Assembly (NCBI GenBank): GCA_963827685.1
Contig: CAWHBU010000002.1
Coordinates: forward strand, 480,001 to 544,000
Length of the DNA: 64,000 nt
Direction of reading: 5' to 3'
Source of the DNA: an uncultured delta proteobacterium
GTDB lineage: Bacteria; Desulfobacterota; BSN033; UBA1163
Positions 1-64,000 of this stretch are shown here, in pieces. The translations under genes and the position numbers were made by a program. Numbering within the stretch: the first letter of the stretch is position 1; each line of letters opens with the position of its first letter. Under the pieces are notes generated by a model. That model worked only from the letters and a program-made list of their open reading frames with translations. It was not told the origin of the DNA and did no database searches.

Positions 1-1
1 G

Positions 2-826
2 TTGGTCTTAACGGGGCTTTTTATCCTGGTGGGAACTGCCATCGGGGGAAGGAGCGGGGCGGTCTATGCTTTTATCTTTGCCGCCCTGATGAATTTTATC
101 ATGTACTGGTTTAGTGACAAAATCGTTCTTCGGATGTATGCTGCAAAACAGGTCTCACAAGGCGAGGCTCCTGAGCTTTATCAGATCGTTGGAGAGCTGG
201 TGAACAAAGCCAGCCTTCCTATGCCAAAAGTTTATATCATTGAAAATGACACCCCGAATGCTTTTGCAACAGGGAGGAATCCAGAGCATGCAGCCGTTGC
301 CGTGACATCAGGCATTCTTGGGATTCTGTCGAAAGAAGAGCTGATGGGAGTGATCGGCCATGAACTCTCCCATATTCAACACCGGGATATACTCATCAGC
401 ACGATTGCCGCCACGATTGCCGGCGCCATCAGCATGCTTGCCTCGATGGCCCGCTGGGGAGCGATCTTCGGTGTTGGACGGTCTGATGATGATGAAGGCG
501 GCGGTAATATCCTTTTCGTTCTCCTTTTTACGATGGTCGCCTCTATTGCAGCCATGCTGATTCAAATGGCGATTTCTCGCTCCAGGGAATACATGGCGGA
601 TGAGGGTGGAGCGCATCTTAGCCATCCCCTTTCCTTGGCAAAGGCTCTGGGAAAGTTAGAAGTAGCTGCGCAGAGGATTCCCATGGATGCCAATCCCTCC
701 ACTGCCCATATGTTTATCGTCAATCCGTTAAGAGGGGGAGGTGTTCTTTCCCTCTTCAGTACCCATCCACCGATTGAGGAACGTATCGCCAAACTTGAGG
801 AGATGGCGAGGACAGGAAGGTTTTGA
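2..826 (+). CDS. htpX: Zinc metalloprotease HtpX (M48), 5' end truncated by window edge
   Basis: [15 protein letters not shown] zinc motif, [15 protein letters not shown]. Confidence 0.95.
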
Positions 827-2178
827 GAAAAAAGACCCCAAGGGCGATCTGCCTCGATATCCTGAATCGGGTTGAAGAGGCCGATCTTCACCCCGACCGT
901 CTTCTCACCGATTCATTCAAACGCTACCGATATTTTACCTCCCTTGATCGAGGTTTCCTTACAGAATTGACCTATGGTGTCATCCGCTGGAGAGGAAGAC
1001 TCGATTGGGTGATTCGATGTTTTTCTAAAATCCCTTTTGAAAGGATCGAATTAGAAACCCTCAATATCCTCCGCCTTGGACTCTATCAAATCTTTTTTTT
1101 GTCAAGAACTCCCTCTTCGGCAGCCGTGAACGAATCTGTCGAATTGGCGAAGCGAGTACGAGGAAAAGGAGGAGCAGGTTTTGTTAATGCGGTGCTTCGC
1201 TCTTCTATCCGCCAGAAAGATGAAATCCGGTATCCGGACATCGCTGAACATCCAGCGCTGCATATCTCTGTCGTCCAATCCCATCCTCTCTGGTTAGTTC
1301 AGAGATGGGTGAAGGAAATGGGTGTCGAAGAAGCCTTGAAGATCTGTAAGTTCGACAATCAGATCTCCTCGCTGACGCTCCGAACCAACACTTTGAAGAT
1401 AAGTCGGAGAGACCTTGTGAAAAAGTTGGAAGAAAAGGAGTTAAAGCCACTTCCGACCGCTTTTTCGGGAGAGGGGATTCTCCTTCAAGACCCTCCACCC
1501 ACTTCAGAGCTTCCGTTCATTAAAGAAGGTTTTTTTATCATTCAGGATGAAGCCTCGCAACTGGTCACCTCCGTTTTGGACCCGAAGCCGGGAGAGAAAA
1601 TTCTTGATGCCTGTGCTGCCCCGGGTGGAAAAACCACTCATATGGCCCAAATAATGGAGAACCGAGGAGAGATTTATGCCTTGGATCTCAGCAAAGGAAG
1701 ATTGGATTTAATTGAGGAGATGTGTCAAAGATTAGGGATAAAGATTGTTAAAACCACGAAGGGGGATGCCGTCAAATCTCTTCCTATTCCGCAGGGAGTG
1801 AAGTTCGACCGAATCCTGGCAGATGTCCCCTGTTCAGGATTTGGCACGCTTCGCAAGAACCCAGATTTGAAGTGGAGAGGAAGGGAGAAGGACATCAAGA
1901 GATTGAGTGAACTTCAGTTTTCAATATTGAGTAATCTTTCGATCTATGTTAAAGAGGGAGGCGTTCTAATCTATGGCACCTGTACGGTCTTCCATGAGGA
2001 GAATGAGGATGTGGTGGAGACATTTTTAGGAGGGCATCCGGAATTTGAAATCGATCGAATCGATAAAGTGCTTCCAGAAAAATGGCGCTCATTGATCCAA
2101 AACGGATATTTCAAAACCTTTCCCCCTAAAAATGAAATGGATGGTTTTTTTGTGGCGCGGTTAAGGAAAGAATCTTAA
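823..2178 (+). CDS. rsmB: 16S rRNA m5C967 methyltransferase RsmB/Sun
   Basis: N-terminal NusB-like domain ([10 protein letters not shown]), [24 protein letters not shown]. Confidence 0.95.
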
Positions 2179-2198
2179 GCAAGAAATGAAGTGAATCA

Positions 2199-2816
2199 AT
2201 GGAAGAGATTCACCAATTGATTAAGGGATTGATCATCGGGTTATCCATTGCCGTACCGGTGGGGCCCATTGGGGTTTTGTGTATCCGACGTACATTGACC
2301 CAGGGTCGAATGGTGGGTTTTCTTTCAGGTCTGGGAGCGGCCACCGCGGATGGCTTGTACGGAGCCATTGCCGGGTTCGGACTAACCTTTCTGGTTAATT
2401 TTATAATCGGTAAGCAGATATGGCTTCGTCTGATCGGGGGCGGATTGCTTTGTATCTTGGGTGCCAAGACATTTATCTCCAAACCTGCCGAACAAGGAGC
2501 CTCCGTGGAAGGGAATAGCCTCTGGAATGCGTACCTCTCCACATTTTTTCTAACCCTTACCAATCCCATGACCATTCTCTTCTTTACAGCCGTCTTCGCG
2601 GGATTGGGAATCGGAAACACTGAAGGGGACTATGTCTCAGCAGGAATTTTGGTCTTGGGTGTTTTCATCGGTTCCGCTATGTGGTGGCTTGTTCTGAGCG
2701 GCTTTACCGGCATATTGGAGGGGTTGTTGAATTTTAAGAGAATGCAGTGGCTAAACAGAATTTCGGGTTTGATCATCATGGGTTTTGGCTTGTTTGCGTT
2801 CCTGGGTCTGCTCTGA
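2199..2816 (+). CDS. LysE family translocator
   Basis: AVPVGPIGVLCIRRTL, GAATADG, LTLTNP; hydrophobic helices. Confidence 0.9.
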   Translation: MEEIHQLIKGLIIGLSIAVPVGPIGVLCIRRTLTQGRMVGFLSGLGAATADGLYGAIAGFGLTFLVNFIIGKQIWLRLIGGGLLCILGAKTFISKPAEQGASVEGNSLWNAYLSTFFLTLTNPMTILFFTAVFAGLGIGNTEGDYVSAGILVLGVFIGSAMWWLVLSGFTGILEGLLNFKRMQWLNRISGLIIMGFGLFAFLGLL

Positions 2817-2944
2817 TGTGAAAGTGAGTTTAATTTCATTGAATAAGCATTGAGATTTTAATAATATTGTATGATAGATGTAGGATTGTAGGATGCGTTC
2901 CCAGAATGCAGCGTCATGGCTCGCAGGATGAACGGCAGGTTCGA

Positions 2945-3598
2945 TTGAAAAAGATAGCGCCGTCGATTTTATCGGCTGATTTTAGCCGCCTCGGTGATGA
3001 GGTAAGGGCGGTTGAAAAGGCTGGGGCGGATGTGATCCATGTCGATGTGATGGATGGGCATTTCGTTCCCAACATCACCATTGGTCCTTTAGTCGTGCAA
3101 GGATTGAAGAAGTTGACCTCTTTGCCTCTCGATGTCCATTTAATGATTGAGAACCCTGAGCGATATATCGAAGCTTTTGCCCAGGCGGGAAGCGATTGGA
3201 TTACGGTTCATGCTGAAGTTTGTCCCCATCTCAAGCGAATGATCAAGAAGATTCGTCAGTTGAAGGTGAGGCCGGGCATTGTGCTCAAACCAGCGACTTC
3301 GCTAAAAATCCTTTATCCCGTTCTTGATGAGATTGACTTAGTCCTTATCATGTCGGTCAATCCCGGGTTTGGTGGACAATCCTTTATTCCTTCCACCCTA
3401 AAAAAGATTGAACGATTGAGGAGAATCATTGATCAAAACCAGTATCCATTTGAAATTGAGGTGGATGGAGGAGTCAAAATTGAGAACATTGGAGGGGTTT
3501 CCAAAGCCGGTGGTGATATCTTCGTCGTCGGGACAGGAATCTTCAAGACCAAAGACTACGAAGAGACCATCCATACGCTAAGACAAGAAATAGCGTAA
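2945..3598 (+). CDS. rpe: Ribulose-phosphate 3-epimerase
   Basis: IAPSILSADF, HVDVMDGHFVPN, MSVNPGFGGQ, EVDGG; probable TTG start at 2945. Confidence 0.95.
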   Translation: MKKIAPSILSADFSRLGDEVRAVEKAGADVIHVDVMDGHFVPNITIGPLVVQGLKKLTSLPLDVHLMIENPERYIEAFAQAGSDWITVHAEVCPHLKRMIKKIRQLKVRPGIVLKPATSLKILYPVLDEIDLVLIMSVNPGFGGQSFIPSTLKKIERLRRIIDQNQYPFEIEVDGGVKIENIGGVSKAGGDIFVVGTGIFKTKDYEETIHTLRQEIA

Positions 3599-3689
3599 TG
3601 ATTGCGGATTGCGGAATGCGGATTTCGGAATTTCTTATTAAGTGCTCTTAAGCGCTATGCGCTTTGCCCTATGCGCTCTGCGTTTTTCA
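3599..3689. repeat. Heptamer tandem-repeat element: (ATTGCGG)n ... (GCGCTAT)n
   Basis: attgcggattgcggaatgcggatttcgg then gcgctatgcgctttgccctatgcgctctgcg; homologous copy at ~17363-17455. Confidence 0.8.
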
Positions 3690-3696
3690 GGATAGG

Positions 3697-4323
3697 ATGG
3701 AACTCTCCAAACAGAAAAATTACCAACAATCCTTTGATTTGGCCTGTGCCTCTATCAAGGGGATGAATCTGGCAGAGAGGGCAAAGAAGGCTGGAGCAGA
3801 TTATCAAAAAGGAGAAGAGGGAGAAAACATCACCATCCTTTTTTTCTCAGAGCCCTATCATATTCGGTTTCCTCCAATAGAATTCTATTCTCCATCTAAA
3901 AAGGTGGTTTCTCTGGTTACTCGCATCCTCCTCCTCCATTATCTTATCCGTGCCGATGGGAATCCTCTCACCGGCAAATGGGTGGCGTACAAAGATATTC
4001 CGGGTGGACTTCTTTATGCGGGTGTTTTTGCGAGAAGGGTAACGGAACCTTTACAGAGGAAATTTGGGAAATCCGCCGAATCCTTTAAGAAGGCTGGTAT
4101 CCAATCGGGAGGAAGACCAGTTGAGGTTGGGGATGCTTCTTTCATCCTTTATGCTTTCCCCTATGTCCCTCTTCAATATGTCCTTTGGGAGGGGGACGAA
4201 GAGTTTCCGCCGTCGGTCCAGCTTCTCTTCGACGCGTCTGTGGACCATTATCTTACTTTAGAAGATATTGTCGTCCTCGGGCAGGTAACGGCTGGCAGAT
4301 TGATCAACCGTTCTGGACTCTAA
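3697..4323 (+). CDS. DUF3786 family protein
   Basis: ILLLHYL, WVAYKDIPGG, LWEGDEEFPP..LLFD..LTLED pattern. Confidence 0.75.
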   Translation: MELSKQKNYQQSFDLACASIKGMNLAERAKKAGADYQKGEEGENITILFFSEPYHIRFPPIEFYSPSKKVVSLVTRILLLHYLIRADGNPLTGKWVAYKDIPGGLLYAGVFARRVTEPLQRKFGKSAESFKKAGIQSGGRPVEVGDASFILYAFPYVPLQYVLWEGDEEFPPSVQLLFDASVDHYLTLEDIVVLGQVTAGRLINRSGL

Positions 4324-4381
4324 ATCTTAGGATTTTTCGCTAATCGAGAAGGAAGGCCTGAATTAGTCCAGAGCCATATTT

Positions 4382-5284
4382 ATGGAGAAAAAAATGGAAG
4401 AAGTCATTTATCTCGAGAGACCAAATCTTAGTAGACCGTATTTGATTATCGGGTTTGAGGGATGGCCCAATGCAGGAGAAGTCTCCTCTTTTGCCCTTCG
4501 GCATCTGGTCGACAGTTTAGGGGCAAAACAATTCGCCTCCATTCCGACAGAGAATTTTTACCAAATCTCTTCCTTGCGACCGATGGCAGTTATCAAGGAG
4601 GGGAAGTTGATGGAATTGAAGTCCCCGGGGAATCATTTTTACTATGTAAAAGGCTCTCTTTTTAATGACCTCATCCTCTTTTACGGGGTGGAACCTCATC
4701 TTCGATGGGATGTCTTTGCTGACCTTATTCTCGATTTGGCTGAGAGATTTGATGTCATGCGACTCTTTACCATCGGCGGTACGTATGATTACATCCCTCA
4801 CACCTATCCTCCGATGGTCAGTGCTCTGTTCAATCACGAAGAACTGAGAGAAAAGGTGATCCAGGCTGGGCTGGGGTTGACGGAATACTCCGGGCCCATC
4901 AGCATCCACACGTTCATGCTCGAGGCTGCTAGAAAGAGGGGTTTAAAGGCGATCAGCCTCTGGGGCCATGCCCCACAATATCTTCAGACCAGGAATGTAA
5001 AAGTGGTCTGCGCCGTTCTGAAAAAGCTGATTGATTTGACCAAGATAGAGGTTGATCTCTCCGAGATTGAAAAGGCCAGCGAATATTTTGATCAGCAGGT
5101 CAACCATTTGCTGGAGGAGGATCCGAAGCTCCAAGAGGTGATTAGCAAATTAGAAGAACTCTATAAACGATCCGAAAAGATTCCTCAGCCGACAGGAAGG
5201 GAAGAGGGCGTGAAAGAAGATAAGGTGGTTTACATTCAGGCCTTCCTTAAGAAATTGGAGGATGAAGAGAAAAAAGAAGGGTGA
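4382..5284 (+). CDS. PAC2 (proteasome assembly chaperone-like) family protein
   Basis: GFEGWPNAGE, GVEPHLRW, IPHT, YSGP, SLWGHAPQYL. Confidence 0.85.
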   Translation: MEKKMEEVIYLERPNLSRPYLIIGFEGWPNAGEVSSFALRHLVDSLGAKQFASIPTENFYQISSLRPMAVIKEGKLMELKSPGNHFYYVKGSLFNDLILFYGVEPHLRWDVFADLILDLAERFDVMRLFTIGGTYDYIPHTYPPMVSALFNHEELREKVIQAGLGLTEYSGPISIHTFMLEAARKRGLKAISLWGHAPQYLQTRNVKVVCAVLKKLIDLTKIEVDLSEIEKASEYFDQQVNHLLEEDPKLQEVISKLEELYKRSEKIPQPTGREEGVKEDKVVYIQAFLKKLEDEEKKEG

Positions 5285-5342
5285 CTCTTCGTCACTCCTG
5301 CCCCTCTGTCCCTGTTGAGACTGTGCCCGCGATCCTCCTTTT

Positions 5343-5507
5343 TGTCATTGCGAGCGATCCCGCCTTAGCGGGGGAGCGTGCCTGCACGCCGAAGTGCCTG
5401 TCGAAACGCTTTCGTGTAGGTAGGGTTACGGCACGCAGGCGTGGCAATCTCTTCGTTTTCAACTCGTCCTGAGATTGCTTCGGTCGTTTTACTCCCTCGC
5501 AATGACA
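5343..5507. repeat. REP/RPE-like palindromic element TGTCATTGCGAG...CTCGCAATGACA with nested hairpins
   Basis: 12-bp perfect terminal inverted repeat; internal GCAATCTC/GAGATTGC stem; lies between convergent genes. Confidence 0.8.
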
Positions 5508-5527
5508 GGGTGAGGTAATATCAATTT

Positions 5528-5926
5528 CTATTTTGCCTTTCTTGCTGGCGGGGCGGCAAATTCCACGACGGTATAGGCCAATGCCCAGCACTCCTGTTCA
5601 GAATACTGAGTCCATGCGATCATCGAAGAATTGGGAATTCCCTTCGAGATCACTTCAAAGACCTTTTCAATGTTTCCTTTTGCAGTAGGCCATTCTTTCA
5701 AAGGTTTTTGGAAATCGGTTGGCGGAGGCTTGAGGACAGCTCCGGCTGGGCCCTTTCCGTCTCCTTTACTGCCATGACAGGGGAGGCAGGTCTGCTCAAA
5801 AAGTTTCTTACCTTGCTTTAGCAGTTCAGGGGTCTTCTTTGGAGGCCCCGGGTCTTTTGCGAGAGCCGTACCCAGAATGAAAAAAAGAAAAGATCCAGCA
5901 ATCATTAGCCATAATATCTTTCTCAT
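5528..5926 (-). CDS. Periplasmic monoheme cytochrome c
   Basis: Signal peptide, CLPCH heme motif, GDGKGP, distal Met (SSMIAW). Confidence 0.9.
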   Translation of the reverse strand: MRKILWLMIAGSFLFFILGTALAKDPGPPKKTPELLKQGKKLFEQTCLPCHGSKGDGKGPAGAVLKPPPTDFQKPLKEWPTAKGNIEKVFEVISKGIPNSSMIAWTQYSEQECWALAYTVVEFAAPPARKAK

Positions 5927-5986
5927 TTTTGCCTCCTTGGTGATTAGACTTTTCTTAATATGCTTTTTGGGGTAGTGGTGACCCGG

Positions 5987-6070
5987 TCAAACGCGGCGCT
6001 TTATGTCAGCAGGGAGGATACGAAACTCTTTAGCCGCTGAGTCAACGAACTCAACGCTGTACTCAGCCAC
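5987..6070 (-). pseudogene. Truncated RelE/StbE-family toxin (N-terminal 27 aa only)
   Basis: GTG start immediately after the antitoxin stop; hand translation MAEYSVEFVDSAAKEFRILPADIKRRV* resembles RelE N-termini. Confidence 0.7.
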
Positions 6071-6071
6071 T

Positions 6072-6254
6072 TCAGCGCTCCCCTTGCTCCATCTCTGCCT
6101 TCAGCTTACTCCAGGGCACCGTGGCTTCGTTCTTTCGGGACTCAGAGACCAAGACATCGTAGAAGTCCTCCCACAGCTTTCCCCACTCCTCAAGATCAAT
6201 CAGGACCGCTTTCTTTTTGCCAGAATCATCAACCACGAACTGAACTCCTTTCAT
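6072..6254 (-). CDS. Putative type II antitoxin (60 aa)
   Basis: MKGVQFVVDDSGKKKAVLIDLEEW...VPWSKLK, acidic; RBS GAAGGAGG; directly upstream of the RelE-like fragment. Confidence 0.7.
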   Translation of the reverse strand: MKGVQFVVDDSGKKKAVLIDLEEWGKLWEDFYDVLVSESRKNEATVPWSKLKAEMEQGER

Positions 6255-6376
6255 TGAACCCTCCTTCTCGCATGTTGACCTACTGTCGTCTATTATACAA
6301 AGAAGCAGCACAGTGTCTCAAATAAATTATCCACAAGTGAGGAGGATAAAGGACCGGCTAAAGAGGAGAAAATAAA

Positions 6377-6400
6377 AATTTCCCTGTTTGCATAGAAGGC
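6377..6400 (-). repeat. Intergenic spacer repeat, copy A (hairpin part only)
   Basis: aatttccctgtttgcatagaaggc; 18/24 identical to 8629-8652. Confidence 0.55.
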
Positions 6401-6430
6401 GGCAGGGAATTAGCCAAAAGACACGTTATT

Positions 6431-6449
6431 CTGGAGCATCTTGTTGGGT
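6431..6449 (-). other. Partial integron attC-like left arm (R''-L'')
   Basis: Minus strand ACCCAAC-AAGATGCTCCAG, 6 bp after the stop of 6456-7205; right arm absent. Confidence 0.45.
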
Positions 6450-6455
6450 CATCCC

Positions 6456-7205
6456 CTATTCGATCAAATCTCTGTCATCACGTGAGAACTCGACGGGGAC
6501 CGCCTTGAGCCCCAGTCTATCAAGGGCCTCCCTCGTCCCCCTGACGCATGTGTCCGGAGTATGGGGAGCGAGCACCACGGACACAATCAGGTCCGCAAGG
6601 GACACCGGGAGTGAAACATGGTCTGGTATCGGCAGCATCATGTTAGGCCAGTATACGATTCTGAGCTCGTTGTCGAGTCGGAAGTGAAGATCCTTATAGA
6701 AAAAGATTCCCGGCGTTCTGGAGTAGTTGATGGGCTGTCCCCCAGCGTGGTCAAAGTATCTTACGAGCGATATGTCCAGGGGCCAGAACATAGGCGCTTT
6801 GTCACACAGATGCTGCAAACGCCTCACTGTGCTTCTTATTGCTACTCCTGGCGGATTCCTTATATAGGCCTTCCACATTAGATCCAGGTCGCAATCGCTG
6901 ACACACCAGCAACTTATGTATGTCCGGTTTCTATCTCGAATCCGTTTCTGTCGTTCTGTTTCAATCACTTTCGGGGCCCCTACAGATTCAAGCCAGGCAC
7001 CCATGTCAAGCAGTTGCACTCTAGAGTAAGTTCCTTCAAATCTGTCTTGCAAACGGTCTGCCCTGCAAAGATAGAGGGTACTCTTCTTAAGAAGCGATTC
7101 AAATTTCCAGTAGTCCATGTATCTCCAGACGGAAGCATCAAGGTTGTGCGGTAGCTTACATGCAGGATTAACTTCCCTCGGTATTTTCAGGTATTCATCG
7201 CCCAT
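6456..7205 (-). CDS. DUF2971-like protein
   Basis: VWRYMD..KF..LL...LY..R.D...D.FEG; YISCW; MWKAY; GVAIRS; K...F..DNELR. Confidence 0.65.
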   Translation of the reverse strand: MGDEYLKIPREVNPACKLPHNLDASVWRYMDYWKFESLLKKSTLYLCRADRLQDRFEGTYSRVQLLDMGAWLESVGAPKVIETERQKRIRDRNRTYISCWCVSDCDLDLMWKAYIRNPPGVAIRSTVRRLQHLCDKAPMFWPLDISLVRYFDHAGGQPINYSRTPGIFFYKDLHFRLDNELRIVYWPNMMLPIPDHVSLPVSLADLIVSVVLAPHTPDTCVRGTREALDRLGLKAVPVEFSRDDRDLIE

Positions 7206-7249
7206 TTAAGTCCAACCCGTCATTGCATTTTTTTATTTCCGCAACAATT

Positions 7250-7318
7250 TTATGTCTGGTCACAGGAAGTTGTCAATTGCGAGGGTGAATAAGAATATCG
7301 TCTTTTTACGCAGAAGGC
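7250..7318 (-). promoter_or_regulatory. Spacer repeat copy B with sigma70-like promoter
   Basis: Minus strand hairpin, then TTGACA-N18-TAAAAT (the -10 extends a few bases below 7250); 23/29 identical to 8592-8620. Confidence 0.65.
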
Positions 7319-7339
7319 GACAGCATTGGCAAAGCTAGA

Positions 7340-8542
7340 TTATTGGTTGAAGGGGAACAGCCATTCGCCCTCTTCGGAGTAGTTGAAGCTTTTATCATAC
7401 CCAAATTCCCTCCAGATGTAGTCAAACATCGGACGAACAGCTTTTGCCACATCGTGCTTAGTTTCTAAATGCGTATCCTTCGGAACATGGTGCAGTAGAG
7501 GGCGGATGTCTTCGCTTTGGGATACTCGTCCAGATATTCGCTCTGTGCGCATGGAGTATCCCCGTATGTTGAGAAGGGCAGTATGGATGAAGAAGGGGCC
7601 TGAAACACCGGATTCCTTAAGAGAGGTCAAATAACGGTGAAAGGTAGTAATGATCTTACATTCGTACGCAATGTTGGGAATGTCGTAGCGGTTCTCCTGC
7701 ATATCGTAGTGGCTCTGCAGCATGGATGAATTGTACGCTTTGACCTGCCCTAGACCTGTAACCTCAGTCACCGCATATGGCACACGGTAATTGGTTTCGC
7801 ATGCAAACGTAAAGTTTGAACGGCCACTGATCTCCGAACTCAAGCTGCCAGAAGAGTAGTATATCGGTTCGAATAGGGTGTTGAAATTTCCGGACAAACT
7901 GCTTAGGTCCAGTTTAATCGAGGGAACTTCGGGAACAATAACAAGAGCACAGATGCCCTTGTCCTCGATTCCCTTGAAGTACTTCTTGCTCTTTAAGGCG
8001 GCATAGTATCCGTCAATTATCTCCTGCACTTCTTCTTTTCTGGTTGACGGGCCACTGCTACGGAAGAATGTTTCAACGTCGGAGCTCTCCATTGCAATCG
8101 TGATTGTGCGAGTGCGCCTGTAGTATCGATTATCATCGTATTTCACTTGGTGAAGGTAGCGATCTGGCTCGATCTTCAAGATGAGAACCTTTAGGCCATT
8201 GCAAAGAGGGACCTCTCTATCGAAAAGATTCTGGACTCGTGGCGAAATGCCGCTGGTTAGGATCTGGAAGATCTGCTGTTTTACGGCGTCGTCAAATTGG
8301 ATGCCAGATATGCTCGTAGGTATGCCGTTGGTTTCAGCGATGCCGAAAAACAAATAACCTCCCTGCGAATTAGCGAGTGCACTGATGTCTTTGCAGAGCT
8401 CCCGCTTTTCTTTCTCCGTATTCATCTTGAGTTCAATTTTGTATTCGATGTGTGCACTTTCTGGTACATGAAGCAAGACAAGCGACTGGAGATGATTTTC
8501 AGCGATCTCGTGAAGGGGAATACCGTCAAGTACTTGTACCAT
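7340..8542 (-). CDS. Schlafen AlbA_2 domain protein with uncharacterised C-terminal domain
   Basis: ESAHIEYK, KDISALANSQGGYLFFGIAE, YYRR. Confidence 0.85.
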   Translation of the reverse strand: MVQVLDGIPLHEIAENHLQSLVLLHVPESAHIEYKIELKMNTEKEKRELCKDISALANSQGGYLFFGIAETNGIPTSISGIQFDDAVKQQIFQILTSGISPRVQNLFDREVPLCNGLKVLILKIEPDRYLHQVKYDDNRYYRRTRTITIAMESSDVETFFRSSGPSTRKEEVQEIIDGYYAALKSKKYFKGIEDKGICALVIVPEVPSIKLDLSSLSGNFNTLFEPIYYSSGSLSSEISGRSNFTFACETNYRVPYAVTEVTGLGQVKAYNSSMLQSHYDMQENRYDIPNIAYECKIITTFHRYLTSLKESGVSGPFFIHTALLNIRGYSMRTERISGRVSQSEDIRPLLHHVPKDTHLETKHDVAKAVRPMFDYIWREFGYDKSFNYSEEGEWLFPFNQ

Positions 8543-8591
8543 CTCAGACTTCCTTTCTCATTGAAAGCCTAACAGTGTATTTTCTTTTCTA

Positions 8592-8652
8592 TTATGCCTA
8601 GTCAGAGGAAATAATCAATTCCTTTATAAATGTCGCCTTTTACACAGAAGGC
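8592..8652 (-). promoter_or_regulatory. Spacer repeat copy C with sigma70-like promoter
   Basis: Minus strand GCCTT-ctgtgtaa-AAGGC hairpin, then TTGATT-N16-CATAAT; GTTAGGC follows at 8567-8573. Confidence 0.6.
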
Positions 8653-8692
8653 AAAGGACTTTGAGGCTTTCACCTGCAAGGGTCAGTTTTCA

Positions 8693-8767
8693 GTGTAACA
8701 GGACGCACGAGGCGTTTGATAGGCTGCACCGCGGGACGCCAAATCGCTCTCCATGCGCTTGCGGGGC
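8693..8767 (-). other. Degenerate integron attC-like site
   Basis: Minus strand AAGCGCATGGAGAGCGATTTGG...TCAAACGCCTCGTGCG-TCCT-GTTACAC; imperfect stem with unpaired bases on the left arm, directly after a stop codon; R'' degenerate. Confidence 0.6.
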
Positions 8768-9589
8768 TCACTTTTGTTCTTCGATCTCGACAATACCTGG
8801 GAAACGTTCGCAGAGGAACTCCAAGTAGGCGGCTGTGTTCTTGGCTTTCTGGATTTCTCGATCAGATATAGATTTCCGATGCTTTCGAAAACTGTCGAGG
8901 ACAATCTGGTACAGGACACCACGCCATCTTCGTGACGATGTTCCTTTGACTGCAAGAAAGTTCAGAGTCCTCAATGGTTCATTCACTTTCTCACGGGGCA
9001 CCTGGTACCGCAGTAAGGAGACATCCAAGAGGAGCCGCACCGTCTGATCACTGGCAGAGTGCTCCGTGATTCTCTGCAATTCTTGAAAGGCCTGTTCAGT
9101 CATTACGGAACCTGCAAACTCCAATTCGTTCGCCAGCTTGTAGGCATCCAATATTGCTCTTCCTGCGAAACAGGTTTTCCTCGAAACATAGTTTCCATAC
9201 GTGATGGCGCCCCGTAGTGGTAAGCCCTGCTCAAACATGTATTTGCAGAGGATTTGCGCCGAAAGGATCAAAGCATGCCAACTTCGGATATTGTCGGTTA
9301 GATCCCCTCCTGGCTCGATTGGATTCATCAGTATTATCGTATCTGAAAACGCGGCCCAAGCCACTCTTTCGATATAACGAACAAAGAGAATGGCTTCTTG
9401 GTCATCGGAACCAGCGGTCTCACGAACATACTTGATGACGGTTTCTTCAGCATCGACAATTCTGTCGACAACCAAAGCCGCCGCTTTGACCGAATCATTG
9501 TTCTCAAGAAAGCTTTGGTAACCAAGTATGTCAAACAGTCCTAGTATGCCTGTCTGCACCGTTGACGACGCAGTTTTCATTGTCTGCAT
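8768..9589 (-). CDS. Class III nucleotide cyclase-like protein
   Basis: LFDILGY, AFSDTII, LRGAITYG, GRAILDAY align with adenylate/guanylate cyclase core motifs; start uncertain (9580/9589/9604). Confidence 0.65.
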   Translation of the reverse strand: MQTMKTASSTVQTGILGLFDILGYQSFLENNDSVKAAALVVDRIVDAEETVIKYVRETAGSDDQEAILFVRYIERVAWAAFSDTIILMNPIEPGGDLTDNIRSWHALILSAQILCKYMFEQGLPLRGAITYGNYVSRKTCFAGRAILDAYKLANELEFAGSVMTEQAFQELQRITEHSASDQTVRLLLDVSLLRYQVPREKVNEPLRTLNFLAVKGTSSRRWRGVLYQIVLDSFRKHRKSISDREIQKAKNTAAYLEFLCERFPGIVEIEEQK

Positions 9590-9632
9590 TTTCTGGCGAC
9601 CCAAACATTGTATTTTATAGACACTTTATTTC

Positions 9633-10820
9633 CTATAAATGAACTCCTTCCACCATCTTCAGTACGAAAAACTGTAGCTGGTTGCACAGGAAAGTTCCGA
9701 AGGCCTCAGAATCCTCCACCATATTACTCTTAACAAAATAAATCTTCAGGGTTTGAGGGTTGGTGGTATCGATAATCGCACCCTGATTTTTGTCGGCGAT
9801 GGCACCTATCTTTGACAATAAATCAAGGGCATACCGCCGTTGCTCGCTCGTTGGATTCTCTTGTTTGCGAAGCAGGTTGTTAACCATCATTACCAAAAGG
9901 CATACAAACTCGGAAAATGATTCCGTGTTTTTGGATTCCACACGTTGTTCAAGCAACCAGAGCAAGTTGTCCATACATACGAGCGTTCGCACGGCATCCG
10001 GCCAACGAACACGAGCACCACATTTCTCGCACAGCACATCATCAGATGTGCTCCAGACTTTTCTGTCCCCACATTCGGGGCATTTACGAACCATTGCCAT
10101 GTTTCGGATCTGCTTCTGTTCATCCTTGCGCAGTAGCTGATAGAGATAGTCCATATGCTCACGGTTTTTTGGAATACTCATAAACTTTTGAGCCATGGTT
10201 TCCAAATTCGCGACTACCTCCCGGGGCGAACGTCCTTTTGACACCTCGCGGGCGAGGGTGAGTAGGAGGGGCACGTCCAAATTGGTATTCTTGAGGAAGA
10301 ACGATCGGGCCATTTCATCCAGAGTACTTGGGGACCACTGGCAATGCGGACAAGGCATACTCACATAATTGATCAGCCTTCCGCAATTCTGGCAGCTATA
10401 GATTTGCGTGTATGCCGACGGCGCTGTCCCGTCTTCAAATTTCTTTTCGCTGCTAGGGCGCTCACGCTTTAGTTTTTGAAGTTCCCCTTGTAGAAGATGG
10501 CGTTGCTGTTCATCAATTTGAAATTCGCCACTGTTCAACAGCCGTTCCAGAATAACAATAGCGCGGTTTGTAATTACTGCCTTCTTGTAGAAATAGGCCA
10601 ACAGTAAATGTGCTTGAAGTGAGTTGGGATTCCGGTTGACATTAGCCTCTACTGCCCCCTCTGTTTCGACTAGCACCTGACGTGCCTCGTCCAGCCTCCC
10701 CAATTTCTGGAGGGATGATGCCTTTTCGAGCCGCTCGCTAACCTGTTTGAAAAGCATTTCTTCGTACAATAAGTCGGATAGGTTTTGCTGTTTCTTCTTT
10801 CCAAATAGACTAAAGACCAT
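9633..10820 (-). CDS. Hypothetical protein with TPR-like N-terminus and two zinc ribbons
   Basis: LGRLDEA/NPNSLQAHLLLA TPR-like segments; CQNC..CPHC and CPEC..CEKC. Confidence 0.65.
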   Translation of the reverse strand: MVFSLFGKKKQQNLSDLLYEEMLFKQVSERLEKASSLQKLGRLDEARQVLVETEGAVEANVNRNPNSLQAHLLLAYFYKKAVITNRAIVILERLLNSGEFQIDEQQRHLLQGELQKLKRERPSSEKKFEDGTAPSAYTQIYSCQNCGRLINYVSMPCPHCQWSPSTLDEMARSFFLKNTNLDVPLLLTLAREVSKGRSPREVVANLETMAQKFMSIPKNREHMDYLYQLLRKDEQKQIRNMAMVRKCPECGDRKVWSTSDDVLCEKCGARVRWPDAVRTLVCMDNLLWLLEQRVESKNTESFSEFVCLLVMMVNNLLRKQENPTSEQRRYALDLLSKIGAIADKNQGAIIDTTNPQTLKIYFVKSNMVEDSEAFGTFLCNQLQFFVLKMVEGVHL

Positions 10821-10844
10821 GATTCCTCCTTGGCTGGTTGATAT

Positions 10845-11720
10845 TTATCGAATATGTCTCAACAGTTCCTCATAGTTCTTGAGGCGATATTCAGTCAGTG
10901 GGTGAATACACTCTAGACAGAAACGCCCGAATGATAACGATCGATCCCTTAGAATGGTCTTTGCATTCTCGAAATACGAGCCAGTCACGATTTCTTCGAC
11001 TGGATCGATTAGGCCAAACCGAAAAGGGAGGACGCCTGTGTTCAACATAATTGCGATCATCCCCAATGAGTAAATATCGGCTTGCGGTGAAAGCGACCAC
11101 GATCCAGAAAATCGTTCAGGAGCCATGAAGATCAGGGTTCCAGCAGCGTAGGACGTGATCATCTCTTCCCGATTCACAAGCCCTTTACGGGCCTTGGTGT
11201 TTGCAAGCATTTGGTCGCCAGCCAATCGCGAAATGCCCCAGTCCGCGATCTGAACCTTCAAAGGTTTTTTAGATAGAATCAGCACATTTGATGGTTTCAA
11301 GTCTAGATGGAGAAGCGTCCAATGGCGATAAGCATAATCCAATCCGCTGATCAATTGGCGAAGAGTGGACAGTACCTCTTTTTCGCTCAAAGACCCGTGT
11401 TCCTTCAATAGGTCATGTAGACTTCCTTCAAGCATGGGCATGATCGCTGCAAGATGGAAGTCAAGTCGCCCAATCTTGAGCAGAGGCAGAATAGCGGGAT
11501 GGTCGAGGGTTACCCAGTGGTTCAGCTCCTGTTCGACAATTCGTTCGTCGTTTGCGAGGTCGAATGTTTTCACTGCAAGACCGGAGCGATAAATCCAGTC
11601 AAATCCCTCTACAGGATCCTTTTTGAGTAGCCAGACTCGACCCATACCGCCGTCTTTAGCGGAAATTACCTGGTAATAGTGACCATCAAGTAGCACTCGC
11701 TTCGTATGTGTGGTTTCCAA
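10845..11720 (-). CDS. Hanks-type Ser/Thr protein kinase (catalytic domain only)
   Basis: GGMGRVW, AVK, HLDLKPSNVL, IADWG, GT..FMAPE, DIYSLG. Confidence 0.92.
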   Translation of the reverse strand: METTHTKRVLLDGHYYQVISAKDGGMGRVWLLKKDPVEGFDWIYRSGLAVKTFDLANDERIVEQELNHWVTLDHPAILPLLKIGRLDFHLAAIMPMLEGSLHDLLKEHGSLSEKEVLSTLRQLISGLDYAYRHWTLLHLDLKPSNVLILSKKPLKVQIADWGISRLAGDQMLANTKARKGLVNREEMITSYAAGTLIFMAPERFSGSWSLSPQADIYSLGMIAIMLNTGVLPFRFGLIDPVEEIVTGSYFENAKTILRDRSLSFGRFCLECIHPLTEYRLKNYEELLRHIR

Positions 11721-11757
11721 TTGGGACCTCTCAAGGGAAGCAACAAGGGATTTCTAT

Positions 11758-12252
11758 TTAACGACTGAAAAATTTCTTCCCGAACATCATCCCTTTCGGA
11801 TTAACATCAGCAACAATGGTTATATTAAGAACCATTCTAAAATCTGATGCATTAATATCCCCAAAGTATGTTCGAGTATAAATTACAGCCTCCCTATTCC
11901 TTTCCCAAATTGAATAAATAGATCTAGATTTCTCATCTTTCAACTCTTTCGTAGACATCCCATAATCTTCTATTAAATTACGATATACCTTATTCCAAAG
12001 ACCGCTCTCGTCACGAGATTTGGCAAAAGTAGTAATGCAATCCGTTGCAAGACTGATTTTATAGATTTTATTCTCTGTCACACAAACCATCGTTTTCCAA
12101 TTTGCACCCAAATGTTCAACATCTTTTCCACGATATATTTTCTCATCCTCAAAAGCCTGTTCAAAAGTTCTATAATCGGGAACTGAAATTTCTGTTAGTT
12201 CATTCTCAACTTCCAAAACATTTTGCCCAATCTGATAATTTCCGAATTTCAT
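11758..12252 (-). CDS. Hypothetical protein
   Basis: 164-aa AT-rich ORF co-oriented with neighbours; no recognised motif. Confidence 0.6.
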   Translation of the reverse strand: MKFGNYQIGQNVLEVENELTEISVPDYRTFEQAFEDEKIYRGKDVEHLGANWKTMVCVTENKIYKISLATDCITTFAKSRDESGLWNKVYRNLIEDYGMSTKELKDEKSRSIYSIWERNREAVIYTRTYFGDINASDFRMVLNITIVADVNPKGMMFGKKFFSR

Positions 12253-12283
12253 TTTTTGCCTTCCACCCCCATGAGGTTCTCAT

Positions 12284-12805
12284 TTATGCCGATTTTAACC
12301 GTGATGGATACACCGTCGTCTTTACCCTTTGAACGATCTTTGCTAACTCCAAGAGCCCCATACTCTTTAAGGCATCTGTGTCGTCTAGAGACATCCCTAA
12401 TAGATTTTCAACCATCCTGCTTCGGCTAAGATTTAAAGCTTGAGCTAGGATATCCACCTTCTCAAGAATATCCCGATCAATTGTTATAGCTACTTTAATT
12501 CTGGCTTCCTTTCCGAAGCTCACCGAAAAAACCTCGTCCTCAGTAAACGTAACACTATCATCGCTCTTTAAATCTCCGACTCCCATCGCAGCAGGCTCAA
12601 ACCCCAGGACAGTACCGCTAAATGTACCATCAGCCTTCTTTAAAATATTCTTCACAAGAACAGATCGATCATTGTAGTGCAGGATCACTATATTCCCCTC
12701 CTCTACAGGAAGACCAATTTCTAACCGTTTCCCAGGTACGTAGCCGCTATGACCATAAATAATCCCCATCCCCTTTGGGCGCTTTATAAATTTCCACATT
12801 GTCAT
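12284..12805 (-). CDS. Hypothetical protein with C-terminal ribbon-helix-helix (CopG-like) domain
   Basis: KVAITIDRDILEKVDILAQALNLSRSRMVENLL; RBS GGAGG. Confidence 0.65.
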   Translation of the reverse strand: MTMWKFIKRPKGMGIIYGHSGYVPGKRLEIGLPVEEGNIVILHYNDRSVLVKNILKKADGTFSGTVLGFEPAAMGVGDLKSDDSVTFTEDEVFSVSFGKEARIKVAITIDRDILEKVDILAQALNLSRSRMVENLLGMSLDDTDALKSMGLLELAKIVQRVKTTVYPSRLKSA

Positions 12806-13055
12806 ACCTCCATAAACATACTTTAGATTACATACCTTATTCTACTATGTTCAAATTGAATTGTCAATGAAACCATTTGACTAAGCAAAGAAAATGCAAT
12901 TTGACAAACCCCCGGGCATTTGCCGCCTTGAAATTAAACCCTCCTGTCTTGTAACTAACTGTAAACACAGAGCTTTCTGATCTCTAAGGAGTTTTTAAAT
13001 CTAATGCACCTTGAGGGATTCATCCATAGCAGGTGGTGTCGCATGATCGCTTGAT

Positions 13056-13790
13056 TTATTTCCCTTCGTGGCTAATTTCTTCAAGGTATTTTGAGATTTC
13101 CTCGTGGGTGGGTTTTTTAACATTGGTAACGTAATAATCATGGAATAAAAGGTCACCCATCTTATTACATTCGGTTATACCTTCTTCTACAACCTCTCCG
13201 ACAGCTACGTCCATTGGAACTAATATTCCAATCATTGCATAAGTGGCTTCAAAGCTAATCTCTTCAATCTCAGACCTATATTTATGACTGATTGTTTCAA
13301 ATCCTCTTTTTAGGGTATTCCGATGAGTTTCTGAAAATGGGAGACTATTTTTCGAACTGACAATAAAGTAATATCTGAGCTTGTTGTCCTTCCCTCCCAG
13401 TCCTGTTGATATAAACCCACTTTCCTCCTGCAAAAGAACGCTTTCAAGGAAGGTTCTGCATTCCTTCAGAGATAATAAAGCCCAATCTCTCAAATTCCCT
13501 TCTGAAATCTTTAGATATTTTTCAAGTATTCTACACGACTCTGCAGTTCCAAGATGAGCCAAAAGGATTAATATCCTTTTCTTTAGTTCAATAGGGGTAT
13601 GCTTATCAAATAGTTTATCACTCTCCGTTAAGACTTCTTCATAATCGACATTGTCGAAGTCCATTGTTTCTGAGAAACTAAAATATTCCTGCTGTATGGA
13701 CAAATCGATCGGTTCGTCAATTAGGGCAAAGCTGTCCAAAACATCTTTAGAATTTTTGTGATTATCTTTATTTCTTTTCACGTCATTCAT
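13056..13790 (-). CDS. Hypothetical protein
   Basis: Long ORF; helical segment LILLAHLG..ES...LEKYL; STGLGGK. Confidence 0.65.
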   Translation of the reverse strand: MNDVKRNKDNHKNSKDVLDSFALIDEPIDLSIQQEYFSFSETMDFDNVDYEEVLTESDKLFDKHTPIELKKRILILLAHLGTAESCRILEKYLKISEGNLRDWALLSLKECRTFLESVLLQEESGFISTGLGGKDNKLRYYFIVSSKNSLPFSETHRNTLKRGFETISHKYRSEIEEISFEATYAMIGILVPMDVAVGEVVEEGITECNKMGDLLFHDYYVTNVKKPTHEEISKYLEEISHEGK

Positions 13791-13809
13791 AAGGGAGACC
13801 CACAATTAT

Positions 13810-13950
13810 TAGTCAGTCCATAATCGTATGGACACAGAAGACTAAATCCCTCCTCCCCTCCCTTTACAAAACGGATTCCCCTCTTTGGAAAAGAGGGGTT
13901 AGGGGAGATTTTCTGAAGAATATGTCTGCTCAATTATAGACCTCTTAGTT
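13810..13950. repeat. MITE-like palindromic element
   Basis: Imperfect terminal IR (gtccataat / attatagac); internal CCCCTCTTT-GGAA-AAGAGGGG hairpin. Confidence 0.5.
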
Positions 13951-14198
13951 ACTCGTTCATTGCTGAACTGGTTTCGGAAGCCCTGTACTACGAGTAAAAA
14001 TGTACGCCTTTTGGTAAAAACTGTCAAACATCAAAGAAAGTATATGATTTATCGGATAGGTTAAAGGAGGAGGAAAGTATCGGCATCAGAAAATCCCTCC
14101 TGACCCCCCTTTGCCTACCTGCGGCAGGTAGCTGCCAAAGGAGGGAAGGGGATCAGAAAATCCGCCTCTTGGGGTTTAGAAAGGAGGAGTAGGGTGTC

Positions 14199-14513
14199 CT
14201 ATCCGAGTCTCACCGGTTCTTTTGACAGTTTTTCTTCCCGCTCCTTTGCCTCCTTCTCCGTTTCCCATATGGAGATGACCGGGAAGAGTTTTGAGAAGAG
14301 GACGAAAGCCAGAGTGAACCCTGCACAAAGACCCGCCGTCATAGACTACTCCACCCAAGAAGGAGTGTAAGCACCCCGTGCGTATGGAAGACGGGGCTCG
14401 CTGAAGGAGGGGATGATAATGAGGAACCGCTCGAGCCACATCCCGATAATGATGCAAATGGAGGAAACCGTCAGTCCAGAGATGGTGCGCTTGAAAACCA
14501 ATATGGGAAAGGT
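14199..14513 (-). pseudogene. C-terminal fragment of NrfD/ActC-type membrane anchor with in-frame TAG
   Basis: Hand translation IIIGMWLERFLIIIPS..PRLPY..YTPSWVE*SMTAG...FSKLFPVISIWE; TAG at 14346-14348; no 5' part. Confidence 0.8.
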
Positions 14514-14622
14514 CAAAATTTATTTGACATTAACAAGAGATTGGATATTTAATAGTCTCATGTGGCAAGCAGTCTGTTGGCATTTGGATGGGGTTTGGTG
14601 GGAGTCCAAAACTCTAAGAAGA

Positions 14623-14684
14623 AAAGCCCTTGTAGTATTAGGCCTGCCTTCGGTAGGCGGAGAGATTCAGACTACAAGGGCTTT
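14623..14684. other. Strong intergenic hairpin
   Basis: AAAGCCCTTGTAGT / ACTACAAGGGCTTT perfect 14-bp stem with internal GCCTGCC-TTCG-GTAGGC hairpin. Confidence 0.7.
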
Positions 14685-14964
14685 CTTATTCTTTACTTAA
14701 AGTTAAAGTATATTATTAGTATTAATATCACATTCATTTGATATTATTTGCTAATAAATATTTCGACATCAAACCAAAATTGAGGACAAAGAGGAAGAAG
14801 AAAGAGAGGGCCGCGCCGCTTAATTCTCAGGCAGAGGTAAGTGGTATGGTATTTACATTTGGTGAGATCATTATCAAGGACTTCCTGTAGGGAGCACTTC
14901 CAAAGATTCCTAAAATTGAAATGTTATTAGGAGACTTATCAGAATCATTCACTAATGCTCTCCG

Positions 14965-15324
14965 TTAGTCCACTCCCCCCCTCTTTGGTGAATGGATAGG
15001 CTCCCTTTTGCTTCCGACCTTGTACCAATAACGACCTGTATTCTGTTCTCGAATTTTGTACTTACCTTTAATCGAAACAAACTCCCAGGGATGCTGAAGA
15101 TCATCATAGTATCCAACTGGCTTGGCATCAAAACCCGGCCTCTTTGACCTTTCTTGAAACCATACCAACCCGCAGTAAGTACATCTATATACGGTTTCTC
15201 CTTCTTTTTTGGGGGTCCGAACTCCCGGCGGGAGCCAGTTAGGTTTTTTTCTAATATGATATAATTTGCTTTTGCTCCCCCCAGTGCAGGTAGGTGAAGG
15301 ACAATGTGGTTCATACCGTTTCAT
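14965..15324 (-). CDS. Small basic Cys-containing hypothetical protein (possible zinc binder)
   Basis: CPSPTC...CTYC, Lys/Arg-rich. Confidence 0.5.
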   Translation of the reverse strand: MKRYEPHCPSPTCTGGSKSKLYHIRKKPNWLPPGVRTPKKEGETVYRCTYCGLVWFQERSKRPGFDAKPVGYYDDLQHPWEFVSIKGKYKIREQNTGRYWYKVGSKREPIHSPKRGGVD

Positions 15325-15711
15325 GCAAAGCATTGTTATTTTCTGACAAGAGGCAAATCACACAATAGAGATTTCAATGACTTAGGGAAGCTAATCATTC
15401 CTGCAATTCCTACCACACCCGGAAGAGTAATGGGTATAGATTTTCAAGATGCTTTTCACTCTTTCCCGCCTTATCTTCTCAGAGGCAATAACTGCTATTA
15501 AAGCAGGAATTAGAGAAATACGGTGTCTATATTAATCTCCAGACCATATACCCACTCACTGTGGGTTAGAGACTAATAGAGGATGGTTTTAGTCTCAATC
15601 AGGAGTGTATTAGATTTTGAACAGGGTGTCAATGGTGAAGGGAGGTGATTTCCTATCTGTCAAAGATTGGGTCATTGGTAATACAATATTTTTTAAAGGT
15701 TAATACCTTAT

Positions 15712-16284
15712 CTAAGTTACCTTTGGGATGAGTTTTTTACCCATCTCCCACGCCTGACCCACTTCCGCACCCAATGCGAGATATTTGCGCTCCGGTACGG
15801 AGAGTATGAGCGGAGCAATTTTCCGCAGATCGGGAAGCCCACCCGTAAGGTAGCGCTCGTCGCTGTACGATGCAATGATCTCCCCTATAAAGACTTCATC
15901 GGCCGGAAGGTCTATTGTTTGAACCACCTTACACTCGACATTAAAAGGACATTCCTTGATCATAGGTGCTGTTTTCAGCTTGCCATAGAATGTTTCGAAC
16001 ATCTTGGCCTTGTCGTATTTGTTTCCTGACACGATGCCGCAGTAATCAGTGACGTCGGCCATCGCCGCCGATGGAATGTTAACGCTGAAAGTGCCGTTCT
16101 CTTTGATACCGGGGTTTGTGTAATGTGCCTTGCCGAGCGCAATCATGATGTACGGCGGTTTGACGTTAACCGTGCTGAACCAGGCAACCGTAAGGTAATT
16201 GGGTTTGCCTCCTACGTTGACGCCGACCAACGAACAAGGCATCGGGTAACAGATGGTCTTAGCACTCAATTCAATCTTCTCCAT
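15712..16284 (-). CDS. Flavin reductase-like / flavoredoxin family protein
   Basis: YPMPCSLVG, FSVNIP, DYCGIVSG, APMIKECP, FIGEI. Confidence 0.9.
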   Translation of the reverse strand: MEKIELSAKTICYPMPCSLVGVNVGGKPNYLTVAWFSTVNVKPPYIMIALGKAHYTNPGIKENGTFSVNIPSAAMADVTDYCGIVSGNKYDKAKMFETFYGKLKTAPMIKECPFNVECKVVQTIDLPADEVFIGEIIASYSDERYLTGGLPDLRKIAPLILSVPERKYLALGAEVGQAWEMGKKLIPKVT

Positions 16285-16387
16285 GTTGGGGTCCTCCTTA
16301 AAAGTTATTATAGCACCATTTAGCCATCCCCCGAACCTCTTTTTTATTCAATTCCTGCTGCCATTGTGCTAACATAAATAGCTGAGG

Positions 16388-16538
16388 ATCCAGAATCGAG
16401 GAGTCAGAATTCAGAAGAAGAAGATGACTTACAACGGATTTTCAAGATTTATTTGTCTGGCAAGAGGCACATCAATTTCTGTCTTGACAGTTTATCGATG
16501 TTTCTATTCTGGATTCCGGCTCCTGACTCCTGAATTCT
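16388..16538 (+). pseudogene. Relic of four-helix-bundle (23S rRNA IVP-like) gene between inverted heptamer repeats
   Basis: FQDLFVWQEAHQF/VLTVYR with frameshift; flanks GGAGTCAGAATTCAGAA and TTCCGGCTCCTGACTCCTGAATTCT. Confidence 0.6.
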
Positions 16539-16540
16539 AA

Positions 16541-17350
16541 GTGGAGAAGATTTCATTGAATCTGCAAAGAGCACTGATTCAGATATGGGCCTTTGTGTTT
16601 AAGAATTGGATCATCGCGAAGCGGAATGTCTTCACCGTCTTCGAAATCCTCTTCTGGCCCGTTGTTGGATTTTTTTCCGTTGGGCTTTTGACAAGCTTTC
16701 TGGAGCTGGATTCCAACAAAACCGGATTCATTCTCATCGGTATCATTTCCATGAGTGTGATTCAGGTCTGTCAGATCGATGTGGCCTATGTCCTTCTCTA
16801 CGATCTCTGGTCAAAATCCCTCAAACATACTTTCATCGCCCCCGTCCAGTCTTTTCAATTAATTTTGGGCTCCTGGCTGATTGGTGTCATCCGATCCTTC
16901 TTCGTCTTTCTACTGCTTTCGGTTTTCAGCAGTCTTGCCTTCGGGTTCGACTTTTTAAGACCGGGCATCGGTCCTCTCGTCGTCTTTCTCTTGGGCCTTT
17001 TCCTCACCGCAGCGTCAGTCGGTATGAGCGTCTGTATTTTGGTCCTCCTTTTTGGATATATGGCGGATGTCGCAGCCTGGTCCTTGAGCAGCTTGATGGC
17101 CCTGGTCTGCGGAATATACTATCCTGTATTCATTCTTCCCTTTCCCCTGCCTGAAATAGCCCAGGCCATTCCGCTGACCTACTTTCTAGCATACTTTCGT
17201 TCCTTTTATGGATTTAACGAAGGGTTCAAAAACGTTTTAGGCTGGGGATTTGGTTTAGCGAGCCTTTACGTTGTCGTTGAAGCATTCCTTTTCAAAGCCG
17301 TACTTCAACGTGCCAGAAGGACAGGTGTGCTTATTAAGCTGTCAGAGTAA
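16541..17350 (+). CDS. ABC-2 type transporter permease (no adjacent ATPase)
   Basis: About 6 TM helices; CGIYYPV..LP, IAQAIPLTY. Confidence 0.85.
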   Translation: MEKISLNLQRALIQIWAFVFKNWIIAKRNVFTVFEILFWPVVGFFSVGLLTSFLELDSNKTGFILIGIISMSVIQVCQIDVAYVLLYDLWSKSLKHTFIAPVQSFQLILGSWLIGVIRSFFVFLLLSVFSSLAFGFDFLRPGIGPLVVFLLGLFLTAASVGMSVCILVLLFGYMADVAAWSLSSLMALVCGIYYPVFILPFPLPEIAQAIPLTYFLAYFRSFYGFNEGFKNVLGWGFGLASLYVVVEAFLFKAVLQRARRTGVLIKLSE

Positions 17351-17362
17351 CCCTTGTGATTT

Positions 17363-17455
17363 TGGATTGCGGATTGCGGATTTCGGATTGTTGCCCCGTA
17401 GTTTCGTGTATTCGATAAATTCGCTATGCGCCATGCGCTATGCACTTTGCGTTTT
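17363..17455. repeat. Heptamer tandem-repeat element, second copy
   Basis: gattgcggattgcggatttcggatt ... gctatgcgccatgcgctatgcactttgcg. Confidence 0.75.
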
Positions 17456-18249
17456 CACAGGGCTTCCCACATTCGTTTCAGCTTCTCTTTGCTGATCTTG
17501 AGGTAGTCCCTGTCCTTGGAGAAGACTTCGAGGGTAATGGTTTCATCGTATTTGGCCTCATTGAGTTCTCTCATAATCTTTTCGAAATCAATAATCCCAG
17601 CACCAATTGGCAAATGACTATCATCCTTTCCGAAGTTGTCATTGGCGTGGACGTGGCCGATTCGGTAACCATAAAGGCGGATAAACTCCGAAGATCTATT
17701 CTTCCCACCGCCAAGATTGGCATGGCCAATATCCAAAGTGAGCCGGATTTCCGGAAAGGTTTCGAAAACGGGCTGGAATTCATGAGGTTGGGAGAGAAAG
17801 TGGGCTTGAGGAAACATATTTTCAATGCAGAGGGTGATATTGAGGTTGACGGCCTTCTTCAAGATGGCTTCGAGAGATTCCATGGCGTATCCCTTGGCTT
17901 TATCCAGAAGGAATTTTCCTAAACCGGTGATGAACCCAGGGTGGAGCACGACTTTTTCAATTCCCAATTCTGCCGAAGCCTCCAGAGCTACAAAATTTTC
18001 TTGAAGGGAAGCCCTCCTTAGGCTTTCGTAGAGGTCTGAGGTCCAGACAAAGGTAGGGAGATGTGCGGTAATGCCCAGTCCATATTGATGAAGGACCTCC
18101 AGGATCGCCCGTTTTTGTGCCAATATTTTTTGAGGGATAGCTTCGGGAGGATCCATCGTCAGTTCCACATAATCGAAACCCATCTCCCCGATCTCTCCTA
18201 TCTCCCTTAAGAGAGGCTTTATCGGAAAATTCATCGCTCCGAATTTCAT
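17455..18249 (-). CDS. Sugar phosphate isomerase/epimerase (xylose isomerase-like TIM barrel)
   Basis: GFDYVE, VLHPG, IENM, TLDIGHA, HVHANDN.G..DSHLPIG.G. Confidence 0.88.
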   Translation of the reverse strand: MKFGAMNFPIKPLLREIGEIGEMGFDYVELTMDPPEAIPQKILAQKRAILEVLHQYGLGITAHLPTFVWTSDLYESLRRASLQENFVALEASAELGIEKVVLHPGFITGLGKFLLDKAKGYAMESLEAILKKAVNLNITLCIENMFPQAHFLSQPHEFQPVFETFPEIRLTLDIGHANLGGGKNRSSEFIRLYGYRIGHVHANDNFGKDDSHLPIGAGIIDFEKIMRELNEAKYDETITLEVFSKDRDYLKISKEKLKRMWEAL

Positions 18250-18281
18250 TGCACACCTCGTGACTGGTCAGTCCTAAGATC

Positions 18282-18339
18282 GTAGCACCCCCATTTACTG
18301 GGCGCGAGCTGTCTCGCCGGCAATAAATGCCGACGCTAC
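18282..18339. repeat. REP-like palindrome GTAGC...GCTAC
   Basis: gtagcacccccatttactggg ... gccggcaataaatgccgacgctac. Confidence 0.5.
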
Positions 18340-18359
18340 CTCTTTAAACTCCTAACCCC

Positions 18360-19703
18360 TCACATATCACCCCTGACGGTTTTTCGGGCTTCTCTCACCC
18401 AGATTCCTATCATTGCTTTTCGGGTAGGGGCCCTTCCTTTGAAAGCTTCTCCGATCTGCTCAAAAAGTTTTTCAGGATCTTCCTTTGCGAGAGCCGAAAC
18501 CGAATCAATGCCCACTCCTTCCAATAACCGAAGGTTTTCAATCCCCAATCCTTTTAGTTGAACCAATTGAGCTTTTTCCACCCATTGGATAAGCAAATCC
18601 CTTGGGACGAGGAGACGAAGTGCCAGTTCATCCCTTTCTCTTTTCTCGCTGGTTTTTAAGAGAAGCTCATCAAGGGTCGTGATCCCTACTTTCGGGAGTT
18701 CCCTTCGATATTGAGGTTCGATCCAGTAGGCATCTTCGAGCCGAGGGTAATAAGAATCAACGGTCTTAGAGTCGATTTCCCCGAAGATGAGAACAGAGAA
18801 ACTTCCAATCAGAATGGCTGTTAAGATCATAGTAAGAGGTCTTGTCCTTCTCTCCCGATTTAGGCGGTAAGTGGATTCCTCCCATCCCCTTCCTGACCGA
18901 AACAGAGAGATGGAGTTATACATCACATAAGCTTGAACAGCGAAGGGAGGGAATCCTAAAAAGCCCAAAAAGGGCATTTCAAACCCTTTGCCCCGATCGA
19001 AAAAGGGGACCATGTAGATCCATTTGGAACGGGCCCAGAAATTCCAGAACTCCCAGAGAAAGCCGCATATCAGTCCTGCTATGAGTAAAAGAAAAATCTT
19101 TTTAGGGCTGCCTTCTTCCACATCTCTCAGAAGAGATTTCCCTCCGAACCTGTAATTGAACGGTTCGAGAAGAAAGCTGAATCCCATCCAGATGAGGGGG
19201 AAAAAGTATTCAGGGATAAGGAGTGCGGAAGCCAGGCATAGGGCTCCGAGCAGGATGAGAACGGAATGTCCACCCTTTGAGATGGCAGTTTTTTTAATCC
19301 GCGAATTTTTCAGAGGTCCTAATGTCTCCAGCAACTCGGTTGTCTCGAACATCCCGGGGAGAACTGTCCCGTAAGCAATAGCATACCCCAACCATCTCTC
19401 CACTGGGGAGTGGGGGAGGTTGATATAATACCAGTTTTTTAGGGAGAGATTTGCCGCTTCAAAGATCAACCAGATGAAGAGCGACCAGGGAATCATCAAA
19501 AAGAATTCTTTGGTTCGACTGAGGATCAGAGAGTTTCCTTTTAAACGATAGATAACTGCATCAATGGTGAGGATATAAGACCACCAAGCAAAGGAATAAA
19601 ACCAACTGTAGAATGGATCGACCTTTTTGAAGAGGAAGATTTCAGAGAGAATGAGAAGAATGATTCCAAAAATCCCATGAATGGGAAAAGTCTTTTTCAT
19701 CAA
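18360..19703 (-). CDS. Membrane protein with C-terminal DUF4332/HhH-like domain
   Basis: WLIFE..N..LKNWYY, GFLWEFWN, FEMPFLGFLGFPPF; LKGLG..LLEGVGIDSV. Confidence 0.75.
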   Translation of the reverse strand: MMKKTFPIHGIFGIILLILSEIFLFKKVDPFYSWFYSFAWWSYILTIDAVIYRLKGNSLILSRTKEFFLMIPWSLFIWLIFEAANLSLKNWYYINLPHSPVERWLGYAIAYGTVLPGMFETTELLETLGPLKNSRIKKTAISKGGHSVLILLGALCLASALLIPEYFFPLIWMGFSFLLEPFNYRFGGKSLLRDVEEGSPKKIFLLLIAGLICGFLWEFWNFWARSKWIYMVPFFDRGKGFEMPFLGFLGFPPFAVQAYVMYNSISLFRSGRGWEESTYRLNRERRTRPLTMILTAILIGSFSVLIFGEIDSKTVDSYYPRLEDAYWIEPQYRRELPKVGITTLDELLLKTSEKRERDELALRLLVPRDLLIQWVEKAQLVQLKGLGIENLRLLEGVGIDSVSALAKEDPEKLFEQIGEAFKGRAPTRKAMIGIWVREARKTVRGDM

Positions 19704-19784
19704 AGCCTAATTTAGCACATTCATGGTCTTCAAACAATTGGCAAAAATTCGTTGGTGTTCCATTTCTTTTCGGCACAAGAGTTA

Positions 19785-19893
19785 GTGAAGCCCCCCGGCC
19801 ATCCCGTTAGGACGGGACAGGCACGCCGGGGCTTCCCGGGCACGCAGTGGCGAGAGGGATACGAGCATAGGAAATATCGTTTTAATTGTGTCC
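19785..19893 (-). mobile_element. IS200/IS605-like MITE, copy 1 (left end missing)
   Basis: Reverse complement aligns with ~22617-22704; ends in GAAGCCCCGG...CCGGGGGGCTTCAC. Confidence 0.65.
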
Positions 19894-19925
19894 ATAGAAT
19901 TCCTCTCTTTCACGAGGAATTTTCC

Positions 19926-20426
19926 TTAATCAAGCAACACAAAACCATAACGGTTTTGAATATCCCCTTTCGCCTTAAGAACTTCACATGGTAGTCCTAA
20001 ATTCCGTGCTGTCTTATATACATCAATACCAAAGATCGAATCGCAAGGTCTTACTTTATCCGGGGTAGGGCAAGGATTTCCTTGTTTAACGGAACAAGTC
20101 TCGCACAAATTACATGTACGGATGGCAAAAGCGAAGTAGTAACCATTCAGGAAAGCGGTTCTTTCAATCTCAAGAACTGCCTTACTCAATTCCCTGGGAT
20201 CGTGCGAGTGAAGTATTAGAATGTAATTATATCTCTTAACCATTTCAACTCTTTCTTGATAAGTCGTCCCTCTATGGTCGCATCTTATATTTCCGGGACG
20301 GAAATCTTCACATCCCCATCGACATTTCAGAATCGCCCGAATATCGAAGGAGATTTGCTTTGGTGAAATAATTGCTGCGTCAACCATATGGAGTTCTTTT
20401 GCCAATTGAATGTATTTTTCCATCAT
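19926..20426 (-). CDS. DUF2284 family Cys-rich metal-binding protein
   Basis: KCRWGC, CNLCETC, CPTP..RP, GIDVYKTA. Confidence 0.8.
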   Translation of the reverse strand: MMEKYIQLAKELHMVDAAIISPKQISFDIRAILKCRWGCEDFRPGNIRCDHRGTTYQERVEMVKRYNYILILHSHDPRELSKAVLEIERTAFLNGYYFAFAIRTCNLCETCSVKQGNPCPTPDKVRPCDSIFGIDVYKTARNLGLPCEVLKAKGDIQNRYGFVLLD

Positions 20427-20727
20427 TTTTTCCTTCTTATGCTTTTATATGCTTAAGTTATGGACAAACATTCCAAAAATTGAAATAATTTTATTGCCAA
20501 AGCAGACTGAAGTCAATTGAATATATCAGGGGACGGGAATTCCGTAAATCGACGAGATGTCGTTCGTCAAACCGTCGAAACAGGGAATGGGGAGGGCCAA
20601 ATGGGTAGGTGACGGCTGTATTTGAAATTCCCATAGATGCCGCCTATAATAATAAATTAGGCATTGGCAACGATCTTTTGCCTGAAATGAATATTTTAAA
20701 CTTGAATGGGTCATCTTTTTTATGGGT

Positions 20728-20855
20728 GGCCGGAACGTGCCCCGCATGCCCCGTCTTGTAGGCGGGGTCCCTGCCTACCGGCAGGCAGGAAGGGGCACAA
20801 TATAAAATGAAATTACCCTGCCGGGAAGCCCCGTCCTGTGGGCGAGGAGCTTCAC
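20728..20855 (+). mobile_element. IS200/IS605-like MITE, copy 2
   Basis: GGCCGGAACGTGCCCCGC...GGGGCACAAT...CCGGGAAGCCCCGTCCTGTGGGCGAGGAGCTTCAC. Confidence 0.65.
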
Positions 20856-20889
20856 TCCACCGGATTATATTCAAAAACAGGAGGAAGGA

Positions 20890-22467
20890 ATGACTCACGG
20901 GGAAACCAAGGAATTTTTTAATGCGGCTGATTATTTCGTAGATCGAAATATACGTCAGGGATATGGTCACAAAGTTGCGGTCTATACCGAGCATCGGAAC
21001 TATACCTATAATGACATTCAAAAGATGGTCAACAAAACGGCTAACGCGATGCGCGACTTAGGCGTCCGCATCGAAGACCGGGTCATGATTCTCATGCTGG
21101 ATGTGCCCCAATTCTATGCCATCTTTTGGGGATCCATTAAAATGGGTGCAGTACCTGTTCCCGTGAATACCATGCTGACTCCTGAGGATTATGAGTATTA
21201 CCTCAATGACAGCCGAGCGCGGGTGCTTGCCGTGTCCACAGAACTCCTCCCCGTGATCAACCAGATCAAGGGTGACCTTCATTATCTCCGTGATCTCATT
21301 GTAATCTCGGAAGTGGAAGGGGGACTTATACCATTCCGACAGAAATACAAGCGCGCTTTATCAACGGTCAAAATAGCCTCCACGACGCGCGATGACGTGG
21401 GTTTCTGGCTCTACAGCTCAGGATCTACCGGTTCACCCAAGGGGGCTATCCATTCACAATATGACATGGTCGTTGTTTCCCAGGCCTATGGGCAGAAAGT
21501 GCTGGGACTCAAGGAGGATGACATCTGTTTCTCAGCGGGACGACTATTTTTCGCTTATGGTCTTGGAAACGGGATGTATTTACCGATGTCAGTGGGAGCC
21601 TCTGCCGTGCTTTGTCCCCGTCGCCCCACTCCAGAGGTCATGTTCAGGTATCTCAAACGCTTTCGACCAACAATATTCTTTGGAATTCCTACGCTTTACG
21701 GTCAGATGCTCGAGTACAAAGCACATATGGATCGAGAACAGGGAATAAAACCACGACCCGATTCAGACCACGAACTTTCATCGGTCCGAATCTGTGTGTC
21801 AGGCGGGGAGGCATTGCCTCCGGACATCTATTACCGTTGGAAACAACGGTTTGGAGTAGACATCCTGGACGGGATCGGCTCAACCGAAATGCTTCATATA
21901 TTCCTTTCCAACCAATTGGGGGCCATCAAACCAGAATCCACCGGGAAACCTGTGCCAGGATATGAGCTAAGAATTGTGGATGACGAAGGGAAAGAATTGC
22001 CTCGGGGAGAAATCGGTACGCTGATGGTCAAGGGAGACAGCGCCGCCCAATTCTATTGGCGCAAGCGGGAGAAAACGCGACAGACCATGCAAGGAGAGTG
22101 GATCAATACGGGCGACAAGTACTACGTGGACAAGGAAGGTTACTACTGGTGCGCTGGAAGAGCTGACGACATGTTGAAGGTAGGGGGGATATGGGTTTCA
22201 CCCGTAGAAGTAGAAAACTGTCTGGGTACCCACCCAGCGGTCCTCGAGACCGCCGTGGTGGGTTCCAAAGACGATCAAGGGCTGATCAAACCCAAGGCAT
22301 TCGTCGTGCTCCGTGAGGGGTTCAACCCTTCAGATGATTTATCAGAAGAACTCAAGAAATGGGTTCAGGACAGAATGGCCAAGTATAAGTATCCACGCTG
22401 GATAGAATTTGCTAAAGAGCTGCCGAAGAGTACCACAGGCAAGATCCTACGTTTTAAACTTCGTTAG
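20890..22467 (+). CDS. Benzoate-CoA ligase family protein
   Basis: FNAADY, FWLYSSGSTGSPKG, LFFAYGLGN, DGIGSTEMLHIFLSN, DDMLKVGGIWVSP. Confidence 0.92.
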   Translation: MTHGETKEFFNAADYFVDRNIRQGYGHKVAVYTEHRNYTYNDIQKMVNKTANAMRDLGVRIEDRVMILMLDVPQFYAIFWGSIKMGAVPVPVNTMLTPEDYEYYLNDSRARVLAVSTELLPVINQIKGDLHYLRDLIVISEVEGGLIPFRQKYKRALSTVKIASTTRDDVGFWLYSSGSTGSPKGAIHSQYDMVVVSQAYGQKVLGLKEDDICFSAGRLFFAYGLGNGMYLPMSVGASAVLCPRRPTPEVMFRYLKRFRPTIFFGIPTLYGQMLEYKAHMDREQGIKPRPDSDHELSSVRICVSGGEALPPDIYYRWKQRFGVDILDGIGSTEMLHIFLSNQLGAIKPESTGKPVPGYELRIVDDEGKELPRGEIGTLMVKGDSAAQFYWRKREKTRQTMQGEWINTGDKYYVDKEGYYWCAGRADDMLKVGGIWVSPVEVENCLGTHPAVLETAVVGSKDDQGLIKPKAFVVLREGFNPSDDLSEELKKWVQDRMAKYKYPRWIEFAKELPKSTTGKILRFKLR

Positions 22468-22571
22468 AATATAAGCCTCTCTTACCGAGGGCATCCCTAT
22501 TGTAGGTGGGTGGTTAGGGAGGCTGGAATTGGAAAGTTTCCGGGTGAATATTATGTTACCTTAGACTTTCT

Positions 22572-22704
22572 GACCGGCAAGTGCCCCGCCAAAGCGGATA
22601 GGCGGGGGAGGCAAGGGGCACAATTAAGACCATATTTCCTTTGCTCGCTCTCCGCTCGCCACTACGTGCCCGGGAAGCCCCGGCCTGTGGCCGGGGAGCT
22701 TCAA
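22572..22704 (+). mobile_element. IS200/IS605-like MITE, copy 3, overlapping 3' end of the PHP gene
   Basis: GACCGGCAAGTGCCCCGC...GGGGCACAAT...CCGGGAAGCCCCGGCCTGTGGCCGGGGAGCTTCAA. Confidence 0.7.
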
Positions 22705-23436
22705 TTGAGGATATTGCTTCGGTCGGCGTTTACCTATTTTTGCCCGAAGCTTCATTCTAAGGAATCTATTTGCAATCGATCCCATTTCTAAGGGCTTCAG
22801 TGGACGGGTGACAACCTCAACTCTATTCCCACGGATAGCGGCAAAAATAGATTCAAGATTTCTCTCTGCATAGATCAATGAATAGGTGGTTCCCAGCTGA
22901 CAGAGGAAATGAGCATCTGAGTTTCCGATCAACGGAAATCCGAAGGATTGACATACTTCTAAAGCCCTCTGGTTAAAGTTGATCATCGAGGAATAGAAAT
23001 GACAATATTCGAGTGCATCGAAAAGATTCAGGTGCTTCAAAAGGTATCCATTTAATGAATAGGTTCCCGGGAAATAGGGGTGGGGAGCCACGATCAAGGT
23101 TTCCGGGCGACGCAGTTTTGAAAGGGAGAGAAAATCTGAACATGTTTTATGCGGGGGAGGGTTCAAAACGAGGACATGACGTCTCTGAATCGTCATCTCT
23201 ATGCCGGGGATAAGGAGGACACCCCTTTTCTGTGCGTAGGATAAAAGGTCCTGATCGAAGGTCATCTGGTGATGATTGGTGATGGAAATCACGTCATAAC
23301 TTTCATCAGCAGCTTTCGAGATAAGTTCTTTAGCCGTATATCGTACGCGGTCAAGAGGATCTTCAGCGGTGTGAAGGTGTAGATCAGCCTTAAGGGGTTT
23401 CAGCCTTTTCATTCTAACGATAGATTCTTTCACCAT
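22624..23436 (-). CDS. PHP-domain metal-dependent phosphoesterase
   Basis: DLHLHT, SITNH, PGIE, APHP, GNSDAH; last ~26 codons lie within the MITE. Confidence 0.85.
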   Translation of the reverse strand: MVKESIVRMKRLKPLKADLHLHTAEDPLDRVRYTAKELISKAADESYDVISITNHHQMTFDQDLLSYAQKRGVLLIPGIEMTIQRRHVLVLNPPPHKTCSDFLSLSKLRRPETLIVAPHPYFPGTYSLNGYLLKHLNLFDALEYCHFYSSMINFNQRALEVCQSFGFPLIGNSDAHFLCQLGTTYSLIYAERNLESIFAAIRGNRVEVVTRPLKPLEMGSIANRFLRMKLRAKIGKRRPKQYPQLKLPGHRPGLPGHVVASGERAKEIWS

Positions 23437-23828
23437 CTCTTAATCCCAACACGAATATTTCAATACATGGAGCCCTACGGGTAAGCCCATAAGCATGTTT
23501 GGCGAGCAGGTCGGAAAGTTTTTCTTCTCGCATTCATCCATGGATAAGGTTTAGGTCTACAGCGTAGGCAGATATATATCTTATAAGACTTCACAGGCAT
23601 GATGTCAAATTTCAGAAGGATGATTGAGGATATTGGGCTCATGGAATTAGTTACAACTTTTCCAAACATATTCTTTTACATTTTAGGACAAAATTTGTCA
23701 TGCCTGGTACAGAATGTATTACGGAATCTTCATTTTGGAAAATTTTTTTTATTGTTCAAAACTTGGAAAAGCTTGTAATATTAGTCTATTAAGAGATTCT
23801 GGCTGCCTTCTCAATACACCTTCAAATT

Positions 23829-23844
23829 TGGCACCAAATATGCG
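23829..23844 (+). promoter_or_regulatory. Putative sigma54 promoter
   Basis: TGGCAC-CAAAT-ATGC with exact GG-N10-GC spacing; palindrome GACAAAATTTGTC at 23687-23699. Confidence 0.5.
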
Positions 23845-23946
23845 AATAACAACAAAAGCTAAATATCGGGTGCAAGCACGAAGACGCTTGCCTAAGGGCT
23901 TTGAACAAACACTTAATCGATATAACTCGGTTATAACGTTGAAAAA

Positions 23947-24309
23947 ATGACGATTCCTGGTTTAGATCTCATTTCAAATCTTCGGAAATCCCGTCCCAAA
24001 CAAGTACCCGAACGCCCCCATTTGTTTATGGCTGGTCTCAATCAGAAGGTCTTTCTTAATCAGTGGGGTGAACCAGAAACGCAGGTGACTCTTGAGCAAC
24101 TTGGAAAATTGAATAAACTGGGAACAATGTTCCTAATTACCGATCCTACCGAAGCAGCCAACCTCTCCGTCTGGATTTATGAAAAGAAGAATAGCGTTCT
24201 CCTTTTTACAAAAGAAAAACTGGTCTCTCATTTCAGTTGTAAGAAATTCAGACAGAGTTTGGAAGAAAGAGGGGATACCAATCTTTCATCGGTCTCCAGA
24301 ATCTTGTAA
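23947..24309 (+). CDS. Hypothetical protein
   Basis: 120-aa ORF; WGEPE...VWIYEK pattern. Confidence 0.55.
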   Translation: MTIPGLDLISNLRKSRPKQVPERPHLFMAGLNQKVFLNQWGEPETQVTLEQLGKLNKLGTMFLITDPTEAANLSVWIYEKKNSVLLFTKEKLVSHFSCKKFRQSLEERGDTNLSSVSRIL

Positions 24310-24412
24310 TATGGTTCAAGACTTACGTTTGAAATAATTCAAGATCCCTTCTTCACTCCTTCTTTGCCTTCCTATTTCTTTGGATACCCCACTGATTACA
24401 CGAGAAGAGAGT

Positions 24413-27190
24413 TCATGAAGATGCCAATCCGCCGTATTTCTCCGCGCGCCATCGAAAAGCCTCCTCTCCTCCTTGCATGGTGGTCTTTATGAGGTCCCGT
24501 ATCAGACGGTCGTCGATAGATGCCCGGCCGATGATATGGGCGTGATCATCTCGTACCTCCAAAGGCATGACGAGTTCGGCATCGCCGATCACGGGAATGG
24601 TGGCGTCATTTGTCGTCAAAATGACCTGGTGTTGGGGACTTTGGTCTTTTAACCCTTTTTGCTCCCTCAGCATCTGAAGAACCTCTTCGCGCAGGGATCG
24701 GTTGTCGAGGTAATCATCCGGTTGATCGATGACAAGAATCCGGTTTTCCAGTCCAAACAAGAAAAGCAGAACGGCTATAGCACCCTGACCCACCGACAGA
24801 TGGTCGAGGGACCGATATTGACCATCAATCCTCAGTTCCAATCGAAGGGAATCTTGAGGAATAAGTGTTTCCAACGCAAGGAGTCGTGATTCCTCAGCGG
24901 TTAGCCAATTGATCAAGGAATCTGCCATCTCAGGCTTGAGGCCGAAACGCATTTGGACTTCCTTGCTTCCTGCACGTACCGCTTCGGCGAGCGCGATGCC
25001 ATCTGTCGCTTCGGGAACGATGAGCCGATCGATCGCATCCTGAGATATGTTAGATCCCTTTAAGAGTAATGAGAGCTGGTCTTTGTAACTTCCTTTTTGA
25101 CCCTTCAGCTCCACTTTGAGATGGAGTCGGCCATTGAGAGATTCCGCAATGGCATCCGCTCTTTCCGTGCGCAATCTGTTCTGAGTGTCTCTGCAATCTC
25201 TGATTTGCTGAAGAAGTCCCTGCCGTTTCTGTCTGAGAGTCTTCAGGCGATCTTCGATCCCGTTAAGTTCTCCGATAAGGGATGCCAAGGAAGTTCTTTC
25301 TTCTTTTAATCTTGAGAGTGGGTCTTGACCTGCTGGTTTCTTTTGTGCGTCCTGTTTCATTCGCTTGCTTTCTTCCTCCAGATGACGAAGCTTCTCTTGG
25401 CAACGCATATCCAGGCGCGTTAGACTCTGTACCGCCTGCTCAAAAAGAGTTGTCTCGTCATCGAGGACTACCTTCAGGCTTTCCTGAAGGACAGCGGAGA
25501 CTTTTACACCCTCTTGCACGATAGCTGTTTCCCTGCTTTGGGCGTCAAGTAGGTTCCGGTGAGCCGTTTCCAGAGAAGCCAGTAGATTAAGACGCCTTTT
25601 ATCAGAATCCGCCAACCCACTCCTGAAGGTATGTATCGCACTCTGTAAGCATTCCCCTACACTGCGAAGATCAGTCACCTCTTTTGGCTTTTCTGTAGCT
25701 TGACTTTTGTGGTTTTCAATCTCCTGATCGATTTTCTTGAGCCGTTGACAATATTCTTCTCGTTTCGTCAGCTTTGCCTGCAGATCCAGTATTGCCGCTG
25801 CGTTGGTGTTGAGTGATTCCGTAGCCTTGCCAACAGCGTCTGCGTCTTTGCGAGCCTCTTCGCCAATCAGCTCATCCAGGAGCGCAAGTCGATGCGCCTC
25901 ACTTGCAGAAACGGTGGTGATCTCTCGTTGGCCAAAAAATGTGAGTCCACCGCCAGGACTGAGAAGCTCAGAGGGGCTCACTGAAAGGGATTTTTCAGGG
26001 CTGACTTGAAATGTACGGGGTTCTTCGCCCCACACTCGGGAGATGCGATACTGACGAATTTTTCCCTCCCGAACGGGCCTGTCCAGGATGACCTCCACCT
26101 TGCCACCAGCACCTAAAGCATGACGAACAAGCCCCTCGCGGGAGGATTGATCCGAGGAGGGCGTGATGGCAAAGGCATACCGGAGACTTTCGAGGATGGC
26201 GGATTTGCCCACACCCTTCCCCCCGATCATTACGTTGAGGTCTTGGTTCCAAGAAATGCTCAGATTTCCCAGGAAGCCCGATCCTGAGATGACCATGCTT
26301 CGGATTCTCGGATGAATCGCCGAAGGAATCCCACCAATGGACAGACGGGTCTGCGGATCATGGAGTGCCATTCGCAGGGCGTCTAAATTCGTTGCGCTGA
26401 GTTTTAGGTAGGTTGCCCGGAGGAGTCCATCGGTTCGATATTGCGTTCCGATCTCTTCGATTCGTTTCGAGTTGGAGAATTCGACAAAAGCCATTTGATC
26501 CCAAAAGTTTTCCGACAGAACGCCGGTAGACTGGACCTTCTTTTTTTCTTTTTCCGGGCAATATTCGATAGCATCAGGTTTTATCTCCAGGAGGAGTTTG
26601 GCGGCCTCCTCGGCCGTGAGACCCCTGCAGAAACCATTGGCCTGATCGGGGTGCGGAAGGACCAACAAACAGTTGAACCGGCTTCGCAAGTCCTTCAGGG
26701 CATCTGCCAAGTTGGTTTTCAACTCAATATCCCGATGAGAGCCATGGTTGTCAAACAAAGGGGCGCCTGGGTTTTTATCAAGGGATCGAAGAAAGGTGTT
26801 CAAATCCTTCAGGTCGGTATCTCCGGAGAAGATGGCCAATATATGAAGGCCATATTTGCCCTGTTTGAACGTCATCTCAATCCCGGGCAAGAGCGTCACA
26901 CCACGGTTCGTGGCCTTTGCAGCAGTTATCTCAAACCATTCTATGTTTACTCCATTGTAGTCTGTGATGGCGGCGACGGAAATCCCTTGAGATGCAAGTT
27001 GTTCGACGTAGGCGTCAATAAGGCCTTTCCCGTCTTCACGCTTCGCCCCCTTCGGGGGCACAAAAGCCGGCACATTAGGACTATGTAGATGAAGGTCGAG
27101 CCGGTGCCAAGTAGCTCCCCTATTAGAGTTTTGCAATGGTTCGGTCGGCCTTCCTTCTAAGGGCAGGCGGCCGTGTTTCAATGAGTTCAT
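24413..27190 (-). CDS. PHP domain + coiled-coil ABC/SMC-type ATPase (TrlF/Ppl-like), motif-degenerate
   Basis: DLHLHSP, Walker A GGKGVGKS, long coiled coil, LSVGQ, IDQPDDYLDN, IPVIGDAE, GGEEAF..R..KY. Confidence 0.85.
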   Translation of the reverse strand: MNSLKHGRLPLEGRPTEPLQNSNRGATWHRLDLHLHSPNVPAFVPPKGAKREDGKGLIDAYVEQLASQGISVAAITDYNGVNIEWFEITAAKATNRGVTLLPGIEMTFKQGKYGLHILAIFSGDTDLKDLNTFLRSLDKNPGAPLFDNHGSHRDIELKTNLADALKDLRSRFNCLLVLPHPDQANGFCRGLTAEEAAKLLLEIKPDAIEYCPEKEKKKVQSTGVLSENFWDQMAFVEFSNSKRIEEIGTQYRTDGLLRATYLKLSATNLDALRMALHDPQTRLSIGGIPSAIHPRIRSMVISGSGFLGNLSISWNQDLNVMIGGKGVGKSAILESLRYAFAITPSSDQSSREGLVRHALGAGGKVEVILDRPVREGKIRQYRISRVWGEEPRTFQVSPEKSLSVSPSELLSPGGGLTFFGQREITTVSASEAHRLALLDELIGEEARKDADAVGKATESLNTNAAAILDLQAKLTKREEYCQRLKKIDQEIENHKSQATEKPKEVTDLRSVGECLQSAIHTFRSGLADSDKRRLNLLASLETAHRNLLDAQSRETAIVQEGVKVSAVLQESLKVVLDDETTLFEQAVQSLTRLDMRCQEKLRHLEEESKRMKQDAQKKPAGQDPLSRLKEERTSLASLIGELNGIEDRLKTLRQKRQGLLQQIRDCRDTQNRLRTERADAIAESLNGRLHLKVELKGQKGSYKDQLSLLLKGSNISQDAIDRLIVPEATDGIALAEAVRAGSKEVQMRFGLKPEMADSLINWLTAEESRLLALETLIPQDSLRLELRIDGQYRSLDHLSVGQGAIAVLLFLFGLENRILVIDQPDDYLDNRSLREEVLQMLREQKGLKDQSPQHQVILTTNDATIPVIGDAELVMPLEVRDDHAHIIGRASIDDRLIRDLIKTTMQGGEEAFRWRAEKYGGLASS

Positions 27191-27266
27191 GTCCCATTTT
27201 ACCTTTCTAAGACATCTTCTTCATCCGCATGTTGCCAAGGCCTCTGTGCGTTTCCTGAACGCCCGT

Positions 27267-28025
27267 TCAATTCTTTTGTAAAGCCACTCTAATGTGTCCT
27301 AATAGATCGATGTAATTAAATGGCTTCAAGCAATAACTGCTAAATCCTCCGAGCTTTTTTTGAAACTCCTCCAAATCCCCTTTAGTGACAGATATGATCA
27401 TGGGTGTCTCGCTTGAGCCAAATTCCAGTTTCAGTTGATAGAAGCCGTCATAGTTGTTCGCCTTGACGAGCGACCCATCGAGAAAAATGATATCCGGCTT
27501 TTCCTTCTTGACCTCTTCTGATCCTTCTTTGATGCTTGATACGATACTCACTTCGTAGCCCATTTCAACTATTTTCACGAATTCGGCAATCTCTGGTTCT
27601 TTCCCGATGACCAGTATTCGCTTTTGCAATCCTCTGGGCTGTTGCGAATGCTCGGATGATTCTAAAACCTTTTTGACCGTCCCCAGCAACATCTCTGGCT
27701 TATAAGGCTTCTTGACAAAGTATTGCGCCCCTAAATTATATGCCCTTGCCACGTCTTCCGGTCTATCTTTAGCGGTAAGAAAGATCACCGGTACAGACCG
27801 GGTCTTGGGCGACATCTTCAACCTCGTATAGACGGAATAACCTCCGCCAGCAGGCATGACGATATCCAATATGATCAGATCAGGCTTCTCCGAATAAGCA
27901 TAGGTCAAGCCTTGCTGTCCATCCAGGGCAGCAATCACCTCGTATCCGCTTGCCTCCAGACGAGCCTTTACCATGGTCACGATATTTGGCATATCGTCGA
28001 TTACCAGGATTTTTTTCTTAGCCAT
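27267..28025 (-). CDS. Tandem receiver-domain response regulator (REC + degenerate REC)
   Basis: ILVIDD..PDLIILDIVMP..FLTAK..KKPY; second domain ILVIGK..IFLDG..LKPF. Confidence 0.88.
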   Translation of the reverse strand: MAKKKILVIDDMPNIVTMVKARLEASGYEVIAALDGQQGLTYAYSEKPDLIILDIVMPAGGGYSVYTRLKMSPKTRSVPVIFLTAKDRPEDVARAYNLGAQYFVKKPYKPEMLLGTVKKVLESSEHSQQPRGLQKRILVIGKEPEIAEFVKIVEMGYEVSIVSSIKEGSEEVKKEKPDIIFLDGSLVKANNYDGFYQLKLEFGSSETPMIISVTKGDLEEFQKKLGGFSSYCLKPFNYIDLLGHIRVALQKN

Positions 28026-28042
28026 CTTTTATGCCGTGATTT

Positions 28043-28113
28043 ACCCCGGTTAGAAATAATGCCCCGATGCTCTCCAGCGGGGTAACATTGCCCACTGGAA
28101 TTTCTAACGGGGT
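28043..28113. repeat. Intergenic palindrome ACCCCGGTTAGAAAT...ATTTCTAACGGGGT
   Basis: Near-perfect terminal inverted repeat inside the operon. Confidence 0.65.
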
Positions 28114-29088
28114 TTACTTCCCCTTCTTTTCTAAAAGCTCCTTGATTTTTGAGAGCAGCGCTTCCGCCTCGAATGGCTTAGATACGTACGCATCAGCACC
28201 CACCTCTCGACCCACCTTCCTAATTTCCTGTGGTGTCCTTCCAGAGGATATAATGATAGGAATAGTATTATATTTTGGATCAGCCTTAAGAAGCTGGCAG
28301 ACTTTATATCCATTCATTTTAGGAAGCATGATGTCGAGGATAATCAAGCTCGGGTTTTCTTTATGGGCTTTCTCCAAACCTTCCTGGCCGTCGCCTGCGG
28401 TAATCACTTCGTAATTGTTTGCTTCTAATCTCATCCTGAGCATGTTAATAATCGCTGCTTGGTCTTCTACGATCAGTATTCTTTTTTTCGTCGTTACCGT
28501 TTTCTTCTCGGTGACGGGTTCTGCGATAAAATCGCCTCTTCTGGGGTGTACGATTTCATTCCATGACTTCTCAGATATCTCCTCAACAGATTGAATCAAA
28601 CCATCCACGTTCTGTTTTCCGGTTGAAAGCAATTCTTTTTGTTTGGGGTTTAGTTTTCCTGGTATTTCATCCAGCACCAAGGACAGGCTCTCTTTGACCA
28701 CGGCCAGTGGGGTACGAATGACATGGGAGATCATCCCCATCACTTCGTCTTTCATGATTTCCAGTTCATGTCTCAGTTCATCTTTCATGATTTCCAGCTC
28801 ATCTTCCGGTGGGTCGTTCTTTGCCCTTTTCGGTTTTTCTTCTTTTGCGGAGGCGGCCGATGCAAAGATCGCATTAAACCGAGAGATACTGAGAAGCTCC
28901 CCGATCAGTTTATTCAATTCATCCGTGCATTCTAGGGCGGGCCTTAAGAGAGTGAAGCAGTTATCGCAGTTTGAGCCTCCGAGACCGTCCAGAATCATGC
29001 TCGCCCCTTCTCGAACGACCATGAGTTGGCTGCGCAAGTCGTGTCTGACAGACGAAAGATAGGCTTCTATTTTTTCTTCTTCACTCAT
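28114..29088 (-). CDS. HisKA-HisKA-REC protein without HATPase domain
   Basis: VRHDLRSQL and ISHVIRTPL H-boxes; canonical REC (IVEDQ, LDIMLP, SKPF). Confidence 0.8.
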   Translation of the reverse strand: MSEEEKIEAYLSSVRHDLRSQLMVVREGASMILDGLGGSNCDNCFTLLRPALECTDELNKLIGELLSISRFNAIFASAASAKEEKPKRAKNDPPEDELEIMKDELRHELEIMKDEVMGMISHVIRTPLAVVKESLSLVLDEIPGKLNPKQKELLSTGKQNVDGLIQSVEEISEKSWNEIVHPRRGDFIAEPVTEKKTVTTKKRILIVEDQAAIINMLRMRLEANNYEVITAGDGQEGLEKAHKENPSLIILDIMLPKMNGYKVCQLLKADPKYNTIPIIISSGRTPQEIRKVGREVGADAYVSKPFEAEALLSKIKELLEKKGK

Positions 29089-29089
29089 A

Positions 29090-30745
29090 TCATTCACCTC
29101 TCTTGGAGATCTGGACAAGAGTATTCCTGCACGCCCTTAAAAGAAATTCTACTGTGAAATCCTCACAAAACCTTACTTGCTCATCTTTCGGTCTTTTTTC
29201 CAACAGCCGGATGGCGTTCTTGAATTCTCTGGCCGCTGCACTAAACTTTCTCTGGTACAAATACATATTTCCGAGGTTAAAATAGGCGAGAACCGATTCG
29301 GGGGTCACATAGATTACCTTCCTGAATTGTGCCTCCGCCTCTTTAAGATCACCGCTTTTGTATGATAGGACACCCAAGAGATAATACGCCTCAACACTTA
29401 GATTGTCCACCTCGATGATCTTTCCGAGGATATCCGCCGCTTCTTTATATTTTGCCTCGTTCGCCAAGATCATCGCTTTCGTAAGACAGGTGAGGAAATC
29501 GTTTTTGTCTTGAGCGATCATGTGATCGGGTGAAAAGGGGGAGGCGACGTCAGACGGTTTCTCAACTCGTAGAGCCGGGGCTTCAACCTGCTCAAGTGGT
29601 CCGGGTATCTCCTGGTGCCCGGACCTTAATTCGTAAGGGAAAGAGCGTTTTTCTGTGCTCGTCTCTTGGGCGGAGGGCAACCCCTTGACTCCCCAGCCTT
29701 TAGGTTTTGACTCGAAACGAGAAGAAGGGGGCTCACTCAGGATTGACCCTGAATGGCCCTTCTTACCTCCGGCTGCAAATGCGGGCCCTGTACCGTTCTG
29801 GTACAGGGCGGGGGTTGGCGTTGCGGAAAGGGTCAAGTTCTCGATGGCGACCTCCGGTACAGCCATAAATGGCTTCATCGGGTCTTCCCGAGCAGGACTT
29901 AACGTCTTCTTATAGATGAATGTCTGAGGAAACTCCACTCTCTCAAACTTGTCAGTGATCTGCCATAGGGTCTCTGTGTGTCCGAGAAAAAGATAACCAT
30001 CCTGAGCAAGGTAGTCATAAAAATTCTCAATGACTCGCTCGGTGGTCTGGGCATCGAAATAGATAATAACATTTCTGCAGAAGATCATATCTACATTTTG
30101 GATCGTTTCATGCATAAACGGGTCTTTAGCTAAGTTATGATATTCAAACCGGACCAACGCTTTCACATCATCTTTCAGATGATAGGTTGAACCCCGGATG
30201 TCGAAATACTTCTCCAGATATTCCTTTTCCAAATGGCCTATGTCCTTTTCAACATAGATGGCTTGTTCCGAGCAAGCCAGTCCATTTCTATTTATGTCTG
30301 TGCCCAGAATGGAGATATCCCACTCGCTATAAGAAGGGAGAGCCTCCATCATCGCGATAGCGATGGAATAAGCCTCATCTCCCCTGGAACACCCCGCTGA
30401 CCATGCGCGTATACACTTATCCCCTGCATCCACCTTCCTCTGAATGATTTCAGGCAAGACAAATCTCATGAGCACGTTAAACTGAGCCTTATTTCTGAAG
30501 AAATAGGTCTCGCTGATCGTGATCAGATCGAGGAGTTCCCGTATCTCGAGCCGTCCCTCCGGATGGAATTTTAGAAGGTTATAATATTCCCGGTAGGAAT
30601 CGTAACCCCGGTGTTGCAGACGCTGCCAAAGAGCAAGATGTAAGGACTGGTTCCTGCTTTCTTCAAAGCGGAGGCCACTCGCTTCGATGAGCAGTTCCTG
30701 AAAAAGACTGGAATCTTCCGAGGATAGGGGCAAGATATTTTTCAT
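29090..30745 (-). CDS. cheR: CheR methyltransferase with C-terminal TPR (WspC/FrzF-like)
   Basis: TISETYFFR, WSAGCSRGDEAYS, IFCRNVIIYF, GYLFLGHTE; TPR repeats. Confidence 0.92.
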   Translation of the reverse strand: MKNILPLSSEDSSLFQELLIEASGLRFEESRNQSLHLALWQRLQHRGYDSYREYYNLLKFHPEGRLEIRELLDLITISETYFFRNKAQFNVLMRFVLPEIIQRKVDAGDKCIRAWSAGCSRGDEAYSIAIAMMEALPSYSEWDISILGTDINRNGLACSEQAIYVEKDIGHLEKEYLEKYFDIRGSTYHLKDDVKALVRFEYHNLAKDPFMHETIQNVDMIFCRNVIIYFDAQTTERVIENFYDYLAQDGYLFLGHTETLWQITDKFERVEFPQTFIYKKTLSPAREDPMKPFMAVPEVAIENLTLSATPTPALYQNGTGPAFAAGGKKGHSGSILSEPPSSRFESKPKGWGVKGLPSAQETSTEKRSFPYELRSGHQEIPGPLEQVEAPALRVEKPSDVASPFSPDHMIAQDKNDFLTCLTKAMILANEAKYKEAADILGKIIEVDNLSVEAYYLLGVLSYKSGDLKEAEAQFRKVIYVTPESVLAYFNLGNMYLYQRKFSAAAREFKNAIRLLEKRPKDEQVRFCEDFTVEFLLRACRNTLVQISKRGE

Positions 30746-31242
30746 CGTTCAAGCGTCGATAATTCGTTAACTTCTTTCTTCGTTAGAATGTGTTCCAAAT
30801 TCAAGATGGGGATGATTCTTTTACCCACCCTTGCGATCCCCGATATCATCTCTGCTTCCATCTGCATGGATACCACTTCTGGTAGCGGTTCAATATCTTC
30901 CTTGGATAAACCGATGATTTCTTTTAAGCTATTGACCGTGAGTCCGACGATGAACCGATTGACCCTGCAGACGATGATTCTTTTGCTGGTTTCATCTACC
31001 ATGTCTTTTGCAGTGAGTCTCTTTCTCAGATCGATTAGAGCAACGATATGTCCTCTCAAATTGATGACCCCCTCAATAAAGGGCGGGGCCTTGGGAAGAG
31101 GAGTAATCTCTTGTGGTCGTAATACCTCCCGTACCCAAGAGATATCCAACCCCAATTCCTCATTCGCCACACGAAAGACCAGTATCTGTCTGTCCTCTTT
31201 TTTCTCGATCCTTTCCTTTTGCATCTCCCGCCCAACCGTCAC
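30742..31242 (-). CDS. cheW: CheW adaptor
   Basis: VREVL..ITPLPKAPPFIEGVINLRG. Confidence 0.92.
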   Translation of the reverse strand: MTVGREMQKERIEKKEDRQILVFRVANEELGLDISWVREVLRPQEITPLPKAPPFIEGVINLRGHIVALIDLRKRLTAKDMVDETSKRIIVCRVNRFIVGLTVNSLKEIIGLSKEDIEPLPEVVSMQMEAEMISGIARVGKRIIPILNLEHILTKKEVNELSTLER

Positions 31243-31268
31243 TTCCCTTGGAAGGCATAGCCTGGCAC

Positions 31269-32320
31269 CTATCTCACCATCGAGACGATTTCTTCTGCGA
31301 TGCTTTCCAAGGGGAGTACTTTATCGATCACATTCATTTCTACGGCTGCCTTGGGCATACCAAAAACGACACAACTCTTTTCATTTTGGGCAATGGTTTT
31401 GCCATAGCATTGTTTGATGGCCTTCACTCCCATTGCCCCATCTCTGCCCATACCGGTCAGGATGGCTGCCACACTTCCTTTTCCGTAGGTCCTGGCCACA
31501 GACTCCAACAACACATCTCCTGAGGGCCTGTGGCCTCCCTGAGCCGGCTCATTTGAAAGGCTTATCTTTCCGCTTTCCTCTACCCTCATTTGAAGGTTGT
31601 CCGGAGCCATATAGGCCACTCCAGGTCGTATGTCTTCCGAATCTTCTCCAATCTTAACTTTGATTTTGCATTCTTTAGCAAGCCAGTCCACCAGGCCTGG
31701 CAGAAAACCACTGGTGATGTGTTGAACAATCACGATGCCGCAAGGGAAATCTTCAGGAAGTTTTTTGAGTATCTCGAGAAGTGCCTGGGGCCCCCGGTTG
31801 AGGCTACAACGGCCACGATCTTATCCGAGACTTCTTTTCCGGGAGCCTTAAGGTTAACGACGGACCTCTCATTCCGCAATCTGGCCAATGGCCGTTCCAT
31901 GACTCTGACACCGGTCAAGAATTTTATCTTCGCGATCAGAGCCTCTCCAGACTTTTTATGTCCCACTAACTCTAATTCTCTTTTGTCAATAACGTCTAAC
32001 GCGCCATGCGAGATGGCCTTGAATACTTTTTCCATTCCCACTTTAAAAACAGTAGAGGCAACAATCAGTATCGGGGTAGGGTGAGACGCCATGATCTGCT
32101 TCGTCGCCTCGAGTCCATCCATGACAGGCATATCCATATCCATGGTGATGATATCCGGTTTGAGGCGAGGCACGAGATCCACTGCCTCTTTCCCATCATT
32201 CGCCACCGCTGCGACGATCATCTGCGGATCGCAGTTCACGATATTGGTTAAGATCTTGCACATCAGCGGTGAATCGTCCACCACCAACACCCGTGTCAGA
32301 GCCTTGACTCCCTGTTCCAT
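31269..32320 (-). pseudogene. cheB: CheB methylesterase (REC + CheB) split by a 1-nt frameshift at ~31787-31790
   Basis: Adding one C restores [33 protein letters not shown].D and GMGRDGA intact; may be a sequencing error. Confidence 0.85.
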
Positions 32321-32321
32321 A

Positions 32322-34628
32322 TCACCCTACTAACCGTTCAATGGTATCCAAAAGATTCGACTGCTCGAATGCGCTTTTAACAATATAAGCGGCCGCGCCG
32401 ACCTCAATCCCCCGCCTTTTATCCTCTTCTTTCTGTAAGGCGGTTACCATCACAAAAGGTATGTCCTTGTACCCCTCATTATTCTTCAGGGTCCTGCAAA
32501 GCTCAAATCCATTCATCCTCGGCATCTCCAGATCACTGACAATAAGGTCGTATTGGTTGTCTGCCATCCTGTCCAGTGCGTCCAAACCATCTACGGCTGT
32601 ATCGACAAGGTATCCGTGGGTCTCCAGGATACTCTTCTCAAGCTCCCTGGTCGAGAAGGCGTCTTCCACGATCAGTATCTTCTTCTCTTTGCGCTTCATT
32701 TTTGGAGCGCGTCTCTTTCCTGTAACCTGGGGGAGACTTAACGAGCTGTGAGCAATCAAGTCGGGAATATCCAGGACGACCACGACCTCACCGTTTGGCA
32801 TGATGATGGCGCCGCTTACATTCTTCACTTTGCCTAAGTGTTTCCCCAAACTCTTTATAAATGCTTCTCCCTCTCCAACAATCTCATCCACAATGAAACC
32901 GACTCGGCTGTCGAGGGAGGTCGCCATCACCACCAATATTTCTTTCTTCGCCTTTCTCTCTTCATCTCCTGGCGGCGGAAGTCCGAGCACTTCATTCAAT
33001 GTTACAAGCGGTACAATATGCTCACGGAATTGGATGGCCATTCTTCCTTCGATGGCAGAGACATCGTCCACATTTATTTTAACGCCCTCGGTAACGGAGA
33101 ACATCGGAAGGGCAAAGAGCACGTTCTGCACTTTTACCAAGAGCACTTGAATAATGGCGATCGTCAATGGCAAGACTAATGTGAATTTTGTCTCTTTATC
33201 CTTCTGAGTGTCCAAGATCACCCGACCTTTTAGATTGGTGATGTCGCGCCTTACGATATCAAGTCCCATTCCCCTTCCAGAAACATCCGTCACGATCGGA
33301 CTCGTGGAATAGCCGTTCATGAACACGACATTCAATACCTCTTTGTCCGTCATCCCTTCCAAGTCGTAACTTGATACGAGCCGTTTCCTTAGGGCAGTCT
33401 CCTTGATCTGGGCAATGTCCATGCCCCTTCCATCATCCTCCACGGTAATCACTACATTATCACCTTCATGGAAGCCGGAAACCTTGATGGTTCCCTCCCT
33501 GGGTTTACCAAGGGCAACCCTCACCTCCGGCTCTTCAATTCCATGGTCTATGCAGTTACGCAAGATATGGATGAAAGAGGTCTTTATCCCCTCCAAGACC
33601 TTCTTATCAAGTTCAGTTTCTCCTCCGGAAATCACCAAGTTGACCTCTTTCCCTTCTTGCGAGGCGATATCCCTTACCATGCGGGGAAAACCCTCAAATA
33701 TGGTGGACAAGGGTAACATTTTTATCTTTTTGATCTTAGCCTGCAATTCATCGATGACTGGGTCAAGATGGAATGCTTGCGTGGAGACATGATCATATAA
33801 GTTCAGGGTATGTTCCCTAAGCTTCTGGATCTGGGCCTCACATTGACTGAGCCACTTTGTCACTTCTCCATCACACGAAGAAAATTCCTTCTTCATCGCT
33901 TCACTTAAACTGGAGATACTTCTCTGCACCTCCTTGCTGAGCTTGGAAAGCCTTTTTGCCTGAGTGCTTACGGCAGAGGCCCTCATCTTGTTGATGACCA
34001 CCTCCCCGACCAAATAAAGAAGTTTATCCACCCTGCTCAGCGGAACACGGATGTATTCCTCCGTCTGTGCAGACAGATGAGGGGCGACTGCTTCGCTCAC
34101 GCGATCCGCGACTTTTTCCTGCGTTGTTTCTTCCTCGGGCTCCTTCTCTTGTTTGGCTTTCTGCTGGATTTCTACAGCCTCTTTTTCCCTTTTGGACCCT
34201 TTCTCTTGTTTCTTCCGCGTTCGGATGGCTTGTGCTGCAGAAATGCACTCTTCCAGCTCCCTGCAGATATCCGAGGCATCGACATCGATCTCCACATCGA
34301 TCTTCTTCTCTTGAGCTATCTTTTCTAAGATGATCCGGATGGCATCCAGTCCCTTGAATATTCTTTCAGCCATCAGGGAATTGAAAACAGCCCTCTTGCC
34401 GGCCACCTCTTCAAATATATCTTCTATCCTATGGGCGATATCCTGAATTTCATAAAATCCAAAAACCCGAGCTGCACCTTTCAGGGTATGGACTTCTCTA
34501 TTCAAACTACTGGCTAGCTCAAAGTTGTTGGGCTGCTTCTCTAACTCTACCAGTCCATTATCCAGTTTGGTCAGGTGGTCTTCGGTTTCTGCCTTGAAGA
34601 TCGCAATAAGATCTTTCATCTCAGGCAT
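32322..34628 (-). CDS. cheA: Hybrid CheA (Hpt-HATPase-CheW-REC), WspE/FrzE-like
   Basis: [28 protein letters not shown], CheW domain, C-terminal REC. Confidence 0.95.
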
Positions 34629-37600
34629 GCTTCAGGTTCCTTGTTCTTTCAGCTTCCTCTGCTTCGAGCTTAAAATTTGCGATCGCGCTCTTGAGATCCT
34701 CCGATAATGTATTGAGCTGTGCCGCGGAGGCTGCCGCTTGTCTGGTTGAAGAGACGAACTGTTTGGTTACAGAATCTATTTCCCTCATGGCCTGCACCAC
34801 CTGCTCTGATGCAAACTTTTGCTGCTGTGTCGCTATGGAAATCTCCTTTGCGGATTTCGCTGTTTCCTCTATCATCTCCAACCCTTTTTTTACCCAGTTG
34901 GTTGAACCTTCAATACTCATAATGGTAGAGTTCGTCTCTCCTTGGATTTCATTTATAATCTGACGGATTTCCTCGGTCGATTCAGAGGAACGTTCGGCAA
35001 GTTTCCTTACTTCTTGGGCGACTACCGCAAACCCCCTTCCTACCTCTCCCGCTCGGGCTGCCTCAATGGCCGCGTTTAAGGCCAAGAGATTCGTCTGGTC
35101 GGCAATATCATCTATCAGTTTTGTGATATTGCCGATGGATTGGGATTTTTCACCTAAAGCGAGAATCTTCCTCGCCGTATCATTTACCTTCGTGCTTATC
35201 TCCTGCATCCCTGCCAGTGTGTCTCCTGCCAGCCTGGCCACATTTTCTGCGTTCTTAGCGATACGCGTAGCTGTGGTGTTGAGTTCTTCAATGGTGGTGG
35301 TCACCTGGCTAACTCCCGAGGACTGCTGTGCTGCGCCCGTGGCTTGCTCTTCAGAGGCAGCCCGAATTTGGGCCGAAGAGGTGCTGACCTGGAGACCGGC
35401 ATCTCGGACGTGTTTGACCATCTGCTGCAACTCTTCCTCCGCTCGCTTGAGGTCTGTGATGTCCCGTATCATCCCTCTAAACCCGGTCGGTTTGCCCGAT
35501 GCATCTTTTTTTAACGATATGGATACCTCCACGTATTTTTTGGTCCCATCTTTTCTTAGCACCTCATGATCACATCTGTTGGACTCCCCTGTTCTGTAGA
35601 CTTGATTAAAAACCTGATAGATCCTTTTCGCGGTCTCTTTATCTGTGAACTGCCGGTTATTCATGCCCAGCAATTCCTCTCTGGGGTACCCAAAGATTCG
35701 GCACATTGAATCGTTGAGGAAGGTAAAGCTGCCGGCAAGGTCTACTTCGTAAAAACCCTCTTCCATGCTCTCAAGAATGGTTCGATATTTCTCCTCACTT
35801 CTTCGCAATGCCTCCTCTGCCTGCTTCCGCTCCGCAAAAAGATGGGCATTGGTAATCGCCCCTGCAATCTCATTGCCGACTCTTTCGGCCAGCCTCACAT
35901 CCGATTCTGCATAGGCCTTTGGTTTGAGCGACTGAAGGTGAAGAATACCAATCACTTGATCCTTTGAGATCAAAGGAACCGCCATCATCGATCGAAGTCC
36001 AGTTCGAAAATGTCTCACAAAGTTGGGATGATGCAAGGCGACCTCGTTTTCGTCCTCCGGCTGGATGAGGAAACTTGATCGCTTGGTGACAATACTTTCG
36101 CTCAATGAGTCATCCAAAGGAAGAACAGCTCCTACTGGGATGTCTCCAACTTTAATTCCAAAAGAATAAGCGATGGTGATCGAGGTTCGATCGGGATTAA
36201 TGGTGTTCACCGAAGCCCGGTCAAAGGGAATGATTTTCCGAACCTCGTCAGCGAAACGTCCATAGACCTCTTCGATATTGAGGGTGGAGCTGACAATTCG
36301 GCCAATCTCGGCCACGGCTAAATTTTCTTGAGCCAGCCTCCTCGCGGTCTCCTCGCTCTTTTGTAATGCCTCCTGCGCGTGCTTTCGCTCTGTGACGTCC
36401 CGTGCAATCCCTCTGAAGCCTATCGGTTTGCCCGATGAATCTTTTACTAACGATGCAGATGTCTCAACGTGTCTTTTGGTCCCATCCTTTCTTGTAATCT
36501 CATGATCACATTCTCTACTGGGTTCCCCTGTTCGGTAGACCTGATTAAAGGATTCAAGCAGTTTCTTGGCGTTCTCCTGATCTGAATACTGCCGGTTATT
36601 CATACCCAGCAATTCCTCTTTGGAGTATCCAAAGATTCGGCCCGTTGCCTCGCTGACAAAGGTAAAGTTACCGGCAAGGTCCACTTCATAAAAGCCCTCA
36701 TCGATGTTTTCAAGAATGTTTCGATATTTCTCCTCACTTTGGCACAGTGCCTCTTCTGCCTGCTTGCGTTCGGTGACATTCCGAGAAATACCCCGGAATC
36801 CGATCGGTTTGCCTTTTGAATCCCTGATAAGAGATGCCGAAGTTTCGATAAACGTTCTAGTCCCATCTTTTCTGATAATTTCCTCATCTATTTCCTTAAC
36901 CGGTTCCCCTGTTCTGTAGACTTTATTAAAAGCTTCAAATACTTTCTTTGCGGTGTCTTTATCTGTAAACTGCCGGTTGTTCATTCCGATCAATTCCTCT
37001 CTGGTATATCCGAGCTCTCGGCAGCGCGCATCATTAACGAAGGTAAAATTACCAGCAAGATCAACCTCAAAATAGCCCTCCTGCATGTTTTCAAGAATGG
37101 TTCGGTATTTCTCCTCACTTTGGCGCAGTGCCTCTTCCGTTTTCTTACGCTCGGTGATGTCCCTGATCGTCCCTCTGTAGCCAATGACATTTCCCTTAGA
37201 ATCCTTCCTCGTACTTGCCGTTAGCAAAGCATAGATTTTCCCTCCATCCTTCTTTCTCAACTCTTGCTCCACATCCTTCACATGCTCCTGTTTCGACAGT
37301 ATCTCCTGAATGCTGCTTTGGCCTTCCGGGTTGAAATAGAGTTGAGCCATCGATCCGATCCTCATAAGCTCTTCTTTGTTGGTGTAGCCTAAAAGCTCAA
37401 CGGTGGCCGCATTCACGTCGACAAATTTCCCATCCTTGCTAATGACGATGATCGACTCTTTGGAGCTATCAAACAGCGTACGATATTTTTCCTCCGATTC
37501 CCGGAGCGCCTGCTCTGCCAGTTTGCGCTGAGTGATGTCCTCACAAGTCAGTAAGTGACTCTCATCTGTCAATGAAACACGTTTAAAGAGAATTTCTTTT

Positions 37601-38865
37601 GTGGAGCCGTCTTTGCAGGTTACTGTGAAGACCCGGGAAGGGGCTTTACCCTCTTTTGCCGCAGCGGAGTCTTCTTTCCAGGAAGCCAGGATCTTCTGAC
37701 GGTACTCCGGATCAGGGTAGGCCTTCTCCAACCAATGTTCGCGCCTGGGAATGTCCTCCAGGGTATATCCAAATATCTCTGTGAACTTGGGATTGATATA
37801 CTCATACTTGCCCCCCTTGTTCATGGTGCATAACCCGATAGGGGCATGGGTAACCAGGTTTGTATATTTTTCGTCCGATTTTCCCAATGTTCTTCTCGCG
37901 AGAAAATAAATCGCGACCCAAGCTAAGCCAATGAAGACGAAAATAGTGATGAGTATCTTATCCCTCAAACTATTGATGGGGTTGAAGAGAGTTTTTGAAT
38001 CTACCAGGACGAGGGATGTCCAGGCAAAGGATTTAATGCCCTCAATTTTCTGAGCCTTTTGGAACGCCATGGACTTTCTAACGCCGCCCACTTCAATTTC
38101 ACCCGATCCTTTCACGTTCCCCCCAAAGGGCAGAGCGGAAAAGCTTATGGGCAATAATTCCTGAAGCGATTTTCCCAGAAAAGAGGGGTCGCGGTGGGCA
38201 ATGATGGTCTTCCCGTCACTTGCCAACAAGATACCCATCCTGTCTTCGCCGCCTCTTATCTGTTTACCCGTAGCGAATTCTTGAATCATTGACCAATTGA
38301 TAAACAAGGTTATGATTCCCATCGGTTTTGTTTTCTCATTTTTGACCAGTGAACTGAAGCTGACAGTGTAATCTCCTAATAAGCCAGAATATCGGAAATC
38401 CCGCACATGGACCGGTTCTCCCCCCGTCGCCCCTTGTAAATATTTTTTGTCAAACTCCTTCTGTTTTTCATCTCTGGATCTGGTCATGAGCGCGGGATGG
38501 CTGGAGGCTATTAGTTTGCCTTCACTATTGAAGAGAACCACCGCCCTGTAAAGTTTGTTATTCTCAGTTAAATTGCTGAAAAACTTGTTGGCCCTCTCCG
38601 ACTCTTCACGAGTGATCGCCTCTTTTACAATGTCAAGTTCAGCCCATTGCTGCACATCAACAGTGGAAGTGTGCATCGCCTGGCCTATCCTATCGATGGC
38701 ACCGTACGCCGCATCTTCTAAACCAGATAGGATTTGTTTTTTCAGAGCCCCCTTGCTGAAACTATAGTTTAACGTACTCATCCCGATTAGCAGCAACAGG
38801 GTAAGGATGAGGAAATAGAGAATTAACTTGTTTCTCGATTTTGAGAATGGCCCTAATTTAAGCAT
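34621..38865 (-). CDS. Methyl-accepting chemotaxis protein: TM-Cache-TM-4xPAS-GAF-PAS-MA
   Basis: [29 protein letters not shown]; five EKY...D(I/V)T-type PAS-PAC units; GAF ([15 protein letters not shown]). Confidence 0.92.
35450..37150 (-). repeat. Three highly similar PAS-coding DNA repeats (~35450-35820, 36385-36765, 36768-37145)
   Basis: Shared blocks tgccggtt(a/g)ttcat, cccctgttc.gtagac, tcccatcttt, tttctcctcactt. Confidence 0.75.
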
Positions 38866-38997
38866 TTCCAACCTCCTTTCAGCTCATCATGGGAATCTAC
38901 GTGAGCTGTTTGTATCTGAAAAATTAAGATAAAAGCTACAAGGTGAGACATAGGAGTTGAAGCCGAAGGAAAGCGTGTTATCTACCCCTTTCCTCGT

Positions 38998-39540
38998 CTA
39001 CACCCCCTTTTTCAGTATCCTCTCTACGCTGATGAGAGCAATCAACTTATTGTCCACCTTGCACTGCCCCTCAATATATTTCGCTCCTTCAGCAGGCAAG
39101 GTGAGGAGTGAAGGCTCAATCTTACTTACCGGTACCTCGATCGATGCAGTCACTTCATCCACGAAAAGGCCTGTCTCTAAAATCCCGGATTCAACGGCGA
39201 TAATCCTTGCCTTCTCGGTCGACTCTTCATGAGGCAGACCAAAAATCGTCTTTAGATCTGTAATGGACAGGATGTTCCCTCTTAAGTTTACAATTCCAGC
39301 AATATATTCTGGGCTCGATGGAAGATGGGTTATCTTGCCGACTTTGATGACCTCTTTTACTCTTGCAATCTCTACCCCGTACCATTCTCGCGATAGCCTA
39401 AAAACGATGAGCTGCAGGGTTTCCTCCTTCAGCTCTTCTCTCTCGTAGAGATCTTCATGATAATGGGCCCTATCTTCTACGGTCTCCGATATTTCATCCA
39501 TTCTCTGGAATGGTAATGCTTTTTTCATCTTCTTAGGCAT
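38998..39540 (-). CDS. cheW: CheW adaptor
   Basis: LIVFRL..EWYG, ITHLP..GIVNLRG. Confidence 0.92.
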   Translation of the reverse strand: MPKKMKKALPFQRMDEISETVEDRAHYHEDLYEREELKEETLQLIVFRLSREWYGVEIARVKEVIKVGKITHLPSSPEYIAGIVNLRGNILSITDLKTIFGLPHEESTEKARIIAVESGILETGLFVDEVTASIEVPVSKIEPSLLTLPAEGAKYIEGQCKVDNKLIALISVERILKKGV

Positions 39541-39570
39541 TCCCTCAATCTCTTCAATAAGATCTGTCGT

Positions 39571-39945
39571 CTACGACTTAGGTGTTTTCAAAAATCCCGT
39601 TATCTGTTCTATGAGCTTTTTCCCCTCAAAGGGTAAACCGAGATAACCATCGGCACCTGCTTCCTTTGTGATTTGCTGTAGCTTTTCCTCGTCTTTGGCT
39701 GACATGAATACGATAGGGGTGTTTTTGGTGCTATTTTGTTTTTTCAGTATCCGACATACCTGGCCTCCATTGATCCCCGGGAGATTGTAATCCAATAAAA
39801 TAAGCTGGTATTGACACGCTTTTGTTTTCTCAATACCCTCTTCGCCCGTCTCAGCGGTCTCCACGGAAAATCCCCCTGACTCAAGTCTGAACTTCAGCAT
39901 CGCGTTTACTGAAGGGCTATCCTGAATAATTAATATTTTATCCAT
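39571..39945 (-). CDS. Single-domain response regulator (atypical)
   Basis: ILIIQD, LLDYNLPG, MSAK, GYLGLPF (conserved Lys absent). Confidence 0.85.
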   Translation of the reverse strand: MDKILIIQDSPSVNAMLKFRLESGGFSVETAETGEEGIEKTKACQYQLILLDYNLPGINGGQVCRILKKQNSTKNTPIVFMSAKDEEKLQQITKEAGADGYLGLPFEGKKLIEQITGFLKTPKS

Positions 39946-40005
39946 CGATTAACCCCTCCATTTTTTTATTAGATTGTCTCTTTTCCGCATATTTAAACGG
40001 CAACT

Positions 40006-40021
40006 TGCAAGTTTCATTCCA
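40006..40021 (-). promoter_or_regulatory. Putative sigma54 promoter of the chemosensory operon
   Basis: TGGAAT-GAAAC-TTGCA, GG-N10-GC; palindrome TGACGAAAAGTGTCA at 40199-40213. Confidence 0.55.
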
Positions 40022-40663
40022 GGACTCTATCCCTTGATCGATGTTGACTCCATTTGTCCCCAGCGACCTGGAACTTATCCACAAATTCCTCAGTTAAACC
40101 CTATCCTTCCATAGGTTGGGGCGTCCGTTCGCATCTCAATCAGACCTATTCAAACCCGGAGGCAAGGGAAATTCTGGGAGGACAAAGAGGTCTGAAAGTG
40201 ACGAAAAGTGTCAATGAAGAGCGAATTCGTCAGTATTTTTGCCTATCTTCCTCAGGGGTTACTATACGATCCACATGGCGCCGAGGGATCTTCGGGTGAG
40301 AGGGCCTAAGCACCAGTCATGGCAGAGAAAAAGTTTCAGTTTGACCGGAAATTCCCTTGCAGGTAGTATTGAGAAACATGCTTTTTCTACCCGTATCCTG
40401 AGGTTCACTGGAAAGTTTCTAATCAATTGTGAGGCTTCTTTTCGTCCATGGGGGTAACTCATAACGACTGGCGACTTGCACGCTTGCGAAAAAGTCTGAG
40501 GCCTATGGTCTTACCGTCTGAATCACAGTAAGGTTTGAGTTAGAAATGCTTGCTTCGAGAATAGCTGCGTCTGTTTTAATGAGAGTAAGACATCGGGACA
40601 ATCTGGGTAAAAGCAGGGTTAGCCGCTTCCTCGGAAGTCAGAGTTGTGGCATTTAAGCTCCCG

Positions 40664-40817
40664 AAAATAGACATTGAAAAAGACAAACCCCAAAAACTCC
40701 CCTCCCCAGGCGGGAGGGGAGTAAGGGGAGGGGGATAAAAAAGGTGATAATGCACCCTCACCCCAGCCCTCTCCCGTCAAGGGAGAGGGAGAACTGGATT
40801 GAGTCAATGTCTATTTT
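40664..40817. mobile_element. MITE-like element with 14-bp perfect terminal inverted repeats
   Basis: AAAATAGACATTGA / TCAATGTCTATTTT; internal CCCTCTCCC-GTCAA-GGGAGAGGG hairpin. Confidence 0.65.
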
Positions 40818-40901
40818 TGCAATCTTTTTGATATTTCCTGCATTTTTGTTTAAGATTATCTTAATTCCTTTTGAGCTCTTTAACAGCGCAGGGGAGGGCT
40901 T

Positions 40902-41615
40902 ATGAAGTCTTCAAAATCTTCATTTACCTTCAAATCCTTCCAAGACTTAAGAGCTTTGCTCGAAGGCAAGCTTTCTTCTCTTCCAGAGCGACATCATTCC
41001 GATCTCATCGATCATGAGGAAAAACAGAATCCTGAATTGGAGGAAGAACTTTTTAAGAAGGCTATGGAAGGTGTGGCGCCGATCTCAAGGGACAAGTATG
41101 TAGAGAGAATTTTTCAAATCGAATTGCCCCAAAGCTCCAGAGATAAAGAGGATGCCGAAACATTGGAGAAGCTCACAGATCTCGTGAAGTATGGAAGGGG
41201 TTTTATTGTCGCTGACACGCCCGAATATATCGAAGGCACAGGGTATCAAGTCCATCCAGCCGTTGCAAAACGTCTGCACCGGGGGGATTATTCGATCCAG
41301 GCATTTGTGGATCTTCACGGTCTACTCGCAGAGGATGCAAGAGAAGTTTTTGAAAAATTCTTAAAATGGGCCGTGATGACTGGTAAGACCGGCGTTTTGA
41401 TTGTCCATGGCCGCGGTCTCTGTTCACCTTCCGAGCCTGTCCTGAAGAAAAAGGTTGTAGAATGGCTCACCCGTGGCCCTTGGCGGAAATGGGTTGCAGC
41501 TTATTGTAGCGCAAGAATCTGTGATGGCGGGGCAGGGGCGACCTATGTGTTGCTTAGGCCTCGTCCTTTTTCGAAGCGTTTGAAGATCAAGGCGGTGGGA
41601 GCAAAAAAGCGATGA
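40902..41615 (+). CDS. Smr domain protein
   Basis: LHRGDY, DLHG, VHGRGL.S, PVLK, GGAGATYVLLR. Confidence 0.9.
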   Translation: MKSSKSSFTFKSFQDLRALLEGKLSSLPERHHSDLIDHEEKQNPELEEELFKKAMEGVAPISRDKYVERIFQIELPQSSRDKEDAETLEKLTDLVKYGRGFIVADTPEYIEGTGYQVHPAVAKRLHRGDYSIQAFVDLHGLLAEDAREVFEKFLKWAVMTGKTGVLIVHGRGLCSPSEPVLKKKVVEWLTRGPWRKWVAAYCSARICDGGAGATYVLLRPRPFSKRLKIKAVGAKKR

Positions 41616-41812
41616 AGTGCAGAAGTCACCCTGACCGAGAGGCAATTGGGGTCTGCCAGAAACACGATGCTGGATTCTGCCAGGAGTGTTGTGAGTGCCT
41701 CAACATTGATCATTGCTGTGAATGCATGGATCCGGTGCTTTACTGCAAGTTCAGAACTCAGTGCATCATCTGGGAGATGTCAAGAGACCGAAGGAAGAAA
41801 GAGATATTGTGA
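41612..41812 (+). CDS. Small Cys-rich (B-box-like) protein
   Basis: C..HP...A.G.C.KH...C.EC, then CEC.DP.LYCKFR.QC; ATGA overlap with the smr stop. Confidence 0.65.
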   Translation: MKCRSHPDREAIGVCQKHDAGFCQECCECLNIDHCCECMDPVLYCKFRTQCIIWEMSRDRRKKEIL

Positions 41813-41949
41813 CACGAGGACGCGGTGAAGGGGAGATGGAGTGACGCGGTGAGGGAAGCCCAATATTTAAGAATGATCGGGATGGAGAAGACTTCCTTAC
41901 CCGAAGAGATCCTTGTTTAAATTGCGGTCAACAACAAGAAAGGGCTTTT

Positions 41950-42222
41950 ATGAAAGGTTTATGGATTATATTCTTAAGTGTTTTTATTGCCGAGCTTGGA
42001 GACAAAACACAACTGGCAACTTTAACGTTTTCAGTAGACCAACAAATAAACAAATAGGGAATTTTTGCAGTTTCTTCTTTGGCTTTGGTATTATCGTCGT
42101 TGATTTCCGTAGTAGTGGGTAGCCAATTGACTCATTGGATCAACCCTAAAATGTTGAAGATAATTGCCGGCTTGGGATTTATCGGAATTGGTATTTTTAC
42201 TCTAATGAGTATAAAAAATTGA
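41950..42222 (+). pseudogene. TMEM165/GDT1 (UPF0016) family protein with in-frame TAG
   Basis: Hand translation MKGLWIIFLSVFIAELGDKTQLAT...INK*GIFAVSSLAL...GLGFIGIG; TAG at 42055-42057. Confidence 0.85.
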
Positions 42223-42333
42223 ACACGCCGAGAACAAGGTCCGAGCTTGGGTTACTGAGTCATCAGGCATTCGTAACTTGAAGCTTAAGACGGTTACGGA
42301 ATGGACGATAGCCTTAGCTCTTTGCCGTTTACG

Positions 42334-43248
42334 TTAATAGGCTCGACAATAGGGAAGCCAGCGGTTTTCTCTCATTAAAAGGCGGGTGGTGTTGTCGCCC
42401 TGTTGGGAAGGACGTCCGTGATTGACGGGGGAGGGGATTTCCCCTTTTTGAAAAACGTCATATTCAGGATCCCATGGAAAAATGATAAGGGGTCCGCTTG
42501 TTACCTTGGTGAGGATAGGGAGGATAGGGCGGATATCCTCCTTTCTTTGAGAGTTGAACACCTCGTCAATGCTCTTGAATCTGGAAAGATCCTCAAGAGT
42601 TTTCAGGGTAGGGGGGCTCAGGATTACATCTCCTCTCAGATTCTCCTCAAGAGCTTTTTTCGGAGTGATCCATATTCCAGCCGTCGTCTCCTTCTGATCG
42701 TGACTTGCTTCCTGTCCTGAAGGATAACGTGTTAAGAAGAAGCGAGTATCGAACCGTTGGGATTGAGCTTCTGGTGTGATCCAATGAGCGTAATAATAGA
42801 GCTGGTCGAAAGCCAATAGAAGATTTTCCTTCTGTGCCATTTCGCAGATATTTGTTTTGCCCTCTTGGAGCAATTTTCGGTAATGTAAATATTTTCCCCG
42901 CTCATCCCGATCTCGCAGTTGAAAAAGATTCCCCTTCTGATCATACGCGAGAAGCACCCCTGCTTCTTCAAAGAGTTCCCGAATCGCCGCGACCCAATGT
43001 GCAAAGCTCTCCTCCGGAGAGAAAGTTCCTCCGAGAATCTTTTGTGCCCCCTCAAATGTCATTCCTTTTGAAAGGGAGCATGTTTCTAAGGATCCGTCAT
43101 CTCGGTCAACTCTCCCCCCAGGATAAACATAATTCCCCCCCATAAAACTGCTTTTCTCGTGCCGTTTGAGGAGAAATACGTCAAACCCTCCGGGTTCCTT
43201 ATTCCTTAGAAGAATGACTGTTGCTGCCTTCTTGGGAACGACCGCCAT
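42334..43248 (-). CDS. NUDIX hydrolase (NUDT19-like)
   Basis: AATVILLR, YPGG.VD, AIRELFEEAG, HWITP..RFDTRFF, PPT. Confidence 0.88.
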   Translation of the reverse strand: MAVVPKKAATVILLRNKEPGGFDVFLLKRHEKSSFMGGNYVYPGGRVDRDDGSLETCSLSKGMTFEGAQKILGGTFSPEESFAHWVAAIRELFEEAGVLLAYDQKGNLFQLRDRDERGKYLHYRKLLQEGKTNICEMAQKENLLLAFDQLYYYAHWITPEAQSQRFDTRFFLTRYPSGQEASHDQKETTAGIWITPKKALEENLRGDVILSPPTLKTLEDLSRFKSIDEVFNSQRKEDIRPILPILTKVTSGPLIIFPWDPEYDVFQKGEIPSPVNHGRPSQQGDNTTRLLMRENRWLPYCRAY

Positions 43249-43901
43249 TATTCGATCCATCGTACAAATTTCTCAAGATTGTCTCTTTGAGATTTAAATC
43301 GGTTGATGGGGATATCCCAATCCGGGTACCCTAAAGCCACGCCAACCACCACATTCTTATTCTCCTGAATATTGAGGAGGTCTTTGATCTCATCTTCGTA
43401 GGCAGTGATTAAACCAATGGGACATGTCCCCAATCCGAATTCATGGGCAGTGAGAACTAAGTATCCCAAGGCTATGCCAATATCCACCATACTGGCGTTT
43501 GGAAAGGAGTCATCCAAGCAGAGGAGAATGGCCGCAGGAGCCCCATAAAAGTTACAGCTTCCTTCATTGATATATTGGTCAACATCAACTCCCATTTCTT
43601 CGAAAAAGGGCTTCATCAATGTGAGGGTTTTGGCCCCTCTCTTTCCATACGTTTTGGGCAAGGGCTTGACGTTTCCGGGACTGCAAGGAATTTGTTTTTC
43701 ATGGTAGGCCTTGATCAGCCTGCGACTCAGCCTCGCTTTTTCCTCTCCGGTCACGGCAATAAATTCCCAGGGCTGGAGATTGATGGCGGAGGGGGCATGA
43801 ACCGTTAACCTTAAAATTTCTTCGATCGTCTCCTTTGGAACTGGCTCCGCCCTAAATGCCCTGATGCTCCGTCTCTCATTCATCGCTTTGAGCAAATCCA
43901 T
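43248..43901 (-). CDS. Nitroreductase family protein
   Basis: RRSIRAF, APSAINLQPW, FYGAP, GLGTC. Confidence 0.92.
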   Translation of the reverse strand: MDLLKAMNERRSIRAFRAEPVPKETIEEILRLTVHAPSAINLQPWEFIAVTGEEKARLSRRLIKAYHEKQIPCSPGNVKPLPKTYGKRGAKTLTLMKPFFEEMGVDVDQYINEGSCNFYGAPAAILLCLDDSFPNASMVDIGIALGYLVLTAHEFGLGTCPIGLITAYEDEIKDLLNIQENKNVVVGVALGYPDWDIPINRFKSQRDNLEKFVRWIE

Positions 43902-44369
43902 AGTAAACTCCTTTTTGTTCTCAAGAACAAATATTCTTTTTGAAGCGTACCTTATCCAACTTTACACTGTCAAGGCGGTATGTATTGAGGCTTGACATTA
44001 TTTTGAACCACCGCTATTTTGAAATCACATGTCCCCCCTTTCCCCCCCCTGAAGCTGTGAAAAAATTCGGGGAGCCGGGCGGGCAAGAATATCTCCAAAG
44101 TTTTACAAATGCGGTTGCCTGAGAGGGTAAAGGTAACAAAAGTCTGTGAGTGGTCAATAGGTGGGAGGGTTTTTCATTATAAGTAATCAACGTGAAGTGG
44201 TACCGCTGTAAAACTTTGGAAGCTTGTTTAGCTTCCCCTTCGGGGCCGACATCCCTGCCCGCCCTTTGCACAGGGGACAATTTTTTGACACCTTCCCTTT
44301 GCTGAAGGGGCGGTGGGGGAATTTTGGGACAATCGAGAAGGTGCTTTACAAAAAGGAGGACTTAAAGAA

Positions 44370-44717
44370 ATGATTAGAGCAAAATTATGGTTTCGCTGTG
44401 CGGCCATGCATGATCCAGTCACTCCGATCGTTGTGCAGCCCGCTGTGATCGGATGGGAGGCGAAGGAGAGGCGGGTTGAGCTGAAGATTGAGAGGGCATT
44501 TAACGGGGAGGAGTTGGTTCGCCGAATGAAAGGCTGGGTGACCGCCGATCCGTCGCAAGTGATCGAGGTCATTCGTCAGTTTGGGAGGTTAAAGGTTTTG
44601 GATGATAGAATGCTGGTTGTTGAATTAGAGAGAATGGAAGATTTTCAGAATCTCCAGAAGGCCCTTTTTGAAGCATTTGGTAAAGAAATGGAAGCCGAAT
44701 TGATGGTTAAAAAATAA
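44370..44717 (+). CDS. Hypothetical protein
   Basis: RBS AGGAGG; AKLWFRCAAMHDPV.P. Confidence 0.7.
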   Translation: MIRAKLWFRCAAMHDPVTPIVVQPAVIGWEAKERRVELKIERAFNGEELVRRMKGWVTADPSQVIEVIRQFGRLKVLDDRMLVVELERMEDFQNLQKALFEAFGKEMEAELMVKK

Positions 44718-44724
44718 TCTTGCC

Positions 44725-45150
44725 TCACCCTTTCTTTGGAGGCATGCTCCAGCCTGTTCCATCCACCACTATCTCACCATTTTGATTCGTACAAGTGGTT
44801 TTGAACTTTACTCGATTTTTTTCTGGGATCAGTTCAATCACCTCTACCTTCGCTGTAATGATATCCCCGATCCTCACCGGGGCGAGAAACTTGACCTCTT
44901 GGGAGAGATAGATACCGCCAGGTCCGGGAAGGAGATTTCCCAACACGCTGGAGATATACCCAATCGAGAGGGTGCCGTGGGCGATCCTTCCTTTAAAGTA
45001 TGTTTTTTCTGCATAAGTTTGGTCGAGATGGATGGGATTAAAATCACCTGTTGCCTTAGCAAAATCATTGATTACCGTTTCCGTAATGGTGTTAGAGATT
45101 TGGGCAGAGTCTCCAATTTTGATCTCATCAATCGTTTTTCCTTCGGGCAT
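44725..45150 (-). CDS. MaoC-like (R)-specific enoyl-CoA hydratase
   Basis: TGDFNPIHLD, RIAHG, LPGPGGIYLSQ, FLAPV. Confidence 0.92.
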   Translation of the reverse strand: MPEGKTIDEIKIGDSAQISNTITETVINDFAKATGDFNPIHLDQTYAEKTYFKGRIAHGTLSIGYISSVLGNLLPGPGGIYLSQEVKFLAPVRIGDIITAKVEVIELIPEKNRVKFKTTCTNQNGEIVVDGTGWSMPPKKG

Positions 45151-45155
45151 AAAGA

Positions 45156-46010
45156 CTATACCTCCAGAAATTTAAGTATGGCTTGGTCACGCCTCTTGTT
45201 GGGCTGGAATAAGATGGAATAATGATTGGTTCCTTCCACATCTACCCTCTTAGCGTTTGGTATCTCACGAACCATCCGGTCTGCCACCCCCCCGGGGAGC
45301 AAGAGATCATCCCCGGCCAGCATCCCTTTTGTGGCCCGCAAAATCAAAGTTGGAGCTTTTACCCTCTTATAGAATTTCCTTGAATCAACTTTCCTTAGGT
45401 TCTTGGCTTCTTCCGCAATATGTTTTGGGTGAACGCGAGAGCGTACACCGGCCTTCACCTTTTCTACCTCATAGCGGAAATAAGTCTCCATACAAGAATT
45501 CCACGGTTGTAAATAGGGGGCTTGCTTCATCTGAGAGAGATAGACCTTAATGGAAGGAAAGATCTGTCCCAAACGATCCAGAGACGGTTTGATCCCCGCA
45601 AAGACCTTGGCCATTTGAGCCTTTGTCAGCTTTCCTCCTCCGTCGACTAAGATCAATTGACCGACTCTTCGAGGATATCGGGCTGCAAAGGCGAGCGAAA
45701 TGAACGCTCCAAGGGAATGGCCCATAAGCACGGGCCGCTCCAAGCCCTGATCGTTCATCAGGGCTAAGATATCTTTGCAATGGTGCTGTATTGAATATCC
45801 GGTATGGGGTTTGTCTGAGAGTCCTCTCCCTCGAAGATCCATGGCTATCACCCTGTGATGGGGGGCGAGAGCCGAGGCCAGACAATCCCAGAAGCGGCAG
45901 TTAGCTGTAATGCCATGAACACAAAGAATCTGTTTTCCCTTTCCTTTCCAGACTGCCAGCTGAATTTTAATGCCATCACCTTTGGCTTTTATCATGATTG
46001 GTCCGGGCAT
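45156..46010 (-). CDS. Alpha/beta hydrolase
   Basis: HGIT, DLRGRG.S, GHSLG, NH. Confidence 0.9.
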   Translation of the reverse strand: MPGPIMIKAKGDGIKIQLAVWKGKGKQILCVHGITANCRFWDCLASALAPHHRVIAMDLRGRGLSDKPHTGYSIQHHCKDILALMNDQGLERPVLMGHSLGAFISLAFAARYPRRVGQLILVDGGGKLTKAQMAKVFAGIKPSLDRLGQIFPSIKVYLSQMKQAPYLQPWNSCMETYFRYEVEKVKAGVRSRVHPKHIAEEAKNLRKVDSRKFYKRVKAPTLILRATKGMLAGDDLLLPGGVADRMVREIPNAKRVDVEGTNHYSILFQPNKRRDQAILKFLEV

Positions 46011-46039
46011 TGTGCATTCTCCTCCTCACTCAATTCATT

Positions 46040-47134
46040 CTATTCTACTTTTCTTCTGGAGACGATGTCTTGAGCAGTCCCCACCACCCCTTTTGGGAAA
46101 AAGTAGACGATCAAGATAAAAAGAAGTCCGAAATAAAAAAGCCACCGCTCGGATAACCTTACTGCAAAAGGAACACCTGGCAGTAAGGAACCGATAAGGG
46201 TCTGCAACTTTGGGAGGAAGGCCCGGGTGATCATTAAAAAAGCGGCCCCGAAAATTCCTCCATAAATCGTTCCCATCCCTCCCACAATGACCATCAAGAG
46301 GACGTCCAACATGATGGAGACGCTCACGCTTGAATCCGGACTCACGTAGCACACCCAGATAGCAAAACAGGCACCGGTGACAGCGGCAACGCAGCTCGCG
46401 AAAGAGGAAGCGATGACCTGAAAAAGATAAGTTCTGTAACCTAACGCAATGGATCGCTGTTCATTATCCCGAATAGATTGAAGAACCCGGCCAAGTGGGG
46501 AGTGGACGAAGCGAAGCATCGAGAGAAATAACACCAAACAAATGAGAAAGATGAGATAATAACTTACGATCCTCCCCGTTATCTCAATTCCCAGGAATCG
46601 GCCAAAGCTATAGTCGATAGCTAAAATATGAGGGAGTTTGAAACTGATTCCGTCCTCTCCACCCGTGATGGGCCTTAGTTGACTTGCCAGAATAGAGGTA
46701 AACTCCATGAAAGCTAATGTAATCATTGCAAAGAAAATGGCCCTGATCCGAAGTGAGAAAAAACCGATCAAAACAGAAAGAATACCCGATATGACGACGG
46801 CGATCAATACGGCCAAGGCTAAATATCCATAGGAGACCAATCCTAACTTCCCCACAAATATTCCCACCAGATAGGCCCCAATCCCAAAATACATAACGTG
46901 TCCTAGAGAAACGATCCCGGTATACCCAAGTATAATGTCGTAACTGGCCACCAAGGCAGAAAAGATGATGATCTTCAACACGACATCGAGAATTTCAAAA
47001 GAATGGAAAAGAAATGGAGTGACCAGGAAGAAGGTCAGCAAAAGGATCTTTAAGAAGAAGTAGGGGCTCCTGAAGCGATCTTCTTTCTCCCTTAGGCGGA
47101 ATCTTTGAACGGGATTCAGACTCTCTTTGTTCAA
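46040..47134 (-). CDS. Liv-type ABC transporter permease (LivM-like)
   Basis: GYTGIVSLGH, TGGEDG, SPLGR..IRDNE, VGGMG. Confidence 0.9.
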   Translation of the reverse strand: MNKESLNPVQRFRLREKEDRFRSPYFFLKILLLTFFLVTPFLFHSFEILDVVLKIIIFSALVASYDIILGYTGIVSLGHVMYFGIGAYLVGIFVGKLGLVSYGYLALAVLIAVVISGILSVLIGFFSLRIRAIFFAMITLAFMEFTSILASQLRPITGGEDGISFKLPHILAIDYSFGRFLGIEITGRIVSYYLIFLICLVLFLSMLRFVHSPLGRVLQSIRDNEQRSIALGYRTYLFQVIASSFASCVAAVTGACFAIWVCYVSPDSSVSVSIMLDVLLMVIVGGMGTIYGGIFGAAFLMITRAFLPKLQTLIGSLLPGVPFAVRLSERWLFYFGLLFILIVYFFPKGVVGTAQDIVSRRKVE

Positions 47135-47135
47135 A

Positions 47136-48122
47136 TTAGGTCCCCTCGGGAAACATCCCTGTTGGTCGAATCAAAAGAATAACGACGAGGAGAAGCATCG
47201 TAATCCCTAAGGCAGCCTTAGGGATCAGGTAGGCTACGTAATTATACGACAGCCCCACCATCAGGGCTCCCACGACGGAGCCGGTCATACTCCCAAGGCC
47301 ACCAATAATTGCCACGATCAAGGCGAAAACAATCACTTCTCCTCCCATGGCCGGGTTAATCGATTTCACGAAAGTGGCCCACATTCCTCCGCCAATGGCG
47401 GCCAGGGCAGAGCCAGCAGCAAAGACTCCTGTGAAGTATCGATAGACATTATGGCCCATCACCTGAACCATCTCTGGGTTTTCAACACCTGCGCGTACAA
47501 TCATCCCTAATCGCGTTCTTCTGAGGATGGTAAAAACAATGAAGTAAAGAATCAATCCAATTACGATAGCAATCAAAGGGTATTTCGATACGACCACATC
47601 GAAAAGATCCAAGGAACCGATGAAGTTAATGGGGACAGGCATCGGTTCGTCGTTAGGTCCCCATACAATCCGGATCAACTCCTCCAGCACAATCATGGCC
47701 CCTACGGTGATAAAGATCTGAAAGAGATGACTTCCATAAACAGGACGGATCACCAGCCTTTCAGTAACGACACCCAAGATCGCAACGCCGATAGCCGCCG
47801 CAACAAGGGCCAGAAGAAAGATAAGCATATTTGAAAAGATCGAGCTTGACTCTCCCCACCCGGTCCATTTGTTGATAAAAGAGAAGGCCGTGAAACCGAT
47901 GTAAGCCCCCCAGGCGAAAAGAGCTCCGTGGGCGAGATTTAGCACACTCATGAACCCGAAGATCAGCGAGAATCCAGAGGAGACCAAAAAGAGAAGCATC
48001 CCCATTGCCAGGCCAGAGATGGTCAGCGTAATGTAAGTTTTGGGACTGATGAATAGAACGGGCAATAAAAAGATGGCGATCACAGCAAATTTTGGAAGCC
48101 ATGATCTCCATTTAGGATTCAC
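47136..48122 (-). CDS. Liv-type ABC transporter permease (LivH-like)
   Basis: GFSLIFG..VLNLAHG, TRLG..VRAG, IGGLGS, RPTG. Confidence 0.9.
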   Translation of the reverse strand: MNPKWRSWLPKFAVIAIFLLPVLFISPKTYITLTISGLAMGMLLFLVSSGFSLIFGFMSVLNLAHGALFAWGAYIGFTAFSFINKWTGWGESSSIFSNMLIFLLALVAAAIGVAILGVVTERLVIRPVYGSHLFQIFITVGAMIVLEELIRIVWGPNDEPMPVPINFIGSLDLFDVVVSKYPLIAIVIGLILYFIVFTILRRTRLGMIVRAGVENPEMVQVMGHNVYRYFTGVFAAGSALAAIGGGMWATFVKSINPAMGGEVIVFALIVAIIGGLGSMTGSVVGALMVGLSYNYVAYLIPKAALGITMLLLVVILLIRPTGMFPEGT

Positions 48123-48139
48123 AGCGATTTCCTCCAGGC

Positions 48140-48853
48140 CTATCCAGAAATCCCTAAATACTTCTTCTTCAATTCCTCATTTCGAACTAACTCTTCCATT
48201 TGACCCTTGTGGACAGTTCTTCCATCATCAAAGAGGTGAAAATCGTTTCCCAACTTGCTGGCCATATAAAAGTTCTGCTCCACAAGGATAATCATCGCAT
48301 GTTCTTTCAGCCTGTGGATAGCTTCAATTAAATGCTCGATGATGATAGGAGCCAACCCTTTGGAAGGCTCATCAATGAGTAAAAGTTCATTTTTATTGAC
48401 GAGGGGGCGGGCAATGGCTAACATCTGCTTTTGACCACCGCTCAAGATGCCTGCTTTTGATTTCCAGAATTTTTTAAGGTCAGGGAAGATGCCTAAGATG
48501 AATTCCATTCTCTCTGAAGTTTTTTCCTTCTCTTGAAGCATCGCCACACGGAAGTTTTCCTCGACGGTTAGAAAATTGAAAAGACCTCGGTCCTCTGGAA
48601 CAAAGCCAATCCCTAAGCGAGCTATCTCAAAAGGCTTCATATTTTGAATGGCTCGATTCTTAAAGAGGATTCTGCCCTGGGATGGAGGAAGGAGTCCCAT
48701 GATCGACCGTAGGGTGGTAGTTTTCCCGGCCCCATTTCTTCCCAGGAGAACGGTTACTTCGCCGGGAAAGACCTCAAAGGATACACCCTGTAAGATGTGG
48801 TGTTTTCCAATGTAGGTATGAATTCCTTCAACCTGAAGGAGAGGATCAGGCAT
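48140..48853 (-). CDS. Liv-type ABC ATPase (LivF-like)
   Basis: GRNGAGKTT, LSGGQKQM, DEPSKGLAP, VEQN. Confidence 0.92.
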   Translation of the reverse strand: MPDPLLQVEGIHTYIGKHHILQGVSFEVFPGEVTVLLGRNGAGKTTTLRSIMGLLPPSQGRILFKNRAIQNMKPFEIARLGIGFVPEDRGLFNFLTVEENFRVAMLQEKEKTSERMEFILGIFPDLKKFWKSKAGILSGGQKQMLAIARPLVNKNELLLIDEPSKGLAPIIIEHLIEAIHRLKEHAMIILVEQNFYMASKLGNDFHLFDDGRTVHKGQMEELVRNEELKKKYLGISG

Positions 48854-49613
48854 GAGGACTTCCTCCACCGAAATAGGCCTCTTGAACTTCTCGATTCTTG
48901 CTGATGTCCACAGGAGGACCATCGGCGATCAGCTTTCCTTCATGAAGGACAGCGATGGAATCGGAGAGGGCCATCAACACATCCATTTTATGCTCAACCA
49001 GGAGGATCGTTTTGTCTCTTTTATTCTTTATTTGCTTCAGGAGTTCGAGGACGGAGGGAACTTCCTCAAGGGACATCCCGGCTGTGGGTTCGTCCAAGAG
49101 AAGCACCTCTGTCTCCAAAGCAAGGAGAATCGCGATTTCTAACTTGCGCTGTTCGCCGTGGGTGAGACTGCTTACTGGGACATTCCATTTCGCATCCAAC
49201 AAAACCATTTCCAAAAGCTCATAGGCACGGTCTTCGAATTCAGAAAAGGCGAGATAATTTTTCCAAAAGTTAAAACCAATATTTCTTTGAGATTGAACAG
49301 CCAATCGCACATTTTCTAAGACCGTCAACGTAGGAAAGACATTGGTCAATTGGAAGGACCTCCCGATACCGAGCTTTGTTCGAACGTCTGGTGAGACGTG
49401 AGAGATATCCCGACCCTTGAAAAAGACCTTACCCTCAGTAGGGGAATATTGCCCTGAAATCATATTGAAAAAAGTGGTCTTGCCTGCGCCATTCGGTCCG
49501 ATAATGGACTTAAAGGTATAAGGTAGGATTTGAAGATTGACATGATTGACGGCGATATGACCGCCGAATCGAATGGTGAGGTTCTTTGTTTCGATGACGG
49601 GAGGTTGGCTCAT
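48846..49613 (-). CDS. Liv-type ABC ATPase (LivG-like)
   Basis: GPNGAGKTT, RSFQ, HGEQR, DEPTAG, VEH. Confidence 0.92.
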   Translation of the reverse strand: MSQPPVIETKNLTIRFGGHIAVNHVNLQILPYTFKSIIGPNGAGKTTFFNMISGQYSPTEGKVFFKGRDISHVSPDVRTKLGIGRSFQLTNVFPTLTVLENVRLAVQSQRNIGFNFWKNYLAFSEFEDRAYELLEMVLLDAKWNVPVSSLTHGEQRKLEIAILLALETEVLLLDEPTAGMSLEEVPSVLELLKQIKNKRDKTILLVEHKMDVLMALSDSIAVLHEGKLIADGPPVDISKNREVQEAYFGGGSPHA

Positions 49614-49628
49614 ATTAGCTAAAAACTA

Positions 49629-49741
49629 TCCCCTCCCTTGGCGGATGGGGAGAAAGGGGAGGGGGCTGGTTTCCTTTATCCACCCCCACCCCTGCCTACC
49701 GGCAGGCAGGCTCGCCCTCCCCCATCGAAGGGGGAGGGGGA
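49629..49741. repeat. GC-rich palindromic REP-like element with nested CCTGCCTACCGGCAGGCAGG
   Basis: CCCTCCCCC-ATCGAA-GGGGGAGGG hairpin; nested 20-mer identical to ~20770-20789. Confidence 0.7.
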
Positions 49742-49786
49742 AATATTAAAGTGAGTGTTGGTTGGTAATGGATCTCTCCTCAATGG

Positions 49787-51007
49787 TTATCTTTTTACCA
49801 GAATGGGTGGCGCACCTTCCTCAGGAGAAATTTCCCTGACAAGAACGGGAACGGCCCATTCCTTATCTGGCCTTGCTTCTAACCGGAAGATATACATGGA
49901 CTGCATGGCTTGATGATCTTCTTTGCGGAAAAACATTCTTCCCTTGGGAGTCATGAATTGCATCCCTTCCATCGCAGTGATTAGCTTTTCCGTATCAGTT
50001 GATTTTGCCTTTTCAATGCCAGCGATGGTTGCCATGGCCGCAGCAAATCCTCCGCAGGTAAAGAAGTCAGGTGGTTCTTTAAACCTTGCTTGATGCTCTT
50101 TGACAAACCAGTCATTCACCGGGTTTTTGGGAAGTTCGTAATAGTAATAGGCTCCTCCCATCATTCCCCTGAGACTTTCAAAAGCTTTCAGAATTGGAAG
50201 AGTGGCTTTTAATACAGGAAGAATGTTGCCTCCCGTTGTGATCTTAATCCCATATTTTTCCATTTTCATTGCAGCCATCTGCTCAATGGGCGGGTTCTTT
50301 CCTGCCCACACTACGAAAACATATTTTTCGCCTTGCTTGTCCTTTAGCGCATCGATAATCCTCTGGACCGAAGAGGTATGGTCCGTTTGTGCCATGGGAC
50401 AATATTCCTCGTGAATCATTTTAGCTCCCAACTTCTCGGCAGCCTCCTTGTAAGCGGCGACGCCATCCCTTCCAAAGGCATAGTCCTGGGCGATCGCTCC
50501 AAGAAAGACGCCTGGTTTGGCGACGGCTTTTGCATTGGCTATGGCATCCTGCCCCGAGTTCCTTCCTGTTCGAAAAATATATCGGTTCCAGGCACTACCT
50601 GTGATGGAATCCGCCACTGCAGGTTCCACCAGTAAAATCTTTTTAAACTCTAAAGCCACGGGAAGCATCGCGAGAGCTGCGGCGCTGCTCGTTGTTCCCA
50701 CAACAAGATTGACCTTGTCATCCGCGTGTAACTTCGTGATCAGCCTCTTGGCAACATCCGGCTTCAACTGATCATCTTCGACGATCAGCTCTATCTTCCT
50801 TCCCATGACTTCGTTCTTACCTTTGGTTCCATACTCCAGGCCCATCTTAAACCCGGTAAGCATCTGCTTGGCGTAGGCTTCCAAAGCCCCTGAAAAACCC
50901 TGAACGATGCCAATTTTTATGGGTGGCTCTGCTCCATAAACCTGAGGACTGAAAAGCATGAACCCAAGAGCAATGCATAAGAAAAATCCCAACCCTGTCT
51001 TTCTCAT
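49787..51007 (-). CDS. Liv-type ABC periplasmic substrate-binding protein
   Basis: Signal peptide; IKIG, EDDQLKP, EPAVADSITG, FRTGRNS, DYAFG. Confidence 0.9.
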   Translation of the reverse strand: MRKTGLGFFLCIALGFMLFSPQVYGAEPPIKIGIVQGFSGALEAYAKQMLTGFKMGLEYGTKGKNEVMGRKIELIVEDDQLKPDVAKRLITKLHADDKVNLVVGTTSSAAALAMLPVALEFKKILLVEPAVADSITGSAWNRYIFRTGRNSGQDAIANAKAVAKPGVFLGAIAQDYAFGRDGVAAYKEAAEKLGAKMIHEEYCPMAQTDHTSSVQRIIDALKDKQGEKYVFVVWAGKNPPIEQMAAMKMEKYGIKITTGGNILPVLKATLPILKAFESLRGMMGGAYYYYELPKNPVNDWFVKEHQARFKEPPDFFTCGGFAAAMATIAGIEKAKSTDTEKLITAMEGMQFMTPKGRMFFRKEDHQAMQSMYIFRLEARPDKEWAVPVLVREISPEEGAPPILVKR

Positions 51008-51083
51008 AATAATGACCTCCCTTCTTTATTTAGGATATGAACTATCACTTTTCAAAATAAGTGTCTATAGGAAAATGAATGCT

Positions 51084-51215
51084 TAATCAACTCCTTCTTG
51101 GGAGGCATTACCCAGGCTGTTCCATCCACCACTTCTTTCCCGTCCTGATTCACACAGGTCGTTCAGAATTTACCCCGATTCTTTCCGGGACCAGTCCGAT
51201 AACCTCCACCTTGGC
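51084..51215 (-). pseudogene. Degenerate C-terminal fragment of a MaoC paralogue
   Basis: AKVEVIGLVPE/NRGKF*TTCVNQDGKEVVDGTAWVMPPKK matches the C-terminus of 44725-45150; frameshift and stop. Confidence 0.75.
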
Positions 51216-51243
51216 CCGCCTGCAGAAGGCAGGAGTGAGGGAT

Positions 51244-53241
51244 TTAAATTTTTTTGAGTGCCTCATGTGCTTCTTCATGGCTTTCGTAAATATGAGGTTT
51301 TACCCCTCGCCTTTGAAGGGCATCCCCGAGTTTCATGCGGAGAAAGGTACTTGTGGTATATCGGGTAACTTCCAGATAATATTTGTTGACGAGGTACTTT
51401 ACCATGTCCGTATATTCATCCACAAGGTCAGGGAGAATGGTGAAATTGTCGTAGTTGACAATGGTATGGACTTTCTTTCCCAAAGGGGCCAGGATTTTTT
51501 CAACCGCTTCTCTGGCATCCCGAATGTCTTTTCTCGTTTTAATAGCATGTCCTTCAAAATTAACAAAAAAGAGATTCTCTTCAGGATCAAGGATCAAACG
51601 TTCTTCCAGAGGAATGGTAAGCAGTTCCTCCCTCAAACCCATTGGTTCGAACCTAAAAATCCTTTCGTCCATCAAGCGGAGGGGCTCCTTGATAATGGGT
51701 TTGAAGTCCATCCAGGAAAGGACGTCTTTTTCGATATCGATACCGGGAGCAATCTCGGTCAATTCCATTCCTTCTTTGGTTAAAGAGAAGACGCCTCGCT
51801 CTGTGACGTAAAGAACAGGTTGGTTTTTCATTTTGGCATATTTTCCGCTGAAGGTGACGTGCTCGACCTGATCAACAAATTTCTTAACCTTTCCCTCCTG
51901 GTCAATTCTCAGCTTTTCGCCATGCACCGACACCTTTAAATCTCCGGCTGTGAAGGTTCCCACAAAAACAATTTTCTTCGCATTCTGGCTGATGTTGATA
52001 AATCCGCCTGCGCCGGCAAGTTTAGGACCAAATTTACTCACATTAGAATTACCTTCCTTATCTGCCTGGGCCAAGCCTAAGAAGGCCACATCCAAACCTC
52101 CGCCGTCATAAAAATCGAATTGGTAGGGCTGATCTATGAGCGCATCCATATTTGTTCCTGTTCCGAAGTTGAGACCACCGGACGGAACTCCTCCCACCAC
52201 ACCGGGCTCTGTGGTAAGGGTGATATAATCAGTAATCTTTTCCTCATTGGCGACATTAGCAATTCCCTCTGGTACGCCGATTCCCAAATTGACAACACTA
52301 TTGGGCTTCAGTTCGAAAGCTGCTCTTCGGGCTATAATTTTTCTCTCATTCATCTCCATCGAGGGAATGAATTGCATAGGAATTTTGATTTCACAGCTAA
52401 GGGCTGGGTTATAAGGTTCAGCAAAAGTCTGCCAGTGGTGTTCTGGCGGAGCAACCACCACACAGTCAACCAAAATCCCTGGGATCTTGACCTGACGTGC
52501 ATCCAGAGTCCCATGATCTGCAACCCTTTCCACCTGTACAATCACGAAGCCATCAGAATTCTTGGCTGCCATGGCTATGGAGAGGGATTCGAGAGTCAGG
52601 GCTTCTTTCTCCATAGTTATATTTCCATCCGTGTCGGCGGTCGTACCACGGAGGATGGCAACATGAATAGACATCGTTTTGTAAGCGAGATATTCCTTTC
52701 CGTCTATGGTCATCAATTCCACGATATCTTCCGTGGTCATCTTATTGATTTTTCCACCCCCGAGTCTTGGATCAACGAAGGTTCCAAGACCAACAGACGT
52801 GATCGTCCTGGGTTTATGGGCGGCAATGTCTCGATACATGTGGGAGATGACTCCCTGGGGAAGATTATAGGCCATGATCTTATTTTCAAAGGCTAATTTT
52901 TGAAGTTTTGGAGCCAGTCCCCAGTGCCCGCCGATCACCCTTTTGACTAAACCTTCATGGCCTAAATGGTTCAATCCTCTTTCGCCCCCATCTCCCTGGC
53001 CCGCCGCGTAGATCAGGGTCAGATCCCTGGGTTTTCCTGTCTTTAAAAAATAGTCTTCAAGCTTAACGGCGATTTCCTCGGCGAATCCGGTTCCAACAAA
53101 GCCTCCTGTGGCTACGGTATCACCGTCTCTGATCACTCGAACGGCTTCCTCTGCCAATACGATTTTCCCCCTTTTCACTCTTGTTGGAGGGGTTGGGGAG
53201 AACATCGGGTGGGAAACTTCTTTCACCGGAATTTCTTTCAT
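51244..53241 (-). CDS. Family I acyl-CoA:acetate/propionate CoA-transferase (YdiF/Pct-like) with C-terminal extension
   Basis: [42 protein letters not shown]. Confidence 0.9.
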
Positions 53242-53343
53242 TGGGCTCCTCCTTATCAGTCATATGATGTGAGCAAATGTCAGCAGCTCTGATGTATTCT
53301 ACTTCGGGATCGGCGAGTTGATTCCTGTGGTAAAGGAGTGGGC

Positions 53344-54042
53344 TTAGACCATGAGGTACCTCTTTCTAACCTCTTCATTGTTGCGCAATTCTTCGATGGT
53401 TCCCTGATAGCGGATCGTTCCTTTATCCATCACATATGCCCGATCACTCAAGGCCGTGGCCAGACCAACATTATGTTCGCAAATGAGCATGGTAGTGCCT
53501 AATTTCTTGATTTCTCCCAGTTGTTCTTTCATGGCTTGAATGACCAAAGGGGCCAGTCCTTCACCGGGCTCGTCCAAAAGAAGGAGTTGAGGATTAGTCA
53601 TCAAGGTCCGAGCAATGGTGAGCATTTGTTGTTCCCCACCGCTCAGTTGGGTTCCCATGTGGGTATCTAACTCTTTCAATTTTGGAAAAAAAGAATAAAT
53701 TCGTTCCAGATTCCAGATGGCTTCTTCCTTTTCTCTCCGGGCGATAAGGATATTTTGTCGGACTGTTAAATCGGGGAAGATTCTCCGGTCATCCGGTACA
53801 AAGCCAATACCCAGTGGGGCAATACGATACGGGGGTTTCTCGGTGATCTCTTTCCCATTAAACTTAATACTTCCCGAACGAGGAGGCGTTAGGCCAATGA
53901 TGCTTCTTAAAGTCGTTGTTTTACCGGCCCCATTCCTTCCCAACAGACAAACGGCTTCCCTTTCCTTGATATCTATAGAGACGCCAAAGAGGATATGACT
54001 TGTTCCATAATAGGTATGAATTTCTTGGACTTCAAGAATCAT
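53344..54042 (-). CDS. Liv-type ABC ATPase (LivF-like)
   Basis: GRNGAGKTT, LSGGEQQM, DEPGEGLAP. Confidence 0.92.
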   Translation of the reverse strand: MILEVQEIHTYYGTSHILFGVSIDIKEREAVCLLGRNGAGKTTTLRSIIGLTPPRSGSIKFNGKEITEKPPYRIAPLGIGFVPDDRRIFPDLTVRQNILIARREKEEAIWNLERIYSFFPKLKELDTHMGTQLSGGEQQMLTIARTLMTNPQLLLLDEPGEGLAPLVIQAMKEQLGEIKKLGTTMLICEHNVGLATALSDRAYVMDKGTIRYQGTIEELRNNEEVRKRYLMV

Positions 54043-54779
54043 GCTATCCCACCTAAATAAACCTTCTGGACCTCTTCGTTCGCCCTCACCTCTAAGGGCT
54101 TCCCGTCGGCAATCAGAGTCCCCTGATGAAGGACGGAGATTCTTTTAGCGATCCCGAATACCACACTCATATCGTGTTCAGTGAAAAGAATGGTCAACCC
54201 TCGCTCCTCAACCAACTTTTTGATAAAAATCATGGTGGTCTCTGTCTCATCAGGGGACATGCCACACGTAGGTTCATCCAGAAGCAAGAGTTCCGGCTCG
54301 GTTCCCAGGGTAATGGCCAGTTCCAGTCGCTTCTTATCACCATGGGAAATTGAATCTCCTGATCTCTTTGCTTGATCTGCCAACCCCACATCTTCTAATA
54401 TGCGCCAGACCTCTTCCCTAAAATGCTTTCTTGCAGGGGAGAAGAAGTGGAGCGTAATCCTTCGGTGAGATAATAAACTCATCAATACACTTTCATAAAC
54501 GCTGAGCTTAGGATAGATGCTGGTGATCTGAAAAGATCGGGTAATCCCGAGGTTACATCGATGATAGGCGGGCCAATTCGTAATCTCTTTCCCTTTGAAT
54601 AGGACTTTTCCAGAGGTTGCCCGATGATATCCAGTAATAAGATTAAAGTAGGTAGACTTCCCGGCCCCATTCGGACCGATGATGGCATGGACATCTCCCT
54701 TTTGGATTTCGAGAGTGACCTCATTCACCGCTCTGAGCTTACCGAACTCTTTTGCTATCCTTTGAGTTTGAAGAAACAT
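54039..54779 (-). CDS. Liv-type ABC ATPase (LivG-like)
   Basis: GPNGAGKST, RSFQ, SHGDKK, DEPTCG, TEHD. Confidence 0.92.
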   Translation of the reverse strand: MFLQTQRIAKEFGKLRAVNEVTLEIQKGDVHAIIGPNGAGKSTYFNLITGYHRATSGKVLFKGKEITNWPAYHRCNLGITRSFQITSIYPKLSVYESVLMSLLSHRRITLHFFSPARKHFREEVWRILEDVGLADQAKRSGDSISHGDKKRLELAITLGTEPELLLLDEPTCGMSPDETETTMIFIKKLVEERGLTILFTEHDMSVVFGIAKRISVLHQGTLIADGKPLEVRANEEVQKVYLGGIA

Positions 54780-54819
54780 ATTATCAAACCTCAAATCCGA
54801 ACTGAGGAATTAAGGAATT

Positions 54820-55809
54820 CTAAATTCCTTTTTCGATTCCCGAATTCGTAATTTCTAAATCTCTTCTCTCTTTAAGCTTCTCCCCGGCAAAACCGAGCAT
54901 CCCACCGGGCAGGAAGAAAATAATGATAAGAATAAGAACTCCCATGATAGCCGCCCAAAAAACGGTGAAGCCAAGAACCCAAGCGTGAAAGAATGTCATG
55001 ACGAACATTCCCAAAATGGGTCCAAAGAAAAGTGATGGTCCTCCCAGAATTGCCGCCATGACCGGCTCACCAGACTTGATCCAAAACAATGAGGAGGGCG
55101 CCATGGAACGATAAAAAGGTGCCCACAACGCGCCGGCCAGTCCAGCGTAGGCTGCCGCGATAACAAACGCAATCAATTGATATCTGGAGATATTGATCCC
55201 CAAAAATTCTGTCCTTTCGGAATTCTCACGCATTGACTTAAGAGTGTAACCGAAAGGTGAATTAACAATTCGCCAGAGGATGAAGGCAGCAAAGACAAAG
55301 ACGGCGAGAATGAAAAAATAGTAGTTGATGGGCGACTTGAGTGGATCGGGCGGAAAGACACCCTGGATACCGTCATCCCCCCCGGTGAAATCATGCCACT
55401 TATAGATGACAAAATAGATTAGCTGACCAAAGGCAAGCGTCAAGATCGAGAAGTAGATTCCTCTCAAACGGACACAAAAAAATCCAATAATGAGGCCAAG
55501 GATGCTTGCCATAAGAATTCCGGCTGGGAGGCTGAGCCAGAAATTTAAATGGGCTTTTGTTATAAGCATGGCTACGGTGTAACCTGAGAGTCCATAAAAA
55601 GCAGCTTGACCGAAAGAGAGTTGCCCCATATACCCGAAAAGGAGATTGAAGCTCAGAGCGAGAAGGCTCATAATGAGAGCCTCACCCAATATGGCGAGGT
55701 AGAACTCGCTGATGATAAAAGGGGCTAGGATGGCCACGACGATCAGTAGTGCTAACCACCACTGCCTCCTTGTCAATGAACTTTCTTGCTCAGTATGGTT
55801 TACTCCCAT
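54820..55809 (-). CDS. Liv-type ABC permease (LivM-like)
   Basis: GYMGQLSFGQ, TGGDDG, SPFG..MREN. Confidence 0.9.
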   Translation of the reverse strand: MGVNHTEQESSLTRRQWWLALLIVVAILAPFIISEFYLAILGEALIMSLLALSFNLLFGYMGQLSFGQAAFYGLSGYTVAMLITKAHLNFWLSLPAGILMASILGLIIGFFCVRLRGIYFSILTLAFGQLIYFVIYKWHDFTGGDDGIQGVFPPDPLKSPINYYFFILAVFVFAAFILWRIVNSPFGYTLKSMRENSERTEFLGINISRYQLIAFVIAAAYAGLAGALWAPFYRSMAPSSLFWIKSGEPVMAAILGGPSLFFGPILGMFVMTFFHAWVLGFTVFWAAIMGVLILIIIFFLPGGMLGFAGEKLKERRDLEITNSGIEKGI

Positions 55810-55811
55810 TT

Positions 55812-56693
55812 TTATCTTTCCGGTTTTCCAAAAATTCCCCAGGGACGAATGATGAGGACAATGGCCATGACAATGAATATAAAGGCCAAAGCCAATTCTG
55901 GTTTAAACATGATTCCAAAGGAATAGACCTCTCCGACAATAAAAGACCCCAGGAGTGTCCCGGGAAGGCTTCCCATACCACCGATGACGACGACGGCGAA
56001 ACACTCAATAATAATATCAATATCCATACCTAGACGGATTGCTCCGTAGGGGGCTGAAACGCCACCGCTCAATCCAGCGATCAGGGACCCCAATACAAAT
56101 ATCCATGTGAAGAGCCATGGAATGGGTATTCCTAAAGCCGCCACCATCTCTCGGTCACTTGCAGCTGCCCTGATGATATCACCGAGACGTGTCCGATAGA
56201 CCAACCACCATAGGAAGACGACGAGGGCTAAACCTACCAAAATAACGAAAAAATTATAAGAAGGAAATGGAAATCCAAAAAGGGAAACAGCTCCTGTGAA
56301 GGGCTTGGGCCTGGGGATCGAGAGAAATTCTCCGCCCCAACCCCATTTGACAATGTCGGTAATAATTAAGATGATAGCGTAAGTAGATAAAAGTTGCTCA
56401 GGCCACCCCCTGGAATAGAGGCGTCTTAGCAGGAAAACCTCAATAATAATACCTACCCCTGCCATAATCAGCGAAGCGAGGATCGTTGCGACATAGAAGC
56501 CGACGACCGGGATGAGCAGGTGTTTCCAAATGGAATAAGTGATGAAGGCTCCAAGCATATAGAGGGAGCCATGAGCAAAATTGAGGACCCTCAGGACACC
56601 GAAGGTGAGGGAAAGGCCCGAGGCGACCAGAAAGAGTAAGGCGCCTCGGGCAATTCCACTCAAGAACTGGTTGAAAAGGACGTCAAAAGACAT
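55812..56693 (-). CDS. Liv-type ABC permease (LivH-like)
   Basis: SGLSLTFG..NFAHG, TRLG..IRA, VIGGMGS, RPWG. Confidence 0.9.
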   Translation of the reverse strand: MSFDVLFNQFLSGIARGALLFLVASGLSLTFGVLRVLNFAHGSLYMLGAFITYSIWKHLLIPVVGFYVATILASLIMAGVGIIIEVFLLRRLYSRGWPEQLLSTYAIILIITDIVKWGWGGEFLSIPRPKPFTGAVSLFGFPFPSYNFFVILVGLALVVFLWWLVYRTRLGDIIRAAASDREMVAALGIPIPWLFTWIFVLGSLIAGLSGGVSAPYGAIRLGMDIDIIIECFAVVVIGGMGSLPGTLLGSFIVGEVYSFGIMFKPELALAFIFIVMAIVLIIRPWGIFGKPER

Positions 56694-56699
56694 AGGTTT

Positions 56700-56862
56700 T
56701 AAAAATTTCAAATCACAAATCTTAAATCCCAAACAAATCCCAAATTTCAATTCCTAATTACCCAAACCATTACTTTGTTTAGAATTTGGTTCATTGGAAC
56801 TTATTTGTTATTTGGCCTGCCTGCGCGAAGCCGCTCCGGCGAAGGCAGGTGCTTGTGATTTG
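56700..56862. repeat. Heptamer/low-complexity inverted element with nested GC hairpin
   Basis: (AAATYMC)-like runs, complementary TTTGG runs, nested CCTGCCT...AGGCAGG. Confidence 0.55.
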
Positions 56863-56871
56863 GCGCTTATA

Positions 56872-58137
56872 TTATCTGACCACCCCTGTTTTTTTCCAGA
56901 TTTCTCGTACACTGGCCTCAGGCCGAATGACTTGCTCTCCAGGGATTCGAGAGATGTCCTTCCAGATTTTGAATCCGGGATAATTGGGATCTTTGGCAAT
57001 GGTTCCTTGATAACATGGTACCGTTCCCATATGGTCTAAAGCCCGAATGGTGAACTTTCCCCTCAAGCTATCAAAGGTTATTCCCTCCATAGCTTTAATG
57101 ACAGCTTCGGTCTCTGCGGTCTTAGCCTTTTCGATTGCTGCCTTGATGAGATAAATGGAATCATAAGCCATGACAGACCATGAGTCAGGATATGCACCAC
57201 GGGTTTTTCTAAACTTTCCGGCAAACTCCATCATCTTTGGATTGGGGTCCATGAAGAAGCATCCCCTTCCAAAACCAAACGTTCCTTCAGGCGCATCCTC
57301 TCCCAAGGCTAATAGAACAGGAAGGTCAAACAGTGCAATCGTTGGGAACTTTTCAAAAAAGCCATAGGGTTTGGCCTGCTTGGTAAAGGCCACTAAGTCT
57401 CCACCGAAAAGGGAACCATGGACTGCATCGGGTTTTTTGGCCATCATAGCAGTAATAAATGAGGTGAAGTCAGTTTCACCGGGCTTTGGCCAAGCCTGAT
57501 AGAGAATTTCAGCATCCGGTACCAACCTTTTGATCTCTTCTGCAAAGGCAGCTTCTTCACGACGGCCGAACTCATAATCCGGGCCGATGGTGCAGAACTT
57601 CTTTGCCGTAGGGACCTTTTTCATGAGGTAACGTGTGTTCGCAGTGGCCTCCATGTAGGTATTGGGGACAACCTGGAAGATATAAGGAGTGAATTTGTCA
57701 ACGGTCATCGCTTCCGTGTTGGCTATTCCCACTACCCTCATTACTTTATACTCGGAGTGTACCACCAGCATCGCGAGAGAGACACCACTGCTGCATGGCC
57801 CCATGAGGAAATTTACTTTCTCTCTGAGGATTAAATCCTTTGTTTCCCTCGCACCAACATCAACCTTAGCTTCTGTATCCCGAACGATCAAATCGAGTTT
57901 CCTGCCAAGGATGCCGCCTTTGGCATTGATTTCTTCCATAGCGATCCTGATGCCGTTGATAGCGGATTCGGAATACATATAACAAGGGCCGGCAAAGTCG
58001 TAGATGGCTCCTATCTTAATAGCTTCCTTGGAAGGTGCTCCCTTCGCTGGAGCGGGTTTGGCCTGGGCCATTACCATCGGGACTGAAACGATGCTGAAGA
58101 GAAAAAACAAAACCGTCAACGTTGTGAACTTTTTCAT
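56872..58137 (-). CDS. Liv-type ABC periplasmic substrate-binding protein
   Basis: Signal peptide; EINAKGGILGRK, GPCSSG, PDYEFG, DFTSFI. Confidence 0.9.
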   Translation of the reverse strand: MKKFTTLTVLFFLFSIVSVPMVMAQAKPAPAKGAPSKEAIKIGAIYDFAGPCYMYSESAINGIRIAMEEINAKGGILGRKLDLIVRDTEAKVDVGARETKDLILREKVNFLMGPCSSGVSLAMLVVHSEYKVMRVVGIANTEAMTVDKFTPYIFQVVPNTYMEATANTRYLMKKVPTAKKFCTIGPDYEFGRREEAAFAEEIKRLVPDAEILYQAWPKPGETDFTSFITAMMAKKPDAVHGSLFGGDLVAFTKQAKPYGFFEKFPTIALFDLPVLLALGEDAPEGTFGFGRGCFFMDPNPKMMEFAGKFRKTRGAYPDSWSVMAYDSIYLIKAAIEKAKTAETEAVIKAMEGITFDSLRGKFTIRALDHMGTVPCYQGTIAKDPNYPGFKIWKDISRIPGEQVIRPEASVREIWKKTGVVR

Positions 58138-58326
58138 GCTCCTCCTCCTTTCGCAGAAAAATTTTTATAAAAGATTATACTCCCCTCCCTTTTTACAGGG
58201 TTCAAATCTAATGAGAAGAAAAAGATCGCAACAGCAATTCACCCATAAATCTCAGGATGGAATGAGACAATCTACGCAATCATTGATGTTATGAATTGCC
58301 TCTCACTAATTTGTAAGATTATTAAT

Positions 58327-58342
58327 AGCAAGAACAAGGCCA
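58327..58342 (-). promoter_or_regulatory. Sigma54 promoter of the ABC/CoA cluster
   Basis: TGGCCTTGTTCTTGCT, exact -24/-12 spacing, next to a sigma54 activator gene. Confidence 0.75.
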
Positions 58343-58425
58343 AAGCGAGTTATCGGCTGAGTGGATATAACCGTTTGAATTTAAAATGGTTTTAATTTGA
58401 TCCGGATTTTCATAACAAGGAGGTA

Positions 58426-58531
58426 TGTAGAAAAAAGTCTACACTTATTATTACATTCATGAATTTTCCATTTAAATATAACTAATTACCCTGAAAGTAG
58501 AAACAATTCTACATGTAGAAATAAATCTACA
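58426..58531. promoter_or_regulatory. Three TGTAGA-N6-TCTACA palindromes (putative activator binding sites)
   Basis: 58426-58443, 58496-58513 (one mismatch), 58514-58531. Confidence 0.75.
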
Positions 58532-58533
58532 GT

Positions 58534-59928
58534 TTAAGACGTTGGAATAGGAATATTTAGCCTTTTCATTTTCTTGTAGAGGGCCGTACGATGTATCCCC
58601 AAGAGTTTCGCGGCCTTGTTCTTATTATCTTTGGAGACACGGATGGCATGAAGAAGAGCTTCTTTCTCCGTATTCTCTCTGAGATGCTTCAGCAAAGTGG
58701 GCTGCAGTTTTGTTGACGCTGTACTCATGCCCTGCAAGAAGATCGGTAGATGTTTCACTTGAATGGCATCCCCGTCGATGGAATAGAGGACTCGTTCTAA
58801 AATGTTGGCTAATTCACGAACGTTGCCCGGCCAATCGTAGTTCTCGAAGATGTTTAACACCTCCGGGAAAATCGTTGCTACATTTGTTCCCAAATCTTTG
58901 TTAAGTGTCCGGATAAGGTGATCGGCAATGATTGGAATATCTTCTCTTCGTTCTCTTAAAGGAGGGATCTGGATTGGAATCACATTCAATCGATAGTATA
59001 AGTCCTTCCTGAATCTCCCCTCTTCAACACATTTCTCCAAGTCTTCTTGGGTGGCAGCGATCAGACGAAAATCACATTTGGTTAAGCGGGTCCCCCCCAA
59101 TCTCTCCATCTCCTTTTCTTCCAAAACCCGAAGGAGTTTTGGTTGCATTTCTAAGGGGAGATCACTGATCTCATCCAAGAAGATGGAACCTCGATGGGCC
59201 AGTTCAAACTTCCCGGGTTTACCCTTGTGTCCTGCTCCCGTAAAGGCCCCCGGTTCGTAACCGAAGAGTTCTGCTTCTAAGAGGTCTTTGGGAATGGCAG
59301 CACAATTCAATCTAATGAAGGGGTGCGGCCGCCGTTCACTGGCGTAATGGATGGCGTGGGCAAAGAGTTCTTTCCCTGTACCGCTTTCTCCTATCAATAG
59401 AACGGGTGCATTGGTTTTGGCAGCCTTAAGGGCGGATGTCTTCAGCTCGGCAATACGTTCGCTTTTTCCAACAATATTATTGATCGTGTATTTCGATGAT
59501 CGCAAACTTTCTAATTCCTTTTCATAGAATTCCACCTTCGATTCCAAAAGGTTGAGTTTTCTTGCCAAGGCGTGGACATCCCTGACATCCTTAAACATTA
59601 CCTGGCCGTAGACCGCTATTAAATTTCCATTGATGTAGATTGGGATACGCTGAACCACCATATCCTGCCCCATGATCCGATGAGGTTGGTCGATTTCTGG
59701 GATTCCGGTCTTGGCAACAATGTCCATGCGTGTATTTTCAATCACTTCGGTGCAATGTTTTCCGATGGTTTCTTTTGGATCGATCCCTAAGAAATTACCG
59801 TAGGTTTTACTAAAAAAAATTATTTTCCCGTCTGGGTCGGTAATCATCACTCCATTATAAATATTGTCGAGAATCGTCTCGTAAAAACATATTTTTTCTT
59901 GGAGTTCATTCACATCATTTTGTGCCAT
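58534..59928 (-). CDS. PAS-domain sigma54-dependent transcriptional activator (Fis family)
   Basis: GESGTGKE, GAFTGA, FLDEI, WPGNVREL, C-terminal HTH. Confidence 0.95.
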   Translation of the reverse strand: MAQNDVNELQEKICFYETILDNIYNGVMITDPDGKIIFFSKTYGNFLGIDPKETIGKHCTEVIENTRMDIVAKTGIPEIDQPHRIMGQDMVVQRIPIYINGNLIAVYGQVMFKDVRDVHALARKLNLLESKVEFYEKELESLRSSKYTINNIVGKSERIAELKTSALKAAKTNAPVLLIGESGTGKELFAHAIHYASERRPHPFIRLNCAAIPKDLLEAELFGYEPGAFTGAGHKGKPGKFELAHRGSIFLDEISDLPLEMQPKLLRVLEEKEMERLGGTRLTKCDFRLIAATQEDLEKCVEEGRFRKDLYYRLNVIPIQIPPLRERREDIPIIADHLIRTLNKDLGTNVATIFPEVLNIFENYDWPGNVRELANILERVLYSIDGDAIQVKHLPIFLQGMSTASTKLQPTLLKHLRENTEKEALLHAIRVSKDNKNKAAKLLGIHRTALYKKMKRLNIPIPTS

Positions 59929-60048
59929 GGATATTCTCCTTATTAGACCCTCCCCCCTCCTGTTTCCCTATGACAGAGAAGAGGATAAATGTGACAATAA
60001 TCTACCACAGAAAAAAAGGAATGTGAAGGGCGAAAGGTACATTTTCTA

Positions 60049-60954
60049 TCAAAATCTCTCCTCTTCATAAAGAGGGATAACTCTGAGAGAGCTGAGTTGA
60101 ATCGTTTTTACTCTTTGAATATCTCTGAGAGGAGTGGAGACCTTCACCACCTTTTTTTCTTCGAAGAAGTTTTTCATTATTCCCAAAGCCAGAGTCTCAT
60201 CATTACTATCCTTCAATCCTACCAGAAGACCACTGATCCGTAGTGACCAATCCAGAGGGATGGCCTCTCCACTAGGGTCAAGGACTTCTCCTTCTATCTG
60301 GACTTCTTCGATTGTAAATTCCTGGATCACAGAATCCTTAAAATAATCTCGAAATTTATTCGCCCTATTCACTCTCCGCTCTTCCATAGATCTCGGGCTA
60401 ACCTGTTCGGATAAGGGGAGACGATAGATTTTGCAAAGAGGGTTCCCCTCATACAGTTCTAAGATAGGCTCTATTTCATTAGATTTTTGTAAGGCAAAGA
60501 TAAAACGCGGGGAGAGGAGATCGATTTTTCTTCTTTTTAATTCTTTTCCTGCTTCACCTGAAACGAATCCAGTTGTGTCAACCAAGATCAATTCTGTGCC
60601 ATAAGAGATTGCTTTGTCCACCATCCTTTTTATCCCTTTTAGATGGAGAGGAAAATGCCCTTCGGGTGTGGTGGAGCCGACGAAGAAGATTTCCGGTGGC
60701 GATAGTACCACTTCCCAATCTGGATCCGATTTGAATACAGAAAGACCAATCGTGGTTGGGGGGCCAAGAGAGGATTGGCCGATGTCTGCGTCAACCAGGG
60801 CAACCTTTAATCCTTGTTGACAAAGGTTTAAGACTAAAAATTTTGCAAGAGTGCTCTTTCCCGTATCGGTTGCTCCAAGCAGAATTACGATTCCTTTTTC
60901 TTCCTTCAAAACATCCAAAAGCGCAAACCACTCTTTCGGTGCTATAATTTCCAT
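60049..60954 (-). CDS. Clp1/Grc3-family polynucleotide 5'-hydroxyl kinase
   Basis: GATDTGKST, DADIGQ..GPP, VDTTG, RS.EERR..R lid. Confidence 0.85.
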   Translation of the reverse strand: MEIIAPKEWFALLDVLKEEKGIVILLGATDTGKSTLAKFLVLNLCQQGLKVALVDADIGQSSLGPPTTIGLSVFKSDPDWEVVLSPPEIFFVGSTTPEGHFPLHLKGIKRMVDKAISYGTELILVDTTGFVSGEAGKELKRRKIDLLSPRFIFALQKSNEIEPILELYEGNPLCKIYRLPLSEQVSPRSMEERRVNRANKFRDYFKDSVIQEFTIEEVQIEGEVLDPSGEAIPLDWSLRISGLLVGLKDSNDETLALGIMKNFFEEKKVVKVSTPLRDIQRVKTIQLSSLRVIPLYEEERF

Positions 60955-61380
60955 AAGGTTGGTGGCATCCTAAATGTTGTTATCGTATTGGGACGGAGAA
61001 GGGAAGTCAAGGGGGAATGCTGCTGAGAAACATTCACTTCCCTAATTTTCGAAATGGGTGTATATTAGTCATATTTCACGATTGATAACCCTGATCCTAA
61101 GGACAAGATAAATTGTTTCAAATATTTTATTGCTCCAGTATGATATTGTTTAGATAATACCTTTCATAAATCCCTCCCCACCGTCCGGCGCCGGAGTCCC
61201 AATGCCTCGCTTGCGTGAGTAATGAGGCTCTGGACGGCGGCGCCTCCCTTCACGAATGGGAGGAGTAACCCCCCCTTTGAAAAGGGGGATTGAGGGGGAT
61301 TTTCGTTGTTCGAGGGTGACGCACCCGTCATGCCCCATTGCCTTGAAAGGCATAGAAGAGATGAATTGGGGGTAGTGATT

Positions 61381-61437
61381 AGGGTCAAGTTTTGCTTTTT
61401 GATATTTCATAAACATCAAGATTGAAAACCTGACCTT
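61381..61437. repeat. GGGTCAAG...CCTGACC REP-like hairpin; partial copies at ~61070-61097 and ~62510-62546
   Basis: agggtcaagttttgctttttgatatttca vs agggtcaagtcttgctctttgatatttca; atatttcacgattga shared with ~61071. Confidence 0.65.
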
Positions 61438-61514
61438 CTGATTTTCACTTGTTCTTGGCAAAAGGAGTATCTCGTCGAAATGAGGGTAATCTCACTTCGT
61501 GTAAGAAATAGACG

Positions 61515-62021
61515 ATGAAAAGACGAATTATAGAAATCGTTTTAGCGTTTATAATCGGAGCATTTACCTGTTGCGTGTTTTTTTCGATAATCGGAATTGT
61601 TGCGGTTTATGTTGAAATACCTTTACTAAAATTAATAAAATGGTATCGTTTATGGCCAAAAGACTATCGTATTTATAGTGCTTTCGTCGATAGTATTGTA
61701 TTTCAGTTATTTTCACAGATTCCCTTGACGGCTTTTTCAGGTACAGCTTTAGGCCTGATCATTACCAAAGGTCCAAAAAAACATGGAATGATAGCCGCCC
61801 TTGGAGCTATTTCTTTCTATATTTATTTACATCTTGAGTTTATTTTTAGGCTCAATAGGCTTACTGACGGTGATTTTGGCTCGATACAGCAAATGTTATC
61901 TTCATTCACAATATTCGACATTCAGTATGTGGTTTTTTGGGTTGTGCTTTTTATTCCGTTCACCAGTATTGGATATCGGTTAAAGAGCAAAAGAGGGTAT
62001 TCTCAGAGTCCCTATAAATGA
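61515..62021 (+). CDS. Hypothetical membrane protein
   Basis: About 4 hydrophobic helices, AT-rich. Confidence 0.6.
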   Translation: MKRRIIEIVLAFIIGAFTCCVFFSIIGIVAVYVEIPLLKLIKWYRLWPKDYRIYSAFVDSIVFQLFSQIPLTAFSGTALGLIITKGPKKHGMIAALGAISFYIYLHLEFIFRLNRLTDGDFGSIQQMLSSFTIFDIQYVVFWVVLFIPFTSIGYRLKSKRGYSQSPYK

Positions 62022-62464
62022 TATTTATGAAGGAATCTAGAACAAAAACTAACTGTTTAATGAAAACAGTTGATAAGAGCTTCAATAAAGGAACTCGCCT
62101 GTTCGTAACACCGATTATTATTTGGGTTGCCTATTATGGTTTCTTGCTTATCAAGGCCAGTGCGTTCACAGAACTATGGATAGAGTCATTATTGATAGGA
62201 GTAGCTCCTTATCTTTTTCTGTGGATTATTTCCTTTCGTTTACCTGACAAGGCTAAATTATGCAAGGTGGCTAGCCTTATAATCTTTTTCTTAACGGTGC
62301 TGACATGTATTATCAAATATTTTCAATCTCGAGATGCAGAAGAAGCGATAAAGATGTTCCTCGTACCATTTTTTCAGGCCGTAGTTATCTGGTGTTTGGG
62401 GCTGATTACATTAATCGGAATAACGGCAATGTATGTAAAAAGAAATAGCTTATCAGGAAAGTAA
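62018..62464 (+). CDS. Hypothetical membrane protein
   Basis: About 4 hydrophobic helices, AT-rich. Confidence 0.55.
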   Translation: MIFMKESRTKTNCLMKTVDKSFNKGTRLFVTPIIIWVAYYGFLLIKASAFTELWIESLLIGVAPYLFLWIISFRLPDKAKLCKVASLIIFFLTVLTCIIKYFQSRDAEEAIKMFLVPFFQAVVIWCLGLITLIGITAMYVKRNSLSGK

Positions 62465-62606
62465 AGGGGAGTAGAAAAAGGGGATTGTTCTATTTTAGGA
62501 TTTGGCAACTAGGGTCAAGTCTTGCTCTTTGATATTTCACGATTGAGGTATACTAGGGAGGGATACGACTCAGGTCCGCGTTAAATTAAGATAAGGAGAA
62601 AATCAA

Positions 62607-62969
62607 ATGAAGAAGATAGTTTTCTGTTTAGTTGTCTTTGCATTCATGGTATGCTGGCCCCTGGCAGGCGCGAATGCCGAACTTTCCAATACAGATATAG
62701 AATTTCTGAAGCAGTGCGGAGTTCAACAGACTGACATAGATATTATTCCGAAGCTTGACAAAGAAACTCAAGCTGAAATGTATGCATGGATCGCCGCAAG
62801 GGATTGTAGTAAATTGGAGCCTTTCAAAGCCTCCAGAAACCAATTGCGGGCAACCAGACCAAACACTCGTCCTCCAGCCGCTCCAGAAGGTTTTAGTCTC
62901 GATTACTTTACGGATGCTGAGTTTAAATATTACTTGGAGCTTCTTAGGATTCCACCTTCTTTTAAGTAA
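62607..62969 (+). CDS. Hypothetical secreted protein
   Basis: RBS AAGGAG; signal peptide ending A-N-A. Confidence 0.7.
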   Translation: MKKIVFCLVVFAFMVCWPLAGANAELSNTDIEFLKQCGVQQTDIDIIPKLDKETQAEMYAWIAARDCSKLEPFKASRNQLRATRPNTRPPAAPEGFSLDYFTDAEFKYYLELLRIPPSFK

Positions 62970-63229
62970 TAATGTGTTGAGAAAAAGTAGAGGAGGTAAA
63001 ATGAGATGAGAAAGTTGATTACAGTTTTGGTGTTGTCGGCTGTGTTGAAATAATATATGTGCAATTAGTCAGGAACTCCTAATGTCCCAGGTCGTTCAAC
63101 AGGAAGCCCTCACCAGGTTGCTTGTGGAGAAAGGGATATTCACCAAGGAGGAGTTTTGGGAGATGGTGAGGGTGGTAAATGAAGATGAAGAAGAAAAAGA
63201 AAGGAAAATAATAGAAGGAGGTTATTTCT

Positions 63230-63649
63230 ATGAAGTCTATATTATTAACTGTTTTGTTGGCTGGAGTGGTTTTGTTGATAGCTTCTTCTTGTGCTACGGT
63301 CCCAAGGGAGCCTCTTGCTTCAGGCGAGGTAAGATTATTAAGTATAGATGCTCTAGGAAGTGGTATCCAAGCGAATGTATCCTTTGCGGTTAATATTTTT
63401 TTTGAGGCAGCCGGTAAGCCAGAGATTAAAAAAGCCTGTTTCTATGAGCCAGGGGAGGAGCCATACTGTTTTGATGTATCGGATGCATCGTATTTAACCT
63501 TAGGAACGAAGAGAGCGTTCCAAGTGTACCTTCCTGGTGTTAACGTCGGTTCACATAGGGTGGAATGCTATGCTGAGTATATTCGAGACGGAGAGACAAG
63601 AAAGACTAATGTGGTATTTACCCAAATCTTAGCTGGCACCTATTCATAG
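63230..63649 (+). CDS. Hypothetical lipoprotein
   Basis: RBS AGGAGG; lipobox-like IASSC. Confidence 0.7.
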   Translation: MKSILLTVLLAGVVLLIASSCATVPREPLASGEVRLLSIDALGSGIQANVSFAVNIFFEAAGKPEIKKACFYEPGEEPYCFDVSDASYLTLGTKRAFQVYLPGVNVGSHRVECYAEYIRDGETRKTNVVFTQILAGTYS

Positions 63650-63673
63650 TCAAGGATTTTATGCCGGAAAAGA

Positions 63674-63784
63674 ATGGTTAAAAGTTTCAACGGAAATAAA
63701 TTAGCTGTTTCTATTGCATTTTCTCGACTGCGGGAGGACGGGGTAGTCAATATCAAGAATAGGGTGGGAACCTTTGTCGTCTGA
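63674..63784 (+). pseudogene. GntR-type winged-HTH fragment
   Basis: VSIAFSRLREDGVV....VGTFV*. Confidence 0.45.
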
Positions 63785-64000
63785 CAAGACTGTAGAATTC
63801 TGGTCTGGCTCGCTTTCTTCCTGTTATCAACGACCGGAGATTTTTTAAAAGTATACTTGATTTCAATTGCTAATTATCAGTGAGCCTTTTTCCTGACATA
63901 CATCCTCCTTCTGCACGTTTTCTAACGAGTCTGTAGAAATGGTCCTTTTTCATAAAAGAACGTTCGTGAGACTTGCTTTGCCCTTCTGTGCCATGGGACT

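Follow-up and report, generated by a model that had tools for sequence, protein, structure and literature searches.

A lineage-specific repeat of hairpin and predicted promoter between accessory genes of an uncultured Thermodesulfobacteriota bacterium

Introduction

In the window, the 64,000-nt stretch of contig CAWHBU010000002.1 analysed here, minus-strand genes stand in series (6456-7205, 7340-8542 and 8768-9604) with a common element in the gaps between them. The locus raises the question of what this element is and what it does for the genes beside it. The original prediction read it as an integrase-less cassette array, in which stacked units of hairpin, promoter and attI-like site had each captured a defence-like gene. 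Integron cassettes are mostly promoterless and transcribed from one Pc, and each is followed by an attC site, an imperfect hairpin of 57-141 nt with the arrangement R''(RYYYAAC)-L''...L'-R'(GTTRRRY).

Results

Genes and Spacers of the Locus

The features are given in the reading direction of the genes.

8768..9604, minus strand: 278-aa gene of no known family (Pfam, NCBIfam and PADLOC searched)
8613..8660, minus strand: hairpin w3 (covariance model R1, 41.1 bits, E 1.8e-8)
8591..8618, minus strand: promoter-like site TTGATT-16-CATAAT (9/12), 12 nt past hairpin w3
8571-8583, minus strand: 13-mer AAAATACACTGTT, past the promoter-like site and ahead of the Schlafen start
7340..8542, minus strand: 400-aa gene with a Schlafen/AlbA_2 domain (PF04326, 6.4e-18)
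7278..7326, minus strand: hairpin w2 (R1, 52.3 bits)
7247..7276, minus strand: promoter-like site TTGACA-18-TAAAAT (11/12), 19 nt past hairpin w2
6456..7205, minus strand: 249-aa gene of the PADLOC candidate-defence family PDC-S31 (PDLC04993, 8.8e-14)
6360..6408, minus strand: hairpin w1, opening the full module (R1, 41.7 bits)
6258..6359, minus strand: promoter half of the full module, block TCTCCTCTTTAGCC..CACTTGTGGATAA, then TTGAGA-18-TATAAT
6072..6311, minus strand: small gene under the full module (listed ORF 79 aa, GTG at 6311)

The 278-aa gene is the last of a compact minus-strand set reaching 13805, which comprises a 395-aa zinc-ribbon protein, a Ser/Thr kinase and genes of 164, 173 and 249 aa ahead of it. 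The Atlas clusters closest to its product are named 'hypothetical protein'; an Atlas match to a cyclase cluster (0.87) serves as a lead only. The 400-aa Schlafen gene lacks a close homologue in the 54 other genomes of the family (best match 33% identity over 143 residues), and the 249-aa gene, without a match in Pfam or NCBIfam, has only remote homologues (33% identity) in two of these 54. The small gene bears a weak RelB-like match (PF18506 at 0.0019, under the curated cut-off), and an ATG at 6256 behind GAAGGAGGG (61 aa) would be the start more consistent with its promoter. The description of the genes as defence-like holds for some of them (PF04326, PDC-S31); the labels 'DUF2971-like' and 'cyclase-like' found no support in Pfam, NCBIfam or PADLOC, except for PDC-S31 in the case of the 249-aa protein. 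Beyond a cytochrome c gene, the locus differs in all eight same-genus genomes compared, relative to which its gene content is peculiar to the source genome.

The predicted hairpins with a GCCTTCTRYG core are confirmed in all three gaps, where R1 recovers each copy on the minus strand. Hairpin w3 has a stem with one G-T pair, an 8-nt loop and a short T/A-rich tail, lies 108 nt past the stop of the 278-aa gene and folds as RNA at -9.4 kcal/mol (z -1.76). A mismatch weakens the stem of w2, which lies 14 nt past the Schlafen stop and folds at only -4.3 kcal/mol (z +0.16), and in w1 the pairing register is shifted (CCCTG/CAGGG), followed by a T-tract (-10 kcal/mol, z -2.42). The three copies are 70-75% alike and partly degenerate, and all have a co-oriented upstream ORF that ends 14-108 nt before them. 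Intrinsic terminators consist of a G+C-rich stem-loop with a U-tract directly after it on the transcribed strand, past the 3' end of a gene. A simple terminator scan, limited to loops of 3-8 nt and at least 5 T in 8, returned 0 sites vs 3.2 in shuffles and called none of the three window hairpins. The 14-mer GCCTTCTRYGYAAA occurs five times in the 5.2-Mb genome, where about 0.3 occurrences are expected by our own arithmetic.

The predicted repeat between 7250-7278 and 8592-8620 is likewise real: 23 of 29 positions are identical, whereas none of 200 spacer shuffles reached 23 (maximum 20). It makes the promoter-like site at 8591-8618 homologous to that at 7247-7276. A further shared motif had been placed before the Schlafen and cyclase-like genes, and AAAATACAMTGTT does match twice, at 8571-8583 and at 9604-9616 ahead of the 278-aa gene, where the second copy of the 13-mer AAAATACACTGTT lies (0.23 matches expected; at least two in 0 of 100 shuffles).

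Predicted Promoters and Module Types

Promoter-like sites (11/12, 9/12 and 11/12) lie directly ahead of each of three genes. The spacers hold such sites as predicted; their number in 5900-9700 (five) is not above that in shuffles (4.2 +/- 2.0). The strongest of them are all on the gene strand and directly follow hairpins.

Two types of module can be distinguished. The short type, a hairpin with a TTGAC-type promoter, precedes the Schlafen gene and the PDC-S31-like gene. The full type, about 150 nt long and located ahead of the small RelB-like gene, is made up of the hairpin, then a conserved block that includes a DnaA-box-like word, then TTGAGA-18-TATAAT, the last scoring 11/12 in the promoter scan (6321-6292). 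The conserved word, TTATCCACA on the other strand, lies directly upstream of the -35 element and resembles the DnaA-box consensus. The promoter half of the full module in the window (IG1) shares 88% identity with C2:12157-12205 over 50 nt, also matches C2:13334-13356 and C1:32154-32177, and aligns with full modules from other genera. The -35 and -10 elements are kept across genera, with a family consensus -35 of TTGCGA. Furthermore, the half-site TGTCGC/GCGACA recurs within the full module, across the -35 element as GCGACA-N3-TGTCGC and around the -10 element as a second repeat, TGTCGC-N15-GCGACAG. The same 7-nt inverted word is thereby found at both ends of the module (CTGTCGC...GCGACAG), each end being palindromic.

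A Conserved Hairpin Family

On the minus strand, the hairpin core reads TGTCGCCTT-CTRYGTAAA-AAGGCGACA and is followed by a T-rich tract. It comprises a 9-bp stem and a 9-nt, nearly invariant loop (27 nt in total), and across the family it is often succeeded by a conserved, predicted sigma-70-type promoter. This promoter begins 12-70 nt beyond the hairpin, whose distance to the -35 element is thus variable; the T/A-rich tail lies at about -40 to -60 of the promoter. At least six T occur in the 10 nt past the stem in 43 of 50 distinct copies, 92.6% of stem cells are paired, and well-kept copies fold as RNA at -11 to -16.6 kcal/mol (z -3.5 to -5.4). On this strand, transitions preserving a G-U pair are more frequent than pairing-breaking ones (25 vs 12 by our own count), which is only a hint since the sequences are related; both sides of a stem pair changed in only two cells, a level of covariation that shuffles equal. 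Conservation in the loop equals that in the stem: columns 12-15 and 20-25 hardly vary, and changes are concentrated at two central loop positions. As a near-invariant loop is superfluous for a plain terminator, it points to sequence-specific recognition. Rfam 15 returned no relevant match in 5000-15000 of the window (E up to 1) and none for the hairpins of seven related loci (E up to 0.01).

Distribution and Genomic Neighbourhood

Seven hairpin copies were found in the source genome at three loci: three in the window, three at about 32.2-34.6 kb of C1 and one at about 12.2 kb of C2. Of 36 other family genomes (Thermodesulfobacteriota MAGs), 17 carry 1-7 copies each; copies also occur in one of eight genomes of a sister family and are absent from all 16 genomes searched in the other 12 families. 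On IMG/VR viral contigs, none of 28 loose pattern matches passes the hairpin model.

The copies mostly stand beside unrelated genes: 70 neighbouring ORFs form only four homology groups, the remainder being singletons. Where neighbours recur, the element stays with the downstream gene, namely a 91-98-aa gene (5/5 loci), DUF6811 (3/3) and DUF1737 (2/2). Rough longest-ORF gene calls place a co-oriented ORF downstream of 26 of 39 copies. Of the 38 copies with an upstream ORF, 26 follow one that runs in their own direction and stops short of the hairpin; in the other 12, for example at the fdhD locus, the ORF is divergent, so that there is no gene to terminate. Copies sharing a locus are in direct orientation. 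The islands around the hairpins contain toxin-antitoxin genes, six IS families, integrase fragments and reverse transcriptases, and PADLOC matches near the hairpins include TIR, PifA, a PycC-like cyclase, a nuclease and PDC-S31. Contig joints at hairpins were not seen; an apparent joint at 6306-7302, with a 24-nt side, was rejected, as it is accounted for by a module copy elsewhere.

Simple local duplication of a promoter would have left no further spacer copies and the same gene order in relatives. Further copies exist elsewhere and gene content differs in relatives, so this explanation is equally wrong.

Tests of the Integron Signatures

No integrase is encoded in the window, as stated in the original prediction, but every proposed link to integrons or att sites failed. 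A heuristic for attC-like hairpins found none on either strand of 5900-14000. It requires AAC...GTTRR 50-150 nt apart, with AAC/GTT paired in the minimum-energy DNA fold, and a single hairpin that is at least 55% paired at -12 kcal/mol or lower; of about 10 known attC sites in two class-1 arrays it detects 5 (a sensitivity of about half), and in the source genome its background amounts to 3-5 per 100 kb. The 'degenerate attC' proposed at 8693-8767 folds as DNA like its shuffles (z +0.23 and +0.12; on the two strands 114 and 108 of 200 shuffles fold as well). GTTRRRY occurs 71 times in the window vs 101 +/- 10 in shuffles, so the two cores near gene starts are attributable to chance. The best TIGR02249 match in the genome reaches 191 bits against a cut-off of 265 and aligns with no more than positions 197-315 of the model; it is a truncated intI on contig C3, whose product is a 141-aa C-terminal IntI fragment 54% identical to IntI1. 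An association of the spacer with intI or a tyrosine recombinase was not borne out, none consistently adjoining the copies.

Discussion

A Probable Reused Regulatory Module

Judged from their sequence, the spacers of the window are three diverged copies of a lineage-specific hairpin-plus-promoter element, belonging to a repeat family with its own anatomy and distribution, variable neighbours and a linkage to the downstream gene. We favour, as slightly on the probable side, the reading that the element is a reused terminator/insulator-plus-promoter module by which each gene is made its own transcription unit. The hairpin, an intrinsic terminator or insulator in shape, would halt transcription arriving from the upstream gene, and the sigma-70-type promoter past it would start the downstream gene. 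The three genes would then form separate hairpin-promoter-gene units downstream of the kinase-containing operon, in keeping with the earlier suggestion of independent expression; each is preceded by its own unit and so appears independently expressed. Within the flexible genome of the family, the module would move along with accessory genes or be recruited to them, and its spread could proceed by ordinary recombination and transfer, without integron capture. Counting against this reading are the null terminator scan, the barely folding w2 and the uninformative covariation, as well as the invariant loop, the divergent upstream ORFs and the chance-level number of promoter sites.

Alternative Explanations

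The inverted repeat could instead be a duplex operator for a lineage-specific DNA-binding protein that co-regulates accessory genes, with an incidental hairpin. This is rather unlikely, even if the half-sites repeated at the -35 and around the -10 element, the conserved loop, the DnaA-box-like word directly upstream of -35 and the 12 of 38 copies within divergent promoter regions all suit it. Against it stand a spacing between hairpin and -35 of anything from 12 to about 70 nt, the lack of further half-sites in short-type modules, the frequent alteration of the proximal half-sites (GCGTC at -35) and the absence of the 3' half-site from the five copies at the 91-98-aa gene. Both the T-tract and the favoured G-U-compatible changes are sensible for RNA and not for a duplex, and no gene for a candidate regulator accompanies the copies.

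With its 9-bp inverted arms and asymmetric spacer of about 9 nt, the hairpin also resembles the core site of a tyrosine recombinase. It might belong to an unrecognised site-specific recombination system whose recombinase is encoded elsewhere and acts in trans, direct repeats bounding excisable hairpin-promoter-gene cassettes. Strongly conserved arms and spacer with variation at two central loop positions, and the direct orientation of copies at one locus, agree with such a system. So do the homology of the 91-aa-gene unit between G026 and G019, which begins at the 5' edge of the hairpin, a G010 copy broken in the loop, integrase genes or fragments within about 1 kb at three G027 loci, and the family-typical hairpins of the window, between which lie genes without close relatives in 54 family genomes. 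We nevertheless consider it unlikely. The window has no recombinase, and the tyrosine recombinases matched elsewhere by the integron-integrase model do not consistently adjoin copies. The broken G010 copy abuts a 5'-truncated duplicate of the archease gene, which indicates illegitimate rearrangement and not a target site; at fdhD the presence/absence breakpoint falls about 50 nt ahead of the hairpin, and in G012 at a different place; the diverged, partly degenerate window copies would be poor recombining partners; and joints at hairpins were not observed. A shade less probable is the related proposal that the hairpin serves a non-integron cassette system, in which hairpin-promoter-gene units are exchanged between islands of the family by a recombinase in trans. 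If so, captured defence genes would come already expressed, unlike integron cassettes.

MITEs have terminal inverted repeats and target-site duplications, with filled and empty sites, while REP/RAYT or REPIN systems combine a high copy number per genome with one RAYT (Y1 transposase) gene that has repeats on both sides. A non-autonomous element of the MITE, REPIN or Correia kind, mobilised by a transposase in trans, could be represented by the full module bounded by hairpin units, lone hairpins being singlet remnants. The shared 7-nt inverted word at its palindromic ends, its occurrence, 85-95% identical, in unrelated surroundings in different genera and the more than 20 IS200-type Y1 transposase genes of the genome fit this idea, which we hold to be quite improbable: copy number is low (1-7 per genome), neither a target-site duplication nor a clean empty site was seen, and in the only filled/empty comparison the fdhD breakpoints lie about 50 nt or more outside the module. 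Moreover, the sole Y1 transposase adjacent to a copy belongs to an IS200 inserted in a module and is not a RAYT flanked by copies, and the 25 Y1_Tnp matches of the genome are IS200-type and multicopy, none at hairpin loci.

An integron-type array, here a CALIN (attC without integrase) with attI-like sites and a promoter for each cassette, is extremely unlikely: accessory or defence-like genes do share one strand with a repeated structured element between them, and the IntI fragment on C3 indicates that the lineage once had integrons, but attC sites were not found, the proposed one folds like shuffles, GTTRRRY is scarcer than expected, the 27-nt hairpin lacks R''/L''/L'/R' boxes, the IntI-model match is below cut-off, truncated and on another contig, and the recurring hairpin-promoter-gene unit is the reverse of a promoterless gene-attC cassette.

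Comparison With Known Systems

Sequences count as putative mobile promoters when they precede non-homologous genes and are 80% or more identical over 50 nt or more (PMC3575422, a commentary on Matus-Garcia, Nijveen and van Passel, 2012). IG1 and C2:12157-12205, upstream of a RelB-like and a DUF1737 gene, share 88% over 50 nt and fall within this definition. In both cases, highly similar non-coding sequence precedes unrelated genes in one genome as well as in different genera and matches nothing in Rfam. The present element differs in its conserved hairpin and T-tract ahead of the promoter, in also having a hairpin-only or short form and in being arrayed between adjacent accessory genes; the catalogue of putative mobile promoters is older than the MAGs studied here.

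Mosaic intergenic repeats are short, lineage-specific and imperfectly palindromic, lie in intergenic DNA, form mosaics together with other conserved blocks, and in some cases hold promoters or work as terminators. REP/BIME, ERIC, Correia elements and REPINs are named among them (PMC3575422). Our repeat shares the lineage-specific imperfect palindrome and the mosaic build, but has 1-7 copies instead of tens to hundreds, no linked RAYT or dedicated transposase, and no target duplication was seen.

Integron cassettes and CALINs resemble our locus in same-strand small accessory or defence genes, a repeated structured element between these and variable content, and differ from it in that here attC features and a nearby intI are lacking and each unit has its own predicted promoter. 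Such arrays, defence cassettes among them, are the subject of bioRxiv 10.1101/2024.07.02.601719 and PMC12614218. Phage 'morons' are inserted genes that bring their own promoter and terminator. Each gene of our locus would similarly be an autonomous transcription unit flanked by a promoter and a terminator-like hairpin; unlike in morons, these brackets are homologous copies of one element, which lies in chromosomal islands and was not found on IMG/VR viral contigs.

Implications

The analysis removes a false integron call, whose att look-alikes come down to a 7-mer core at chance frequency and a non-folding GC-rich stretch. In its place, a regulatory repeat of hairpin and predicted promoter is described for uncultured sediment and peat Thermodesulfobacteriota, where it marks variable, defence-rich islands. 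The unusually conserved loop may reflect a protein or recombinase partner. Genes acquired there appear to obtain from the repeat an insulated transcription unit ready for use. It could mark accessory islands in these MAGs and is a candidate portable promoter/terminator for a poorly tractable group.

The Gene Run and Its Shared Spacers

The locus consists of a housekeeping stretch followed by a run of minus-strand genes, the first three of which are each preceded by a spacer containing a hairpin.

Features of the window locus
1 to ~5930: housekeeping genes (M48 peptidase, rsmB, rpe, DUF3786, PAC2, c-type cytochrome)
6072–13805, minus: run of genes, including those below
6072–6311, minus: small RelB-like ORF
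6360–6408, minus: hairpin copy, first spacer
6456–7205, minus: 249-aa protein, PADLOC candidate family PDC-S31 (8.8e-14)
7278–7326, minus: hairpin copy, second spacer
7340–8542, minus: 400-aa protein, Schlafen/AlbA_2 (6.4e-18)
8613–8660, minus: hairpin copy, third spacer
8768–9604, minus: 278-aa protein of no family
within the run, minus: 395-aa zinc-ribbon protein
within the run, minus: Ser/Thr kinase with PADLOC matches of PD-T4-6 and MAD6 type
up to 13805, minus: three further small genes, the last of 249 aa

The spacers of the first three genes measure 134–225 nt; the last six genes are separated by 24–37 nt, except for 250 nt (12806–13055) preceding the final 249-aa gene. These spacers had been read as an integrase-less integron cassette array, and the shared element on which that reading was built is real. 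MAFFT aligns a ~40-nt core across all three spacers and, between the second and third, a further ~35 nt with a −35/−10 pair. The claimed match of 23 in 29 nt is exact, and 200 shuffles of the two spacers never reached it; the 13-mer preceding the Schlafen and 278-aa genes is above chance, and the genome contains the 14-mer of the hairpin core five times (~0.3 expected by arithmetic). The proposed att-like sites did not hold up: GTTRRRY cores are rarer in the window than in shuffles, and the “degenerate attC” at 8693–8767 folds like shuffled sequence. The lack of other spacer copies together with the same gene content in relatives had been named as the outcome against the original prediction; copies do occur elsewhere, and gene content differs. 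Further along the window, ~10 kb past the island, a 925-aa protein (24413–27190, minus) matches AAA_21 (AbiEii-type ATPase) and may represent another defence-type gene.

In all eight same-genus genomes examined, other genes lie downstream of the PAC2 and cytochrome c genes, and homologues of the window genes at 6072–24000 are absent from that place. Part of the relatives’ conserved continuation is found in the studied genome ~484 kb away in inverted order (G000:C2:957621–970138, C2 being the contig of the window, which covers C2:480001–544000), which would place the island at a rearrangement breakpoint. Synteny ends directly after the cytochrome c gene at ~5950, owing either to a large inversion or to a join made in assembly at the island edge. 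Within the family, 54 other genomes contain no close homologue of either the Schlafen or the PDC-S31-like gene (best matches 33% identical). Contigs of four DNA runs placed on the locus are short and of low depth, with 8648–12895 uncovered in run X4, and uncovered parts were left out of account. The joints in them at 5812–14241/14251 (X5, sides of 32 and 22) and 6306–7302 (X2, side of 24) are too short to be trusted; for the latter, a module copy elsewhere is the best explanation.

A Hairpin Family Concentrated in Related Lineages

A covariance model built on seven copies from the studied genome recovered those seven and nothing more under E 0.1 (150 of 1446 first-look candidates scored). Four lie outside the window.

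Further hairpin copies in the genome
C1 ~32.2, 32.8 and 34.6 kb: around 523-aa and 127-aa genes of no family
C2 ~12.2 kb: between fdhD and a DUF1737 gene

The consensus, drawn from 50 distinct copies, exhibits a 9-bp stem (TGTCGCCTT/AAGGCGACA) and a 9-nt loop (CT-R-Y-GTAAA) which is nearly invariant but for two central positions. A T-rich tail follows the stem, with at least six T in 10 in 43 copies, and covariation gives no signal above shuffles. Coding was rejected for both the opposite strand (RBS-ATG-MSPFYAEGD) and the hairpin-strand frame MKEY..., since start codons are gone in several copies (ATA), indels shift the frames and in one copy a stop comes after 10 codons.

Among 60 relatives searched with the model, 17 of 36 family members carry the hairpin (1–7 copies each), as does one of eight genomes from a sister family; it is absent from all 16 representing 12 other families. 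When 185,579 species genomes were scanned for the exact pattern, 41 stretches were recovered. The ones that the model also accepts stem almost entirely from MAGs under the labels delta proteobacterium, Thermodesulfobacteriota, Syntrophaceae or Syntrophobacteraceae; a few stem from differently labelled MAGs of these studies. Stretches in Chitinophagaceae, Elusimicrobium, Novacetimonas, Acetobacter, Polyangia, Saprospiraceae, Bacteroidota, Aerophobetes and a Gammaproteobacteria MAG fail it at 1e-4 and were treated as chance. In IMG/VR viral contigs, none of 28 loose pattern matches passes at E 0.01.

Rfam gave no relevant match, either in the window or for hairpins at related loci; a group II intron in locus L042 stops ~70 nt short of the hairpin and does not belong to it. 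A conserved block, YTGYAGGTGAAAGCC.TCAAAGT, lies 10–30 nt upstream of five hairpin copies including that of the third spacer (window 8660–8700; loci L012, L026, L036 and L042); it represents another mosaic piece, likewise without an Rfam match. Locus L036 also carries, ~3 kb from its hairpin copy, a c-di-GMP-I-GGC riboswitch (L036:739–813, minus, on G009:C117; 69 bits, above the gathering score). In L032 (4810–4850; G015:C7), the sequence directly upstream of the hairpin ends in ...GGTTGCGGATTGAAAT, resembling a CRISPR repeat end, and this copy may come after a CRISPR array.

Predicted Promoter Modules and Their Genomic Neighbors

Approximately half of the copies extend into a conserved ~110-nt block which terminates with TTGCGA-N18-(TG)TATAAT and then GCGACAG. 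The first window spacer (6258–6408) is such a full module, and over 50 nt its promoter half shares 88% identity with C2:12157–12205, upstream of an unrelated gene. In the second and third spacers, the hairpin is followed within 12–19 nt by a TTGAC-type promoter; these two are mutually homologous and differ from that of the full module. In three other genomes, a DUF6811 gene has a similar layout in front of it.

The neighbors are mostly unrelated, as 70 ORFs flanking 40 copies yielded only four homology groups. The recurring downstream genes keep the hairpin and promoter in front of them across contexts: a 91–98-aa gene at five loci in four genomes, DUF6811 at three loci and DUF1737 at two. The recurring unit is therefore hairpin-promoter-gene. 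Variable islands surround the copies and contain toxin-antitoxin genes (BrnT, Phd/PIN, ParE, MazE, Gp49-type), transposases (IS3, IS4-type DDE, IS66, IS110, IS200, ISL3), phage-integrase genes and fragments, and reverse transcriptases. As a raw count, 5 of 46 otherwise unassigned neighbors gave PADLOC matches (TIR; PifA, 4e-49; PycC-like cyclase; SNc nuclease; PDC-S31), and a second Schlafen gene lies behind a hairpin copy in another genus.

The fdhD gene beside one module (G000:C2:12446–13300; L146–L149) shows 97–99% protein identity across five species, with only 77–83% between their PAC2 orthologues. The module-carrying stretch therefore looks recently shared, which suggests a recent transfer that would have included the full module. 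In one genome, an IS200 is located within a full module. The studied genome has at least 21 IS200-type Y1 transposase gene copies with the same two scores, at 21 places, and its IS200/IS605 family looks active.

A Proposed Terminator Fused to a Promoter and Alternative Readings

The most economical reading of these sequences is a terminator or insulator fused to a promoter, in which the hairpin would end transcription arriving from upstream of the adjoining promoter. It is favored by the hairpin and T-tract shape, by the position of 26 of 38 copies after a co-oriented ORF (crude ORF calls), by the good folding of well-kept copies and by strong predicted promoter-like sites directly behind the hairpins. 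Transitions keeping G-U pairing on the hairpin strand are also in excess (25:12, a hand count on related sequences). Against it, the window copies fold weakly and none passes a simple terminator scan, 12 of the 38 copies terminate no gene, and the loop is conserved beyond a terminator’s need.

Due to this last point, two alternatives are kept alive. The conserved element may be an operator: in the full module, the hairpin half-site is seen again around both the −35 and the −10, and a DnaA-box-like word lies upstream. The hairpin may also be a recombination site, as two homology breakpoints fall at or within it; however, one of these marks an illegitimate fusion with a truncated gene, and a third breakpoint is 50 nt away from the hairpin. 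A supposed “empty site” for the broken hairpin in genome G010 was rejected, the hairpin adjoining a truncated duplicate archease gene. This second, 5′-truncated copy lies with rtcB and is fused to a half hairpin copy (L040:4490–6365; G010:C1 ~2,028,500); the complete archease is at G010:C1:~160,400.

The integron array fares worse, with neither an attC match nor an integrase found at the locus. The integron-integrase model has no match in the window. Genome-wide, it scores highest on contig C3, with 191 bits (cut-off 265) for a C-terminal fragment of 141 aa that shares 54% identity with IntI1. A purpose-written attC heuristic was checked on two class-1 arrays retrieved with this fragment, where the strict version found 2 sites and the relaxed version 5 of ~10. 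The relaxed version gives no match in 5900–14000 on either strand, the background being 3–5 matches per 100 kb (460 kb sampled); that at least three true sites in succession were missed at approximately half sensitivity is unlikely but not impossible. Moreover, an integron cassette is a promoterless gene-attC unit, the opposite of the hairpin-promoter-gene unit. The C3 fragment itself (G000:C3:782910–783335; L142:1910–2335, minus; open frame covering TIGR02249 positions 197–315) lies among other gene fragments beside the mraZ-rsmH cluster. Approximately 3 kb from it, two attC-like hairpins detected by the heuristic (G000:C3:786077–786135, plus; 786394–786449, minus) flank a DUF559-like 85-aa gene and may be a cassette remnant. 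A RAYT/REP link was rejected.

Relation to Known Elements

Under the operational definition in PMC3575422, the element counts as a putative mobile promoter. It is also similar to mosaic intergenic repeats (BIMEs or Correia elements, for example), although its copy number is much lower and it has no linked transposase. Literature searched under general terms yielded no description of it, though one may exist. The element is a new family of a known kind. As a marker for islands rich in defence genes in an uncultured lineage its interest is moderate, and it would rise only with proof that the hairpin acts as a recombination site.

Follow-up and report, generated by a model that had tools for sequence, protein, structure and literature searches.

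Eukaryotic-like Ser/Thr kinase domains are found both in staphylococcal Stk2 and in PD-T4-6 of E. coli, which are annotated as single-gene systems, and in Mad6 of MADS and PglW of BREX, which are large proteins within multi-gene methylation systems. Stk2 reportedly uses its kinase as an effector once infection is sensed. The catalytic elements of these kinases comprise a Gly-rich loop, the VAIK Lys, the alphaC Glu, HxDxKxxN, the DFG Asp and APE. Defence by a cyclase together with an effector is the known logic of Pycsar, whose cyclase PycC has a class III fold, and canonical class III cyclases carry an Asn...Arg pair for the transition state and residues that specify the base. In LapB/YciM, TPR helices are followed by a Cys4 (rubredoxin-type) zinc module. 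Among prokaryotic Schlafens (pSlfns), defence proteins are described in which an SLFN_AlbA_2 domain with the active-site motif Ex4(E/D)xK is fused to an accessory domain, 17.2% of pSlfns carrying unannotated fusions (PMC13056530), which agrees with the phage-defence role given to prokaryotic Schlafen nucleases in the initial annotation of this DNA. Lastly, DUF2971 has a predicted ADP-ribosyltransferase fold (PMC12522546) and is represented among antiphage proteins by Aristaios (PMC11381338).

The locus compared here with these systems lies in a window of 64,000 nucleotides, the whole stretch of DNA that was analysed. The ORF listing of the window recovers, at the limits given in the initial annotation (6456..11720), all five of the co-oriented genes claimed there, g1 to g5, within the following arrangement:

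5528..5926, minus strand: cytochrome c gene with Cytochrome_CBB3 and Cytochrom_C matches, left boundary
5990..6070, minus strand: 27-codon stub, beginning 1 nt past the antitoxin-like ORF
6075..6254, minus strand: small antitoxin-like ORF of 60 aa, left edge of the island
6456..7205, minus strand: g5, 249 aa, member of a family of ~248-aa proteins
7340..8542, minus strand: g4, 400 aa, prokaryotic Schlafen (AlbA_2) domain at aa 28-146 and a C-terminal region of ~250 aa
8768..9604, minus strand: g3, 278 aa, predicted stand-alone class III nucleotidyl-cyclase fold with a C-terminal helical extension
9633..10820, minus strand: g2, 395 aa, TPR and double zinc-ribbon protein, conserved partner of g1
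10845..11720, minus strand: g1, 291 aa, eukaryotic-like Ser/Thr protein kinase, kinase domain only
11758..12252, minus strand: u1, co-oriented island ORF of lower G+C
12284..12805, minus strand: u2, island ORF with a weak RHH/DUF6364 C-terminus (DUF6364 at 1.8e-5)
13056..13805, minus strand: u3, co-oriented island ORF of lower G+C
14250..14490, minus strand: C-terminal end of an NrfD-like gene, a remnant recognised by identity to relatives' genes, right boundary

All five are true genes; chance ORFs are rejected on the strength of domain matches and homologue clusters. The near contiguity described for the first three is borne out by gaps of 24 bp (g1-g2) and 28 bp (g2-g3; 43 bp with the ATG start of the 273-aa database copy P0001), while 225 bp separate g3 from g4 and 134 bp separate g4 from g5. 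The predicted kinase (Pkinase), TPR/zinc-ribbon and Schlafen (SLFN_AlbA_2) domains were all recovered, the cyclase likeness of g3 holding at the level of the fold only. Comparison with PADLOC, which had been proposed as a check, returned models matching g1 and g5, none for g3 and none of note for g2. We consider it likely that positions ~5930-14230 form an accessory island of ~8.3 kb that was horizontally acquired and, jointly with this, that the island is an assembly of independent mobile, probably anti-phage modules and not one system, with g1-g2 as the sole linked unit.

The boundaries of the island are drawn by comparison with relatives. On one side stands the cytochrome c gene, which is syntenic in the same-genus genomes G010, G004, G006 and G002, and on the other the NrfD-like stub, which shares 85% identity with G006:C68 and 82% with G002:C12, both adjoining a cytochrome c gene. 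Intact NrfD-like genes in relatives match NrfD and encode 431-441 aa. In G006, the NrfD-like gene follows ~160 bp after the cytochrome c gene and its 3' end corresponds to window positions 14250-14490; the site next to the cytochrome c gene holds other genes in G002, G010 and G004. Apart from matches of at most 130 bp, the DNA of the locus (6300-11800) is absent from the 12 same-genus genomes searched. Its G+C content is mosaic, at 0.38-0.40 over the u1-u3 region vs 0.46-0.50 over g1-g5, and no homologues of u1-u3 were found across 30 g2 loci. At the left edge, the antitoxin-like ORF resembles the RelB-like family (E 0.0011) and PhdYeFM (E 0.013) at scores below threshold; the adjoining stub gave no match in a Pfam search and is, by our reading of its sequence, a candidate truncated RelE/ParE-type toxin.

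Within this island, g1 and g2 are a conserved, self-contained two-gene unit, the only part of it that travels together. In 24/30 metagenomic g2 loci, the gene immediately upstream of g2 is a kinase of the g1 type (22 at E<1e-40, one fragment at a contig edge and one weak match at 4e-12), and four of the six loci in which none was seen have <100 bp of upstream sequence. The pair is also present in G229. Over 15 loci, which are not independent of each other, the identities of kinase and g2 to their window copies rise and fall together (Spearman coefficient 0.71). No third conserved gene accompanies the pair, as neighbours are common only to redundant loci. The kinase/TPR-zinc-ribbon pair is apparently undescribed, no description of it having been found in PADLOC or in the full-text literature searched. 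The two-gene module was not foreseen by the initial annotation.

The kinase exceeds the gathering score of Pfam Pkinase (97.8 bits, cut-off 31.7, 8.9e-28), and the elements GGMG.VW, AVKTF (K51), E65, HLDLKPxN (D140, K142, N145), DWG (D160) and PER are invariant across the 16-sequence alignment A3. From these invariant catalytic residues, g1 is predicted to be catalytically intact. The PADLOC models mad6 (1.6e-34) and PD-T4-6 match g1 over the kinase domain alone, and PglW matches at 2.7e-13. For PD-T4-6 the match (up to 2.4e-30, positions 8-212 of 311) covers only a generic kinase domain, PADLOC provides no curated threshold, and the FHA-kinase of L036, though unrelated, outscores g1 by far. 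In NCBIfam terms, g1 stays below the NCBIfam cut-offs for MAD6 (48.5 bits, cut-off 460) and PglW (44.9 bits, cut-off 990), and Stk2 is not among the best 25 PADLOC matches listed. The kinase domain is shared by g1 with Mad6 and PglW, but none of the partners of their methylation systems are present at this locus; and whereas Stk2 and PD-T4-6 are annotated as acting alone, g1 consists of no more than a kinase domain of 291 aa and is always paired with a TPR/double zinc-ribbon protein of ~390 aa.

The partner, g2, opens with TPR-like helices (aa ~19-126), which are followed by two zinc ribbons of the form CxxC...CxxC and, at the C-terminus, by a domain with no recognised fold. Its family comprises 105 homologue clusters, and in the family alignment C143/146/157/160 and C250/264/267 are invariant, with C247 kept in at least 90% of sequences. 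An AlphaFold2 model (pLDDT 87.6) resembles solved structures only in its TPR part (Z<=9.4), and Foldseek returned no match at E<=1e-3. The order of TPR helices and zinc modules is an architectural echo of LapB/YciM, and the g2 profile weakly matches the LapB TPRs (E 0.013-0.09); however, the likeness is confined to the TPR part, and g2 differs in its two zinc ribbons, its extra domain and its linkage to a kinase. The family was not found in the viral contigs or plasmids searched.

Alternatively, the pair may serve not against phage but in everyday cellular signalling or stress responses, or it may be a toxin-antitoxin pair of the HipBA kind that addiction maintains, its position in the island being incidental. 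Several observations are in keeping with such a role: the pair stands amid housekeeping genes in L026 (acetyl-CoA carboxylase, mannosidase), L029 (ribonucleotide reductase, aminotransferase) and L025; g2 has no PADLOC model; its family is highly conserved (36-90% identity among the matches listed); and the stop codon of the kinase often overlaps the start codon of g2 in the metagenomic loci, an arrangement characteristic of toxin-antitoxin pairs and of other operons with tight coupling. Against this, its occurrence is extremely patchy: of 401 phylum-sample genomes, 2 were found to carry full-length g2, one being the window's own (1/400 others), and the pair is absent from the same-genus genomes searched yet reaches distant lineages, one homologue being placed in Burkholderiales by its source name. 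Its flanks are also variable, with type I restriction-modification HsdR/M/S genes in L034, HmaC, REase-ARP and HipA in L042, Mrr and DUF2971 in L023, IS21 and Mu transposases in L036, a resolvase in L045, a group II intron in L031 and, in L043, a g5-like PDC-S31 gene 30 bp past g2 (31% identity to g5). The presence of g5-like or DUF2971 genes near the pair in L043 and L023, besides the window, could reflect more than chance co-location. The patchy occurrence and variable flanks fit core signalling less well than mobile genes of an accessory or defence kind, and we regard an ordinary cellular module as a possible but doubtful explanation. From this context we infer an anti-phage role for the pair.

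The g3, g4 and g5 families are stand-alone and sporadically distributed. The g3 family comprises 103 homologue clusters (6463 representatives at E<=1e-3 in a profile search), nearly all of 250-280 aa. No Pfam or NCBIfam match was found for g3, nor did any of the 5027 PADLOC models, PycC included, match at E<=0.01. The AlphaFold2 model (pLDDT 91.4) aligns in VIA with class III cyclases at Z 14.1 (rmsd 3.6-4.7 A, 168-170 residues aligned), these cyclases make up all of the top 50 entries, and Foldseek matches them at E 2.5e-6. DILGYQ (D25), FSDTI (D88) and G127 are invariant over 49 diverse sequences of the family, while L128, P129, R131 and G132 are kept in at least 90%. In the secondary structure of the model, D25 and D88 occupy the places where metal is canonically bound, at the end of strand 1 and in the strand 2-3 hairpin, so that g3, by position in the model, appears to keep the two metal-binding aspartates of class III cyclases. 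It would be a stand-alone enzyme with that fold. An unlikely reading is that g3 is a degenerate form of the fold and plays a binding or structural part outside nucleotide signalling. This reading agrees with the fact that Guanylate_cyc matches 0/49 family members even at E<=1, that a profile search of solved chains, cyclases included, gave no sequence matches, and that, in a by-eye comparison with the canonical motif, the Asn...Arg pair is missing from the helix that follows G148, but it leaves aside the invariant aspartates and the conservation of R131 and several glycines, of a kind usual for active sites. The class III fold is shared with Pycsar, but g3 differs in having no PADLOC match and no conserved adjacent effector. 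Because its neighbours across 10 genomic loci vary and are mostly housekeeping genes or transposases, the basis for a defence role of g3 is weak; the family was also not found in the viral contigs or plasmids searched. As g3 begins so shortly past g2, co-transcription and a local functional link are possible in this genome.

The Schlafen protein, g4, matches SLFN_AlbA_2 (65.8 bits, cut-off 25.3, 6.4e-18, residues 28-146) and its translation contains the motif E28-SAHI-E33-Y-K35, which is Ex4ExK. It resembles the pSlfns described in PMC13056530 in domain, motif and fused accessory region; its C-terminal ~250 aa differ in belonging to no Pfam family (no match below E 0.16 for the last 231 aa) and would place it among those with unannotated fusions. 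Judged from its sequence, g4 may act as a Schlafen-type RNase effector, with the fused region as its sensor. The family occurs in 12/401 phylum-sample genomes, the window's own included. For g5, the name DUF2971-like is supported indirectly, through a match to the PADLOC PDC-S31 model PDLC04993 (8.8e-14, profile positions 12-225 of 245, with no curated cut-off in existence). A true DUF2971 protein, in L023, is matched by other models of PDC-S31. However, a search with Pfam DUF2971 (PF11185) found nothing in g5 at E<=1, and no Pfam domains, DUF2971 included, are found in the 120 listed of 153 g5 homologue clusters, a difference from Aristaios. A profile comparison of g5 with one DUF2971 protein gave E 0.023 and a probability of 2%, g5 matches phrog_34615 at 2.4e-20, and the family occurs in 6/401 phylum-sample genomes, again including the window's own. 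We would consider g5 a single-gene candidate of the PDC-S31 type.

Two interpretations had been offered initially, a hotspot of independent defence genes and a cascade from sensor to cyclic nucleotide to effector. The absence of the island from relatives, together with families that are sporadic and stand-alone elsewhere, favours the former. The latter, in which kinase and TPR protein would sense infection, a cyclic nucleotide would come from the cyclase-like protein and the effectors activated would be the Schlafen protein, the PDC-S31-like protein or both, is in accordance with the shared orientation, the short g1-g2-g3 gaps, the metal-binding aspartates of g3 and the Pycsar precedent, but is very improbable and largely refuted because co-occurrence is lacking: the proposed neighbourhood analysis, which linked a kinase to g2, found g3 or g4 homologues near g2 in 0/30 loci (20 with at least 840 bp downstream), homologues of g1, g2, g4 or g5 in 0/10 g3 loci and none of the other genes in 14 g4 loci, while no locus gene, g2, g4 and g5 among them, has a Pfam cyclic-nucleotide-binding domain, and g4 and g5 are set apart by their longer gaps and, more weakly, by promoter-like sites upstream (for g5 at 7276-7247, 11/12 matches).

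The anti-phage role and all of the biochemistry of g1-g5 that we infer are assigned to separate modules, of which the kinase/TPR-zinc-ribbon pair is the most interesting piece of the locus. In the pair, g2 may be the sensor or regulator of g1, its TPR part binding a protein cue and g2 holding or releasing the kinase. The proposed logic would, by analogy, be the same as in Stk2 and PD-T4-6, with the kinase as the effector that follows the sensing of infection: g1 would phosphorylate host or phage proteins and thereby halt the infection, as with Stk2, or, alternatively, its output may be growth arrest as in a toxin-antitoxin pair.

The initial annotation had described five co-oriented ORFs between 6456 and 11720, and all five are present on the minus strand at those limits:

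10845-11720 (-): g1, protein kinase, 291 aa
9633-10820 (-): g2, TPR/zinc-ribbon protein, 395 aa
8768-9604 (-): g3, cyclase-fold protein, 278 aa
7340-8542 (-): g4, Schlafen protein, 400 aa
6456-7205 (-): g5, PDC-S31-like protein, 249 aa

All five are real genes, every one being backed by numerous homologues or an unambiguous family match. The intergenic gaps measure 24 bp (g1-g2), 28 bp (g2-g3; a g3 start at the ATG of its 273-aa database copy, P0001, would make this 43 bp), 225 bp (g3-g4) and 134 bp (g4-g5). Two readings of this arrangement had been put forward. The first, a cascade running from sensor through cyclic nucleotide to effector, is unsupported: homologues of g3 or g4 occur in 0/30 metagenomic loci holding a g2 homologue (in 20 of which the sequence runs on for 840 bp or more past g2), those of g1, g2, g4 and g5 in 0/10 genomic loci with a g3 homologue, and because g3 has no conserved partner gene a Pycsar-like signal-effector scheme is without support. 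The second reading, a hotspot of independent genes, is supported, since g3, g4 and g5 represent independent families inside an acquired island. Homologues of g1 and g2 recur as a pair; those of g3 and g4 were never beside it in the loci examined. The five-gene "system" is not a real unit. A scan of promoters and terminators returned totals not above expectation (10 found vs 13.0 expected from shuffled sequence, and 5 vs 8.0), and the promoter-like sites upstream of g5, g4 and the island ORF u2 are hints only.

All five genes lie in the acquired island. The DNA of 6300-11800 finds only short matches in 12 same-genus genomes. The left flank, up to a cytochrome c gene (5528-5926), is syntenic in 4/5 relatives examined and is split over several contigs in genome G008. 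What follows this gene varies among the relatives. In G006, a 431-aa NrfD-like gene comes ~160 bp after the cytochrome c gene, and its 3' end is 85% identical to window positions 14250-14490; in G002, a biotin carboxylase gene separates the cytochrome c and NrfD-like genes, and G010 and G004 have UbiA and cytochrome oxidase genes at that site instead. From this comparison of flanks, ~5930-14230 is therefore recognized as an 8.3-kb insertion at a variable site. Positions 14250-14490 are the 3'-end remnant of an NrfD-like membrane-subunit gene that is intact in same-genus genomes (431-441 aa, adjoining a 4Fe-4S protein gene), and since the rest of the gene is missing here, a second rearrangement must have occurred to the right of the island. 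Further ORFs lie within the island, on either side of the five genes:

5990-6254 (-): antitoxin-like ORF of 60 aa, followed 1 nt later by a 27-codon stub (RelB-like E 0.0011, PhdYeFM E 0.013, both sub-threshold)
11758-13805 (-): u1-u3, three co-oriented ORFs upstream of the kinase gene (G+C 0.38-0.40 vs 0.46-0.50)

The 27-codon stub resembles the start of a RelE/ParE-type toxin and, together with the antitoxin-like ORF, probably represents a decayed toxin-antitoxin pair at the island edge. The C-terminus of one of u1-u3 weakly resembles ribbon-helix-helix/DUF6364 proteins, the promoter and terminator scan (its total not above the shuffled expectation) placed a strong promoter-like site at 12867-12839, and none of the three ORFs has a homologue in the g2 loci. 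The antitoxin-like ORF with its stub and the low-G+C ORFs point to an island of mosaic assembly. Searches for an integration site found neither a tRNA gene nor an Rfam family at the island ends, and the island showed no direct repeats on its flanks. Contigs of four DNA runs contain island-gene fragments at about 92-100% identity; in one run, joints from 5812 to 14241/14251 would fit an island-less form, with sides of just 32 and 22 nt that are too weak for evidence.

Short intergenic repeats at ~5300-5520 and ~13840-14120 have dozens of 70-100% matches scattered over the same-genus genomes and very high contig depth in the metagenome runs, and are arranged as inverted repeats at 13887-13916 and 14086-14115. 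These repeats look like REP-like elements, with one set at the right edge of the island. Elsewhere in the window, the minus strand at 24413-27190 encodes a 925-aa protein carrying ATPase signatures (AAA_21, AAA_23 and SMC_N). A stretch of low G+C (23000-24000) lies next to this gene, which may also be of defence type and is not part of the five-gene locus.

Within the island, g1 and g2 are conserved as a closely coupled pair of genes, and the active site of the kinase is intact. Metagenome contigs scanned with the g2 alignment gave 30 loci, collapsing to 25 distinct ones. In 24/30 of these loci, the gene immediately upstream of g2 encodes a g1-type kinase (22 of the kinases at E<1e-40, one a contig-edge fragment and one weak at 4e-12), and in many of them the stop codon of the kinase gene and the start codon of g2 overlap. 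Four of the six loci without an upstream kinase have <100 bp of upstream sequence, and the other two are a broken g2 fragment and a variant, L044. In this variant (203-3242), an N-terminal region weakly matching DnaJ is joined to the zinc-ribbon/C-terminal part of g2, and the preceding gene encodes an LRR protein in place of a kinase. The identities of g1 and g2 to the window copies co-vary (Spearman 0.71; 15 non-independent loci). The pair is also present in one GTDB genome of the same phylum; full-length g2 matched 2/401 genomes of the phylum sample, with the window's own genome counted. No further gene recurs among the distinct g2 loci. In locus L043, only 30 bp separate g2 from the start of a g5 homologue (31% identity), and locus L023 has a DUF2971 gene 2.2 kb downstream; these two cases are the sole sign, and a hint only, of a link between the pair and the other island genes.

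The g1 protein is a bare protein-kinase domain (Pkinase match 8.9e-28). Aligned with 15 kinases of homologous loci, it shows no variation in the Gly-rich loop, K51, E65, HLDLKPxN, DWG or PER, and g1 should therefore be active. Its resemblance to PD-T4-6, Mad6 and PglW is confined to the generic kinase domain, and it scores below the curated full-length cut-offs of the latter two. The g2 family is well conserved at ~390 aa (105 clusters, 36-90% identity), combining TPR-like helices at the N-terminus with two Cys4 zinc ribbons, in which 7/8 cysteines are invariant and C247 is kept in at least 90% of sequences. The AlphaFold2 model of g2 is confident (pLDDT 87.6, pTM 0.81). Only residues ~19-126 match solved structures, those of TPR proteins (VIA wide, whole model; best Z 9.4), and a whole-model Foldseek search gave no match at E<=1e-3; the zinc-ribbon/C-terminal part is barely probed by such whole-model searches, and a new fold is not claimed. 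The ESM Atlas returned unnamed clusters only for g2, and there was no PADLOC model match of note. Prediction of a g1-g2 complex from the alignments of 16 g1-type kinases (A3) and of the g2 family (A2) scored 0.13 (mark 0.32) and counts neither for nor against a complex.

The surroundings of the pair in other metagenomic loci are as follows:

L034: defence/mobile flank, complete type I restriction-modification set
L042: defence/mobile flank, HmaC, ARP-associated restriction endonuclease and HipA
L023: defence/mobile flank, Mrr-type endonuclease and DUF2971
L036: defence/mobile flank, IS21 and Mu transposases plus further kinases
L045: defence/mobile flank, resolvase
L031: defence/mobile flank, group II intron
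L032 (2588-13289): defence/mobile flank, pair embedded between DUF5691, DUF5682 and VWA_CoxE genes
L026, L029 and L025: plain housekeeping flanks

These flanks, taken as listed, may point to a mobile accessory or defence module. Relatives of g2 and g3 were found neither in viral contigs nor in PLSDB plasmids. The DUF5691/DUF5682/VWA_CoxE set of L032 may itself be a multi-gene system. The closest relative of the pair among the fetched loci, L020 (g2 73% identical), has upstream of the pair (1-5791) a 576-aa kinase-TPR fusion, two Clp-like AAA+ ATPases and ClpP, and downstream (8502-9976) an ADP-ribosylglycohydrolase and a PNP_UDP_1 phosphorylase; these flanking genes may form another conflict-type cluster. 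We infer that g2 would be the sensing or regulating subunit, and that the kinase g1 would be the effector, by analogy with known kinase-based defence. An alternative is that g1 and g2 work in a toxin-antitoxin-like mode. Full-text literature searches and passages of individual papers revealed no defence pair that combines a kinase with a TPR/zinc-ribbon protein; supplementary tables, including those of the PADLOC and DefenseFinder papers, could list one.

Going by its predicted structure, g3 represents a branch of the cyclase fold that carries no annotation. It has no match in Pfam, PADLOC or NCBIfam. The model (pLDDT 91.4) matches class III adenylyl and guanylyl cyclases in Foldseek (E ~1e-6) and in VIA (Z 14.1, 168-170 residues aligned, 3.6-4.7 A). 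By sequence, 0/49 family members match Guanylate_cyc at E<=1 and there is no match to solved chains, so that the link escapes detection at this level. The nearest named ESM Atlas clusters, Guanylate_cyc (0.87) and DUF2652 (0.86), fall below the 0.9 lead level. The family keeps DILGYQ, FSDTI and a GLPxRG stretch, in which G127 is invariant and L128, P129, R131 and G132 occur in at least 90% of sequences. In the model, D25 ends strand 1 and D88 lies in the strand 2-3 hairpin, which correspond by position to the places of the metal-binding aspartates of class III cyclases. The g3 protein would most likely bind nucleotide and two metals and catalyse nucleotidyl transfer. Searching with a profile retrieved 6463 representatives at E<=1e-3, 469 of them at E<=1e-30, and 148 among the 150 listed are 246-302 aa long; g3 therefore belongs to a large family of lone, single-domain proteins. 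Neighbours in the 10 g3 loci include GDP-mannose dehydratases, KAP NTPase, DUF2513, Sel1, IS200 and rve transposases, UvrB and LeuRS.

The g4 protein carries an SLFN_AlbA_2 domain (6.4e-18), and its E28-x4-E33-x-K35 fits the Ex4(E/D)xK active-site motif of prokaryotic Schlafen nucleases, which have been shown to defend against phages (PMC13056530). Judged by these features it is a further member of pSlfn, and it would most likely act like the published pSlfn proteins, with its C-terminal region as the sensor; the C-terminal 231 residues match no Pfam family. Homologues of g1, g2, g3 and g5 are absent within ~1.5 kb in 14 g4-homologue loci, and g4 matched 12/401 phylum genomes, about five of them full-length (the window's own genome counted). 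The g5 protein matches a PADLOC PDC-S31 model across most of the model length (8.8e-14) and is, by this match, a member of that candidate family; it also matches a phage-protein family without assigned function, and was matched in 6/401 phylum genomes, again counting the window's own. The initial annotation had called this gene DUF2971-like. Pfam DUF2971 gave no match to g5 at E<=1, and the domain is present in 0/120 of the g5 homologue clusters listed; other PDC-S31 models match a genuine DUF2971 protein. Comparing the g5 profile with one DUF2971 protein gave E 0.023 at a probability of 2%. DUF2971 proteins are predicted ADP-ribosyltransferases (PMC12522546), and one of them, Aristaios, is a validated antiphage protein (PMC11381338).

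A joint reading, which we hold tentatively and rather doubt, is that the kinase and the TPR/double zinc-ribbon protein are a new, horizontally mobile anti-phage system of two genes, in which a sensor (its zinc-ribbon/C-terminal part without a solved-structure match in the whole-model search) gates a eukaryotic-like kinase, and that the ~260-aa cyclase-fold family is a second, stand-alone immune enzyme making or consuming a nucleotide without a dedicated effector gene. We would like to emphasize, as a caution for genome scans, that close spacing and co-orientation within an island did not mean one system here. In g4, the locus also supplies a naturally occurring Schlafen nuclease whose presumed sensor domain is uncharacterised. 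The g3 family is large, unannotated and made of lone genes, and identifying what it makes could uncover a novel nucleotide signal or a mechanism of depletion. To our knowledge, few cases of kinase-based phage defence have been described, and little is established about the way in which these kinases detect infection. The strictly conserved kinase-sensor pair, with its compact and well-predicted partner, would be a tractable model for infection sensing by kinases, and would add a system missed by PADLOC v2.0.0.
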